Source of the DNA: Azolla caroliniana
Taxonomy: Eukaryota > Plantae > Polypodiophyta
Assembly: GCA_043228905.1 (NCBI GenBank)
Contig: JBHGNT010000011.1
Location: 17,298,001 to 17,362,000 of the forward strand
Length of the DNA: 64,000 nt
Direction: 5' to 3'
The notes under the pieces were generated by a model. That model searched no databases, was not told where the DNA came from, and saw nothing but the letters and a program-made list of their open reading frames with translations. Shown here in pieces: positions 1-64,000 of the stretch; positions within the stretch are counted from its first letter, which is position 1, and the number at the start of each line of letters is the position of its first letter. The position numbers and the translations under genes were made by a program.

Positions 1-2407
1 AATCAATATATTGTGTAGAGCCTTTCCCGAGCACACAATTATGCCCCTATCTAAATCCTCTAAAAATCTTCCTTGAGAAAAATCAAGCGGCTTGCCTCCA
101 GCATCAGTCACAACCCCTCCGGCTTCTTCCACTATAATCACTCCTGCAGCATGATCCCAAATCTTTTCTTTATAACCTGACCTTGCAAACTTCATGAAGA
201 TCTCTACATCACCACGTGCAATCGCACCATATTTTGCCATGCTATACACCCTTAGGGGTTGTTTTCTAGAAACAAAACAGACAAACATATGATAGAATAA
301 ACATAAGTGACAAGAAACATCAACTGCAAATCTATGAAAAAGATACCTTTGGAAAAAACACTACCATGGTTATAACTTATGACAGGTGGACCTTTTGAAT
401 GAAAAAACTATTTATGGCCACATAATAGAACAGAACAAACTTTAGTTCTGGACTTACTTTAACCCGATGCTCGATGCAAGCCCTGCAGTGATAGACTGGC
501 TCGAGTTTGCCTTTTCAACAGGTTCACAAAATGTGGCCTCACTTGGATCCTCAATCAACGAAACCGAAACACGTCTCACTAGTTTCATCATTTCAGGGTT
601 TGATACATTCCATATTAAAGGTTGCATCCACGATCCTTTTCCCCTTTGTGCCATGAACACACAACCTTTGTCCCACACATTAGCCCTAAGTGGGGCTGAC
701 AGGTTGCTAAGGAATCGATAATATTTGTGGTGATACCTGAGCCACTCTTTTCGCATAGGGAGGTTAGGGCAACCTAGAACGCCAAGGACTACTTCTCCAT
801 CTTCTATAAGAGAAAGAGCAACAGCATATTGATCACACCTAACAAACCCCAGTGTTCCATCTACAGGGTCGAGAACCCAGTATCTCCCTTTAGGTCCACC
901 AATCAATGAACCTTTGTTGATCGCCTTAAGGACATCAACTGATGCCAGAGGATGACTAGGTGGATTTAACCCTACAATAGCACATGAATTGAGGCATTCA
1001 TTAACAGTATCGACAACCCTTTGTAGCATATGGATGCCATCCATCCCTTTGAGTGCATTGCTATCTTCTTCGGCTATTAGGTTCACTTCTTCATTTTTGA
1101 AGGATGCTGAGAGAACCCAGCTTATCACTGCTTGGACTCCCCAATCTGATTCATATAACACGCATTGAATTATACATGGTATGGCCTACAGCAACTACAA
1201 TGTATATATAGATAGCATCATAATTAATCATGAAAATTTATCAAATACATATCTATAAGGTGTTGTATACATCCAATTACTTATTTAAGTACCATCATAA
1301 TGAATCATGGAAATAATCAAAGACCATAACTAATCGTCAACGGCCACCTGAAGACCTAAATACACTACATATACCTGAACTCGTTACTAATCACCAAAAG
1401 AACATGCCATAATACAACTATAAAATCATAAATAGCTACTACAATCACAAAACAGGCTGGCCCATAACTAATCATCAACGGCCTCCTGAAGACCTAAATA
1501 CACTACATATACCTGAACTCGTTACTAAACATCAAAAGAACATGCCTTAATACAACTATTAAATCATAATAGCTACTCCAATCACAAAACAGGCTAGCCC
1601 ATAGTAAATTATTACCAACATAATAGCAATATGCATAAAGACAGAACAACAATCATAGCTCTCGTGTTGTTCTAAGGATCATGATTACAAAATGCATAAT
1701 TGAAAGAAAAGGAAAAAAGGCAATAATTGTGTATCAAGATTCACAATCCAACAAACTTATAACTGCAGAAGAAACTAACCCGCTACAGTGACGAGAGACC
1801 TATCCGTTTTTGATCCTGCTTTCTCTTCTTTCCTTAGAATTCTTTCTTGAACTTGTTGAGTTAAGTAACAAGATAGCTGCACAGCTCTGACAGCCACATC
1901 AATCTCTCTGGCATATCTTCCTTGCAATGCTTCCTCAGGGAGCGTCATACCACGGTTTAAAACCTCATCTTTTCTATCCACAGAAGAAGAAGAAGAGCCA
2001 GAGACAGTTGGAATACCTAATCCTAACTCTTCATGAGTTAATTCCACATTTTTTTCTCCCTCTCCTCTTCTCCTTCTTATTTCTTCTTCTTCTTCTTCTC
2101 CCTTTCCTACTTTTTCTTCTTCCTCCTCTTCTTTGGAGGCCACATTTCTCTGCATAACCTCCATATCCATCCATTTAGAGGTACCTATGCTGGCGGAGGG
2201 CTCTGGTAATCTCACATATCTCTCGCCGATTCTTGTGTGCAGGAGAAGATACGGCTTGCTCTTGCGGCGATAGTGCTTCGTCCGGCTGGAAAGAAATACA
2301 GAATGGAATCGTAACTGTGACCTTAACCCCGACCCCAACCCCAACCCTGAATCCAAGTTAGGGTTGGGGTTAGGGTTTGGGGAGAGGCTGTGCAGTGCCA
2401 TGGCCAT
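1..2407 (-). CDS. AHL: PAP-specific 3'(2'),5'-bisphosphate nucleotidase, HAL2/AHL-like (inositol monophosphatase superfamily), with an N-terminal transit-peptide-like extension; exons 2407-1780, 1145-458, 265-<1; 3' end lies outside the window
   Basis: Motifs [11 protein letters not shown]|[41 protein letters not shown] and, in exon 3, [43 protein letters not shown] junctions keep the frame (GCG G|gttagt, cag|AT TGG; AA|gtaagt, tag|A AAA). The first ATG is at 2407 (the ORF track starts at an upstream GTG). Confidence 0.9.
1324..1603. repeat. Tandem duplication of about 138 bp in AHL intron 1
   Basis: ccataactaatc...gaagacctaaatacactacatatacctgaactcgttactaa...aaacaggct occurs twice back to back (about 1324-1461 and 1462-1603) with a few substitutions. 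Confidence 0.9.
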
Positions 2408-2605
2408 AGCCACGCAGCAACTACTTCCAGCAGCAATCTTCTTCTTCTTTATTCTATTTTTAATTATTGTTCTCTTGTTTTTACATATTTCTTTATTTTT
2501 TTGATTAATTTCCTTTTGTTCTTTCGGTTTGCTTTTCTGGCCCCCTTATTCTCTATTAATCTTTTTTTGTGTACTTACTCTCCTTTGAGATTTTTTTTGT
2601 TTGTG

Positions 2606-2625
2606 TTCTTCTTCTTCTTCTTCTT

Positions 2626-2655
<30 letters not shown>
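2606..2655. repeat. (CTT)n microsatellite upstream of AHL
   Basis: About 16 uninterrupted TTC units are directly visible. Confidence 0.95.
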
Positions 2656-2656
<1 letters not shown>

Positions 2657-4375
2657 AGCTTTGTGAGAGATGAGTCTTAAGGTGCTAGAACTACCTAATC
2701 AAATTCTCCTTTGAGAGAGCGCGCAGGACCTCTATCAAAACCATCGGACCCAATTGCCCACACAATTGCCCATTGAGTATTGCAGCATGTAACTGACACA
2801 TTCATCACCAACTAAGTGTGTTACATGTTTGGAATAGCTAGCTATAACGTCAGAGGTCCGACATATCCTTACAATAGTAACATTTACTATAGTTTCAAGT
2901 TGTTATGGGAGTAGCTAAGTTAGTCGTTATTATCGATAAGTCATTAAGTCTCATCCATTCCTTAATATACCAGTCACGTTGGTGTTACTCGCTTCTAGGA
3001 TGTTTCTGTCCACCCCATTTATGGGGTAGGCCCTTGTGGGAACCGTGTCGGATGACCATGATCCAAATGATAAAAACAAAGACGAAGAAGAATATGATAG
3101 TGATATCACTGGTTGTGGATGTCCGCAATATGTATTTATGACCATATTGGCCTCCACTACCACTAGCTTTTGCCAAAGTCGAGTCTTGTTCATTTTCATG
3201 CACATTGGACCAATTAAAATAGATGGAAGCCATATTCCTTACTATGGTTGAATGCATGTGATTTATTTCAAGATAAGTGTATATACTTTGTAGGTGACTC
3301 TATTGAGTCACAAGTGGGTATTCTAACTCAATTGCATCAATTCTGACTCGATGAGTCACAATAATCTTTAACTCAATTGAGTCACTCCTAAGTTGATTCA
3401 ACCATAGATGAATAGGTGAGTTAATTGAGTCATATTTGGGTTTATTTGAAGGCCCTTTAATGCTCCCAGATTTTGTGATAAAGAGCTCCTTGAGGGTTCT
3501 TTCCAACTAAGTGCTTCTTATACACTTATGAGGATTCCTTTACCACAAGATGTAACTATGGGAACTCAATAGTTGGCTTCAAGCACTCCTATAGTCTCTG
3601 ACAATGGTGCCAATACGGGTATGTTTTGGACTTGCCACATGGTCTTTTAGATAGTCTTCCTAACTAATCTATAACCAATATCTACTATATTGTCAATTAG
3701 ATGAGTAAAATCAGTGTGACTCAATCCAATCCTAAGCCTACTAACTAATATCGATAAACAGGCAAACAAGCTCTAAAATAAATGCTTGATCACGCACTCA
3801 AGAGGTAAAGATTTAACCCAACATGCTTAATCATTAAACTATAGATGTTTATATACTTAACACAATAGACGAGGAAGGCAAAAAAGGAAGTGATACAAAC
3901 TTTATTGAGAGACAATAGATGCTCTTCAAGAGCTACAACCATTGGCCCAAACATAACACTAAGACTTAAGATTTGGATCTCGACATGAGGTTAAGTTAAA
4001 TGAAAATTCAAACTACATCTAAGTATAAAATATTAAGTATGTTAAGAGAGGATTAAGATTAACTTAAGGTTCACGAGATATTAATAAGAAGCTTTAAATA
4101 AGTATATGAAATTCATTTATAACTTTTACAATACCCATGGACCTTTTCAAATACAGCTAAAGCCTCTTTATGATCTTGTCCTTTTCCTAATTCCTTCATA
4201 TATTTCCTTAAGAAAGATGCACCTTAGTATATTACTTGAAAACTCTACATAGAAAAAATAGGAGACATTTCATCTCATTTCTTATTGTTAGATACAAAAG
4301 CTAGTACATATGATCAAACCAATTATGTCATATATGAAACAAGTAGAACAGTACTATCAACTATCCAACATAAAA

Positions 4376-5075
4376 GGTGGTATGGCATAATTCCACCTCA
4401 AACCAATAGTTGTATCCGAAAATAAGTGAAGTTCTTGCCATCAGTTCTTAAAGGCCACTTGCCGTTGCCACAGACCATCATTTGAACCCTACACATCATC
4501 ATATTGACCACGTAGTGTGTGAACAAATAACATCCAGAATTCAATAAGCATAGTGTTGAGATGTATGTGGACATTGTTAAAATCATAATCACATCTCGCT
4601 TTCCATATTATCCAAAGAGCCAATGACGTAATATACGCCAAATGACCAGATTTTTAATTCTGAACCGTGGAATAGAAGAAGGAAACAAGGTGAGAGAAAG
4701 GTGTCCATAAGAAAAACAAAAAGCATGAGAAGCATGCATACTTTCATACCTCACAACCTCTCCATGAAGGACACCCCACAATACTGCACCCCAAGAGAAT
4801 ATTGAACGAGAGTAGTGTTGTCTCAACAATAAAAACAACTTACTCCAAAATTTCTTGATCTTGGGACATAACCAAAGCACATGCAAAATCGATTCAGTAG
4901 GTGTGCCACAATGCAATCCACAAGCATATTGTTGATGTTGTCTCAACCAATCACCAAAAGGAAGAGCATAATGAATCAACAACCAACGAAAGCAAATAAC
5001 CTTTTCCGGCAGCTGCATGCTCCACAACCATTTCCAAAATTTTGCAAGTTGTAATTCTTGCACACTATTCTCAAA
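4376..5075 (-). mobile_element. L1-type LINE remnant, ORF2 C-terminus with zf-RVT zinc-binding domain
   Basis: FWKWLWSMQLPEKVICFRWLLIH..LP...CGLHCG..TESILHVLWLCP, followed after a frameshift by IWKARC...LRWNYAIP; stop codons present. Confidence 0.75.
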
Positions 5076-5850
5076 CTAGTGCTTCATGCAGCAGGGCATT
5101 GTTGTATCAAATTGGTTAACAATGGTATCTATGATTATGTATCACAGGTTCTAGGAAAGAGACAATGTGGTGGATCTTGACAAATCTAGATAAGGGATTA
5201 TGGAAGTATGGAAGTATGAAAATAGAGTGAGAGAGACTTACATTGTAATGGAATATAAATGCAGTATCAACAACCTCTATACCCTCTTAAGTGGCGTAAA
5301 TAACTTGAGAGTGATTGACACTCAATCCTCAATTACTTCATGGTAGATCCATAGCAGTCCAAACCTTGCGATCAACATTGGGGAGCACACATCTCGTAAA
5401 TAACCTAACAAATGTCCAAGATGCAAATCGACACCTTTACCTCCCATTGCGAAGTCCATGGGCATAGCACCTTCGCTTTAATAAACATAAGTGTTAGTAT
5501 CACCTCCTTCTCATTGGTTATGTATGGCTTCACCACCCTTACCAAAATCCATTGATTTACTCACGATAACGCGTGCACATGCTACTTGAGTGGGACCGCG
5601 AGGTTCTTGGACTAGGGAGGTCACAAGGGCTGAAAGGGGTGCGAATGACAAAACCTAGACTTAGAGAAGGATCCTCAAACTCAAATGGAGGGCGATGTCA
5701 TAGACATGACAACAATTATGTCAAAATTTGAACTCTTGACCTCGTGTATTATAATCAAGTGTTATATTGTAACCAACACATCCAAGTACACAATCGTGTT
5801 ATATACATTTTCATACATTATTTCACGTTCTAGGAGTTTTTTCTAGAACT

Positions 5851-5880
5851 AGAAGGTTCTAGAGGGTTCTAGAATATTCT
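5851..5880 (+). promoter_or_regulatory. Heat-shock element array in the LTR U3 (second copy 7456-7485), upstream of TATAAATA at 5916-5923
   Basis: aGAAg gTTCt aGAGg gTTCt aGAAt aTTCt = six phased inverted nGAAn pentamers with one mismatch. Confidence 0.7.
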
Positions 5881-6704
5881 CCAAAATATTCTAATGCATG
5901 TACTTCAACTCACAATATAAATACTTGTAACCTCCTTGGTCCCTTTCAAGGGATTCAACACCAGTCATTGACACATCAATCTAGTATTCTCGTTTCGCCT
6001 CATCTTTGTCTCCTTGATCTTTATTTTTGTCTTCATGCCCTCATGTCGCTCACAACATCTAGAGTTCCTAGCCTCGTCACATCTAGCCCCAAGTTCATCC
6101 ATTGCTCGTAGCCCCATCATCTGTGCTCCGTCCTAGTTCGCGCTTGGCATGTCCATGACAGTTTGAATTCCATCCAACTGGAAGCACCACGCGTCTTCGT
6201 CGTCGCCTTTGCTTCTAGAGTTACCATCATCACCGTCCTTGCTTCCAGAGTTACTGTCATCAACATCCTTATCTTCGACATCATCATTTTCAGCACCTCT
6301 TCACCCAACCATCGTCGTCATCAACACTACTTGTCATCATTTTTAGGTATCATTTTGCATCACGGTTTTGGTGAGGACTGCTTTCGATCGCTCACCTTCC
6401 CAGTTCCGGTGGGGGTCACAACCACGCACTTTCCTGGTGGGGATCAGATCATTGCTCGCTTGCATTGCATTTTCATTATAGATAAACTCTCGCGCCATGT
6501 TCTATTTGTGAGGACCGATTTTGATTGCTCACCTTCTAGTTTTAGTGGGGGTCACAACAACTCACTTTCCTGGTGGGGATTGTGTGGGTTTCTCGCTAGC
6601 GCTACCATTTGTGTCGTGCCTTGGGTCAACCTCGACTATTTACCCTCTCATAATAGAAGAAGTCGAGTCAACCTCTTCACTTGCACACCTTCGCCCGTTG
6701 TTGT

Positions 6705-7235
6705 TCCAGTTCTCGGTGAGGGCCGCATGGTCACTCCCGTCCATTCGTGTTCAGTTCTCGGTGAGGGACACATCATGGTCACTCACATCCGTTTGTGTTT
6801 TAGTTCTCGGTGAGGGTCACATGGTCGCTCACGCCCGTTCGTGTTCCAGTTCTCGGTGAGGGTTGCATGGTCGCTCACGCCCATTTGTGTTCCAGTCTCC
6901 GTTGAGGACCGCACATGGTCGCTCGCTCCAGCTATTGTTCGTGTTCCAAATCCCGACGAGGACCGACATGGTCACTCTACCCGTTGTTCATGTTCCAATT
7001 CCCGGTGAGGACCACACATGGTCGCCCATGCTTGTTGGTGTTCGTGTTCCAACTCTCGGTGAGGACCGACATGGTCTCTCATGCCCGTTGGTGTTTGTGC
7101 TCCCTGTGAGGACCACACATTGTTGATTATGCCCATTGGTGTTGAATACCTCGTGTTGTGGAAGGGCCACACATGGTTGCTCATGTCCATTGGTGTTCGT
7201 GTTTCCAGTGAGGAGGACAACACATGGTTTCTCAC
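6705..7235 (+). repeat. Degenerate tandem array of about 11 units of 45-54 bp inside the non-autonomous LTR element
   Basis: Core (t)ctcggtgagg(a/g)cc..acatggtc recurs at about 6711, 6756, 6805, 6851, 6897, 6951, 7000, 7054, 7101, 7155 and 7204. Confidence 0.85.
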
Positions 7236-8171
7236 ACCCACCACTTCCCGTTCAGCCCTACACCATGCTTTCGAAAAGGCGGTCATAAAGGGGAGGATAA
7301 TGTCATAGACATGACAATAGTTATGTCAAGATTTGAACTCTTGACCTCGTGTATTATAGTCAAGTGTTATATTGTAACCAACACATCCAAGTACACAATC
7401 GTGTTATATACATTTTCATACATTATTTCACGTTCTAGGAGTTTTTTCTAGAACTAGAAGGTTCTAGAGGGTTCTAGAATATTCTCCAAAATATTCTAAT
7501 GCATGTACTTCAACTCACAATATAAATACTTGTAACCTCCTTGGTCCCTTTCAAGGGATTCAACACCAGTCATTGACACATCAATCTAGTATTCTCGTTT
7601 CGCCTCATCTTTTTCTCCTTGATCTTTATTTTTGTCTTCATGCCCTCATGTTGCTCACAACATCTAGAGTTCCTAGCCTCGTTACATCTAGCTCCAACTT
7701 CATCCATTGCTCGTAGCCCCATCATCTGTGCTCCATCCTAGTCCGCGCTTGGCATGTCTGTGACAGGCGAACTTGAACGAAGCTCAGAGTCGAATGAAGC
7801 CTAGACTCAAATAGAGCTTAGTGTCGAACCCCTCAAAGTTGAGGGGAGCCCAGAGTTGAAGGGAGGAGGAGTCAAAGGGTATAAATTGGTCTGAACCTTC
7901 ACCTTGGAGGTAAACCGCGATTAGTACCCGAGTTTAGAGTGGGGTAGGCAATTAACAAAATGATCAAAATATGGGGCAAACGAATAACACAATAATCACA
8001 ATATTAAGAACCGAAAACAAGATTACGACCGAAGATCCTTATTTAGGGTTATAAAACATTCAATTAATTAAGAGAAACCCTTTATATCTTAGGGCATACA
8101 ACAGTGAAGGCAAACAAATACAACGGTAGCGGTAATGGTAACCACTAATTAAGCAACAAAGAAAGAGATGG

Positions 8172-10726
8172 TGTCGTGGAGAAAACCGCCCCTAGGAGGA
8201 ATTAGGGAAATATGTGCATGAATTGGCCCTTACGTGTGGGCAAGTTATTTAATAACTTGTACATACTTAGGAGCATTTCGGTTGGTGTGAGGATACTAGG
8301 TAGTACGCATTTATTGTTTAGGAAATCGTAGTGTATCTTTGTCTGAAGTGACAAAAATAAAGAGGATGTAACCAGGTATAACGGTCTGTCCTCAGGGCCT
8401 ATAAAAGGGAGGGAAGAAGGCTAAGAGAGATATCGCGTTTTGGGCAAGGACGAGGTGTTGTCAGACTGGGAACCGAGCTCTCTCCTCCACTATCTATCGA
8501 TCATCATTCTCTGCAGGTTTCGGAGTCGGTTGCCTATACTTCGAGGAAAACTGATCGCTCCCGGCAAAGACTCCACTGCGTGTGTCCATGGGCGTGTGAT
8601 TGTTTGGGCTAGGTCTGTCGCCAACTATCCGGTTGTAATATTGCAAGCACTATAATCGTTAATGATTTTGTAATTGAATCTCCCAATTTGTCTATCTATG
8701 TTTCTAGGAGTTTCCCCCCTTTCTCGCTTGTTCAAGTCGGTATACGCATTGGTGGTGTCATTCAGCCGACAAGTGTTGTCGGTTGCAAACAGGTCTAGCA
8801 AGCCTTACGCGTGCACGCTTCTCGCTTCCTCTTGTTTCTCTTGCTCCTCAGTTCAGGGCCCCTGTGGTCCCGCCTTATTTCCCACGTGAAAGCGAAACAA
8901 CACGACATATTTGGTGAACCCAACGTGAATAAGGCGGCAAAGGAGTCGAAGATGAGGGGATCGGAACTCACTGAAGCCATGGCGGCAACAGTCGATCGAA
9001 CAATAAGTGCTCGCTAGGGCACGAGAGCCCTCGATAGGGCCGTTAAAGCAATTGTCGGCACAATAGGCCGGTTCGATGGGAAGGACACCACGAGTTATTT
9101 GGTGGCCTATCGAGCCGAAATGGTGATGAGGGACATCCCAGAGGAAAGGCGTCTAGCTGGGTTCCCTTGGGTGGCAACACTGGGCATCCACTCAGAGGTG
9201 CTTCAGGTGCAGGGTGGATGCCGGACTTGGGGAGAATTTGAAGCACGGCTCCTCGAAAGGTATGGGCTTGATGACGCACTTCGTTTATCGAAGCGGGACT
9301 TCATGGAGTGGGTGGAGACCCCCGGAAAGGGGAGGAACACATCAGCGTTCCTCCGGGAGTTTGAAGAACACTTCGCACGGCTCTCGGTGCTGGACAGAAC
9401 CATGCTAGACACAAGTTGTGTCCTATTGTTTGTCAAAGCGGTGGACGTGCGGGATCGGGATCAAGTGGGTCTCCTACTGGAGACAGATGATGGGTTGATG
9501 ACCAACTGGGCCGCGGTCAAAGGAGTCTGCAACCATTTCAACAAGCGGCGTGAGTGGGGCGATGAGGGATCGTTGGCGGCGAGACCCGTATTGGCAAGGA
9601 AGTTCGATGAACCTTCGCCGGCACGAAAAGAGGATCCCCGGGATTGGCTCGAGACGGGCTCAGTATCAACTGATGCAGTCAAGGGACCATCCGGAGGAGC
9701 GGCTCTTGAGGAGCTGACACAAATGGTGTGCGATCTGCAGATCGGGTAGGCCCGGAGAGATGGTGGAGGGCAGCCACGCGATCAGAGGCCACCAGCTGGA
9801 CAACGGTGTATGTGGTGCGACGCGGTCGGACACAGCCAACGAGACTGCATGGAGTTTGTCGAAGCCCTCAGGGGTAATGTGGTGTACCTATGGAATGGAC
9901 AGGTGCACACTGGTGATACCCGGAGAGCTGTGGAAACGAATTTCGGGCGCGGCGGAATGAAGCGGCTAATGGAAGAAGCGGAGGCGCGCCATGTAGAGGC
10001 CAGGCCGTCCATTATTCAGCATCGGCCAGAATCCGGGTGGGAGATAACCAAGCCTGGAAAGTGAAAGACTCGAGCTTCTAGCCCTTGGTGCTAGAAGGCC
10101 TCTCCAGCGCACGACTGAAGAAGGAAGAAGTGAACCACGCGAAGCAGCGGGTCCGAGAGGTCACTGGATGGGATGATCCGGTTGAGGAGAAGACCGGTTT
10201 CGTGGAAGCCGCGTGCCAGAAATACGAGGTTCTGATAGAAGACAAGCGCACGGGAAAGGCCGAAGGTGTCGGTCCCTCATAACGGTACGAGACCCGGTTC
10301 GGGCAGAAGCAAAACGATGCCGGTAACCCCAACGCACCAGACAAAGTGAAGCGAGCCTGTTACCGGCTGAACATGGAGATTGAGAGGTCAATGGACCTGC
10401 GAAAGGTCCTCGAAGAGCGGATCCTCGATAGCAAGGTGGAGCTGTCACTAAGGGAGGTGCTCGGAATTGCCAAGAAAGAGTTCCACGATTCCATCGTGGA
10501 CTTGGTGAAGCGTAAACGGCTCTCGACGGAGAAGCCGGTGGAGGTGTGAAGACATGGCCCTAGAATACGAGTTGGCGGAGAGCCTCTATTCGAGGTCGCA
10601 CTGGGCCAGAGCCACTACGGAGACCCCTGTTCGGATCGAGGACGTCCAGGAGCCAGTGGTGGCATTGATAGACCACGGCTCGGAGATCAACCTAATGTCC
10701 ATGGACTTCTATAAGAAGGGGAAGTG
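8172..10726 (+). mobile_element. 5' part of a decayed Ty3/Gypsy element: LTR 8172-8907, tRNA-Trp PBS 8912-8930, gag (from ATG about 8979) and aspartic protease, truncated by the copia at 10727
   Basis: LTR ends TGTCGTG...CACGACA. PBS TGGTGAACCCAACGTGAAT. Gag-like RFDGKDTTSYL..Y, CCHC knuckle CMWCDAVGHSQRDC, protease VVALIDHGSEINLMS. In-frame TAG stops and frameshifts are present. Confidence 0.8.
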
Positions 10727-13700
10727 TGTCGAATACATGTGTATAATGGACGTATTCACACTATCCCGTTTTGGCCATTTATGTAATTAGCATAAAGGGT
10801 AGTTGCCCTAAGTCGGTCACTATATATAGTGACCTTGTAACCTTTTTGTAAGGTTGGGTGTTGTATTATTGCTTTATGGAATAAGGAGTCTCTTTGTGCC
10901 TCTCTGTCTCTCTCCCTCTCTCTCTCTCTGTGCAACGACCTACAAACTGTCATACGCAGGTATTCAGAACACAATCAAATGCTACTTGATCTTCCGCAAA
11001 GACGACTTTGTCTCCAACATCTGGTATCAGAGCCTGCACAGTAGTCGGTCCTTCAATCCGCTGTCGGCCGTCGTCTCAGCATTCGGTTTCCTGCGTCATT
11101 CGAAGAAGAGAGAAGAAGAAGAAAAACGAGGCCTGCATCTCATCGCGTTAGATCATCTTTGCTTGGAGTAAGCCAGCAGGTTGTACTCCGTTCCTTGTGA
11201 TCGTAACCGCTCGAGGTGAAATCCCCTTGTGCAACTTTGACACGATCGTGCTCCATTCGGTTAAACGGCATCCGAAGAGGTCATCAAACGCTGCTCGCCG
11301 CTCATTGTAACCACTCGGTGCAGATCGGTCTCAAGACAACAACCCCAATTCGTGCTTCATCCGGCTGATCGACATTCGAGAGGATCAGTTGGATCCATCT
11401 CTCTCGTCGCTGCAGTCACCCGAAGCCGAATCGGTCCAGATAATCGGTTTCAATAATCGGTATTCGGCATATATATCCGAAACGAACCGGGCTCACTCCG
11501 ACTCGGCAACATTCGGGAAGACCAGTCGGTTCTGTCCCTCAAGCTACCGGAGTCAATTCGAGCAAGTTCCGAAGCCGAACCGACTCGGGTTCAAATCCGA
11601 CTAGAACGATATCGGGTGAGCCAACCGGCTGCACTCCAACAAGGTTCGTAGTCAACTCCGAACCGAGCTTCGTCAACCGAAACCAAATTTGATGGCGTCA
11701 ACATCCGGCTCGTCAGAAATGAGTCTACGAAAGTTCGATGGATCGAACTTCAACTTCTGGAAGGAACAAATGCAGGACTATCTCATAGTCAAGGGGCAAA
11801 TCGACCCCATCGAAAATGAAGAACCTCCAGAAGGATACAAACCAATTGAGTGGCAGAAGCTGGACAGAATCGTCCGCGCCACGATTCGGATGCACCTATC
11901 GGAATCGGTATACTTTACGGTGCAATCGTGTACGACAGCATTCGAACTGTGGAAAACACTGTCGGACACTTACGAAAAGAAGGTCGCCGCAACGAAGATG
12001 TTTCTGATCCGGCGCCTCTACAACTTGCGGATGAAAGAATCCGATTCGGTCCAAGCACACCTCAATGAGTACGAAAGCATAAGCTCCCAAATCTCGTCAC
12101 AGGGGACGGCAATCGAGGATGAACTCAGAGCAATGATACTCATGAGCAGCCTTCCCTCATCATGGGAAACTTTCGTCACAACCGTGTGCAACGCGTCAAC
12201 CACGGCTGTTAAATACTCCGAAGTCACGAGCGCAATCCTGACCGAAGCAGCTCGGAGAAAGTCTTTCGCCAAAGACTCAACAGACGACGCTTACGTAGTA
12301 CAAGGTTCGACAGACCGATCGAACATACGAGGAAGAGATTCCTCACGGCCGCCGAACAATCAGCGAAGACGGAGCCAATCACGGGATAACCGAATCTGCA
12401 ACTATTGCAAGAAACCCGGACACATCAAAGCCGACTGCCGCGCACTCAAGAACAAGAACAACAAGAAAAGTGGCCGGCATGAGGAGATCAATTACATCAG
12501 CTTCTCAGCGGATGTACTACCGGACGACCCGAATATACTATCAATCGAAAATCCAGTCGGATCAGAAGTTCTACTCACGACTGAAGAATCGAGCACATGG
12601 CTCTTAGATTCGGGCGCGTCATTTCACGTGACTCCTCATCGATCCCAATTTCGGCAATATACGATCCGTCACTCCGACTCAGTTCGAGTCGGCAACTCAC
12701 AACACTGTGACATCATCGGAATCGGCACAGTAGAGCTCAACCTTGCAGGTGGCTCTACACTTGTACTCCACAATGTCCGACATGTACCCGAGCTCTCAAG
12801 GCCATTGATCTCAGTCGGACAACTAGATGAAGACGGCATTCGTGCCGGTTTTTCTTCGGGAGGGTGGACACTCCACAGGGGGAACCTCCTGCTTGCTAGA
12901 GGACCCAAGATACACTCCCTGTATCCGTTACATGTTACGCTCAGAGAGGGTAACCTGTTTTTGGTGGATATTCCTGTGTCATCACTATGGCACCGAAGAT
13001 TAGGACACCTCAGCAAGGCCGGCATCACGCATCTATCTAGAGCCGGATACATCCCCAAACTCTCCTTCTCGGACCATCAATTCTGCGAGCATTGCCAGTA
13101 TGGCAAACAAGCAGCCGCATCACACCCGACATCAGCACCAAGAGAAACGAGACCTCTTGATTTGGTCCACTCGGACGTCTGTGGCCCAATGCCGCATCAG
13201 TCTCTCGGCGGTGCCTCTTACTTCGTCACTTTTATTGACGATTCAACTCGAAAGGTGTGGGCTTATCCAATTCGCACCAAAGATCGGGTCTTCTCGATCT
13301 TCACCGATTGGCTCGCTATGGTAGAAAATCAAACCGACCGAAAGCTGAAATGCTTTCGGACAGACAATGGGGGAGAGTTTAAATCCGAAGAATTCGTCAA
13401 ATTCTGCCGACAACGCGGCATCCGACGTGAATTTACGGCACCACACAGTCCGGAGCAAAACGGGATTGCCGAACGCATGAATCGGACAATCCAAGAACGG
13501 ACAGTTTCCATGCTCCAACACTCCGGACTGTCGGATGGCTTCTGGGCAGAGGCTCTACTCACGGCAGTACACATAATCAATATGTCGCCAAGTAGACCTC
13601 TAGGACTTCAAATTCCTCAGGAACTATGGATCGGCAGTAAGCCGAATTACGACAAGCTGAGGATCTTCGGATGCGAGGCGTACGCCCTTATTCCGAAAGA

Positions 13701-16191
13701 TGATCGCCGAAAACTTGCACCTCGGTCCAGGAAATGCATTTTCCTTGGATATGGATCCGACGGCGAAATGGGATACCGACTCTGGGACCCCGAACGCAGA
13801 CAAATCGTTCGAAGTTCGGACGTTGTGTTCAACGAGTCGGCTATGAATCCATCAGTCGAAAAACCGATCGAAGTCCGAAGGGTAACATTTTCCGATGTGC
13901 CGACCCTTCAAGAAGGCCCCGCTCTCAACACACGGTCAGCTTCACGGGTAGCCGAACCTTACACTACCGACTCGGACGACCCCGACTCGGCACAGCAGAA
14001 CAATCCGCTTTCGGACCATCCGACCTCGATACCCGATGCGACCAGTCCAATCATACCTCGACGATCCGAGAGACTGTCGCAACCTCCGGAGAGGTATTCT
14101 CCTGGAATTTTCTTCACCGACGCCGGCGAACCGACGTCTTACGAAGAAGCATCGACATCTGTCGATTCAGCCACCTGGCATCTGGCGATGGAGTCGGAAA
14201 TGCACTCCATTCGGGCAAACAAGACTTGGGATCTGGTCGAATTACCTAGGAACCGACGTGCTCTTCCTTGCAAGTGGGTTTATCGACTAAAAGAGACGTC
14301 TGATTCGACCACCCCAAAGTACAAGGCCAGATTAGTTGCGAAGGGCTTCCGACAAGAATATGGCGTCGACTTCGACGAGATTTTTTCACCAGTGGTGAAA
14401 ATGACAACCCTCCGTTTTCTACTCGGCGTAGTGGCAGCCGACAACTTGGAGCTAATTCAGCTAGATGTCAAAACAGCCTTCCTCCATGGTGATCTTGACG
14501 AGGAAATTTATATGGAGCAGCCAAAAGGCTTTGTGGCAACTGGCCAAGAACATCTAGTCTGCCGACTCAGGAAGAGTCTATATGGCCTCAAACAGGCACC
14601 GCGACAATGGTACAAGAAGTTCGACGACTTCATCCAATCGATCGGCTTCTCCAAAAGCGATGAGGACCATTGTCTCTTCACCAACACAGCTCAAGATGGA
14701 TCACCCATCTTCCTCATCATTTACGTGGACGACATGCTAATTTCTGGACGCCACGCGGGCGAACTTGCCGATCTCATTCGGCAACTGCGATTGAAGTTTG
14801 CCATGAAGGACCTCGGTCCGGCACGACACATACTCGGCATGAAGATTAGTCGGCATCGCGACAAACGACATCTTTTTTTGTCTCAGACCGACTACATCGG
14901 ACGTGTCTTGGAACGCTTCAACATGCAATCAGCCAAATCTGCTTCAACCCCGCTCCCAATGAATCTTCGGCTCTCTCAGCGAGACTGCCCGACATTCGGC
15001 CCGGAGGGGGAAGATATGAAGTCGGTACCGTATGCACCGGCAGTCGGCTCCCTTATGTACCTGATGGTCGCGACACGGCCTGATATTTCTCATGTCGTAG
15101 GAGTCGTTAGCAGATTTATGCACAATCCTGGCCGATCGCATTGGAACGCAGTCAAGCATGTGTTCAGATATCTGGCTGGCACAAAAGACCATGGCATTCT
15201 TTTCGGTCCGAACCGAACCTCAGGCGTAGTCGGTTACACCGACTCGGACTTCGCCGGCTGTATAGACAGTCGGAAATCAACAACCGGATACTGCTTCAAA
15301 TTCGGCAATGGAGCAATCTCGTGGAAGTCGAAACTTCAGGAGTGCACAGCGACCTCAACGACCGAAGCAGAATATGTAGCTGCGTCCGACGCAGCAAAAG
15401 AAGCTTTGTGGCTCGGTCGGCTGGCGCACACGTTTCGACAAGTCGATCATGACTCGGCTCCAGTTGTCTACAGCGACAGTCAAGGTGCTGTTGCCTTGTC
15501 GAAAAATCCGGTTCACCACAACGCCTCCAAACATATCGACGTTCGATATCACTTCGTTCGGGACTGCGTCATTTCAGGGAAAATCGGTCTAGAGAAAATA
15601 TCCACAACCGACAATGTCGCAGATGGAATGACCAAGTGTCTTTCGGCAGACCGTTTTCGGTCTCTTCGGCATCAGATGGGCGTAACGACAAACCAGTCCG
15701 GTTAGAGCCGGACACAGAGCAGGATGGTTCCCGACAACCGACATCAGTTCCTTAATGATCGGCTTCAACTGTTCCGACCCGACCAGTTCGGTCTTCTGCC
15801 TTCGGACCCTGCCGACTCGAACAAAGCTGATATGTCCGAGAACCTAAGTCTATACCTGTAATCTTAGATAACCCATGTATACGCCCATTACGGGGGAGTG
15901 TCGAATACATGTGTATAATGGACGTATTCACACTATCCCGTTTTGGCCATTTATGTAATTAGCATAAAGGGTAGTTGCCCTAAGTCGGTCACTATATATA
16001 GTGACCTTGTAACCTTTTTGTAAGGTTGGGTGTTGTATTATTGCTTTATGGAATAAGGAGTCTCTTTGTGCCTCTCTGTCTCTCTCCCTCTCTCTCTCTC
16101 TGTGCAACGACCTACAAACTGTCATACGCAGGTATTCAGAACACAATCAAATGCTACTTGATCTTCCGCAAAGACGACTTTGTCTCCAACA
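10727..16191 (+). mobile_element. Intact Ty1/copia LTR retrotransposon; LTRs 10727-11019 and 15899-16191 (293 bp), tRNAi-Met PBS 11022-11034, PPT 15892-15898
   Basis: TG...CA LTRs identical by eye (ORF-track translations identical at offset 5172). PBS TGGTATCAGAGCC, PPT GGGGGAG, single uninterrupted gag-pol ORF. Confidence 0.97.
11692..15705 (+). CDS. Copia gag-pol polyprotein (about 1337 aa; GAG-PR-INT-RT-RH), Tnt1-like
   Basis: KFDGSNFNFWK, CNYCKKPGHIKADC, WLLDSGAS, LWHRRLGH..CEHC, HSDVCGP/TDNGGEF/EQNGIAER, LDVKTAFLHG, YVDDM, YTDSDFA..EAEY..DSQGA. The integrase precedes RT, which is copia order. Confidence 0.96.
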   Translation: MASTSGSSEMSLRKFDGSNFNFWKEQMQDYLIVKGQIDPIENEEPPEGYKPIEWQKLDRIVRATIRMHLSESVYFTVQSCTTAFELWKTLSDTYEKKVAATKMFLIRRLYNLRMKESDSVQAHLNEYESISSQISSQGTAIEDELRAMILMSSLPSSWETFVTTVCNASTTAVKYSEVTSAILTEAARRKSFAKDSTDDAYVVQGSTDRSNIRGRDSSRPPNNQRRRSQSRDNRICNYCKKPGHIKADCRALKNKNNKKSGRHEEINYISFSADVLPDDPNILSIENPVGSEVLLTTEESSTWLLDSGASFHVTPHRSQFRQYTIRHSDSVRVGNSQHCDIIGIGTVELNLAGGSTLVLHNVRHVPELSRPLISVGQLDEDGIRAGFSSGGWTLHRGNLLLARGPKIHSLYPLHVTLREGNLFLVDIPVSSLWHRRLGHLSKAGITHLSRAGYIPKLSFSDHQFCEHCQYGKQAAASHPTSAPRETRPLDLVHSDVCGPMPHQSLGGASYFVTFIDDSTRKVWAYPIRTKDRVFSIFTDWLAMVENQTDRKLKCFRTDNGGEFKSEEFVKFCRQRGIRREFTAPHSPEQNGIAERMNRTIQERTVSMLQHSGLSDGFWAEALLTAVHIINMSPSRPLGLQIPQELWIGSKPNYDKLRIFGCEAYALIPKDDRRKLAPRSRKCIFLGYGSDGEMGYRLWDPERRQIVRSSDVVFNESAMNPSVEKPIEVRRVTFSDVPTLQEGPALNTRSASRVAEPYTTDSDDPDSAQQNNPLSDHPTSIPDATSPIIPRRSERLSQPPERYSPGIFFTDAGEPTSYEEASTSVDSATWHLAMESEMHSIRANKTWDLVELPRNRRALPCKWVYRLKETSDSTTPKYKARLVAKGFRQEYGVDFDEIFSPVVKMTTLRFLLGVVAADNLELIQLDVKTAFLHGDLDEEIYMEQPKGFVATGQEHLVCRLRKSLYGLKQAPRQWYKKFDDFIQSIGFSKSDEDHCLFTNTAQDGSPIFLIIYVDDMLISGRHAGELADLIRQLRLKFAMKDLGPARHILGMKISRHRDKRHLFLSQTDYIGRVLERFNMQSAKSASTPLPMNLRLSQRDCPTFGPEGEDMKSVPYAPAVGSLMYLMVATRPDISHVVGVVSRFMHNPGRSHWNAVKHVFRYLAGTKDHGILFGPNRTSGVVGYTDSDFAGCIDSRKSTTGYCFKFGNGAISWKSKLQECTATSTTEAEYVAASDAAKEALWLGRLAHTFRQVDHDSAPVVYSDSQGAVALSKNPVHHNASKHIDVRYHFVRDCVISGKIGLEKISTTDNVADGMTKCLSADRFRSLRHQMGVTTNQSG

Positions 16192-17160
16192 GTTGGATGG
16201 TTTGCACTAGCATCATTTTTGTTTTCTCCACATTCATTGCTAATCCACCACTATGGCATAAATTCTTCTATTACCCCAAGTAGATGTTGCATACTATCAA
16301 CATTATATTAGAAGAGTACCACATCATTTGCATATAGAAGTAATAAGGTAACATGTTGCATCAATTTGGGGGCATTCAATCTTTCTTCTATTGCAACCTT
16401 ATTCACCACTTCTTCTAATTTATCAATACATAAGCCAAAGAGTGTGGGTGATAGTGGACATCCTTGCTTGACCCCGATGTTACTTAAAAAGTGCTTTGAG
16501 AATCCACTATCCATCTTTAGTTGGCATTTAACTTGTTCATATAGGCGTGCAACAGCAACTCGGTACTCTAATGGCATGTCAATTTCTATCATTCTATTCC
16601 AAAGCTCACTTCGTGGTACGGTATCAAAAGCTTTCTTGAAATCAACAAAACAACAATAAAGTGTTTTTCCTTGTAGTCGACTCTCTTCCATGATTACTCT
16701 CAATATGACCAAATGATCCACAATGTGGAGTATTCTGCATTAAATCCCACTTGCCCAAGTGCTCTTTTGCTTGTACTTTTAGCCCATGTACTTATCTTTT
16801 GCTCCATAATAGTGCTATATAATTTAGCAATAGTTGAGCTCACCATTATTGTACGATAATTTGATACTTGATCTTATCTCCGGCTTTAAATATTGATTTA
16901 ATCCTATTCATAAGCCAATCATTTGGAAAACCTTGTTTTATAGGTTGCTCTATAATTGTCATTATCCAATGGCGAGTATATGGCATTGTCCATTTTAAAA
17001 GCTCACTTGAGATGTAGGATGCATCTCGCCATCTTCTTTATTCCCTTATTGACGTCATCAATATCGATGCATGTAGTGCATGGTGTTTCAATTTTCTCAA
17101 CCATAGGAGCCACACCTTCATGCATATATAACCTTTGTACATAGTCTAACATCTCTTCAT
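16192..17160 (-). mobile_element. Decayed non-LTR (LINE) reverse transcriptase fragment, cut off at the copia 3' LTR
   Basis: CFVDFKKAFDTVPR, GVKQGCPLSPTLFGL, LLYANDVVL (YADD variant), then GLAMNVEKTKMMLVQTIQ running up to position 16192. Confidence 0.85.
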
Positions 17161-18617
17161 TTGTAAAGAGAGAGAGAGAGAGAGTTGAGGGGAAGTATTA
17201 AGGAATGGGACAACAATAATCCCAAAAATTTGTAATAAACTTTCTCAATCTATTAATAAAAAACATATTGTTTTTTTGAAAATGGTTATTGCAAGTTGAG
17301 TGGGATTGAATGGAGAGGAAAACAAAAGGTATGACATATAGAAAGAACCCAACAAAATATAAAATACTTGAAAAACATGAAAACATAGTTGGGGTGAATC
17401 AAGTTTTCCCAAAGGGATCAATATGACTCATACCTTGTAATGTCTCACTTTGAAGGATCACAATGGGTTAACCAGAGGGATTGGGGGGCATCACTCCCCA
17501 ATGGCAGAGACCTCAGACCATGTCATACATCTACACATAAAACCACTTACCTTTCCACTTCATGCAACCGCGAAAGTCTCAAAGGCATCTTAACTTAATT
17601 TAAATTAAGTCACGCTTAATCAATACAGTAATATGAAATATATTAGTCTCAATTCAATATAGAATTACTAAATAAGAAACATGAGAGGTGTCTCAATTAA
17701 ATAAAGAATTACTAAATAAGAAACATGTACATCTCAATAAATTTTGTGGAAAAGCTACATTGGTTCTTGGTGGATGTAAAGGGGAGAGAATGAGGACCAA
17801 AACATAGCCCCCAAGTTAGGGCACTCATTGACCCTTTTTATGTTAGGCCCATGCTCACCAAGGAGACATTGCTGACAATAGTTGAATCACCATACTGAAT
17901 CAGGGATCCACTCACTCAACTATTTCTTACCATAATTTCTTTTCACCATATGTATATGATTTCAAATGTATTGTGTAATTTCATTCATTTTGTCAAATGC
18001 CTATTGTAATATGTAAAATTTATAAACATTTTCCTCATTTAATCCACCTAAACCACTTTCGATTTGGCTAGCTACCAATTTTAGTCAGTTAAATTTATTT
18101 GTAAGTAATTATGCAATAAAACTACGATAGCAATAAGAACAACAAAAGGGAGATAGTGAATTCCCTTGTGACGCCCATAGGGGAAGTTATCCCAACAAAG
18201 GCTCTATAATAAAAAAATTATTGGTAGGACTATCCATAAGAGAACACACTCATTTTTCTTGTGGAATTTAAGACACTCTTTCGTGTAGGTAGGAGCATAC
18301 CATCCACCACTTACTACATTTTTTCTGACAAAAAATTGCTTCACATTAGTTAGATGAATCACATATACATATCAAGCTATGTACACTCTAAGTATGTATA
18401 GATACTCTACTATTTACATGTCGTTTTCGTATGTATTTGGCTATCGTTGTGTAACACCTTAGGTAATAAAAAAGGGGGGCAATCATTGTCCACATAACAA
18501 CAAATTGTTGCACGATAAAACATGTTATTTTTCAACAAGCATCAAAACACATCTAGTAAGCTTGAACACAACTAGACATTGATATCACCGAAAGCAATAT
18601 GGGTGATGTGCTAGTCA

Positions 18618-19010
18618 GGGGGGGTAGAACCACTGAGGCGGCTAGTAGCACCATTTCAGATGTCCTGACGTAAAGTCCACCAATGGTGTGGTTTCCTAAA
18701 GTGAGATAAATTGTGCTTGTGCCAACTCTTGAGATTCTGAATCACCCTGTTGTTTTTTCGATTTGTGCATGCAAGGATACCATTAGATCAGTCCACATAG
18801 TTGTGATGGAATTTGCAATTGTGTGTGTTTCCACTGAATACCATTTGAGACATCTGAATTTCCAAATGTTCCACAAGTCGATTGATGCCACAGTTGACCA
18901 TGTTGCTTGTAGATCTCATTATCCCCAAATTCGCGTGCATCCAATCATTGTCCATGACAGTGGGTTATGTGCACTATGAGGGCTAAGGAGGAGTAAGGTG
19001 CCCCACATAT
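18618..19010 (-). mobile_element. Second L1-type LINE ORF2 C-terminal remnant
   Basis: Minus-strand translation W..VASIDLWNIWKFRC...MWTDL...LKWCY*PPQWFYPP parallels the IWKARC...LRWNYAIP tail at 4376-4606. Confidence 0.55.
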
Positions 19011-22000
19011 CCATGCATTCTTTTGTAGATAGTAGATACCACCATATAACATAACCAAATGAAATTGAGCCTTCCATGCCACATGCCACTAATTCTTTCC
19101 ACCACTTACTACTTATATATGGTGAAACTTACTTCCTATTTTCCCTCCCCTCCATGAATTGGGGAAAAAGTGAGCTTGACTTTAATAAAAAGAAAAACCA
19201 AGGTTCAAAGCTAAATTTGGCAAGCAATGAAATTCAAACCTACATCTTTGAATCTCACGTGTTCAACCTCTCATGTTTATCAACATTAACCTCACCAAAC
19301 TCTAATGGCATGCTCCAAACATGAACTCACTCTCTCGTGAAGAGCCTTTTATGGGGAACTTCTAGTGAGTTCAATATGGGACAACCTTACAAGTTCTCTT
19401 TGTGGTCAGCTTCATGCAAGAGAACTTCACATGAGAAATTCAAATATTTCCATCCTGACTATGATTTAAAACTCTAAAGATTTCCTTCATGGGTAGCTTA
19501 ACATAATATAACTCATTGAGTTCTATCATGTGGGGCTCATCATGATAGAACACATCGAGTTTTATTGTGTTGAGCTTTTACACACAAAGGAACTCCTTGT
19601 ATAGTTGCACATTGTGTAGTGGTACTACACGTCATGTTGAGCTTTCCATTGTGTGATCAAAGCTTTTATGCAATGTGCAAGCTACAATAACATTGTGCAC
19701 ACATCTTTACAATATTACATGCACAGAAGTGCACACACTCTGTGTCGTAACACCAAGTGCTCTCGCACCTCTCAAAGGAAGAGAACCATCAATGGCAAAA
19801 TAAGTGCACACACTTAAGGTCATAACATTAAGTTCTCTTGCACATCTCAAAGGAAGAAAATGACCAAGGGCACACTCGCGTATTGACTTACACATTTGGT
19901 TCTTGCCAGAATATAAGGGAATCGACACCAAACCCCATCTTCCTTAACCCAAGGCACTCGTGGTCTCACTCACATTTCACACACACACACACAAATGCAC
20001 GCGCGGTTTTTAATAACATCGCTAACAAAGAAAAAAGACAATAGGGGGGGGTAGAAGACAAGATTTGTGAAAATAAGTATATAGTTCCTTGAGAAATAAT
20101 GAGGATACAAAGAGTTTCCCTAGGAGGATTTTTGTAGATTAGTGCAAGTTAGAGTATAGAAATTTTCTATTCCTTGGTTGGATTGGCATATTGTTTTCTT
20201 TATGGCATATAGGAAATCAGAAGAGAATGTGTGGAGTCATGCAAATTGGGCATTTTGATTTTCCTTGATTCTTGTGAATCATTGGATTGTTTCTTATTTG
20301 GGCTCATTTGACTAACATACCCTCAAGTTTTCCTCTACGAAAGTTGTTTCGGGGTAACATAGAGATGATAACCTTCAAACTCATGGAAAGGATACTTTTT
20401 TAGAGCTCCTATAGTTTGTTTATTGCTCCACGTGATATATTTGGTCAATCATTAATTATTCATCTTTCTCTTACCAAAACTTCACCATAAAACCACAACA
20501 TCGTTATTTGTCTTATTTTATCAATCAACTATGAGCTTAAAAAAAGGCATATTCTACAAATTGTTCACGTTTATTCCAAGAGATAAAACCAATATTATAT
20601 CCTTTTTCCACGTTGTTGATAAGTATGATCCTTCTATTAAAGCAAACGTTTAGATTGTGGTTTGTTATTAATGAAGGATCATACGATATGACACATACTA
20701 CTTTCTCAATAATTCATCTCAAAATAACTTGTAGTCAAGTTTAATCTGGTGAGGCAGGATCTTGTCGTTGTTTTCCAATTCTATTCCATGTAAAGACTTG
20801 GGCAATTTTTATTAAATTCTCTCTCATTGTATCCTCCATATCAATTATCCTCATCACAAGTACATTATATCCTTATGAATCCTTAATAGTCAATGAATGT
20901 AAATGACATTTTGGGCAATGGTTCTCGGACCTTTTTTAGACTTAAAACCTATTTGTGTGGGTAAACAAACAACAAAGGTGCTTTATAAATGCCTTGTACA
21001 TGGGCTTATATTATTCTATAATTAGACTAACCAAGCATCAATCTCCCACTATCTATAACACAATCTCACAAAACATCGTAGTTTAAACTTCACCATATAG
21101 TTATATTACCTAATCAAAATAATAAAGCACAATCCCTTACTCATGCACATTTTTGTAAAGTGTAGTACTTATGGTTATCGAGTCAATAATGTTTTGTAAC
21201 TGTTGATGTATCCATTGCTTTCTGGGGATCTATTTTTGTTTATACAGCCATGTTAACAATATAACGACTATATAATCAAATGAATGAACCTACATTGCAA
21301 CACAAGGTTTGTCAAGATTTCCATGGGTTTGTTTCTTTCAAACAATTCTAAAATTGATTTTACAATTGTTTTAGAAGAACTTCAAATGAATTCTCAAATG
21401 AGGTGCCATCACAATTATCGTTTGGGCATATTTGAATGTGTACATCATCAACGATGTGAAAAGCATAATTCTATCATGAATAGGTCCTACAATAAGTTGT
21501 AAAGATAATGTAATAAAACGAAAACATTTTCAAATGTATGTAAGCCTCTTTACATGAAAGCAAAAGCCATTCAATGTTATTCTTCTGTATATTATATTGA
21601 CATTGTAAAATTTCTTTGATAAGTGTTTCTAAAAATTTGTACTAAAGGTTATTGATCTCAATAACATGTGAGTGGATCCTTGTAAGAGTTTCAATTCATT
21701 TTGTTGTTGTCTATACAAAAAAAAACTCAATGCCAACCCTATGCACATGAGTATGATGTCACAAGATTCGTTTTAGCACGTCTCACTCTTGTCCGAACGG
21801 TACTGTCTTTTAGTGACGGTAAGAAGATTGTTACTTTAATACATATCTATGCCTTTTATGATGCAACACCATCTTTTCACATTATTGGGTTGTAAATTGA
21901 CGTTTATGAGAAAATAATACTAATAGTGCATTATTAGACTCCTTGATATAGACTTGAATATGTAAGTTTATAACCCATTTTATCTAATTACAAAGCGTAA

Positions 22001-23755
22001 ATTCTATTAGCATGTCTCACACTCATGTGTTGTCCTTTGTGACTATAATGTCTAATGAAGGTAAAGGAAATGCTTTAATATTGTGATTTGGCACACAATG
22101 TATGCAATTTAGTTTAGGATACTATACAATGATCTCCGTTGACAAAGAAAAATCCATCTAGAAGTAGTAATTCCCATACAATCTACTCTCTCTCTCTCTC
22201 TCTCGATATGATGATGAAGTTAAATGAATTGATTTAATTAAAAAACAAGCAATGGAAAAATATATACATTAATGTACATTGTTATTCTTTGTTTTTGTGC
22301 CGTGAAGACAAGATCCTTTACAAAAAGTAAGAAGATGACGCTTTTCATCCTTTTGTTTTTATTCCCATTGTGCAAGCTTGTGACACATACGGATCTCTAA
22401 ACATATTATGCTGCATGCTCCAAAAGATCCCATGAAACATGCTTGATCACATGTAGGAAGATTAAAACTTTCTGTGTGTAGATAGATGAAGAAAAAAACT
22501 TGGTACTATTTGAATTACTTATGAAACTAGAGATAGCATTTGAAAGTACACAAATGAGACGAATTCAATAAATGTGTGCGGTGTTAATGAAGAAACTCCA
22601 CACATTACAAATAGAGTCGTGGATGACATGAGGTTGACGGTAATGTGAGATCGCATTGACATAACCAATATTGATGGTGGGTTTGCAAAAGGTGACAAAG
22701 TATGTGACACGCGAGGAAGCACGCATATGCATATCAAATATCACATGCGTATAAAACAAGCCTTGCATATAAAGGTTGAGGTAAGGTTTCACACGAAACT
22801 TTGCATTTGATCACAACATTTCAATTTTGAAAACAAACTCTTCCAGGTAATATGAATTATTTATACATGATGAACATGCGCACATCGTCGCCTTGAGCAT
22901 TTATTTGAACAATCCATTCCATTTGTGACACTTTACATCGAAGTTCCAAAACAAGTTTTAGATCTACGCGAGAACTGTGATCTGTGGAACTTGTGCATAA
23001 CGAGAACTTGACTTGATCGATCGTCTGGAACAAGATTAAAATAGCTCAAATCGAGGTATCTAAGGATTGTGTAAACCGAGTTCCAAGCCAAAACGGGTGT
23101 GTAGCATTGTTGGCATTTTGACTCGAGTATTTGGAGAACTTCAATTTCATGAAACGGGCACTCTTGGGGCGGAAACAATGTTCAAAAGCGTTGGATTTGG
23201 ATGTTGGTTGAGAAAAGCTTGCGTCACATGGATTACCGCAAGAATATTAGGAAGCATCAATGTTGGGTAGGAGGAGACTAATCTATGGGAGGTGTGTGTG
23301 TGAGGCCATGCCATGCCATGTTGATGAGAGAGAAAGAAAGAAATATTAATCTCTTTTAAGAGGTTAAAATGGCCTGTAAGGCCAAACGAGAGAGAGAGAG
23401 AGAGAGAGAGAGATGGGTGATGGAGATCCTTTTCCTAATTTTGAGGTATTAGGGAATGCATCGTAATTGGGATATGGGGAATGCTTTTGTATTTGATGGT
23501 GGGCATGGAGTGAAAGCATATCTATGAAAGTTGAAGGGAGTACTCATGTGACGATTTTAATTATTGGAGCAAGTACAAATTCTTTCTTCAATAGTGGAGT
23601 GTTTGTTCATGTTGCCTATTGGTGATTCAACATGTTCTACTACCCATCATGTAGTGTAGTTAGTGGGGTGACCATACTCTATTGTGACACACATTGTAAA
23701 GGGTGTTTTTCTCACACATTTATTTTAATATAATTGTGAATTTGTGTGTTTTCAC

Positions 23756-23804
<49 letters not shown>

Positions 23805-24620
23805 GGGTGTGTGAGTGTGAGGCCAGCAGCTCAGTTGGTAAGGTTGCCCAATGAAGACCAGGTGGTCATGGGTTCAACCCCTACATTCCACAGTGGCATC
23901 TAGTGGAATTGAGATGAAGTATATAATAGAGAGGTGAGGAAATTAGGTTTCGAACCCAAGACACAGTCACAGTGTTTGTAGTGTTATCGACTTACCACTA
24001 GGGTAAGCTAATTACGATAAAAAGAGAAAGAGAGAGAGTATGTGTGTGTGTGTGTGTGTGTGTAACTCATATAATTGTGTGTGCTTTTACCGAGAGAGAG
24101 AGTGTAAATCATACGGGGACAAAGTTCTCATACAACATAATTGTGAAAATTGCCAAATCAACTTTCCTCTTATCCTACATATTTGTTGATATACTCCAGA
24201 AAGCCCATCAAATAATAAACCATTCCACAAGTTCCAAATATACCACATGCCCAAGTACCTCAAATAATCAAACACAAACTTATACTCTGGGGATGTTAAA
24301 ACTCTATCACCTTCAATGAAAACCTTAGAAGGTTGCCCTTTGCCACATCACTACTTTTGAAGTAGTTTTGATAGCAAGGTTTTTTTTGTATTGTCATGAT
24401 TGTTTTAATATAAACACACATTTACGAAAAAGAAAAGAAGAGAGAGAGAGTGTGTGTGTTTTTTACACACTATTGGGGTGTTCGTCTTGCCTATTGGCAA
24501 TTCAACATGTTTCACTACCCATGTAGTGTAGTTAGTGAGTGACCATACTCCATTGTCACACCCATTGTAAGCAGTGTTTTTTTACACACATTTATTAATA
24601 TAATTGTGTGTTTTCACCAA

Positions 24621-24665
<45 letters not shown>

Positions 24666-24674
24666 TGCCCAGAT

Positions 24675-24749
24675 GGATGTAGCTCAGTTGGTAAGGTTGC
24701 CCAATGGGGAGACTAGGACCAGGGTCATGGGTTCAACCCTTACATTCCA
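24675..24749 (+). ncRNA. tRNA-derived (Ala-like ends) Pol III head, SINE-like or pseudo-tRNA; paralog at about 23821-23890
   Basis: A box TAGCTCAGTTGG, B box GGTTCAACCC, ends GGATGTA...TACATTCCA. The anticodon arm is not canonical. Confidence 0.55.
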
Positions 24750-24803
24750 CAGTGGCATCTAGTGAATTAAAAGAGATATGTATGAAATATATATAATAAA
24801 GAG

Positions 24804-24873
24804 GTGAGGTAACTGGGTTTCGAACCCAAGACACAGTGCTTGTAGTGTAACAACTTACCACTGGGGTAAGGTA
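24804..24873 (-). ncRNA. Second tRNA-like Pol III head on the opposite strand; paralog at about 23931-24005
   Basis: The reverse complement reads TACCCCAGTGGTAAG (A-box-like) ... CTTGGGTTCGAAACCCAG (T-arm/B box with TGGG/CCCA stem). Confidence 0.5.
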
Positions 24874-24939
24874 CTTACGAAAAAGAGAGACACAGAGAGA
24901 TGGATGCGTGCGTGCGTGTGTGTGTGTGTGCGTGTGTGT

Positions 24940-25226
24940 GTGTGTCCGAGAGGCCATGGCATGCCAAGCCAAAAAGACATAGACATATGTGTGTGTGTGT
25001 GAGAGAGAGAGAGATGCCATGCCATTATTTACCACAAAACGGAGAATCATGTGTATATGTGTCTGAGATTGTGCGTGTGTCCGAGAGGCCATGGCATGCC
25101 AAGCCAAAAAGACATAGACAAATATGTGTGTGTGTGAGAGAGAGATGCCATGCCATTATCTACCACAAAATGGAGAATCATGCGTATATGTGTCTGAGAT
25201 TGTGTGTGTGTGTGAGAGGCCATGCC
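24940..25226. repeat. About 135-bp tandem repeat (two copies plus a partial) with embedded GT/GA microsatellites, upstream of the ABCG gene
   Basis: gtgtccgagaggccatggcatgccaagccaaaaagacatagaca...gatgccatgccattat.taccacaaaa.ggagaatcatg occurs twice. Confidence 0.85.
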
Positions 25227-26013
25227 AGCACCACAATCTGCAGTGCTTGGATTGGGGGGGGGGGGGGGGGGGGATATGGAGACCAGTCTTGAAGGTTGAA
25301 TGGGTCAAAGAAAAGATGAGGCAGGGCTATTTTGTTAAAGGGGCGAGACAGACAGACAGACAGACAGAAGCAATGGAAAAAAAGAGCAGGCAGGGGAGGC
25401 GGTTTGGCTCAGTCAACTCTCCTTACTTAAATGGCCCTCCACATCTCACAAAAGCAACAAATCCTTGTATTTGTTTTTACCAAAGTTCCGTCCTTCCTTC
25501 CTTCCTTCCTTCTTCTTCTTCTTCTTGTCGATTTTCATTTTTTTAGATAAGACACAGAAATATTGCTCTGTTTCTCCATCTCTTCACCCATTTCTTGTTT
25601 CCTTCTTTGCTCTCTGTATCAAATTATTCATTAACCATACACACCATGCATGTATGTATGTATGTATGTAGTCTATTCAATATTGTGCCTAGTTTGTAAA
25701 CCCTTCCGAAATTTTGTAAGCTTTTGATCATCTCTCTGTCCCTGTCTGAATGTTACGGTTTTGAAACAGAGCTTTTGCCTTTAGTTTCGCCCATTGATTT
25801 CTCTCCTTTTTCATGCGATTTTCTCAGAGAGGGAAGAGAAAAACAAAGAAGGTTATTGAAATTTCCTGAAGAGATAGAGAGAAAGGGGTTAATTGAATCA
25901 AGCTTAACTCGGCTTTTATCCCAGTCAGTGATTCTCAACACAAATTCGTGGATCTTTGAGAGATAGATAGATAGATAGAAAGAGGGAGTTCATAGTTCTA
26001 TCTATTCATCATC

Positions 26014-29000
26014 ATGATGGACGGGTTTGGCCGGAAGAGTTATCGAAAACTTGGTAAAGATAAGGAAGGAGGAGAAGGGCAAAAGAAGTCAGCTTCAGTT
26101 CAGCTCGGAAATTCTGCATCTGAACGAACTGGCGGCATATCAGTTGGGGGAGCTGAATCTGCACTCACCCGAAGAACACCCCAGTTTGTATCTGCAAGTG
26201 TACGTGCTGGATTAGGCTTAGATCGAGTGGATGAAACAGGGTCATTCGCCTTGGGTAGAGGCCAAGGCCAAGGCCAAGGCCAAAGCCTCAGTTATGGTCA
26301 TGGTCATGGTTACAGTCATGGACAAAATCAAGGTGGCGATGATGAGATGATGGAGGCAGCATCATTGCTGAATGTAGGGTTGAAAGAATGGCGCGAACGG
26401 TCCATAAGCATTGCCATGCAGAGGTCGCGAACAGTTGCAAATTCAGGCCCTGGCGCTGGATTGATGCGGAACCCCACACTTACAAGCCGGAGCCGAGCGG
26501 CCGATAAACTTCGTCAGGCAGTCATAGATGCCACGTCTTCAGTCAAGAATCGGACGCAACTTGTTCTAGGTCAAAACGGTCCCGATCAAGTTGGATCTGT
26601 GCCTACTACTCCGTCCGTCATAGATTTGTCTCCAAAATACTATTCCAACCTTGCACGTGCCCCCCATGCTTCTCTTATCCATGTTGTTATACTTTATCAC
26701 CAAATCTTGTGTCGGAATGGCCTCACAAAAGAAGCCGATCAGATTGCTTCTCTCCTTGAAGGCCTACAAGATGCTGATAATGCTGATGCTGCTGCAGTGG
26801 CAGCTGAACTTCAAGGTATTGATTTGCTTCTCAAAGATGGCCTTCTCAAACTGTACCTGCGCATTCAACCCTACCTTCCTCCTGTCAATAGCCAGGTTTG
26901 CTTTTTCTTTGTCTTTTTTATGACTTTTCTTTGGTTCATCTTCCATTTTTTGCTTGTTTGTTTTGGATGCGGAAGTGTCATTGTGATCAAATTAATTTTC
27001 ATAAGGAAATGGTTCCTTTTGCTTTTCTCACCTAAGATCGAATTAGGTTTCATTCCTTTCCTACTCAAGTCACAGCACCCAAGATATGAAAATTATCAAC
27101 ATTTCCAATTCACAGACCATCTAAGATATGCAATAATTACAACAGCTTTGGAACACAAAATGTCCGGGGGCAAGTTGGTCATTAATGGAATTTGACAAGA
27201 ATAATAAAGAAACTTAAGCTGGAGTTCCATATTATAGAAATCATTAGGCAATTCGTATTAGATAACTGTTTTTTCTGTATCACAAAAGGAAAGAATGAAA
27301 TATTAATGACTTTTAAGAGGTCAAAATGGCCTATGAGACACAATGGGAGATTACACGTGAAAATGTTTTTTTGTCTTTGAGAACAACAAACCAAAATAAA
27401 TATTAACAAATTTGTCGAACTGCATAAGTTATCAGAGAACCTCTCCAGCTAAGCGCTTAAGAAAAAGGCATAGATATAGCACATTGATGTACTCGAAATT
27501 GATTGAAGCATCTCAACCTGTTCTACATCAATAATAATGGCATTTCATGCATCTACACTCCCTTAACAAACACAAGGATTATCCATCACCTTGAGAATGA
27601 CCTAGTTGGTTTGAACCTGGTCTAAAATATCATCACTTCCTCAATTTAGTCCTTGTGTAGTAAGTATAGATGTTTGTAATTCTATAGCATTCAGTGTCTA
27701 TTTTGACACTAAATTAAGCTTTTGATAACTTCTATTTTGCAAACTTTGCTAGATATATGTTCTCCTACATATTTAAAATGACTAGGTATAGCACCTGGGC
27801 TGTTTCCATTCATTTCATTCTCTAAATTATCTTAAGAAATGATCATGGCCAAAACATCAAATTGATTGTGAAAAGACTCAAGAGATTTTATTTTTCAAGG
27901 CACTTTTAAGCCTTTCAAGTATCTGAAGCACATCCAACCTGCAGGAATCTTGAATACCTGACATACTTTAATATGTTGCACCAAGAGAAAATATTGTTCA
28001 TAAGGTCATACTTTTGGAAGCGGAGCATTGTTAGAAGAATATGGGATCTTTTGTAGTCTCTCTGTAGGTTGTACATCCCAATATATGTGTTCGGAATATT
28101 CTCATACATCCGAGAGTCTAATGAAGATGAAATTACGGCCCTTGAAAATTTTATGATGATGATGATCCATGGATTTGATGCTGCAATAGTAGATTTTAAT
28201 TTGAACTAATAGATGAACATATTTTTAGGTAAAAGGAAATGCTCTTGAATAGAACAAATCAAGCTACCATTATTCCACTGTCTTTTCCTTTTCTACTAAT
28301 TGTGCTAGTCTTTTTGAGATTACAGATTGTGAAGTTCAAGTCTTTGACATACTCAGCAAATGTTTTTGTATCAGATGATGCCTATGAAACCATATTAACT
28401 AAAGTAAGTAATGCTACTTAATGTATGAGTATTTTTAAAGCTTGTGATTATTCCTCTTTCACTTCACTAGTGGAGATTTTGTAATATCAGACTTGAACAA
28501 AGACTATTTATTTGCAGTTATTTCACTGTTTAGGGGGGCCTTTCGGGAGAAGGAAAGCACCTCAAAGGATGAAGGTTTTGAAGGATATATCCGGTTATCT
28601 AATGCCTGGGACATTGACCTTGGTTTTAGGTGAGTTACAATATTTCTATATGATCATAAATACGAGTGAAGTGTGTACATGGCATATCCAGCAAGCTGTA
28701 CACCAATATCATATACTAGAATGGGTTTACATGATTTCCTTACAACCAAGAAAATTTGCGTTCTAGTGAAAATGGTCCTCTGAACCTCAAGTTCGTGTAC
28801 TATTTAATTTAGGAAGCTACAATCCTAATGAAGGAAGTATCTATTGAAATGTATCTATTAAGAAGGATTCAATAGCTTTGACTCTGGAACAACATCATAT
28901 GGAGCAACAGTTGGAAAACTCCATGCCAAATGTTTTCTAATATCTAATCTTGTAATGAAAATGGAGGCTTGAAATATGATGACCTAAGTGGTGGCTTTAG

Positions 29001-32000
29001 TTGAAAACGTTTATAGATTGAGGGGACAGTTATAGGAGGCGTGCTTCAAAACTATTAGGTGGAATAAAGTTCTTCATTGGATATAGGCTTCTATTTTAGT
29101 TATGTGTATATGGGGTGCGTATATTCCAAAATTTTCAAATGAATGTCATTCCTAAAACTGCATTTTGTTGTGTTTGCAGGTCCACCAGAGTGTGGAAAAA
29201 GTAGTCTCCACCATGTTCTTTCTGGAAAATTACATGCTGGAGGATCTTATGAAGGCATGATTACATACAACGATGTTCACATGCGCGATACCTCTGTCCA
29301 TCGCTTGGCAGCAATGGTGGACAATATAAATGTCCACTTCCCTCTCCTCACAGTGAGGGAAACACTTGAGTTTGCAAGAGAATGTCTTGTAACCTTCAAA
29401 CCGAAGGATTATGGACCTGAATTACAAGAGATACTGGGAGGAGTATTGAAGACAGGACAAGACCCCGAGGTTGAATTAACTTTGAGCATGATGGGTTTGA
29501 AGCAAGTTGCAAATCGCATTGCCGGCAATGCAGTAATCCCTAGCATTTCGGATGATGAAAGGCACAGGCTAACTGCAGCTGAGATGTTCTCAGGTTCACA
29601 TGCTGTATACTTCTTTGATGAGCTCAACACTGTTGGAGAGGACTTGATCACTTATGATCTTCTCACTTCTATCAGAATTTTAACACGTGTTCGGCAGATA
29701 ACTTTCATGGCTTCACTTTCGCAGCCATCCTCTGAAGTTTATGATTTGTTTGATCGATTAATTCTCCTCAACCAGGGACGCATAGTTTACCAAGGTCCTT
29801 GCCGAGATGCTTTGCCTTATTTTGAAGGCCTTGGGTGAGTTACAATATTACTTAAAACAGAAGCATAATGCTCACTTGTAGATGAAGTTTTGTTGGTGGA
29901 GTGAGAACCTTTGCACATCTCTTAAATGTCATCCAATGTGGACTATGAGATTAGATTGGGTCATTTGATTGACTTGGAACTCTCTTGAACTGGATGAATT
30001 CCAGAGGCTAATTGAGTGAATTCTTAAAGTTTGATGCAATAAATCCCATGTTATCTAGTGGTATTGTGATTAGCATGTTCTTTTTGAAAGAGGCTACTTG
30101 AGGATTATCAATTTTTGTTTTTTGTGATTAAATTTTTTTTATGGCTCGGTCATTCAATGTATATCTTACTGAGATTCTTTAGTTGATTGCACTGGCAGAT
30201 ACAAAAAACCAAGGCATTTAAGTATTGGTGAGTTCTTGCAAGAAGTTACGACAGAAGATGGGGCTGTATATTTACAGCCAGGTTTTAGAAAGCTGAATTT
30301 GGATGAATTTATACTGCTCTATAAAAATTCGGACATGCACCAGGATATTTGCCGAGTTATTGATAGTCAAGGACTACTTCAACAACTGTGGGTACAAGTA
30401 TGTACAAGGCATTCATTCTATATTGGTTCTTTCTTCATTTAGTTAATGATGTGTTGAGGAAGTGGATTGAGTGTTATGTATGCCTTTTTTGGGGGTGGAA
30501 GGGAGGTAGAGAGGGACAAAATAAGTAAATCCCGACTTTTCTATAAATAAGCCTATTTGCGACAAGGGCTAAGATGGATCAGGAGTGCCTATAGGTGGGT
30601 AGGGCATTGTCTGCTAGCAGTAAGTTCAGGATGGAATACTGATACAATGGAGAGGTTTTGGTTATTCATGATCTTCCAATTCTATAAAAAATGTAAGTCA
30701 TAGGTCTCATTGTTCTGAATGTTGTTTTTGGATGTTTACTTGTACCATTCTGTATTCAACAACATCAAACACCACTCCGTTTCAGTGCAAAACTGGAACA
30801 TTGGAAAAGAAACAAGTAGGAAAATGAAAATTGGAAATTGTGAATTTGTCATGGAATCATATATGATAACATTTGTGGTATAGAGAATTTGAGAGGGGAA
30901 AAATCACAAAGTAAAGATCTTGAATGTAGTTTCTATGAAACATTCGTTCAACTTCTACACAAGGTATGTGTGCACTCATTTATTGGAAGCTGGAAATACT
31001 ATGTCTTCAGGGAGAGCAACCACTAGGTGTGGATTTTGTTGAAATTGGTCGCAAGAATGATAGTGGACAGCAATCAAGTTCATATCTCTTATCAAGGTCA
31101 GCTGATAAAGATGGAAGTTTAGTAAATCCTTCCATGGAGCATACTACTACTCCACAAGCTGAGGACAGAGTAATTGCTTATGGTGGCGCAGAGGGGATGC
31201 TTCAATACATTGCTCTTCCTGATTCATCAACACCATTAAAAGAAAACTTATCAAATGCTGTTGCCAATGTTTCCGAACCAGTTCGCTTACAGCTAGAGAG
31301 ACGGTTCACGAAAGTAAGAAACTATTATTGAATTAAATTCGCTCACTGTTATAGTGCTGAAATTGTTTTGCTTTTCATACCTGATGCTTGACAAAAACAA
31401 TATCGTGACATGTCTTTACTTCTTGTACAGCCAAATGCAGATTTCATGAATAAGCATGGAGATTATGTTCTTGGATTGAAATCAGAAACTTTTCTTCTGA
31501 TGAAGCGTGAATTCAATGTCACATGGAGAAACAAATTCGGTCTATATATTAGACTTTCGCAAGTATGTGTATTTTTCTCCTATCATCAGCGTCCTCAAAT
31601 TCACTGAATGGGTGGTAGATAAGGCATTAGCATGGTTTATAGTGTCTATAAAAAGATTATATAATTTTTCTCTCCTGGAAAATAGTAATGCCTTTTTTTT
31701 TACTTCCTTGTTTATTTTAGATTTATATACTAAATGTTTCCTCTTTATTGTTTTGGAAATATGCAGGTAATGATCCTTGCTCTCTTTCTTGGGTTTTTAC
31801 TGTTTAGGGTGAAGCATGATGCTGACCAGCGGAACATGAATCTCTACCGGACTGCCTTCTTTCTTTCTGTCTTGAATATGACCTTATTCAATTTGGGCCA
31901 TCTTCCTGCACTTATGGATGAAAGAAACATATATTACAAGCAACGAGGAGCTCGCTTCTACCGTCCCACATCGTATCTTCTTGGAAAGATTGCTGGGAGT

Positions 32001-35000
32001 TCTTTATTTTCTATCTGTGAGGTGACAGCTTTTACATTAGCTTTTTGCATTTTTTGTGCAAGCATATTTTTACAAGAGCCATATCTGGGGAAGTGAAAGA
32101 GGCATTGATTTGCATTAATTTGTGGATTGATATCTCTTTTCAAAATGAATATGCAAAATTGATAAGTTTAGTGAGGACCATCAAGGTTCTATATTGTGAT
32201 CTGTGTTGAAACATCTTAGCTAAGGGCCTCAGTGCATCTAAAAGAAGTCAGTATTGTATTCTATATCATCCTCCAGTATTCTCTACTACAATGTGCCTAT
32301 TCTAAGGTAACATTTGGGTTATTACTTTTTGCTAACAGAATCATAATAAAGATTAAGATGGAGAGTTTCATCTGGTGTCATTATTCATTTCCTTAATTTG
32401 TCTTTTTGATTATTGTAATAATAGTTTAGGTCTCATAGGTCAGTAGGACTTCTTAGAGACATTAGTTTTCCTTCTTAACTCAGTGTTAAGACACTGCCAT
32501 CTTATGAGTGGGTACTTATGGTGCGGGGTTGTACAATTTTGGGCATGCTCAATGCGTTGGTTTCCAATGCATTTTGGCCTCTTAAAAGACGTTAATATAT
32601 TTCTTTCTTTCTTTCTTTCTTTCTATCCATAGCTAAGTTTTGAGGTACATTTAACTTATTTTATTGCTTGTTTGCTTATTCCTGACAGGGCACAATCTGG
32701 ACTTTTCTAGTTTACTTTCTAACTGGCATGAGTCTTGGAAATGGAGGACGCCACTTCTTTATATACTATGTGATTGTTATTCTGACTGTCTTAAATGGTG
32801 CATCAATGATACGGTTCTTGAGTTTTGCCTTTCCAGATAAAGATAAGGCTGGCTTAGTCATAGGTTAGTGGGATTGATATAAATTTTTCCCCTTCTTTTA
32901 GTTGAGATTATGTAAATGTAAGGATATACTGAAAGTTTCTCTTTCATTTCAGGTGTCTTTGTGACTCTCTTTATTTTATTTAATGGGTTTCTTCTGCCTC
33001 GTTATCAAGTTCCGAGCTACTGGATTTGGGTTTATTACTTAAACCCATTGCAGTGGGCTGTTACTGCACTGGTGGTTAATGAATTTACCTCTCCTGACTA
33101 CGGCCTACCATGTCAAAATGTTTCCAATAAAACATTTATCCCTCAATGTCTGAGGTTTCCAAATGAATCCATTGGCCATGCATGGCTGCTGAATGCTCAG
33201 ATACGCACAGACACTAGGTGGATTGGCCTTTCTGTTATTGTATTGTTTGCGTGGTTAGTGGTTTGGAACATTCTTGCATATTTTTCTATTAGCAAGATCC
33301 AGCATGCCAAGATATTAAAAACGCTCAAAACTTTTCACACTGAGGCAACTACACTCACCTTGTCCCTTGTTTGTAAAGAAAAAGGTTATCAAGGTTTGAT
33401 GTCTAATTGTTGTTGTGTCACTTTCATTACTATTTTTCAGAAAGAAAGTAGCAAGCACTCAGCAAAAGAAGAAGATGTCGAGAATGGAGTGATGCAGCTG
33501 TTTCTTATGCCCATTCCTGTCACTCTATCATGGCATGAATTAAGTTACGATGTGATATTACCTGTCATTAAAAGACCACGCACAATTCTTAACTGTGTTT
33601 CTGGATGGGGTGAACCAAATGATATGGTAGCCATCATCGGAGGCCAAGCAGCTGGAAAAACAACACTACTTAATTGTTTGGCAGGTATAATTTATAGAAA
33701 TCTACCTGATGATGAAATATGTTGAATCAGTACCAATGAAACAAACCAGTGAGCTATATCATATGTTTTGCCTGAAATGTGTGACTGAGCTAGGAGGAGA
33801 GGGCTTTTATTTCTTCCTAGTATGATGCGTGAGTTAATCTTCAAGGCTAGAAGTACAAAATACATGCTAGTAGCATCGTAGAAAAGTTGAAAGTGCATTT
33901 TCCATGAGTGTTTGTAAGTAGGAAGTATTTTATTTTAAACAGATGCTAGGGTAGGCCTCATGCTGGACTTTGTTGCTTCAAAATGCCATAGATCATTGCC
34001 CTTGTTCATGTTGTCTGGCTAATATCTTTCTTGTTGCCACAATACTTGTAAGAATACTTTGAAGGTATATTAAAATACCTTATTGCTTGTTTGAGATATC
34101 ATGCATCCTGAATCTTGTTGCATGTTTCACGTATCATACTTTGACTGTTGTTCTAGCTGCAAATATCTTGAACTTTTTTTGTTGCTGGCACAACACATTA
34201 GAATACTGGAATTTGACTTTTCTCACTGTTGACTACTGAAATGTGGCAAATGCAAGCTAAAAATCTTGGCTCTCTAGCTTCTAACAATTTGTGTTCATGT
34301 CTGCAGGACGCAAAGTGTTAACTGAAAGGATAGGGGGCCAAATATTAATAAATGGTGTTCCAAAGTCACAGTCAACTTTTGGCCGTATCATGGGATATGT
34401 TGATAAGATAGAGGCATATACGCCTTATATGACTGTGAAAGAGACGGTAGCCTACAGTGCAGCCATGCGGCTTGGGAAATCTTGTTATAAACAAAGAAGA
34501 GATCAATATGTTGAAGAGGTAATTGTGAGCATATATTGTGAGTTCCACGTTGTTGTTTCTTTTTTGTATCTTACCACTCTGTTTTGAATGCCATAAAATG
34601 ACATGCTTCACGTTTATCTTTTTGCTCATCAAACTGTTTCAGAAGTTTTAATTTGCCTTTGCTGTTCTTTATATATTGTAAAATGGTGAGGAAACTTTGA
34701 TGAGGTTTTCACATTTTGGTCCTTCCAGGATTTTATGTGATATTGCCATGGTTGAATGTCTGTCTTGTCAAGAGAGCATTAGATGTGTAATCTTTTCTCT
34801 ATTTTTACAAATGGTAGTAGTCTTTCTATCTGATGGTAATGCAGCTTTTACATATGATTCTGATTGTTGAATATTTTACTGGTCCTTCTCTTGTTAGGTT
34901 TATGTATATTATATTATTCACACATAATTGAGAATTACCTCAACAAATAGTCAATGTGGTTAAAATGCACAAAATACAGGTTTATCCATTGGTATCAGTA

Positions 35001-37691
35001 GGGTTGAGACTACACTTAGCCTAAAATTATAGTATCTTACGTCTTAAACTGTGGGTCTTGTAAATTTATCGTACTTCTGAGGGAACGAAAAACCTCTAGT
35101 TTACATTCTCCTACAAATCTTCAGGGAGACATAATCATAGTTGATACCTTAACAAAATGCTATAGGACAACAGGCACTGTACATCACATTATGCTTTTCA
35201 TCTAGTGACTACTTCAAATAGTAGGTCTAACTCAAGTATTTGATCAGGTTTTGGAAGATTTCAGTTATTGTGTGATTCTTTATTCTTGGCTTTTTTTTAT
35301 ATTTGCACATATTTCTTTATTAAATCTTCATTCTTGCAGGTTTTGGAATTGACGGAACTCAAACCATTAGCCAATGCGCTTGTTGTTTCTTTAATAAATG
35401 ATGTAACATTTGATCAAGAGAAGAGACTTGCTATAGCAGCAGAATTAGCTGCAAATCCTAGTGTGCTCTTCTTGGATGATCCAATCAAGGGTCTTGATAG
35501 TCTGAGTGCTCTTCGGATCATTAAATGCCTTCAAGTAAGTGTAGATTTATTATTAACTAACCCACTGTGACGTTTCCGTCCATCTCTTAGCTAATCATGA
35601 GTATATTTTATCCTAACTATTTTCTTTTTAAAGACATTTTTTTTCTGTTACTTGCATTTGAGGAGTTAATATAAGCCATTTGTGTAACCTTTTGTCAGAT
35701 AATACTGTTCTTTTATCTGATTTTATCTGTGCTTATGCAGCAAATAGCAAATACAGGGAGAGTCGTCTTAGTAACACTAAAATATCCTACACAAAGGATA
35801 TTGTCAGTTTTCACGAAGGTGCAGATATTGAAAGGTGGGGAGACTGTATACTTTGGAGAAGCGGGAAAGGACTGTGAGATGATCAAGGTAACTTATATAT
35901 ATGAACTATTACTAACTACTTTATGAGACTCCAAAAACTTTGGAGAAAAGACCAGAATGCCCCCAAAAATCGTAAAAACCTATCAGAATGTAAAAATTTA
36001 AGGACTTTGAAGGTTTTCTTTTAAACGTCGAAGTATTTTGAAGGTTTTCATTTTCCCCCTTAAATATAGTTTAACAATCTACACAATATTTTTAAAACAT
36101 TCTGTTTTGGTACAGAACTACTTTGAGGCCATCCCAGGAACACCTCCATGCCCCCCAAATAAGAGTGTCCCAACTTATGCCATTGACGTGATTGGTTCAC
36201 GCAGTGCATTTAGATCTCCGAAAGATTTTGCATTCGAGTATCGTATCAGTGAACTCGCCCTTCACAATCATGTACAACTTCAGCGTCATTTGCGTGCAAA
36301 AGGTGGAATACAAGTCTTCGATCGTAGTGTTAATATTGTTTCGACTTTTTGGCAAACCTTTATCTCCATCCAAAGGCAATACTGGAGGAATATTAACTAT
36401 AGCTGGGGTAGAATGATTGGCTTTTTGCTTCAGAGCATCATACTAGGATCAGTATTTTACAATATTGATATTCGTACGACCACTGGAATGAACTCTCGTT
36501 CTGGTGCTATCTTTATAAGCTGTGTTTTGGTGGGAATGACAAATGCACAAAATGTGATTCCACAAATGATCCAAGTGAATGCGGCTCAAAAACGAGAACG
36601 TGCAGTGAAACAGGCTCGTGTCTCTTTATACAACATTTCCTATACCCTTGCGGAGGTAGGCCATGCCAAATCCCTCCCCCTTAACTTAATGATGATGGGT
36701 ACTTAATATATATGACAAGTCCTTGCTTGCTTACTAATAGCTAGGTGTGCATTTTCCTTTTTAACGCAGATACCCTATGTGATGGTTGCAAATTTGCTGT
36801 TCTGTAGTATATTTTTACCAATGACAAAAATCTCAGTTGAATCTTCAGGCCAGGTTTTCAAGTACTGGTTCCTCTCGTCGGAGTATTATGTTGTGGTCAC
36901 TTTTGTTGGGATGTTTCTGACTGCTATTTGCAAGATACCTCAGGTAACTAAGAAGCATTTATTATTTGAAATACATGTGTATACATGTACAGATTCATGT
37001 ACCACATTAGCCAAGACCATATTGCATCTACCTATACACATACTTATAAGCTATACCATATACCTCATCCATATCTCTATGGCTTTTGCATATACCATAT
37101 TCTGATACTGCATACATATGGAACAATACATCATACATATATACCAATACCATTTACCCCATATGTCAAACCTATGGCCAAATACTTAAAACTGATGCAT
37201 ATGTGTGTGTTGTAATGCGTTCCCTTGAAGTGTAAGATGACATTATATGATTGTGGCATTCCATACAGATTGCATCTGTGCTGGTACCAATAGTGGTGGG
37301 AATATGGGTAGCAACCGGGGGGCTAGTTGTCCCAAGGAACAGGATTCTGTCCCAATTCCTTGGAATTTACTATACAAATCCATTACAATATGCTCTAGAT
37401 GGTCTTACCTCAATAGCTTTCTACTGCGATGTCAACAAGGCTGCGTGCATGAATAATGGGATGAATGCGGACTGCAAGCTTAACCAAAATGCATGTCCTA
37501 GTTGTGATTGCCCACGGCTCAATGACTCGACGCCAGTCAACACATTTGTGTGGACACAAATCTCTACTAACCGGAGCCTAGACTACAACTGGGTTGGTTA
37601 CGATATGCTCGCGCTTGCAGTTGCTGCTGTTATCATACGTTTTCTCACCTTCTTGGCTGCTAAATATCTCAAACACAACAAACGGACTTAA
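26014..37691 (+). CDS. Atypical full-size ABCG/PDR-type protein (NBD-TMD-NBD-TMD), about 1705 aa. Exons 26014-26895, 28326-28403, 28518-28629, 29180-29834, 30199-30397, 31011-31313, 31431-31562, 31767-32021, 32689-32863, 32953-33344, 33441-33684, 34307-34518, 35340-35534, 35741-35887, 36116-36655, 36770-36943, 37269-37691
   Basis: VLKDISGYLMPGTLTLVLGPPECGKSS, LTVRETLEFA, EVYDLFDRLILLNQGRIVYQGP, FLQEVT, ERNIYYKQR, WIWVYYLNPLQWA, PVTLSWHELSYDV, AGKTTLLNCLAGRK, ELAANPSVLFLD, YFEAIPG, QYWRN. Exon lengths sum to 5118 nt with phase-consistent junctions. Intron 33345-33440 is a tentative GC-AG intron. Confidence 0.88.
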
Positions 37692-39111
37692 GTATAGAAA
37701 AGCTTGAGCTATATATAGTTATAGCCAGGCGTATCTGAGAACCACCCCCTTTGAGGTACTGGTCTTGCACATTTGACCATAATCCCAACCACCCCTAAAA
37801 AGAAGAGAGAGAGAAATCAATTATGTGATATATAGTATGCAACAAAAACAAAATCATTGCCGATCTGATGAGTTTTGTGGGAGGAGAGCAAATGCGCAAA
37901 ATTTTGTTTTAACATTCATGAAGACCCAAATCCTCACATTTGTAATATATATCTTTATAAAGGAGTGATTTAAAGGGGAACTATGATGACATATGAGGTC
38001 TTAGTTCCTTCATACAGCACCCCCTTCCTACCCCATGGATGACATCACATTCATTTACAAGCTCTAATAATTTTTTCTTGTATTCTATATAGAACGATGA
38101 AAATCCCCTTAAAAAGATGAGTTTGTACTGTATTCTTTTGTATATTTTGCACTTCAATGTCGTGCTTGTCCTTGAAGATGTGTTAATTCTCTTTGAGTAT
38201 GTTGAAAATGACTTGAATGCATCAAAACTTTGAAGCTCCTTAACAAAAATTAGGAGCACCCTAACTCTTTGCTTATATTGTTTATGAGAACTTGATTATG
38301 GTTCTAGTGATTTGTTTATCAAACGTGGATTTCTTGTAATTATCATATTGGGTATCAATAACTATTTGGCTAATAGATCACATACCAATCGTGTGTTTGA
38401 TTATAATGTTTCACATTTTAGTTATTGGAATGCTTGTATTAATACTGAGGTATGTGCACTCTTTTCCATGTGGCAATTAAATTTTCACATGTCTTGAGAA
38501 GATTTGTTGGCAGTTTTGAGGATTTAACATTAGATGCACCAAGGTTTCATCCAACCTTAATGCAAGGCAACTTTGAATCTATCTTGAACCAAATGTTCTT
38601 CATCCATATGCATTGGCTCATCATAATCATTCGAGAGTGGGGAAAACATTTAATGTAGAAGTTAGATAATTGTTGCATAGACCAACAAGGAAAGAAGATA
38701 TGTGGATTGATGTAGCAAGAAAAACCGATAAAAGCAATAGTTTGTATGTATCTCATGAGACATATTCAATTGTTGTTTTGATATTGGCCTACATTTGATG
38801 AGTCACGTCCAAGTATCATTGCTATAACCATCGATGGTTAATCTCTCTCTTCTTTCTTACAACTGAAGCTTAATTTTTGTAACCCTAGCTCTACGACGAC
38901 GAGATGCATTCTCTTTTACTTGTCTATTCATTAGTAATTATGCCAAGAGGCATAAGAGCTATTGATGATGTAAATGAAACCCCAAGAAGGATGTTTATAA
39001 ACTATCCATTGAGAAACTAGTGGCCATACATATATCTATGCAAGAAATAGTTATGAAATTTTAAAGATTGAATTAAATATTTAGCATGTAATTGAGATTC
39101 AAAATATAGAG

Positions 39112-39680
39112 ATGAAAAGTTCGAAAGAGGAACTATATGAAATGAAAAATCGGATCTTAGAACTCGAAAAGAAAATGTTAAATCTAGAAGTAGAAAAAGA
39201 GATGCTAATGAAGGAAAATGTGGAAATGAAATCTACACTTGACGAAAAGGAAGATGTGATCATGACAAAGAGGAAAGATGTGCTCCGAAGAGAAGCACCA
39301 AAGACCTTAGTACACGAAAATCTTGCAATGAATTCTAACACTACAAATGGCCAAGATGCAAAAGAGCAAAACGAAATTGAAAGAAGAAAGAATAATGTTG
39401 TTATTAGAGGCATGCTAGAGGATGAATCAAAGAATGCACTTTTTCTTGTAGAGAACATTACAAAATTCTTTGAAGATTGTTTTGTGATGCGAGATGTTAC
39501 CGTATATGTTGGACATAATGTTGGTAATAAAAAGGTTAGAAGGAACATTTTGCCAAGCTATTGTTTGTACAATCTTAGATGAACACAAAAGAGGTATCGT
39601 CGTAGATAGTAGTAGGGTGTATCTCAAGGGTAAAAGTTTCTTTATAACGGAGGACTTCAATGAATCTTTTCATCATTGAT
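39112..39680 (+). mobile_element. LINE ORF1-like remnant (coiled coil plus RRM-like region)
   Basis: K/E-rich coiled coil, then ERRKNNVVIRGMLED and, after a frameshift, YLKGKSFFITEDF, typical of non-LTR ORF1. Confidence 0.6.
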
Positions 39681-39681
39681 G

Positions 39682-41120
39682 AAAATGACAACCCTTCGAT
39701 TCATGCTCGGCGTTGTGGCAGCTGAGGATTTGGAGCTTATCCAACTAGATGTCAAAACGGCATTCCTCCATGGTGACCTAGAGGAGGAGATTTATATGGA
39801 GCAACTGAAAGGCTTCGTGGTATCTGGCTAGGAACATCTAGTCTACATACTTAAGAAGAGCCTATACGGCCTAAAACAGACACCCAAAGTGGTACAAGAA
39901 GTTCGACAACGTCATTCAATTGGTCGGTTTCTCAAAGAGCGATGAGGACCACTGCCTCTTCACCAAAATAGCTTGAGATGGATCTCCCTTCTTCCTCATT
40001 ATCTACGTGGACAACATGCTCCTCTCCGATCGGCATGCCAGAGAGCTTGTCGATCTTGTTTGGCAATTGTGGTTGACGTTCACCATGAAGGACCTCGGTC
40101 CGACGAGACACATTCTAGGGATGAAGGTTAGTCAGCTTCAGAATCAACTATAAGTGTTTCTGTTGCAAGCCGACTACGTCGCTCGTGTCCTTGAATGCTT
40201 CAACATGCAATCAGCCAAATATGCTTCAATTCCGCTCCAAATCAGTCTTCGGTAGTCTAAGTGAGACTACATGATAGCTAGTCCAGAGGGGGAAGATATG
40301 AAGTCGGTACCGTATGCACCGACAATCATTTATGGCTCAGTCGACTGGCGCACACGTTTCAACAAGTCGACTCCGACTTGGCCCCAATTGTCTATAGTGA
40401 CAGTTAGGATGTTGTCGCTTTGTCGAGAAATCCGGTCCATCACAACGCCTCGAAGCACATCGATGTGAGATATCACTTTGTTCGAGACTGCATCATTTCA
40501 GGGAAAATCGGCCCCAAGAAGATATCTACAACTAATAATGTTGCAGATGGGATGGCCAAGTGTCTTCCGACAGACCGATTCCGGTCTCTTAGGCACTAGA
40601 TGGGCGATTGAGTCAGACACCCAAGTCATGCTTCAGACATTTGATGACTCAACTTCAGTCTTTCAGACCCTAGCCAACCTGGATATTTCCAATTCGGACA
40701 AGGCCGATCTTTTGACAACCTCTGTATAAATATGTATTCCTTTGTTTACTCCTTTTTCGTTACAATTTTTTTTGTTGTATACACCCATTACAGGGGAGTG
40801 TTGAATATGGGTGTATAATGGTCATATTCACATTGTCCCTTTGGATAGACTAGGTTTAGGAAAATAATATAAATATGTCAAAGGGCAGTTGCCCTAGCCC
40901 AATTATTATATAACAGACTTTGTAACCTAGTTCATGATGATGTTGATAGTGCCAATCTTGTATAATTGTAACTTTTGTAATAAGATTGTTACATTATGAG
41001 CCTCTTTGTCTCTCTCTCTTTCACCCTGTCTTCTTGATATTGCTTTAACATCTTAACTTGGTGATCTTCTTAACATAGATGTTGTTCTTATTTCTGCATT
41101 GACGGTCTCAGACTCCAATA
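39682..41120 (+). mobile_element. Decayed 3' half (RT-RH, PPT, 3' LTR about 40799-41120) of a copia related to the intact element at 10727-16191
   Basis: Nucleotide similarity from aaaatgacaacc (cf. about 14399) through gaggggaagatatgaagtcggtaccgtatgcacc. Internal deletion, many stops, PPT caggggag and LTR start tgttgaata..gtgtataatgg..tattcaca. Confidence 0.88.
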
Positions 41121-42378
41121 ACAAGTTCTTCTATCCAATCTATTTACCTTGTTTTTACTTTATTTTGGTCTATTGATTAGTAGTAGACTCTCAACACTAA
41201 AGAAAGTTGTTATTGTTCTTTGTTCATGAACTTGTGTGGTTGTATTGTTGTCCTTCACAACAACTTCTCCCTATGTCTCTTGAGTTTCAACACAAACAAC
41301 CTCAAGCATTGTTGGTCCTCATATTTTTGGCTTTGTGAACTGGGCCTTGAAGCCTTTCTTAAAGATGCAATTATATCTCCATCTTACGTCATAAAAAGTC
41401 GTACAATGACAAACGTAGTGTTATTCGAAATCTACTCCTTGATGACACAATTGACAATTTCTTTCCAGAGGATATTCATGCATATCTGCCGACCTCAATC
41501 TCTAACAGATATGAAGAAGTTTGTAGTTTCCATGTCACAACATGTCGTGCATATGACAATTGTATATCCATATAAGAGGGCTCGATGAGGAATCCATCCT
41601 TTGATATGTGTAAGAAGTGTCTTACAATAGGCCATGCTTCTACCAAGAGATGTTGTGGGGCTGATCCATGTTATTTTGGTCTCCAAGTTGATAATATCAA
41701 TTCAGAGCACTCTAATCCTTTCCACTTTGGTCATGTTTTGACGGGGACAATCCAAGCTATATAGGAAGGGGAGTTGTGTGTTTATGAATATGCCACGCGA
41801 CTCGCACATTTCCACATAACAACAATGAATATCTTGATTGTTCAACGAGGTCTTTTGATGACACGAGTGCCAACCTTGAGTACCTTCGTTTAGAGAAAGA
41901 AAGAAATATTAACGTCTTCTAAGGCCAAAATTGGCCTGAGAATGTTATTATTATTATCCTTGGAGGAGCTCAAACACGAGTAATGGGACCAAAGGTGAAG
42001 CATTTTTCATGAAGTATGTGATAAAGTAACGTGTTTCGAAAGAATATGCAAAATTCCGAGAATCGGAAAGGAGGAGCCTGGGAAGCAGCCTCTTGGAGAT
42101 ATGAGATTGGGAGGGGTATGTTTGGAGTTTAATGGAAACGTAGGGGCATAATAGCTTGAAATAATAAAAGCTGGAAATTCCTCAGATATTTGATGTAGTT
42201 ATATTTTCAACAAGTCTTATTTTAGGGGTTATAAAGAAGACGGAGAACATCAAAACAACAGAGACAGAAGAGAACAGGGGGAACGCATGAGACAGGCTCT
42301 ATTATTCCACTCCTCGCAGTCGTTTTTGCCATCGATCTGAAGACAAACAACACTAGTCGCATTCCGTGAAGATCTGAG

Positions 42379-49370
<6,992 letters not shown>

Positions 49371-49469
49371 TATAGGTGATATCAGTTTTAAAGGATGTGT
49401 ATTGCTGCTATCAAGCATCATTCAAAGCTATATGCGTGATGCATTCAACGTGGAAGTGTACTGCTGATA

Positions 49470-49670
49470 CTTCAGAAGCTACGTGAGACCTACTTTTTAT
49501 ATGGAAGCTTTCTGAGGCTCTCTTTTTACATGGAAGGTATCTGATCCTGCTTTCTACATGAAAGCTATTGAGACCTGTGTTCTACATGGAAGGTTTGTGA
49601 GGCATGCTTTCTTTTTCATGGAAGCTTTGTGAGATTTGCTTTCTACTAGATGAAAGCCATTTGGGACAGC
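49470..49670 (+). repeat. Degenerate minisatellite (about 30-bp units, 6-7 copies) just 3' of the XRN stop
   Basis: The motif tt(c/t)tacatggaag(c/g)t.t.tgag recurs. Confidence 0.7.
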
Positions 49671-50184
49671 ATGAAATATTATGGAGTTTGAGGGTGGCAT
49701 TGCCCTTCGCATACGCATGGTGCATTGCAGCACTGACTGCATTATTGTATTGGAGCAATTTCCCATACGTAAGAGATGAATCCAAGCAGATCCTATGAAA
49801 CATTGTACCCTTGCTTGTGGTTATTTCCATAGCTACCTGGACGGAGTACTCAACAATTGGCGATTATAAAGGTTTATGAGCTACCTTATCGTTTTTATTT
49901 GTCTGGGTAAGTGGGTATTTAAAGGCTCTGTGACAGTTTTTGTAATTTATGAATTTATTTATTCTTTTGTCATGTAATTGTAATTCTGTAAGGGGAATCG
50001 TGCTTACTCCAACGAGGGCCATGGTTTCATATGAATGGAAATTTATGAGATGGACAACACAATGGAAAGACACTGTAATGAAGCTCATATTTGGAGTATA
50101 TGAAATTGTACCATTCCATCAGGCTTCTGGAACTGTTCTCTATAAATTAGGTGTATATACAATCACCAAGCTCAGCTAAGAGTA

Positions 50185-50575
50185 CTGGAATTGCAGGTGG
50201 CAATGCAACATAAGTGGCCAATTAAATAGGATATTATGTGTGAGGTGGAGTTGCAGGTGGAATTGCTGGATTTGCAGGTGGCAATGCAACGAGTGGTTCG
50301 CTGTATAGGATATGATGTGTATTTGGTAAAATAACCAGACATAAATGTCAATGACTAATTGAAAATAACCATATGTTTTTAATGTATTAACAGCACTACA
50401 GAAGACAAGTATATGGTATGTATATTTGATGGAACTGCAGGTAGCAAAATGCAACGAGGGTGGCTGGCTAGATAGGATATGCTGTGTATTTGATAACATA
50501 ACCAAACATTAATGTCAATGAGTACTTGGAAATAATCATGCTTTCAATGTATTAACAGCAGTACATAAGGCAAGT
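50185..50575. repeat. Diverged tandem duplication of about 170 bp plus a partial copy
   Basis: tgcaggt(g/a)gcaa(a)tgcaac...taggatat...ataacca.acat.aatgtcaatga...aatgtattaacagca is repeated. Confidence 0.75.
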
Positions 50576-51291
50576 TAAAACTTGATGTGTCAGTTATTCT
50601 GGATTAAAACATTTTTTTACATTCTGTCTAAATCAAAATCACCATAGTAATGAATTTGTTGGGGGAACTTTCCAAACCAATAAAAAAATGAGGTCAAGAA
50701 AGTGCCAATGAGTATCTAAAACTTATGAACCAAAGTAAAAGGAACTTTTGTATTGAGATATAAGGACAGCTTAAATGAAATGCAACATCTAAATTTTGAG
50801 ACTAAAGTAGAGGGGTTTATTTGGACTTTACTGTAAAATACAGTCCTTGACATGCCCAAGTCATAGCATGCATGTATTAGCAGTTTCTTTTTTGTTACAA
50901 ATTGATGGCACATTGATCATCACATTGGCTTTTAATGCTGCAATTGCCAGGTTGAAGAAAAATGGTGGGGATACATCATAAAGGTTATGGGCAAGTTTAA
51001 CAGGTTATGGGTAGGGTGATTGGGTGGGGATACATCATAAGAACCTATGATACATTGGTTTATAATAGGAGCCTTGGATGAGCTATATCATGGGAACTAG
51101 TTAAATTTCAATCCTTCCTTTAAGGCTAAGCTCCTTTCTCCATCTCTGTTATTCAACTACCTTGGTTTAACACAAAACAATATTTGATGGTATTTGACAC
51201 CAATGAAATAATAGTTGATGGTCTACGTGGTTAGTTCAACTCATGATATCTCGCTTACAACTACAAAGGAATGGTACATAAATCATTGTTT

Positions 51292-51556
51292 TTTTATGTT
51301 TCACATCTATGATATGTGTTGTAGAGCATTCGCACTCATGTCACATGGATTTACATTTTTTTGTTTGATGGCTGCATTGTAAGATTGGGTTGCCTAAATG
51401 TAATGGTTGGATGCTTAAACCCTAAACCCTTTTATGTTTCACATCTATGATAGGTGTTTTAGAGCATTTGCACTCATGTCACATGGATTTACATTTTTTT
51501 GTTTGATGGCTGAATTGTAAGATTGAGTTGCCTAAATGTAATGGTTGGATGCTTAA
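51292..51556. repeat. Direct duplication of about 127 bp separated by two telomere-type repeats
   Basis: tttatgtttcacatctatgata...gatgcttaa occurs twice, joined by (t)aaaccctaaaccct at 51416-51430. Confidence 0.9.
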
Positions 51557-52035
51557 CAAGAACATGTTAGATACATTATCTAAATATACTATCATGCAAA
51601 TTATTAGCACTTGTTTTTAATTCACAATCTAAATAGATGATGGCCAACGTAAAGCACCACAAATTTGTTTTGATTGCAGAAGTCAATACTACCTCATTAC
51701 TCAAAGATGACATGGAATTCCATGGAATTGTAAAATAGATTTTCTAACGAATATGATCAGAATAGTAAACAGATATCCCACACGGGCAGGAGAAATATAT
51801 ATCTTTGAACCCACCAGAAATAATTTTGCAAATATTGTAACTCTTTTCATGCATATCAGTACATTCAACCTAGGGGTCCTGAACTGCTATAGAAGATCAG
51901 CCCATTAATACAGTTTAACCTACATGTTGAATCTCTTCTCATACAATGATCTTCCTTTCCTCCCTCAAAATGTACAACTTAAATTCATTCAAATGAAGTT
52001 GCATTACATGATAGTTATGCATTGTGTGAGGAAAG

Positions 52036-55000
52036 TTATGCAGCTTTTGCTTTGTCTCGAACATTACACAACTTAGCCAAAAGTCCTGATAGCTGTAAAA
52101 GTGTCCCCACACCATCAGCGATTCTCATATGAGCAAAACCAACCTCCTGCGAGAAAAATAAAGACCACGCAGACTGTTTCACGTATTATGCAGTTAAAAG
52201 TTCCAGTGCAATTTCATTTTGCAAAGCATATTATATTTTAGCATTCATTATCAAAATGGTGTACCTTTAGATACTCCAGTTTGAGATACTCAGGCATGTC
52301 ATAGTTCTTTACAACTCGGAATAAGGTAGTTATGATATCTGATGCTGAATAGCCCAGATCATAGAGTTGCTTTAATCCGGTATAAGCTTCATCAATATCA
52401 CCTCCAGTAGTGTGACGAATTATATTTATAACATGAAGAGGGTGTGGTTGATCACAAACCTGCACGACACAATTCAACTGATTAATTAACCATCAAAACA
52501 AACTACCTGGACGTAAGCTTCACAGCCACTCACTTTGAAAACATTCTCTTGATTAACAAAGTGAAAGCCACTAAATGTTGCTTGAAGGTTATTTAAAGCT
52601 TGACGCATGTCCCCATCAGCTGTAAATACTACTGCTTCCAGACCTTCGGGCACATATGGTACCTACAAGATTATTAGAATTCCCTTTCGTAAGTCTCCTC
52701 CAGAGTTCACTCTAGTTGAACTAACAGCACAAAAAAAGGAAAGATAAATAGCACAATGTAGTACATGACCATAGAATATTCAGGCCTGAATCTGTTTAAT
52801 GAACCAAATAGCTTAGATAGGAAGATCTTTCTATGTTTTCAAAATCACGTGTATCATTTGTGCATTCCTTGATTATTGCCACATTACTGACTCCATACTT
52901 CATTAGATTAGGTTGCTAGATTAATGTTTCACGACGAAAACAAAATGAATGCAATAGGAACCACGCTATGTTCATTCACCTACATTTGCCATAATTGCAA
53001 TTAGTTTCATTAAGTCGATATCCTCAATGGAGAATGACAAGAACCCTAAAAACCTAGGATTACAGGTAGCTCCACGTGACAAGTGGATAGAGATGAGTTA
53101 TTAGTTTGCACTTTATGAGGAGGATAGCATTTTAAGAAATGACCTATCAGTTTACACAGTGATATACTATCAGTGTGACCAACGCAGAAACCTAGATTCC
53201 TTACAATATATCCAACACAACAAAGTGAGGGAAACAATATATTAATGTCTTCAGAAGGACAAGACCTATAACATCAAACAAATACATCCAGGTGACATCT
53301 GATAACAATGGAAAAACAAAAGGAGACAAACTCTGTCAATAGTAAATAGAGAAGAAACAGAATAGATAATACAGGGCAGTATGAGTTAGGTACGAAGCCT
53401 GTAGTGTTTGGGTGTGCTCATTGCCTACCATGATCGTCTAGATCTCTCTGTGAAGAGTTATTCAATAAGAGCTCGTCAGAATAATCATGCCGAATGACTA
53501 GGTCAACTAAGTAATCCCCAAGAGGGATGTTGCAGAGGTGCAAGCTGGTGTATGTGTTGTTGATCACATGTCTTCATGGTTGTTTATCTGAAGAAACCAG
53601 TGATGTGTGGTTGGGTAGTACATGCATGAGTAGGCCAACCTCACGAAGACAATCGCTATGTTTAGCAACCTTCTCTAGCTAGAATCCAAAGCACTTGAAT
53701 CTCATAGTAGGCTTTGCACATGCAAAAATAAGGCTCTCCATCTGTCTTACCAATCTAACACATCCTATCTTTTAAGTGCTTATGTCTGCACAGCTCTCAG
53801 TCTCAACCTCAAGCTTAGGTGAGGCAGTATGCATCTGACCAATGGCATATCTGAGCCCCTCACACATGCTACCTTTAGGGGATACATCTCCATAGGTCCC
53901 AGTCTCAATCTCTAGGTTATGCAAGATGAAGACTTTTGCAGAGTTTAGGAGAAAGCTCAGTATGGAGCTTGTTGCTCAGTAAACTAGTCTGAGGCCTTGC
54001 ACAGTTTTTTTAGCTTGACGAAGTGGTTCTTGGATATGATCCTTGTAGTATCAGATTGTAATATTTCATTTTCTTGATAGAGTTGTCTTTATTTCATCTT
54101 TTTGTTAAATCTTCATGGTATTAGAGAGGATCACATGAGATTAATCCACCATACATGCTTGATGGATTAATCTTCATGAAGGCAATCATACAGGATATCA
54201 TCTAGCATTTCTAAATCCATAAAAAATGTGGAATGAGACGGGAAGCAGCAAACAGAATGTTAACGAAAAATATGTATCGGACTTTCTGCATGCTGCCTTC
54301 CTCACTGTGGTACTACAGTCTAAACATGTTTAGGAAATCTTTTGGAGAAAAATGAACTTTCACTTTTATATTTCCTCCTGGTCTATTTTAAGTTTTCCTA
54401 TAATATATGTCTTCACTTATATACATATGCATAAGCACATACACGCATATAGACACACATATATGTATGCCTGCATAGATATACACATACATATATATGG
54501 TCATACATACAAAATTATATACACATAAATATGCGTGAGTGTGCACATACACTCATATATCTATTCATACAAATATACATATATGCCACCATATATTTAC
54601 ATATTCACAAATATACATACATATATATACATTATTAAAATATACACACAAATAAAAATCTTCAAAATATACATAGTCATTCAAATTTTAATAATCTAAA
54701 ATCTGAGATAAATAAAGCTGAACCACATACATTTTCTGCTTGCACAACACGAAGTAGCCGTTCTAGGATCTCTCTATCTGAAAGCCTTGAAAATCTCACG
54801 ATTGCACATCTACTTTGTATTGGTTCAATTATCTTTGATGAAGTATTGCAGGCTAGAGCAAATCTTGTAGTATTAGAGTAAATTTCCATAGTTCGCCGTA
54901 GTGCCTGTTGTGCTCCACTTGTCATGCTGAGGGAAATATTGGACGAATCTTTAAAATGTGAAACTGACCAAAGCCTAAAAGGCATGTCCTTTAAAAGTTG

Positions 55001-56174
55001 GAGTAAAAAGAAGAGAGAACCTGTCAGCTTCATCTAAGAGAATGATTTTATGCCTTCCTGGAGGCAATGTAACCTTCTTCTGTGCAAACATCTTTATCTT
55101 GTTGCGAACAACATCTATACCCCTATCACATAAATTGCCAATAAAACAAACATTATGATATAGATAAGTCTTAGAAAGTACAAAAATATGGTACATATTT
55201 CTAACCAGAAACCACAGAGACCAGTAGCATAGAAATTATTACCAAACCAAAAGTATGAAATTTTGGGGTTCCAAAATTGTTGACTTCATCTAAACAGGTT
55301 GAAATACTACTACTTCCCTATTAATGTACTATTTCATGGAATTTATATGCATAAAGACTGATTCCAATATATTTATACATGCATCTGAGCATGGATGTTC
55401 AGTTTTAACTTTCTCCTAATTATATGCTCTTTTTTACGAGGTGGTTATCTCGAAGATTTTGCTATCACTTTTATTGTACTTGCATAGCTCAAAAGGGTGG
55501 TGATTACTCTTCCTTGTATGCCTTCTTTTTTCTTTTTCTTACTTATGTTTGTAAATGGCAAATCCCATCACGAGATATAGATGCAAATACCTTTGCAGCA
55601 AGCATTTTGATTGGTTGAAAAACAAAATACTGAAACCATGAAAATTTAATGTGTAACCTGTCATCTGAAGCATTGAGCTCCAATACAGCTTCTTTGAAGT
55701 TTGCACCTAAGAGTTCATGAGCAAGCGCATGAATACTTGTTGTTTTCCCTGTACCTGGAGGGCCCTTCGAAGTTGTCAAGGAAAATAGACCATTCCCTCT
55801 TTCTTCACAATACAACGTAACATATGGTATCATGTCAACTCTACAGCTCATGGAAACCATAGTTATATAGTATTTTTCCTAGCTGAGAAAACAAAATATG
55901 AAGAAGCAGCATTCCGAAATCTTTCAGCTTGTTAAACAGTATTAAAAAAGAAATCTTAATGATCATATGCTCCAAATCAAATCAAGAGAGAGAAAGAGGA
56001 TACAGAAAATATGAGATTAGGCATGTTCCCATCTCTGGCGATGACCTGCAACCTCGCCACTGCATCTTCGTTCCCGACGATGTCTGCGATCTTGTGAGGT
56101 CTGTATTTCTCCACCCATGGCAGGTCGTAATCTTTAGCGGAGAATGTAGCAGGGTTGTTATTGTTGCTGCCCAT
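52036..56174 (-). CDS. RFC2: Replication factor C small subunit (human RFC2 / yeast Rfc4 type), 336 aa; exons 56174-56004, 55764-55658, 55122-55021, 54926-54731, 52662-52534, 52459-52265, 52146-52036
   Basis: [109 protein letters not shown]. The exons sum to 1011 nt. Confidence 0.95.
55765..56003 (-). other. Putative U12-type (minor spliceosome) GT-AG intron, RFC intron 1
   Basis: 5' splice site GTATCCTCTT. Branch point TTTCCTTGAC ending 10 nt before the exon. No polypyrimidine tract before AG. Confidence 0.8.
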
Positions 56175-59100
56175 CCGAATCTGTCTCTCTCTCTCTCTCT
56201 CTCTGAGACAGGGACCAGTGCAGGAGACTTCGAGACTCTGTTTCTCCCCGCCAAAAGGACAGCAGCTTGGAGGTGAGGAGAAAGATTTCCCGCCAAAAAA
56301 TGGGCCCTAATTCCTCTAAATTACAAGACTGTCCTTTTCTATTGTTACCAATAACCATGATTAATTATCTTGGCCTAATTAGGGCTTCATTAGGTCTTCT
56401 ATGATCACTCCTTAACCACTTGTTTTCGAATAGATTGTAACTAATCGAAGCATAATGTTCCGAGCCGTCTTGATTCCTCTACGTTTTTTTAGTCTCTTAA
56501 TTAAGCATGACATTGCATCGATTCGGTAGCTTCAGTTTCATTCTCAATTAAATACTTCAACAAGAGGTTTAGAATTGGATCGAGTTCGTCGATCGTAATT
56601 AACACCCCTATTGGTGGCTAATGAACGGTTGACACCCATCCCTTCCTACATCTTTCGGCAATATATGGTTGATGCTAGCCCGAACTCCCCAAAGGATGAT
56701 CTTAGTGTGCGAGGAAGGATTCCACCAAGTAAGAAACGTGTCAAAAGAATCTTACATGCATCTATTAACATCCAATGATCACTCACTCTTGCTTCATCCA
56801 CCATAAACAAGTGACCCATTCTTGCCCACACAACTAGTGTGTATACGATATGGGTCACAACTACCTGATCAAAGAATATATCAACATCCCTTATGTTAAA
56901 ATCCAAGCCATCGTTGCCATCTCTACGCTACTTGGGCTTCCCTTGATGGACCCCTTTTTGTAATACAATGTTACCACAAATACAACTAACCTCGATGAAG
57001 ATCCCACCTAGAGACAATTGCTTAGTATTTGTATATAACATATGATCTTGGCATTCAAACAATACTTCAAGATAATGGCTAATGCAAGGTTCATTGATAA
57101 TTTCATCATCGTTCAATTGGACATTGCATATGAAGTTCCTAAAAAATGCCATGCATGAATGGTTCTCTAATGATCTAAAAGAGTCATTCGAGACTACCAT
57201 GCTAGTGCAAGCAGTACCTTAGCTACCCCTTGACATTCCACATCACCAATAAACAATGCCTCCACCTCCCATCGAGATGCTTGCCAAAACTACATTGAGT
57301 TGGTTCCTTCTAAAGTAAAGTTCATATTGACCATGCATAAAAAGAAAGGGCATCCCTTTATATCTTTTTGATGATCGTCTAAACTTTTATTTTTGACACT
57401 ATTAAGTTAAAAGGAACAACTTTTTGTCACTTCTGTATGGTTAATGCATGTTTTGTTTTGTTTTATCCACTAGAAACAATTAACATTGACTATTTATACT
57501 ATCAATGTCCCTTTTTTCTTTTTCTTTTCTACGAATTATGTGCTCGTGATAGCATTTAATGTATTTTACCTTCATGAGAATAGTTATTGGATCACACAAT
57601 GTAAACTTATTTATTTGAAATAAAATTTGGATACATACATTGAATCCTAATTATTGCGTTAAGTTTACAATGGTTGGGAACAAATGCAAACCTTTATAGA
57701 ATATATAATACGTGTAGACTCTAAGAATAGTATGATTGTGTAGTCAATGAGCTTATCTATATCCATGGACCATCTTCGTGAATATTAAAGTAGGTTATGA
57801 GTGTATTGAATAAGCATGATATATAGCTTGAACTAGGGAGTCATTAAAAATATTCCCCTTTTTTCATGTCGATGGTTTTGTCCATGAAAATATTGGATAA
57901 GTATGGCATGCACACGAGACTTAGGGTTCATGGGATTAAAAGGTTGAGGAAAACCACAAGGTAATGTTGATGATTTTGTGCATGTGTAGATAAGGTAATA
58001 ACATAGGAGAAATGGTTTGATATCACCAAATATGTTGAATGCTTCACATTTACATTCCTTCTTGCAAACTTAAGAGCGTTCCTTGCGACCTTCTTTGATT
58101 TATATTTAGTGAAGAATACAACATCATCGATTATAAACATAGGGTGATCTCTAGGTTATTCTTATGGGATTAATGAAACAATTTATCACAAAAAGCTCCA
58201 TGTTACAAGTTACAACTAACAAAAGAGCTACAACCAGGAGGTTTTGCTATGAACTCAGGGTGTAACATAGATACGTTAATTCTAGGACTCGAATTAAAAA
58301 TATTGAACGAGAACTACTAATTCATTTGTTAAATTATCCACTCATTTGTCTCCATACGTTTTTACTAAATTTCATTATAATTTATCATATAAACATTTTA
58401 CTTATGTTCTACCTCAAGAGTCCGTAAAAAAAAATGTCAATTATAAGAGTTTGCTCCACATAGAATTAACTTTATGCTATGCAATTTTTAAGCCTTTTTG
58501 TCATTGTTGTGCTAATGCGCTAATTAATTGTTTACTCCGACTTTACACTAAAAAACGTAGACAATAATTCATTGGTTAGTTAAGTCTCCCTTTCTATCGT
58601 TAAAGTTTTGACAAGAAAAATTCCTTCAAGTTCAAGTCTAGGTCATTTTAACTAATTGGGATGTAAGAACACGTGTTTGCATGTGCACATTTAGAAAATG
58701 ACAACAAGACCATTAGTTCGAATATGGTTCACCTCAAAATACTTTTCAAGACACAAGAGAGATATTTCCATGTGCACATTTTCTCTGTTTGATGTGGTTT
58801 GGCTACATGACAAATGATCGTGACTTTAGCATTTTTTTTTTCAGATACCATTTATCCAATAGCTACAATCAATAGATTGGTGGTGAACACTCTATGAATG
58901 GCACCAAGTCATATACCATACATATATGAACGAAGTATGCGTTTTTGTGGAGAGGGATTGATGCACTCATTTCGAAGAAAACCCTCGTGAAATGACTATG
59001 GTTTCATTGTCACGTATTTTTTGCTATTGAGCCCAAGCTAAGACAAAGTTAAAATGATTAATTTCAAGTACTAAAGAAAATACAAGCAAACTTGTTCGAT

Positions 59101-59857
59101 TCTCTTAATGTGACAATTTATCTTTCACAAAGGAAGACATAGAAGGCAATATATAGGAATCTTTTATGAGGCAAGATGGGACGACCATGTTAGAAGCTCG
59201 GGTTCTAAAGAACACATGCACCTAGGATGCAACACAAAAAATAAGATGACTACACTGCCACGAGCTTAACAAATAGCACAAGGAATGGAAAGGAAAAGAA
59301 CACATGAAGAACTTTGCTCAATTTGCTCAACATGACAGATTACAATTTATCGGTAACTAAAAGATAAGAAGGCCAAGAGGGAAAATATAAGAATGATGTA
59401 CGAGACAAGATGGGGCAACCATGTTTCGAGCAAAGAAAAGAATAAACATAACTATACGCCTCACAAAAAAGCTCGACAAAGAGGAAAATGAAAGGAACAT
59501 GACACTAGGCACATGGTTGGACGACGGGGTCAAAGACTCGGGTTCGAGAGCATGTATAGTGGCACAATTAATAAGAAACAAGACTACGGATTCCATGAGT
59601 TGCACCCCCCCCCTTCCCTGCCACAAGCAGAGCCCAACAAAAACACGAAATAAGAGTGATAATGGGACAACAGACATGGCGAATGAGTGAGTGAGCGAGG
59701 CATTGATCACACGAGCATGAAGCAAGGAAAGGAAACAACATAACTAGTTATAGGCACAAAATGTGATGAGAAGGTTTTATATAGAGTATAGATAGATATA
59801 GATAGCTTGGAGATAAAGATACATATATAGACAAAAATGAAGTTCAATGTAGTGAAG

Positions 59858-60049
59858 GGGTGTGTGTGTGTGTGTGTGTGTTTTTGTAGTAGTGGTAGTA
59901 GGAAGGAAGAAGAAGAAGTAGTAGTAGTAGTAGTGATAGTAGTGAAAGTAGAGAAGTAAACAGAGAGAACCCAATAACGGCAAGAAGTAGTAGCAGCTGC
60001 AGCAGAAAGAAAGAAGACAGTGATGCCCTGTCCACAGATCTAATTGACA

Positions 60050-60086
<37 letters not shown>
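59858..60086. repeat. Microsatellite cluster (GT)n, (TAG)n/(GAA)n, (CA)n upstream of the ankyrin gene
   Basis: Simple repeats are directly visible. Confidence 0.9.
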
Positions 60087-60089
<3 letters not shown>

Positions 60090-60526
60090 CGCTCAAGGGT
60101 GTTCCTTTTCTCCTGTGAGAAGACGGTATTCTTCTTTTCTCTGTTGCTCTTCAATGTATACCTAGCTAGCCCCTCATTTTCATTTCCTGTTTTTATTCTT
60201 GCAATTTGCTCTTTTATTTATTTATTTTAGGGTTTTGTCAAAAAAAGAAAAGGAATCGATAATAAAGAAAATCCCAAACACCATGGCCTCCTTCTGCGGG
60301 GGTATTGATTGATCTGTCGAGAAAAAATAGAACAGAAACATTTTCCCTTCTCTCTGTAGTTGATCATTGAACAAAAGAAAAATAGAGGGGAAAAGGGAAG
60401 GAGAAAGAAGAGGAAGAAGAAAGCTATGTTTTTTGAATAAAAGGATTTGGTCCTTTTGTGAAGTTAACAGGAGGAGGAAGAACTAATTAAAAAGAAGGGT
60501 CATTGTTCAAAAGTAAGAAGCCATTC

Positions 60527-62772
60527 ATGGCTCAGCTAATCTCTATACAAGAAGCTAAGGAGAAATACAAGCATAGTCCTGCGCATTTTGCGATTGCTTG
60601 TGGTGACCATGAGTCACTAAAAACTATACTTTCACGCCTTCCAATTCTGCCCAAGGCAGGAGACGTGACAACTGAACAGGAATCTGTTGATGCTGAAGAG
60701 GCAGCTGATAGGGTCTCGTATGTCGTGGATCGCCGTGACGTACCTGGGCGTGAAACCCCCCTTCATTTAGCTGTCCGTCTTAATGACCCTGTATCTGTGC
60801 AAATGCTCATGGCCTCTGGCGCCGACTGGAGCCTCCAAAATGAGCATGGATGGAGTGCCCTCCAAGAAGCCGTTTGCTCTAAGCAAGAAAACATTGCTAT
60901 TATTATCACTAGGTTCTATCAACCTTTTGCTTGGGCGAAATGGTGTCGCCGATTGCCGAGAATCACTGGGGCCATGCGTCGGATGCGGGATTTCTACATG
61001 GAAATCACATTCAATTTTGAGAGCTCGGTCATACCTTTCATTAGCCGAATTGCACCCTCAGATACATATAGGATATGGAAACGAGGATCGAATCTAAGGG
61101 CTGATATGACCCTCGCCGGATTTGATGGATTCAAGATCCAACGGTCAGATCAAAGCTTCTTGTTCCTTGGAGATGGGAGTGAAGATGGTAAGGTTCCACC
61201 CGGATCTCTTCTAGTGTTAACCCACAAAGATAAAGAGATTAGTAATGCACTTGAAGGGGCAGGTGCTCAACCTTCTGAAGCTGAGATCGCTCAAGAGGTG
61301 GCTACAATGTCGCAAACCAATATGTATCGGCCAGGAATTGATGTTACCGAGGCGGAATTGGTTCCTCAACTTTCGTGGAGAAGGCAGGAGAAAACTGAGA
61401 TGGTGGGTCTGTGGAAAGCTAAGGTTTACGATATGCATCATGTACATGTCAGTGTGAGGTCTCGGAGAGTTCCTGGAGCCATGACAGATGAAGAGCTTTT
61501 TGCCTCTGAAGCCGAGGCTCAAGGAGAACAAGAAGATGATTATACAGAGTTTTTGACTGAAGAGGAGAAAAAGCAGTTAGAGAATGCTATGATGGAAGAA
61601 ACAGGGGATGATGATGATGAAGATGATGCTGAAAGATGTAATGGTACTGACAACGAGGCATCAAACTCATCAAAGCATGAAAAGAATGATTCAGTGGTGG
61701 GCTCACAGAATTCCGTCCGAGATCAAAAGAAAACTCGATGGTTTGGATTCAGTAATAAACAGAAAGGCGATAAGAAACAACCTCCTGGTGCTAACTTGCA
61801 AAGCAGCGGGGAAGTTGTGAAATCAGAGTTGAATTTGGGCAAAGAAGATGCTTCAAAAAAAGGTTACAAGGAATCTCCTGAATCCAGCAGAGAGAATACA
61901 GATGATACATATGTAAATAATACTTCAGCAGATGAAATTCTGAAAAAAGGTAAAGGGAAAAATGGCGGAAGAGTTGAGGGTATCAAGGATAAGAAGAATC
62001 AAGTCTCTAGCAGCAACAATGGCAATCTCGAGAATGAATACAAGAAAGGTTTGAGGCCTATACTCTGGCTAACCCCCGATTTCCCTCTTAAGACTGAAGA
62101 GTTATTGCCACTTCTTGATATTTTGGCCAACAAAGTCAAAGCGGTTCGCCGTTTGAGGGAGTTGCTGACCACGAAGCTACCTTCAGGAACTTTTCCAGTG
62201 AAGGTATGAGTCATCAAATTATTAAAATTTGGGCAATGTAGGCTCTTTTCAAAATGATATGAATGGAGTTTCCAAATTGAGCCATACTCTGTTTTTTCAA
62301 AAGCACATTAGTGGAGCTACCAAAATTTGAGTCATGTAGTTTCTTTTCAAAATCAGACTCATATAAACTTCTTAGAGGAATCTTTTTTCAGGTGGCAATT
62401 CCCATTATACCTACGATACGTGTGGTGGTCACATTCAATAAATTCGAGGAACTAGCAAATTCAGAAGAGTTTGGCACACCACTATCAAGTCCTGCCCACT
62501 TCTCAGAGTCCAAAGGCAAGGAGAATAATGAGACATCTATTTCTTCATCAGGTTCATGGTTATCATGGATAAAGGGTAGTTCAAGAGATCAAACATCTTC
62601 AGTTCAAGAAGATTGCATCGAAGACATTGACCCTTTTGTCATTCCTACCGACTATTCATGGATTGACTCGAAAGAGAAGAAACGACGTTCAAAGGCCAAG
62701 AAGGCTAAGAACAAGAACCTCAAGAAACCCACACTGAAACCAAAAGAATTAGATGGAGAGGTTAAGGAATAA
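60527..62772 (+). CDS. Ankyrin-repeat protein of the ANKRD13 family (about 685 aa); exons 60527-62203 and 62392-62772
   Basis: YKHSPAH, RETPLHLAVRL..GADWSLQNEHGWSALQEA, DFYMEITFNFESSVIPFISRIAPSDTYRIWKRGSNLRADMTLAGFDG, PDFPLKTEELLPLLDILANKVKAVRRLRELLTTKLP.GTFPVK|VAIPIIPTIRVVVTF. Confidence 0.9.
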
Positions 62773-64000
62773 ACATCTTACTTATTATTTGTTTGTTCCG
62801 TGGCTGTTTTCCTTGCTATGATGCATATAGCATAATGATGTCACATTTCGTTTTTCTCGGCTTTAAAATTGTGGCATGGAGAGATGACAATTCCAGGTTA
62901 TCTTCGATTTTGTACCTAGGAAAACTCTCGAAGGTGGAAAGCAACTATTCTAGGAAATATATATTTCGGTAAGATGTTCTTACCAAGTTACAATCCTCAC
63001 CCTGATGGGCAAAGAGGGGTCTTGAGTCTATTTACGCAGAAGCCCTTGGGCAAATGATGACTACCATTTGTTAATCTTATCATGTTCCATACAAACTCCT
63101 TTTTTTTTGGGTTTTTTGGTGTGGGTTCTAAAAACACCATGATGGAATGTTTGTTAGCAAGTTAGTAGGCTTGAGCAGAAAGCACATGAAAAGAATTTGT
63201 TGCACTCTGGAAACGGCAAAATGTATGGTTTTCTTTTTCTTTTTCTTTTCATGAATTGCAACTTGCTAGAAGGATTTCAGATTAGAGAAAGTGGTTATGT
63301 TTGTATCAGATGTGTGAAATACAGTTGCCAAAACAGCGTATGTATTCTTATCATATGGAAAAAACAAAGGGGAGAGTTAATATCCTTTAGTGATTAATTA
63401 AATTTGATTGTAATTTCAAAATGGAATAGCTTGATGTCTCCAGAAGTATATATAATTTTGCAGTGCTGAAGAATACTAGTCGATGCGAAAGAGTTGATGT
63501 GATGATTTTCTTGTGGGTGAAAGCTGTATCGTTGATTATTATGGAAAGGAGGTTTAGATCAGGTGTTCTAATATCATGGCATTGATGAATGGCGATCCTA
63601 GCTTTGATTCATCCTGATGCATATTTTGCTCCATATCTTAGTATATGTATCTCTCCTTCTGTATTTGATTGTTGCGTTGCCTTCTTTGTCTATTTGTTTT
63701 GCAAGTTTGAGACGTTTTTGTGAGCTGCATTTGAGGGTTCATCAACAAGTAAATATGCATGGACATTGTAGATAGAAGCGCCTTGAATAACTAATAACTA
63801 GTATAACAATTTGATTTGCAAGAAAGCACTTAGTTATTGTAGATGATTTGTAACCTTGTGACCATTGTCAAATCATAATCTCTCATAAGAAGCACTAATT
63901 TGGTTTTGAGGTTTTTGATTGCCTGCTCAATTTTGTTCAAAGTAGGACGTCTTTTGTCAACTTGAAAGAGGCATGAGAAAGAGGAATGTTGGCCAACCTC

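What the first reader, a model, noticed from the sequence alone, without database searches (positions are those of the whole stretch)
31011..31313. Symmetric phase-0/0 exon inserts a PDZ-like domain between NBD1 and TMD1 of the ABCG
Seen: a 303-nt exon flanked by phase-0 introns encodes 101 aa at a place where PDR proteins have only a short linker. Its sequence, (WVQ)GEQPLGVDFVE...PQAEDRVIAYGG...LSNAVANVSEPVRLQLERR, echoes PDZ hallmarks: the PLG-hydrophobic-x-F carboxylate-binding loop, the GD-x-I/V-x-A-x-(N)G motif and the final P-V-x-L-x-L-x-R strand. Inference: exon shuffling gave an ABCG an internal cytosolic protein-interaction module. I know of no ABCG-PDZ fusion; PDZ partners of ABC proteins such as CFTR are separate proteins. 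Together with the degenerate NBDs this points to a membrane scaffold or signalling system.
Basis: partly seen in the sequence, partly recalled or inferred. Interest (0 to 1): 0.85.

Follow-up and report, generated by a model that had tools for sequence, protein, structure and literature searches.

The report
PDZ-like domain inside a fern ABCG
A real, expressed exon of a fern-like ABC-transporter-type gene encodes most of a PDZ-type docking domain wedged between the first ATP-binding part and the first membrane part. This design is conserved from pond algae to ferns, and I found no paper describing it.

Summary
Exon 31011-31313 (303 nt, AG/GT borders, phase 0/0) is joined to both neighbouring exons in spliced contigs of 4 runs from 4 studies.

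Against a relative about 92% identical in DNA, the exon is 96.4% identical and has no indels. The flanking introns are 85-93% identical with many indels.

The PDZ reading is largely right, but only through homology:
- The exon alone has no Pfam hit, and its own model is poor (pLDDT 50.7).
- It matches a domain family at 90 bits. That family sits at the same place in full-size ABCGs of Mesotaenium, a liverwort, mosses and ferns.
- The Mesotaenium member folds confidently (pLDDT 85). All top 50 matches in two independent structure searches are canonical PDZ domains (Z up to 11.9).

- The first PDZ strand lies in the upstream exon, so the exon is not a whole domain.
- One moss-like lineage lacks that intron.
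- The fusion is ancient, not a recent exon shuffle.
- Ligand binding is untested.

The whole clade also has degenerate ATPase motifs.

The scan has not noted this feature on other DNA. I found no paper describing an ABCG-PDZ fusion. I made no joined spliced model.

The parts
26014..37691 (+). Approximate span of the host gene: a full-size PDR-type ABCG (N-terminal extension, NBD1, PDZ-like insert, TMD1, NBD2, TMD2)
   Evidence: Pfam ABC_tran and ABC2_membrane hits on separate exon ORFs in the order NBD-TMD-NBD-TMD. Full-length homologues P0036-P0038 are closest to fungal Cdr1/Pdr5 among solved structures.
30199..30397 (+). Upstream exon (end of NBD1 and linker). RNA joints at 29833/30198 (cut +1) and 30397/31011.
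30371..30397 (+). Last 9 codons of the upstream exon (G-L-L-Q-Q-L-W-V-Q), aligned to strand beta-A of the PDZ model
   Evidence: Aligns to model strand E8-16 of P0010:390-490. This is where the insert starts relative to oomycete PDRs.
30398..31010 (+). Phase-0 GT..AG intron (613 nt) that splits beta-A from beta-B
   Evidence: Skipped in contigs of 4 runs. 87.5% identical to the relative L001, with 31 gap columns. Same position in L007, absent in L005.
31011..31313 (+). The 303-nt exon: 101 codons encoding beta-B to beta-F and both helices of the PDZ-like domain
31020..31031 (+). P-L-G-V, the counterpart of the PDZ carboxylate-binding loop (x-Phi-G-Phi, 'GLGF')
   Evidence: P is invariant and G is 95% conserved in the family. 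In the model the last residue of the loop opens strand beta-B.
31047..31082 (+). Low-complexity beta-B/beta-C loop (G-R-K-N-D-S-G-Q-Q-S-S-S), absent in the algal members
   Evidence: Alignment A3. pLDDT below 50 in the window model.
31131..31145 (+). S-M-E-H-T, a family-specific conserved motif between helix alpha-A and strand beta-D. It is also the source of the weak Kelch-like hits.
31161..31187 (+). E-D-R-V-I-A-Y-G-G, the counterpart of the PDZ 'G-D-x-I-L-x-V-N-G' strand beta-D
   Evidence: D is 98% and A 97% conserved. G is replaced by E in the window.
31233..31265 (+). Predicted helix alpha-B (P-L-K-E-N-L-S-N-A-V-A)
31281..31301 (+). V-R-L-Q-L-E-R, strand beta-F and the most conserved stretch of the family
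   Evidence: It aligns to the last strand of the PDLIM2 PDZ domain in profile searches.
31314..31430 (+). Phase-0 GT..AG intron (117 nt)
31431..31562 (+). Next exon (132 nt, phase 0/0): the segment leading into TMD1, identical in protein to the relative L001

Best explanation
Exon 31011-31313 encodes five of the six strands and both helices of a divergent PDZ-type domain with canonical (not circularly permuted) topology. The first strand comes from the last 9 codons of the upstream exon.

The domain is a constitutive part of an early-diverged, PDR-type full-size ABCG. It sits in the cytosolic linker between NBD1 and the start of TMD1. It has been kept there since before zygnematophyte algae and land plants split.

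Shown here: the exon is real and is included in mRNA, it is under purifying selection, it is homologous to the family, and an algal family member is predicted to have a PDZ fold.

Inferred: the window's own copy still folds this way. I also infer that it works as a built-in docking module. Its groove between beta-B and alpha-B, headed by the conserved P-L-G-Phi loop, would bind a short peptide. That peptide could be a partner's tail, an internal strand, or a segment of the same protein. Binding would tether or regulate a protein whose ATP-hydrolysis motifs are degenerate across the clade.

My confidence of 0.72 is for 'PDZ-like folded domain'. For peptide docking as its function I give about 0.35.
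For: Expression and selection:
- RNA joints on both sides of the exon in 4 runs from 4 studies.
- Exon 96.4% identical to a relative with no indels, against 85-93% in the introns with many indels. Ten codons changed: 6 synonymous, 4 conservative replacements.

Homology:
- Whole-library phmmer hits to P0003 (1.9e-8), P0005 (8.4e-7) and Mesotaenium P0010 (2.2e-4).
- 90.4 bits over the full length against a profile built without the window and its nearest kin.
- The same position between NBD1 and TMD1 in Mesotaenium, Riccia, Adiantum, moss-like proteins and two genomic loci.

Fold:
- AlphaFold2 model of P0010:390-490 with 34 sequences: pLDDT 85, pTM 0.75, elements in PDZ order.
- Foldseek against PDB: all top 50 are PDZ domains, TM up to 0.73.
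- VIA-align against 48,161 chains: all top 50 are PDZ, Z 11.9 at 1.3-1.6 A over 77-81 residues, 112 chains at Z>=8.
- ESM Atlas rows: 7 of 10 named PDZ.
- Profile searches of PDB sequences put PDLIM2 and LIMK2 PDZ domains first, E 0.003-0.05.
- Pfam PDZ_6 weakly hits two members.

The window's own copy:
- It keeps every nearly invariant family position except G52.
- Its own low-confidence model has the same order of elements.
Against: - The window's exon alone has no Pfam hit at E<=10.
- Its model is poor (pLDDT 50.7) and matches nothing significant.
- Language-model features give low recognition and only beta-propeller leads.
- No family member reaches Pfam's PDZ cut-off (best 16 bits against 27).
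- The window has lost hydrophobic residues in strand beta-C (S-R-S-A where kin have G-V-I or S-I-V). It has E for the conserved G before D, and no basic residue ahead of the loop.
- No ligand, binding or structure has been measured.
- The protein's own C-terminal tails end in K-R-T, R-K-T, H-N-K or R-K-V, which are not typical PDZ ligands.
Confidence: 0.72

Rival explanations
1. The PDZ fold is kept but has no outside ligand. It is an internal structural or regulatory module that packs against NBD1, NBD2 or the linker of the same protein, for example to hold or gate NBDs that no longer hydrolyse ATP normally.
For: The strongest conservation is in strand beta-F (R-L-Q-L-E-R, including its exposed R, Q, E and R) and in a family-specific S-M-x-H-T motif. 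Neither lies in the classical peptide groove. ATPase motifs are degenerate clade-wide. PDZ termini lie close together, which suits an inserted domain (established knowledge).
Against: The P-L-G-Phi loop and F of beta-B, which form the classical ligand site, are also highly conserved. No interface was modelled. The split-chain test gave no verdict.
Confidence: 0.3
2. In this species the segment is a decayed remnant of the PDZ-like domain and acts only as a flexible, partly disordered linker, perhaps a phosphorylation target.
For: The window-only model has pLDDT 50.7, with residues 1-16 and 20-45 below 50. There is a Ser/Gln-rich loop, beta-C hydrophobics are lost and G52 is E. No Pfam hit. Low Atlas recognition.
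Against: Purifying selection, with no indels against many in the introns. All other near-invariant positions are retained and the match to the family profile is 90 bits. The window model was built without beta-A and from only 11 sequences, so its low confidence is expected.
Confidence: 0.12
3. The segment is a Kelch or beta-propeller-like blade rather than a PDZ domain.
For: phmmer hits to bacterial Kelch-repeat proteins at E 1.6e-4 to 9e-4 through a motif like S-M-x-H-T-x-x-V-x-x-G-D-x-V-V-A-V-G-G. Pfam Kelch_4 and Kelch_6 at E 0.05-0.15. WD40 and propeller clusters at 0.88-0.89 by features.
Against: Only about 35 residues match. There is a single copy in the gene and in the window, and one blade cannot fold alone. 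The confident model and both structure searches give PDZ only.
Confidence: 0.03

Closest known systems
Canonical (metazoan-type) PDZ domains, e.g. PDLIM2, SHANK1, RGS3, NHERF1 PDZ1, PSD-95
   Same: Same predicted fold and strand order for the family model: Z 11-12, rmsd 1.3-2.8 A over 77-87 residues. Also shared are the x-Phi-G-Phi loop before beta-B, a G-D-x-V-V-A strand, and a last strand that aligns to P-L-R-L-Q-L-D-R of PDLIM2.
   Different: Sequence similarity is below Pfam's cut-offs. There is an extra conserved S-M-x-H-T segment between alpha-A and beta-D, and land-plant members have a long beta-B/beta-C loop. The domain is inserted inside a membrane transporter-type protein rather than a soluble scaffold. 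No ligand is known.
PDR-type full-size ABCG proteins (fungal Pdr5/Cdr1, oomycete and plant PDRs)
   Same: NBD-TMD-NBD-TMD order with ABC_tran and ABC2_membrane domains. A PDR_assoc hit occurs in relatives. The closest solved structures are Cdr1 and Pdr5, E about 1e-104 for fern P0036.
   Different: A 90-110 residue PDZ-like insert lies between NBD1 and TMD1, which oomycete PDRs lack. There is a long N-terminal extension. The NBD1 signature and the NBD2 Q-loop, H-loop and often Walker B are degenerate across the clade.
'V1-Type' early-diverged full-size ABCGs of Cho et al. 2020 (PMC8359288)
   Same: The reported range is charophyte algae, mosses, Selaginella and Amborella, with none in other angiosperms. 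This fits the range found here: a zygnematophyte alga, a liverwort, mosses and ferns, with no seed-plant hit.
   Different: Identity of the two clades was not tested, because no V1-Type sequences were in hand. That paper never mentions PDZ (0 occurrences).
ABC proteins that use PDZ partners in trans (CFTR with NHERF1, human ABCG2 context with PDZK1)
   Same: A PDZ module is coupled to an ABC protein at the membrane (established knowledge; the hits are of this kind).
   Different: There the PDZ domain is on a separate scaffold protein and binds the transporter's C-terminal tail. Here the PDZ-like domain is part of the ABC polypeptide itself.

Membership tests
PDZ domain (fold level) | Six strands and two helices in the order bA-bB-bC-aA-bD-bE-aB-bF | tested here: met
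   Met for the family model P0010:390-490 (pLDDT 85). The window's own model shows bB-bC-bD-bE-aB-bF in the same order, but at pLDDT 50.7. In the window, bA lies in the upstream exon.
PDZ domain (fold level) | Structural similarity to solved PDZ domains well above other folds | tested here: met
   For the homologue's model, all top 50 are PDZ in both Foldseek (TM up to 0.73) and VIA-align (Z up to 11.9). This was not reproduced with the window-only model.
PDZ domain (fold level) | Carboxylate-binding loop x-Phi-G-Phi directly before strand bB | tested here: met
   The window has P-L-G-V. In the family P is invariant, G is 95% conserved and the last position is L, V or I. Mosses have a literal P-L-G-L-G-F.
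PDZ domain (Pfam PF00595/PF13180/PF17820) | Score above the curated gathering cut-off | tested here: not met
   The window has no hit at E<=10. The best family member scores 16.1 bits (best E 0.003 on the trimmed segment) on PDZ_6 against a cut-off of 27.
PDZ domain (function) | Binds C-terminal or internal peptide ligands in the bB/aB groove | not testable with these tools
   This needs peptide arrays, pull-downs or a co-structure.
Full-size (PDR-type) ABCG | Reverse topology NBD-TMD repeated twice, with ABC_tran and ABC2_membrane domains | tested here: met
   Exon-wise Pfam hits in that order. Full-length homologues match Cdr1/Pdr5.
Full-size (PDR-type) ABCG | At least one catalytically competent ATP site: NBD2 Walker A/B, Q-loop and H-loop, plus the NBD1 signature | tested here: not met
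   In the window the NBD1 signature is S-D-D instead of S-G-G, the NBD2 Q-loop Q is K, the Walker B E is D, and the H-loop H is K. Similar losses occur across the clade. This is by sequence only; no ATPase assay was done.
   bA lies in the upstream exon. The 5' intron is absent in L005 but present at the same place in L007. Neighbouring exons of 132 and 255 nt are also phase 0/0.

The most novel reading that the evidence does not exclude
An ancient streptophyte clade of PDR-type ABCGs (zygnematophyte algae to ferns, probably lost in most seed plants) has given up normal ATP hydrolysis. It uses a built-in canonical PDZ domain to act as a membrane receptor, scaffold or regulated channel-like device rather than a pump. 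It would be the first ABC protein with its own PDZ module and a rare canonical PDZ domain in plants.
Probability: 0.25. Interest if true: 0.85.

Novelty: new variant of a known kind. Interest (0 to 1): 0.66.

Why it matters
PDZ domains couple to ABC proteins such as CFTR only through separate scaffold proteins. Canonical PDZ domains are scarce in plants. Here the docking domain appears inside the ABC protein itself, at the hinge between the nucleotide-binding and membrane parts.

The clade carrying it also has eroded ATP-hydrolysis motifs, yet it has been kept under selection for hundreds of millions of years. That combination points to a non-pump role for an ABCG. It can be tested directly in Marchantia or Physcomitrium, where orthologues can be deleted or trimmed.

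It also shows that standard domain annotation misses this domain in all land-plant members examined.

Tried and rejected
- Pfam on the exon peptide: nothing at E<=10.
- AlphaFold2 on the exon alone with 11 sequences: pLDDT 50.7. Foldseek and VIA-align on that model gave no significant match, so there is no direct structural support for the window's own copy.
- ESM Atlas feature search on the exon: recognition below the mark, with only hypothetical and beta-propeller leads.
- Word-based search with the Mesotaenium domain region: found only itself.
- Complex prediction with the exon peptide and the upstream-exon peptide as two separate chains, to ask whether beta-A complements the domain: no verdict, score 0.00, alignments not used. 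This is neither for nor against.
- Own C-terminal tail as ligand: the tails end in basic or polar residues, so I rejected this as the likeliest ligand.
- Second copy of the domain in the window: none.
- Literature: no paper linking a PDZ domain to full-size or plant ABCGs.
All window pieces were used exon by exon, by reference.

Full report
**1. The observation**

The borders are a good acceptor (cttcag|GG) and donor (AAA|gtaaga). The flanking exons end and start on whole codons, so both introns are phase 0.

Contigs of four public runs from four studies were laid on 28400-33800. They skip 30398-31010 and 31314-31430 with GT..AG ends and carry the exon in between. One of these runs is on record as RNA. 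No exon-skipping joint was listed, although contigs can hide rare isoforms.

The host gene is a full-size ABCG on the + strand, roughly 26.0-37.7 kb. Exon ORFs carry ABC_tran and ABC2_membrane hits in the order NBD-TMD-NBD-TMD.

**2. Is the exon under constraint?**

A metagenome contig from a close relative (L001) covers 30230-31960.

| Region | Identity to L001 | Gap columns |
|---|---|---|
| Exon 31011-31313 | 96.4% | 0 |
| Intron 30398-31010 | 87.5% | 31 |
| Intron 31314-31430 | 93.2% | 1 |
| Intron 31563-31766 | 84.8% | 11 |

Ten codons differ. Six changes are synonymous and four are conservative replacements: R/K, A/S, Q/H and N/S. This is purifying selection, a little weaker than on the neighbouring exons (97.7-98.2%).

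**3. Relatives**

An exhaustive phmmer search of 1.84 billion representatives with the 101 residues found a near-identical fragment, several single-exon fragments, and one long protein. That protein is P0010 from Mesotaenium endlicherianum.

A search with P0010 found full-length relatives:
- a Mesotaenium paralogue (P0034)
- two transcript-derived proteins (P0035, P0036)
- Adiantum nelumboides (P0037)
- Riccia fluitans (P0038)
- a moss-like metagenome protein (P0039)

All carry the segment between NBD1 and TMD1. A profile search added about 25 more fragments, many with a literal P-L-G-L-G-F.

Two genomic loci of moss-like organisms show the same order: an ABC_tran ORF, the domain ORF, then ABC2_membrane ORFs.

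The window's exon scores 90.4 bits, end to end, against a profile built without it and its nearest kin. It scores 34.9 bits against the three algal sequences alone. Homology is therefore secure.

Against oomycete PDR-type ABCGs, the clade has a 90-110 residue insert at exactly this site.

**4. The fold**

The exon alone gives no Pfam hit. Folded alone with 11 sequences it gives a poor model (pLDDT 50.7). The order of its elements is nevertheless strand, strand, strand, strand, helix, strand. That model matches nothing significant.

The Mesotaenium segment P0010:390-490, folded with a 34-sequence alignment that includes the window, gives pLDDT 85 and pTM 0.75. Its elements run bA, bB, bC, a short aA, bD, bE, aB, bF.

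Structure searches with this model:
- Foldseek against PDB: PDZ domains in all 50 top rows.
- VIA-align against 48,161 representative chains, independent of Foldseek: PDZ domains in all 50 top rows. Z reaches 11.9 at rmsd 1.3-1.6 A over 77-81 residues, and 112 chains reach Z>=8.
- ESM Atlas shape search: ten rows, seven named PDZ.

Sequence profiles of the family put PDLIM2 and LIMK2 PDZ domains first among PDB sequences (E 0.003-0.05). Pfam PDZ_6 weakly hits two members.

The family domain is therefore a divergent, canonical-topology PDZ domain. The window's exon is assigned to it by homology.

**5. How well the window's copy keeps the domain**

I mapped conservation onto the model. The window keeps:
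- P, L, G and V of the x-Phi-G-Phi loop, and F of bB
- G-S-L at aA
- the family-specific S-M-x-H-T
- D-x-V-I-A and G-G of bD
- L and Y of bE
- L of aB
- the whole R-L-Q-L-E-R of bF

It departs in these ways:
- G52 is replaced by E.
- bC is more polar than in its kin.
- It has a Ser/Gln-rich bB/bC loop.

I put 0.72 on a folded PDZ-like domain in this species and 0.12 on a decayed, mostly flexible linker.

**6.

- Strand bA (G-L-L-Q-Q-L-W-V-Q, 30371-30397) is encoded by the upstream exon. The insert relative to PDZ-less PDRs begins there too. The exon is therefore not a complete domain.
- The 5' intron is at the same place in L007 but absent in L005. The next two exons are also phase 0/0. The exon structure gives no real support for exon shuffling.
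- The fusion predates the divergence of zygnematophyte algae and land plants.

**7. Function**

Nothing here measures binding. The classical ligand site (the P-L-G-Phi loop and bB) is conserved. This favours peptide docking, to which I give about 0.35.

The strongest conservation lies elsewhere, in bF including its exposed residues and in the S-M-x-H-T insert. This favours an internal interface with the rest of the protein, to which I give about 0.30.

The proteins' own C-terminal tails are basic or polar and are unlikely canonical ligands. A two-chain test of bA complementation gave no verdict.

**8. Context noticed on the way**

The whole clade has degenerate ATPase motifs when compared with oomycete PDRs:
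- The NBD1 signature S-G-G becomes S/T-D/E-D/N.
- The NBD2 Q-loop Q becomes K, P or R.
- The NBD2 H-loop H is lost in all but one member.
- The NBD2 Walker B E becomes D, N or G in the window, the ferns and P0035.
- The NBD2 Walker A K is lost in three members.

This agrees with the companion note s1-507372 and shows that the degeneracy is old. Together with the PDZ insert it makes a non-pump role plausible, but this is inference.

**9. Known or new?**

Cho et al. 2020 (PMC8359288) describe an early-diverged 'V1-Type' of full-size ABCG in charophytes, mosses, Selaginella and Amborella. Its range fits this clade, but the paper does not mention PDZ. I did not test whether the two clades are the same.

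Five literature searches found no ABCG-PDZ fusion. The only database trace seen is a precomputed PDZ_6 hit on the Mesotaenium protein. Other databases, such as structure-based InterPro members, could already flag the domain, and I could not check them.

I class this as a new variant of a known kind.

**10. Limits**

- I made no joined spliced model. All window sequence was used exon by exon.
- The organism is called fern-like by earlier notes of this scan. Here only the nearest named homologue (Adiantum, about 50% identity in the domain) bears on that.

Noticed in passing
window 29182-29832, 33441-33683, 34306-34530, 35340-35540, 35729-35890; P0034-P0038: ATPase motifs are degenerate across the whole PDZ-bearing clade, not only in this gene. 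The losses affect the NBD1 signature, the NBD2 Q-loop, the H-loop and often the Walker B Glu or Walker A Lys, compared with oomycete PDRs.
   Followed up: partly
window 33345-33440: The 96-nt intron reported with AG..TC ends reads as a GC..AG intron when the cut is shifted by 2, which the joint allows. It lies in frame inside a long ORF without stops.
   Followed up: partly
L005:7866-8540 versus L007:7989-8381: One moss-like lineage (L005) has the upstream exon and the PDZ exon fused, with no intron between beta-A and beta-B. Another (L007) has the intron at the window's position. This is an intron loss or gain within the clade.
   Followed up: partly
P0010 residues about 405-531 and 532-658: The Mesotaenium gene model repeats the PDZ-like segment plus the following linker twice, almost identically. 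This is either a tandem exon duplication or an annotation or assembly artefact.
   Followed up: no
window exon residues 35-59; P0008, P0013, P0014: A 25-35 residue motif (G-S-L-x-x-x-S-M-x-H-T-x-x-x-x-x-x-D-x-V-x-A-x-G-G) resembles the bacterial Kelch blade consensus closely enough to give whole-library E of about 1e-4. I read it as motif-level convergence.
   Followed up: partly
window 23700-25300: Dense GA/CT and CA/GT microsatellite-like tracts lie upstream of the ABCG gene. ORF translations there are full of R-E-R-E, T-H-T-H and C-V-C-V runs.
   Followed up: no
window 39676-40600 and 42379-47000: Downstream ORFs look like a copia-type reverse-transcriptase fragment and then a multi-exon 5'-3' exoribonuclease (XRN-like) gene starting [11 protein letters not shown] judged this from the ORF translations only.
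   Followed up: no
window 26014-26920: The gene begins with an N-terminal extension of about 300 residues that has no Pfam hit. It is partly Gly/Gln/His-rich, and its distal part (H-A-S-L-I..L-L-L-K-D-G-L-L) is conserved down to the algal homologues.
   Followed up: no

Follow-up and report, generated by a model that had tools for sequence, protein, structure and literature searches.

The 64,000-nucleotide window of Azolla caroliniana DNA analysed here contains a full-size ABCG gene with an intact reading frame and altered ATP-hydrolysis motifs, which raises the question of whether the gene is decaying or encodes a working protein that does not hydrolyse ATP. The original prediction, which favoured a selected, non-hydrolytic protein, placed the gene at 29180-35887; the gene is larger, covering 26014-37691 on the + strand, and the 17 exons and roughly 1700 aa predicted for it are correct (1705 aa). 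The uninterrupted frame and clean splice sites are likewise borne out, as the spliced model has no internal stop in its 5118 coding bases, and its 16 introns have canonical splice sites, 15 of them GT-AG and one GC-AG (33345-33440). The exons and the evidence for them are as follows.

26014..26895, + strand, exon 1: start codon and low-complexity N-terminal extension of ~290 aa; ORF with GT donor
28326..28403, + strand, exon 2: first NBD1 beta-strand; AG/GT sites, continuous frame
28518..28629, + strand, exon 3: NBD1 as far as the first Walker A Gly; AG/GT sites, tblastn matches
29180..29834, + strand, exon 4: NBD1 core with Walker A, Q-loop, signature, Walker B/D-loop and H-loop ASLSQPS
30199..30397, + strand, exon 5: region past NBD1 (FLQEVT helix); joint 30397->31011 in four runs
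31011..31313, + strand, exon 6: 101-aa linker insert between NBD1 and TMD1; both junctions in runs X1, X2 and X18
31431..31562, + strand, exon 7: start of TMD1; joints 31313->31431 and 31562->31767
31767..32021, + strand, exon 8: TMD1; Pfam ABC2_membrane at 54 bits, transcript joints
32689..32863, + strand, exon 9: TMD1; joints 32021->32689 and 32863->32953
32953..33344, + strand, exon 10: end of TMD1 and extracellular loop; Pfam ABC2_membrane
33441..33684, + strand, exon 11: linker and NBD2 Walker A GGQAAGKTT; transcript joints, motif position
34307..34518, + strand, exon 12: NBD2 Q-loop region YVDKIEAY; joints 33684->34307 and 34518->35340, alignments
35340..35534, + strand, exon 13: NBD2 signature VTFDQEKR and Walker B LDDPIKGLD; joints, covered by all four runs
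35741..35887, + strand, exon 14: NBD2 H-loop TLKYPT; joint 35534->35741
36116..36655, + strand, exon 15: region past NBD2 and start of TMD2; Pfam ABC2_membrane, AG/GT sites, first 30 bases in contigs
36770..36943, + strand, exon 16: TMD2; AG/GT sites, frame, tblastn
37269..37691, + strand, exon 17: end of TMD2, Cys-rich extracellular loop and stop codon; Pfam ABC2_membrane

Pfam matches along the gene follow the reverse order NBD-TMD-NBD-TMD of a full-size, PDR-type ABCG, with two ABC_tran and two ABC2_membrane domains, and the best solved relatives are ABCG25, Cdr1, Pdr5 and ABCG5/8. The NBD1 core in exon 4 matches ABC_tran at 36.6 bits and the PDB chains of ABCG25 and Cdr1 with E values of 1e-19 to 1e-20. 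At the two ends of the gene, tblastn with Riccia, Spirogloea and Logan relatives gave matches at 26350-26898 (exon 1), and exon 17 is matched by a Riccia protein at 50% identity. A Pfam search gave no family for the N-terminal extension in exon 1, and none at E<=0.1 for the linker insert in exon 6. The PDR_assoc motif of classical PDRs, located in the loop past TMD1, occurs in fern orthologs of the Azolla protein (33.5 bits in P0168, above the cut-off), scores below the cut-off in MpABCG27 (21.9 bits) and has no match at E<=0.01 in the exon 10 ORF of the Azolla gene.

The gene is transcribed and spliced. Spliced contigs, drawn from four public runs of four studies, confirm each of the nine junctions from 30397 to 35741; the runs are presumed to be RNA (the label is a guess), and the contigs carry no expression level. 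This support extends from the 3' end of exon 4, joined to exon 5 as a loose end in all four runs, to the first 30 bases of exon 15, which form the loose end past 35887 in all four; exons 1-3, 16 and 17 lie outside it. The GC-AG intron after exon 10 is removed in the contigs of every run. The contigs differ from the genome at 39 sites, 29 silent and 10 replacing, which may represent alleles, homeologs or close species pooled in one test; under random change 22% of the sites would be silent (binomial p 8e-12), and even a generous expectation of 33% gives p 1.5e-7. Half of the replacements (5/10) fall in the exon 6 linker insert, and none of the 39 sites lies in a motif codon. Exon 13 is unchanged in runs X1, X2 and X18, and its two changes in run X3 are both silent and outside the motif codons. 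Because of the spliced contigs and the excess of silent changes, we conclude that the gene is expressed and under purifying selection and is not a pseudogene.

Translation of the spliced model places every motif at the coordinates originally given, and correspondences were established by alignment to solved ABCG chains (AtABCG25, Cdr1) and canonical relatives. Both predicted Walker A motifs are present: GPPECGKSS in NBD1 (28629-29205, with an intron inside the motif) and GGQAAGKTT in NBD2 (33639-33665), which fits the GxxGxGK(S/T) consensus. The Q-loops read MVDNINVH in NBD1 (29314-29337; Q->N) and YVDKIEAY in NBD2 (34396-34419; Q->K), where YVDK aligns to Y(V/C)EQ. The NBD1 signature ISDDE (29545-29559) aligns to ISGGE of AtABCG25 and VSGGE of Cdr1 and has SDD for SGG. 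In NBD2, the Walker B motif LDDPIKGLD (35472-35498) carries Asp at the catalytic Glu position (LFLDDP; Asp codons GATGAT at 35475-35480), and the H-loop TLKYPT (35774-35791), aligned to TIHQPS, has Lys for His. Of the elements that the original prediction had listed as altered, the signature, both Q-loops, the NBD2 Glu and the NBD2 His are indeed so, but the NBD1 Walker B/D-loop FDELNTVGE (29614-29640) retains its Asp-Glu pair (FFDE) and is changed only in the D-loop.

Ordinary PDR-type proteins have two ATP sites but hydrolyse ATP at only one of them, which consists of the Walker A, Walker B, Q-loop and H-loop of NBD2 together with the NBD1 signature. The Azolla protein lacks the features of a competent second site, namely the NBD2 catalytic Glu, Q-loop Gln and H-loop His and the NBD1 (V/I)SGG(Q/E) signature. 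Its NBD2 signature VTFDQEKR aligns to LSVEQRKR or LSTEQRKR and its NBD1 H-loop ASLSQPS to SLLQP; a degenerate NBD2 signature and an NBD1 H-loop without His are usual in all PDR-type proteins. Since the site 1 defects are shared in this way, the unusual changes are only those at the second, normally consensus, site.

The search for orthologs with the same substitutions returned full-length proteins of liverworts, one moss, one lycophyte, ferns and algae. They form a clade (clade A) that comprises the Azolla protein, Marchantia MpABCG27, Riccia, Calypogeia, Physcomitrium, Diphasiastrum, Adiantum, Ceratopteris and the algae Spirogloea and Mesotaenium, with 100% SH-aLRT support in three trees, full-length trees as well as one on the membrane domains only; bit scores drop from 1057 to 412 past its last member. 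The Azolla protein lies outside the classical plant PDR clade (NpPDR1, AtABCG29-43, itself a 100% clade) in a separate 99% clade with Cymbomonas, Chlorokybus and Riccia 020884. The architecture, long N-terminal extension and linker recur in clade members with 38-60% identity to the Azolla protein, namely MpABCG27 (Mp7g16260), Riccia KAL2613833, Physcomitrium, Diphasiastrum O6H91_18G028200, Adiantum nelumboides L7F22_024855, Ceratopteris KP509_01G092800 and KP509_35G047300, and Spirogloea SM000021S06414. MpABCG27 has been detected as a phosphoprotein in Marchantia and called a PEN3 homolog (bioRxiv 10.1101/2024.08.14.607940); the protein of this ortholog thus exists in vivo. We found no paper describing degenerate ATPase sites in the MpABCG27-like subfamily.

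Within clade A, the first NBD1 signature Gly is kept in none of 19 rows, the NBD2 H-loop His in 1/19 (the alga-like row Logan P0003) and the NBD2 Q-loop Gln in 2/18 (two Marchantia proteins). The NBD2 catalytic Glu is present in 9/19 rows, those of Marchantia, Riccia, Diphasiastrum and Spirogloea among them, with at least four state changes on the tree, and the NBD1 catalytic Glu in 5/19, with at least three. The phosphate- and Mg-binding residues are mostly kept: the Walker A Lys in 14/18 rows for NBD1 and 16/19 for NBD2 (it is lost from NBD1 of Diphasiastrum and NBD2 of Adiantum), and the Walker B Asp in 17/19 and 16/19, respectively. Shared derived states are a P(S/T)xxxxExHR signature, an FDxLN Walker B, a YVD(K/R/P) Q-loop and the missing NBD2 His, and the replacement motifs GYVDK(I/L)(E/D)AY and FD(E/Q)LN are conserved in their own right, with occurrences from leafy liverworts to ferns. 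Where the other ferns, to which the Azolla copy is sister, have Glu-Asp, Asn and Asp-Gln, this copy has Asp-Asp, Lys and Asp-Glu; the catalytic position of NBD1 is Gln in those ferns, and that of NBD2 is Asn. Summed ABC_tran scores are 76-101 bits in clade A versus 134 in canonical relatives, and ABC2_membrane scores are ~225 versus 221 bits. Domain conservation inside clade A equals or exceeds that of the canonical group. Judged from these sequences, the erosion in clade A is specific to the NBDs.

The many altered catalytic motifs and the low ABC_tran score of the NBD1 exon (36.6 bits) are what a recently inactivated or decaying pseudogene, its frame intact by chance, might present. We consider this highly improbable, as it is at odds with 5118 coding bases without a stop, canonical splice sites, spliced transcripts in four runs, the large excess of silent changes and the same motif states in the full-length clade A proteins of other plants and algae. 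The claim that the gene is under selection rather than decaying is supported by the transcripts of four studies, by the 29:10 ratio of silent to replacing changes and by a full-length family with the same losses from zygnematophyte algae to ferns. That the odd motifs result from a wrong choice of exons, or from an intron taken as coding, is still harder to credit. The exon model drawn before the transcripts did misplace the exon 5 donor (30391 instead of 30397) and missed the in-frame intron 33345-33440; however, every exon with an NBD2 motif is present with its junctions in spliced contigs, the NBD1 core is one uninterrupted exon, and homologs from annotated genomes align across the motifs without gaps.

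A more serious alternative is an ordinary ATP-driven exporter, in which the acidic residues (Asp-Glu in NBD1, Asp-Asp in NBD2) and the intact P-loops sustain hydrolysis, perhaps with site 1 now the active one. The Walker A motifs of both NBDs are intact, the NBD1 Asp-Glu is kept in the Azolla copy and two environmental relatives, the membrane domains are conserved as in canonical relatives, and sites with Glu->Asp can hydrolyse slowly (PMC7756269). However, site 1 has neither the H-loop His nor the Q-loop Gln, and the signature that partners it, VTFDQ, has no glycines, like the non-catalytic site of canonical PDRs. Furthermore, the catalytic carboxylate is not conserved in the family, because other ferns have Gln in NBD1 and Asn in NBD2, and both Glu positions have changed repeatedly and independently, which argues that hydrolysis is no longer under selection. 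We therefore regard such an exporter as unlikely.

The reading we favour, and hold to be probable, is a working full-size ABCG gene of the old streptophyte clade A whose protein would bind Mg-ATP at both sites and hydrolyse it very slowly or not at all. The sequence gives good support to a predicted loss of hydrolysis in the Azolla protein, and we infer that it binds ATP. Site 2 of clade A has lost its signature glycines, Q-loop Gln and H-loop His, and in ferns the catalytic Glu as well, while the retained Walker A Lys and Walker B Asp would still allow Mg-ATP binding at both sites. With hydrolysis very slow or absent, nucleotide binding may set or stabilise the conformation of the well-conserved membrane domains without fast pump cycles, and the protein could act as a facilitator gated by nucleotide, as a slow translocator of lipids or metabolites, or as a regulatory partner. 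No result of the analysis favours a SUR-like regulator, a channel or a scaffold, the roles originally proposed. ATPase activity of Pdr5 is not known to depend strictly on the H-loop His, and loss of this His alone is therefore weak evidence. The Pdr5 E1036Q variant, in which the NBD2 Walker B Glu is mutated, has no ATPase activity (PMC6533308), and Glu->Asp is a typical change at degenerate sites that leaves only very slow hydrolysis (PMC7756269). Together, the Gln and Asn of other ferns at the two Glu positions and the at least four changes at the NBD2 Glu strengthen the case for a non-hydrolytic protein, although the Azolla copy itself has acidic residues, Glu in NBD1 and Asp in NBD2, at the two positions, and slow hydrolysis is thus possible in it.

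Classical PDRs (yeast Pdr5, Candida Cdr1, Nicotiana NpPDR1, Arabidopsis ABCG36/PEN3) share with the Azolla protein the NBD-TMD-NBD-TMD order with ABC2_membrane and a degenerate site 1, in which the NBD2 signature lacks Gly-Gly and the NBD1 H-loop lacks His; however, their site 2 is fully canonical (VSGGQ/E, DEPTSGLD, TIHQPS, EQ Q-loop), and all of these elements are altered in the Azolla protein. The same kinds of change, namely Walker B Glu->Asp, a replaced H-loop His and an altered partner signature, occur at the degenerate sites of TAP1, NBS1 of ABCC proteins and NBS1 of Pdr5; at such sites ATP binding is tight and hydrolysis slow or absent (PMC7756269, PMC6533308). In these asymmetric exporters the other site drives transport, whereas the Azolla protein is changed at both. 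In CFTR, SUR and a TAP D-loop mutant, the last an ATPase-deficient, nucleotide-gated facilitator, the role of nucleotide binding is to gate a pathway or regulate a partner rather than to drive uphill transport (PMC7756269). The likeness is an analogy of mechanism only, as CFTR, SUR and TAP belong to other subfamilies with the type I exporter fold, and one site of CFTR and of SUR is still hydrolytic.

Sister to clade A, with 98-100% support, membrane domains alone included, is a clade B of land-plant ABCGs automatically named 'ABC transporter G family member 31/36/37/38/39/43-like', with members in Selaginella (D8R1T0), Amborella, Magnolia, Tasmannia, Vitis, Camellia, grasses, Cryptomeria and Taxus. 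It too has no signature glycines, and its NBD1 catalytic Glu is missing (YDQP); unlike clade A, it reaches seed plants. Tentatively, the two clades may constitute a streptophyte-wide family of full-size ABCGs whose loss of ATP hydrolysis predates the diversification of land plants. Its members would have persisted over hundreds of millions of years as membrane proteins that bind nucleotide but do not pump, in the role of gated facilitators, receptors or regulators. If so, they would represent a class of ABC 'pseudo-ATPases' so far unrecognised in plants. In angiosperm clade B the NBD2 Walker A itself has been remodelled (GGSKxSKxTL) and the Walker B of NBD2 is FLEEP, which makes even nucleotide binding by NBD2 doubtful there.

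The window's ABCG gene, as read from the ORF listing and the sequence, is intron-rich and lies on the + strand, and exon searches place Pfam ABC_tran and ABC2_membrane pieces along it in the order NBD-TMD-NBD-TMD. The original prediction had estimated 17 exons and about 1700 aa, in agreement with the final contig-corrected model of 17 exons and 1705 aa; the span it gave, 29180-35887, was too short, the gene occupying 26014-37691 (+). An initial model built from splice signals and frame (16 GT-AG exons, 1735 aa, no stop) was revised using RNA contigs. Single exons served as search queries; local alignments and trees were computed with the spliced model. A search of public runs found 18 that contain part of the searched stretch; in the best three, the fraction of sampled words present is 0.38, 0.38 and 0.33, near the stretch's exonic share of about 0.46. 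Contigs of four runs (X1, X2, X3 and X18, from four studies with four organism labels) were placed on 29895-35894 (6000 letters), where they map to exons, with one low-depth exception in intron 12/13, and make nine joints visible.

Exon joints on the + strand seen in the contigs
30397 to 31011, + strand, shifting the exon 5 donor by 6 bases from 30391
31313 to 31431, + strand
31562 to 31767, + strand
32021 to 32689, + strand
32863 to 32953, + strand
33344 to 33441, + strand, removing a 96-base GC-AG intron read through in the initial model
33684 to 34307, + strand
34518 to 35340, + strand
35534 to 35741, + strand

Loose contig ends at 30198 and 35887 fit the 3' end of exon 4 and the first bases of exon 15; exons 1-3, 16 and 17, and exon 15 beyond its first 30 bases, are supported by splice signals, frame and homology rather than by reads. 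The run records state 'RNA? (a guess)'; since the contigs lack introns and are cut at proper splice sites, the transcripts are spliced RNA. An artefact of exon choice as the source of the odd motifs was rejected, although the contigs did alter two boundaries (the exon 5 donor and the 33345-33440 intron). This 96-base GC-AG intron, removed in all four runs, is in frame and stop-free, and its retention would lengthen the TMD1-NBD2 linker by 32 residues. The contigs of X2 and X18 within the exon 12/13 intron (34596-35297, depth 2-3) could be unspliced pre-mRNA or DNA traces in those runs. X1 matches the window across the contig-covered stretch except for one A>G at 33126 (codon 989, Asn to Asp, in the extracellular loop), which may reflect either allelic variation or a difference between RNA and DNA.

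PDR-type ABCGs are seen as pumps powered by one consensus ATP site. The motif-canonical sister proteins fit this arrangement, with VSGGERHRVT, DEISTGLD and SLLQP in NBD1 and GSSGAGKTT, Y(V/C)EQ, LSVEQ, LDEPTSGLD and TIHQPS in NBD2, giving one consensus site (site 2, formed by NBD2 Walker A/B, Q-loop and H-loop with the NBD1 signature) and one PDR-style degenerate site (site 1). Splicing the window's exons by script recovered every motif at the position originally reported. The NBD1 exon aligns with solved ABCG structures (AtABCG25, Cdr1, Pdr5, ABCG5/8) at E 1e-14 to 1e-20, with ISDDER opposite ISGGER, Asn opposite the Q-loop Gln and SLSQPS opposite SIHQPS. The NBD1 Walker B, previously described as altered, nevertheless retains its Asp-Glu pair, and the NBD1 H-loop without His and the odd NBD2 signature, both present, are normal for PDR-type proteins. 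The unusual part is thus the set of changes at the second, normally canonical, site. Every NBD2 motif codon is unchanged in the contigs, which means that the motifs are not restored by recoding at the RNA level. Two environmental fragments with 66-71% identity to the NBD1 exon have the same FLDELN and a Q-loop that also lacks Gln.

In Pdr5, no ATPase activity is left when the NBD2 Walker B Glu is mutated, the other site being ATPase-deficient (PMC6533308); site 2 is therefore the sole engine of PDR-type proteins. Across ABC exporters, the hallmarks of a degenerate site are a Glu-to-Asp change, a missing H-loop His and a changed signature on the partner NBD, and such sites keep ATP for long, with hydrolysis far slower than the transport cycle (PMC7756269). 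The window's protein carries exactly those hallmarks at site 2 and, unlike an ordinary PDR, is degenerate there on top of the usual site 1 degeneracy.

These changes are shared by a family of streptophyte proteins. When the NBD1 exon was run through HMMER exhaustively against 1.84 billion representatives, the best-scoring group had E values of 1e-72 to 1e-53, with a drop after it; the named organisms in this group are Riccia fluitans, Spirogloea, Chlorokybus, Selaginella, Tasmannia and Mesotaenium. A search with the Riccia protein delimited a family sharply, with members at or above 1057 bits and the next match at 412 bits. We refer to this MpABCG27-like subfamily as clade A.

Clade A members found in the Riccia-protein search
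Liverworts: two Riccia species, Marchantia paleacea, M. polymorpha (MpABCG27), Calypogeia
Lycophyte: Diphasiastrum
Moss: Physcomitrium
Ferns: Adiantum nelumboides, two Ceratopteris loci
Others: Spirogloea and several unnamed transcripts

The window's protein shows 57-60% identity with the clade's other ferns and 38-48% with the remaining members. In trees built by quick search, with SH-aLRT as the only support measure, it branches as sister to the remaining ferns; this fern group (100%) is nested in a land-plant group (100%) and that in turn in clade A (100%), which includes zygnematophyte sequences. Clade A is sister (support 98-100%) to a second group, clade B, and both adjoin motif-canonical proteins of Riccia, Chlorokybus and Cymbomonas, far from the classical plant PDRs. 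A tree from the two membrane domains alone has the same topology, which argues that the grouping is not due to convergent changes in the NBDs. Both clades are present in Adiantum, Calypogeia and Diphasiastrum. No seed-plant member of clade A was found in the exhaustive representative search or in word-indexed searches with the Riccia and Tasmannia proteins, although the word-indexed Riccia search also missed clade B entirely, so that absence there alone means little.

Orthologs sharing the motif losses, which the original prediction had proposed to look for, occur across clade A.

Canonical states at catalytic and nucleotide-binding positions in 19 clade A rows
First NBD1 signature Gly: 0/19
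Second NBD1 signature Gly: 2/19
NBD2 H-loop His: 1/19
NBD2 Q-loop Gln: 2/18
NBD2 catalytic Glu: 9/19, otherwise D, N, S, A or G, with at least 4 state changes on the tree
NBD1 catalytic Glu: 5/19, otherwise Q, H, N or S, with at least 3 state changes
Walker A Lys: NBD1 14/18, NBD2 16/19
Walker B Asp: NBD1 17/19, NBD2 16/19

The replacement motifs are themselves conserved: GYVDK(I/L)(E/D)AY from leafy liverworts to ferns, FD(E/Q)LN in almost the whole clade and, among ferns, T(L/M)NYPSQ. The summed Pfam ABC_tran score lies at 76-101 bits for clade A members and at about 134 bits for canonical relatives, whereas ABC2_membrane scores are equal (about 225 and 221 bits, respectively), and per-domain conservation within clade A is at least that of the canonical group. 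Overall, Mg-nucleotide-binding residues are retained, residues that split the nucleotide vary freely, and the membrane domains stay intact.

Loss of hydrolysis is plausible from the motifs. The best-supported reading, which we consider somewhat probable, is an ATP-binding protein with very slow or no hydrolysis, in which nucleotide occupancy would control the conserved membrane domains. There is a precedent in a TAP D-loop mutant, which binds ATP without splitting it and acts as a nucleotide-gated facilitator (PMC7756269). The main alternative, which we think rather unlikely though possible for the window's copy, is a slow but genuine pump using the acidic residues left in the window's copy, namely the NBD1 Glu and the NBD2 Asp; at the family level, however, no catalytic carboxylate is conserved, and other ferns have Gln and Asn at the two positions. 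These data favor none of the channel, regulator and scaffold roles over the others.

Comparison of the contigs with the window gives 39 exonic differences, 29 silent and 10 replacing, the replacements being mostly conservative. This is a silent excess over the 22% expected under random single-base change (binomial p 8e-12; 1.5e-7 against a generous 33%). The corresponding crude dN/dS of about 0.1 pools alleles, homeologs or close species of unclear kinship. A fern ortholog is represented by two Logan transcripts (L001 and L002), probably from one species; they are 99.6% identical, and their 4 silent and 7 replacement codon differences are too few for dN/dS. The stop-free frame, the spliced contigs in all four runs and the silent excess refute a decaying pseudogene and bear out the earlier suggestion that the gene is under selection.

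The subfamily to which the window's gene belongs is annotated but undescribed. In the searched literature, which covered few subscription journals, we found no description of clade A or of doubly degenerate plant ABCGs; the sole record of any clade A member is one passing mention of MpABCG27 (Mp7g16260), as an 'AtPEN3 homolog' whose phosphorylation is up in Marchantia bir mutants (bioRxiv 10.1101/2024.08.14.607940), and an ortholog therefore exists as protein in vivo. In clade A the consensus site is eroded too, yet purifying selection acts on the whole protein across the range from algae to ferns, and crops and trees have a sister family with similar erosion. A search with the Tasmannia protein found clade B in Selaginella, Diphasiastrum, Calypogeia, Adiantum, Cryptomeria, Taxus, Amborella, magnoliids, many eudicots and grasses. 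Its sequences (P0007 and P0290-P0347 in our set) are full-size ABCGs auto-named ABCG31/36/37/38/39/43-like, with degenerate motifs in both NBDs (ISDxDRQKLT, YDQP, FLEEP) and, in angiosperms, an NBD2 P-loop (Walker A) rebuilt as GGSKxSKxTL. If hydrolysis is truly lost, plants have ABC proteins that act through nucleotide binding alone, offering a natural system for probing the role of the 'degenerate' site in asymmetric ABC transporters, and automatic labels such as 'pleiotropic drug resistance protein' and 'ABCG36-like' would mislead on function. Marchantia (MpABCG27) and Physcomitrium offer tractable genetics for a direct test.

Exon 6 (31011-31313) encodes a linker insert and looks constitutive, with both junctions seen in three runs and the upstream one alone in X3. 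No other exon varies as much: 5 of the 10 replacement variants fall in it. Clade A relatives also have a linker at this position, poorly conserved (27% identity to Riccia). A PDZ-like reading found no support in Pfam, with no family matching at E<=0.1. A dinucleotide-rich repeat tract at about 24700-25300, roughly 0.8-1.3 kb upstream of the ABCG start codon, gives HTHTHT and CVCVCV runs in ORF translations. Elsewhere in the window, an uninterrupted 1338-aa Ty1/copia polyprotein ORF (gag, integrase, RVT_2) at 11689-15705 (+) looks like a young LTR retrotransposon and lies in a GC-rich block (~8-16 kb, about 51% GC versus about 37% for the rest of the window). A 568-aa ORF at 60503-62209 (+), with ankyrin repeats and an ANKRD13 C-terminal domain (E 8e-94), probably corresponds to one large exon in a neighboring gene.
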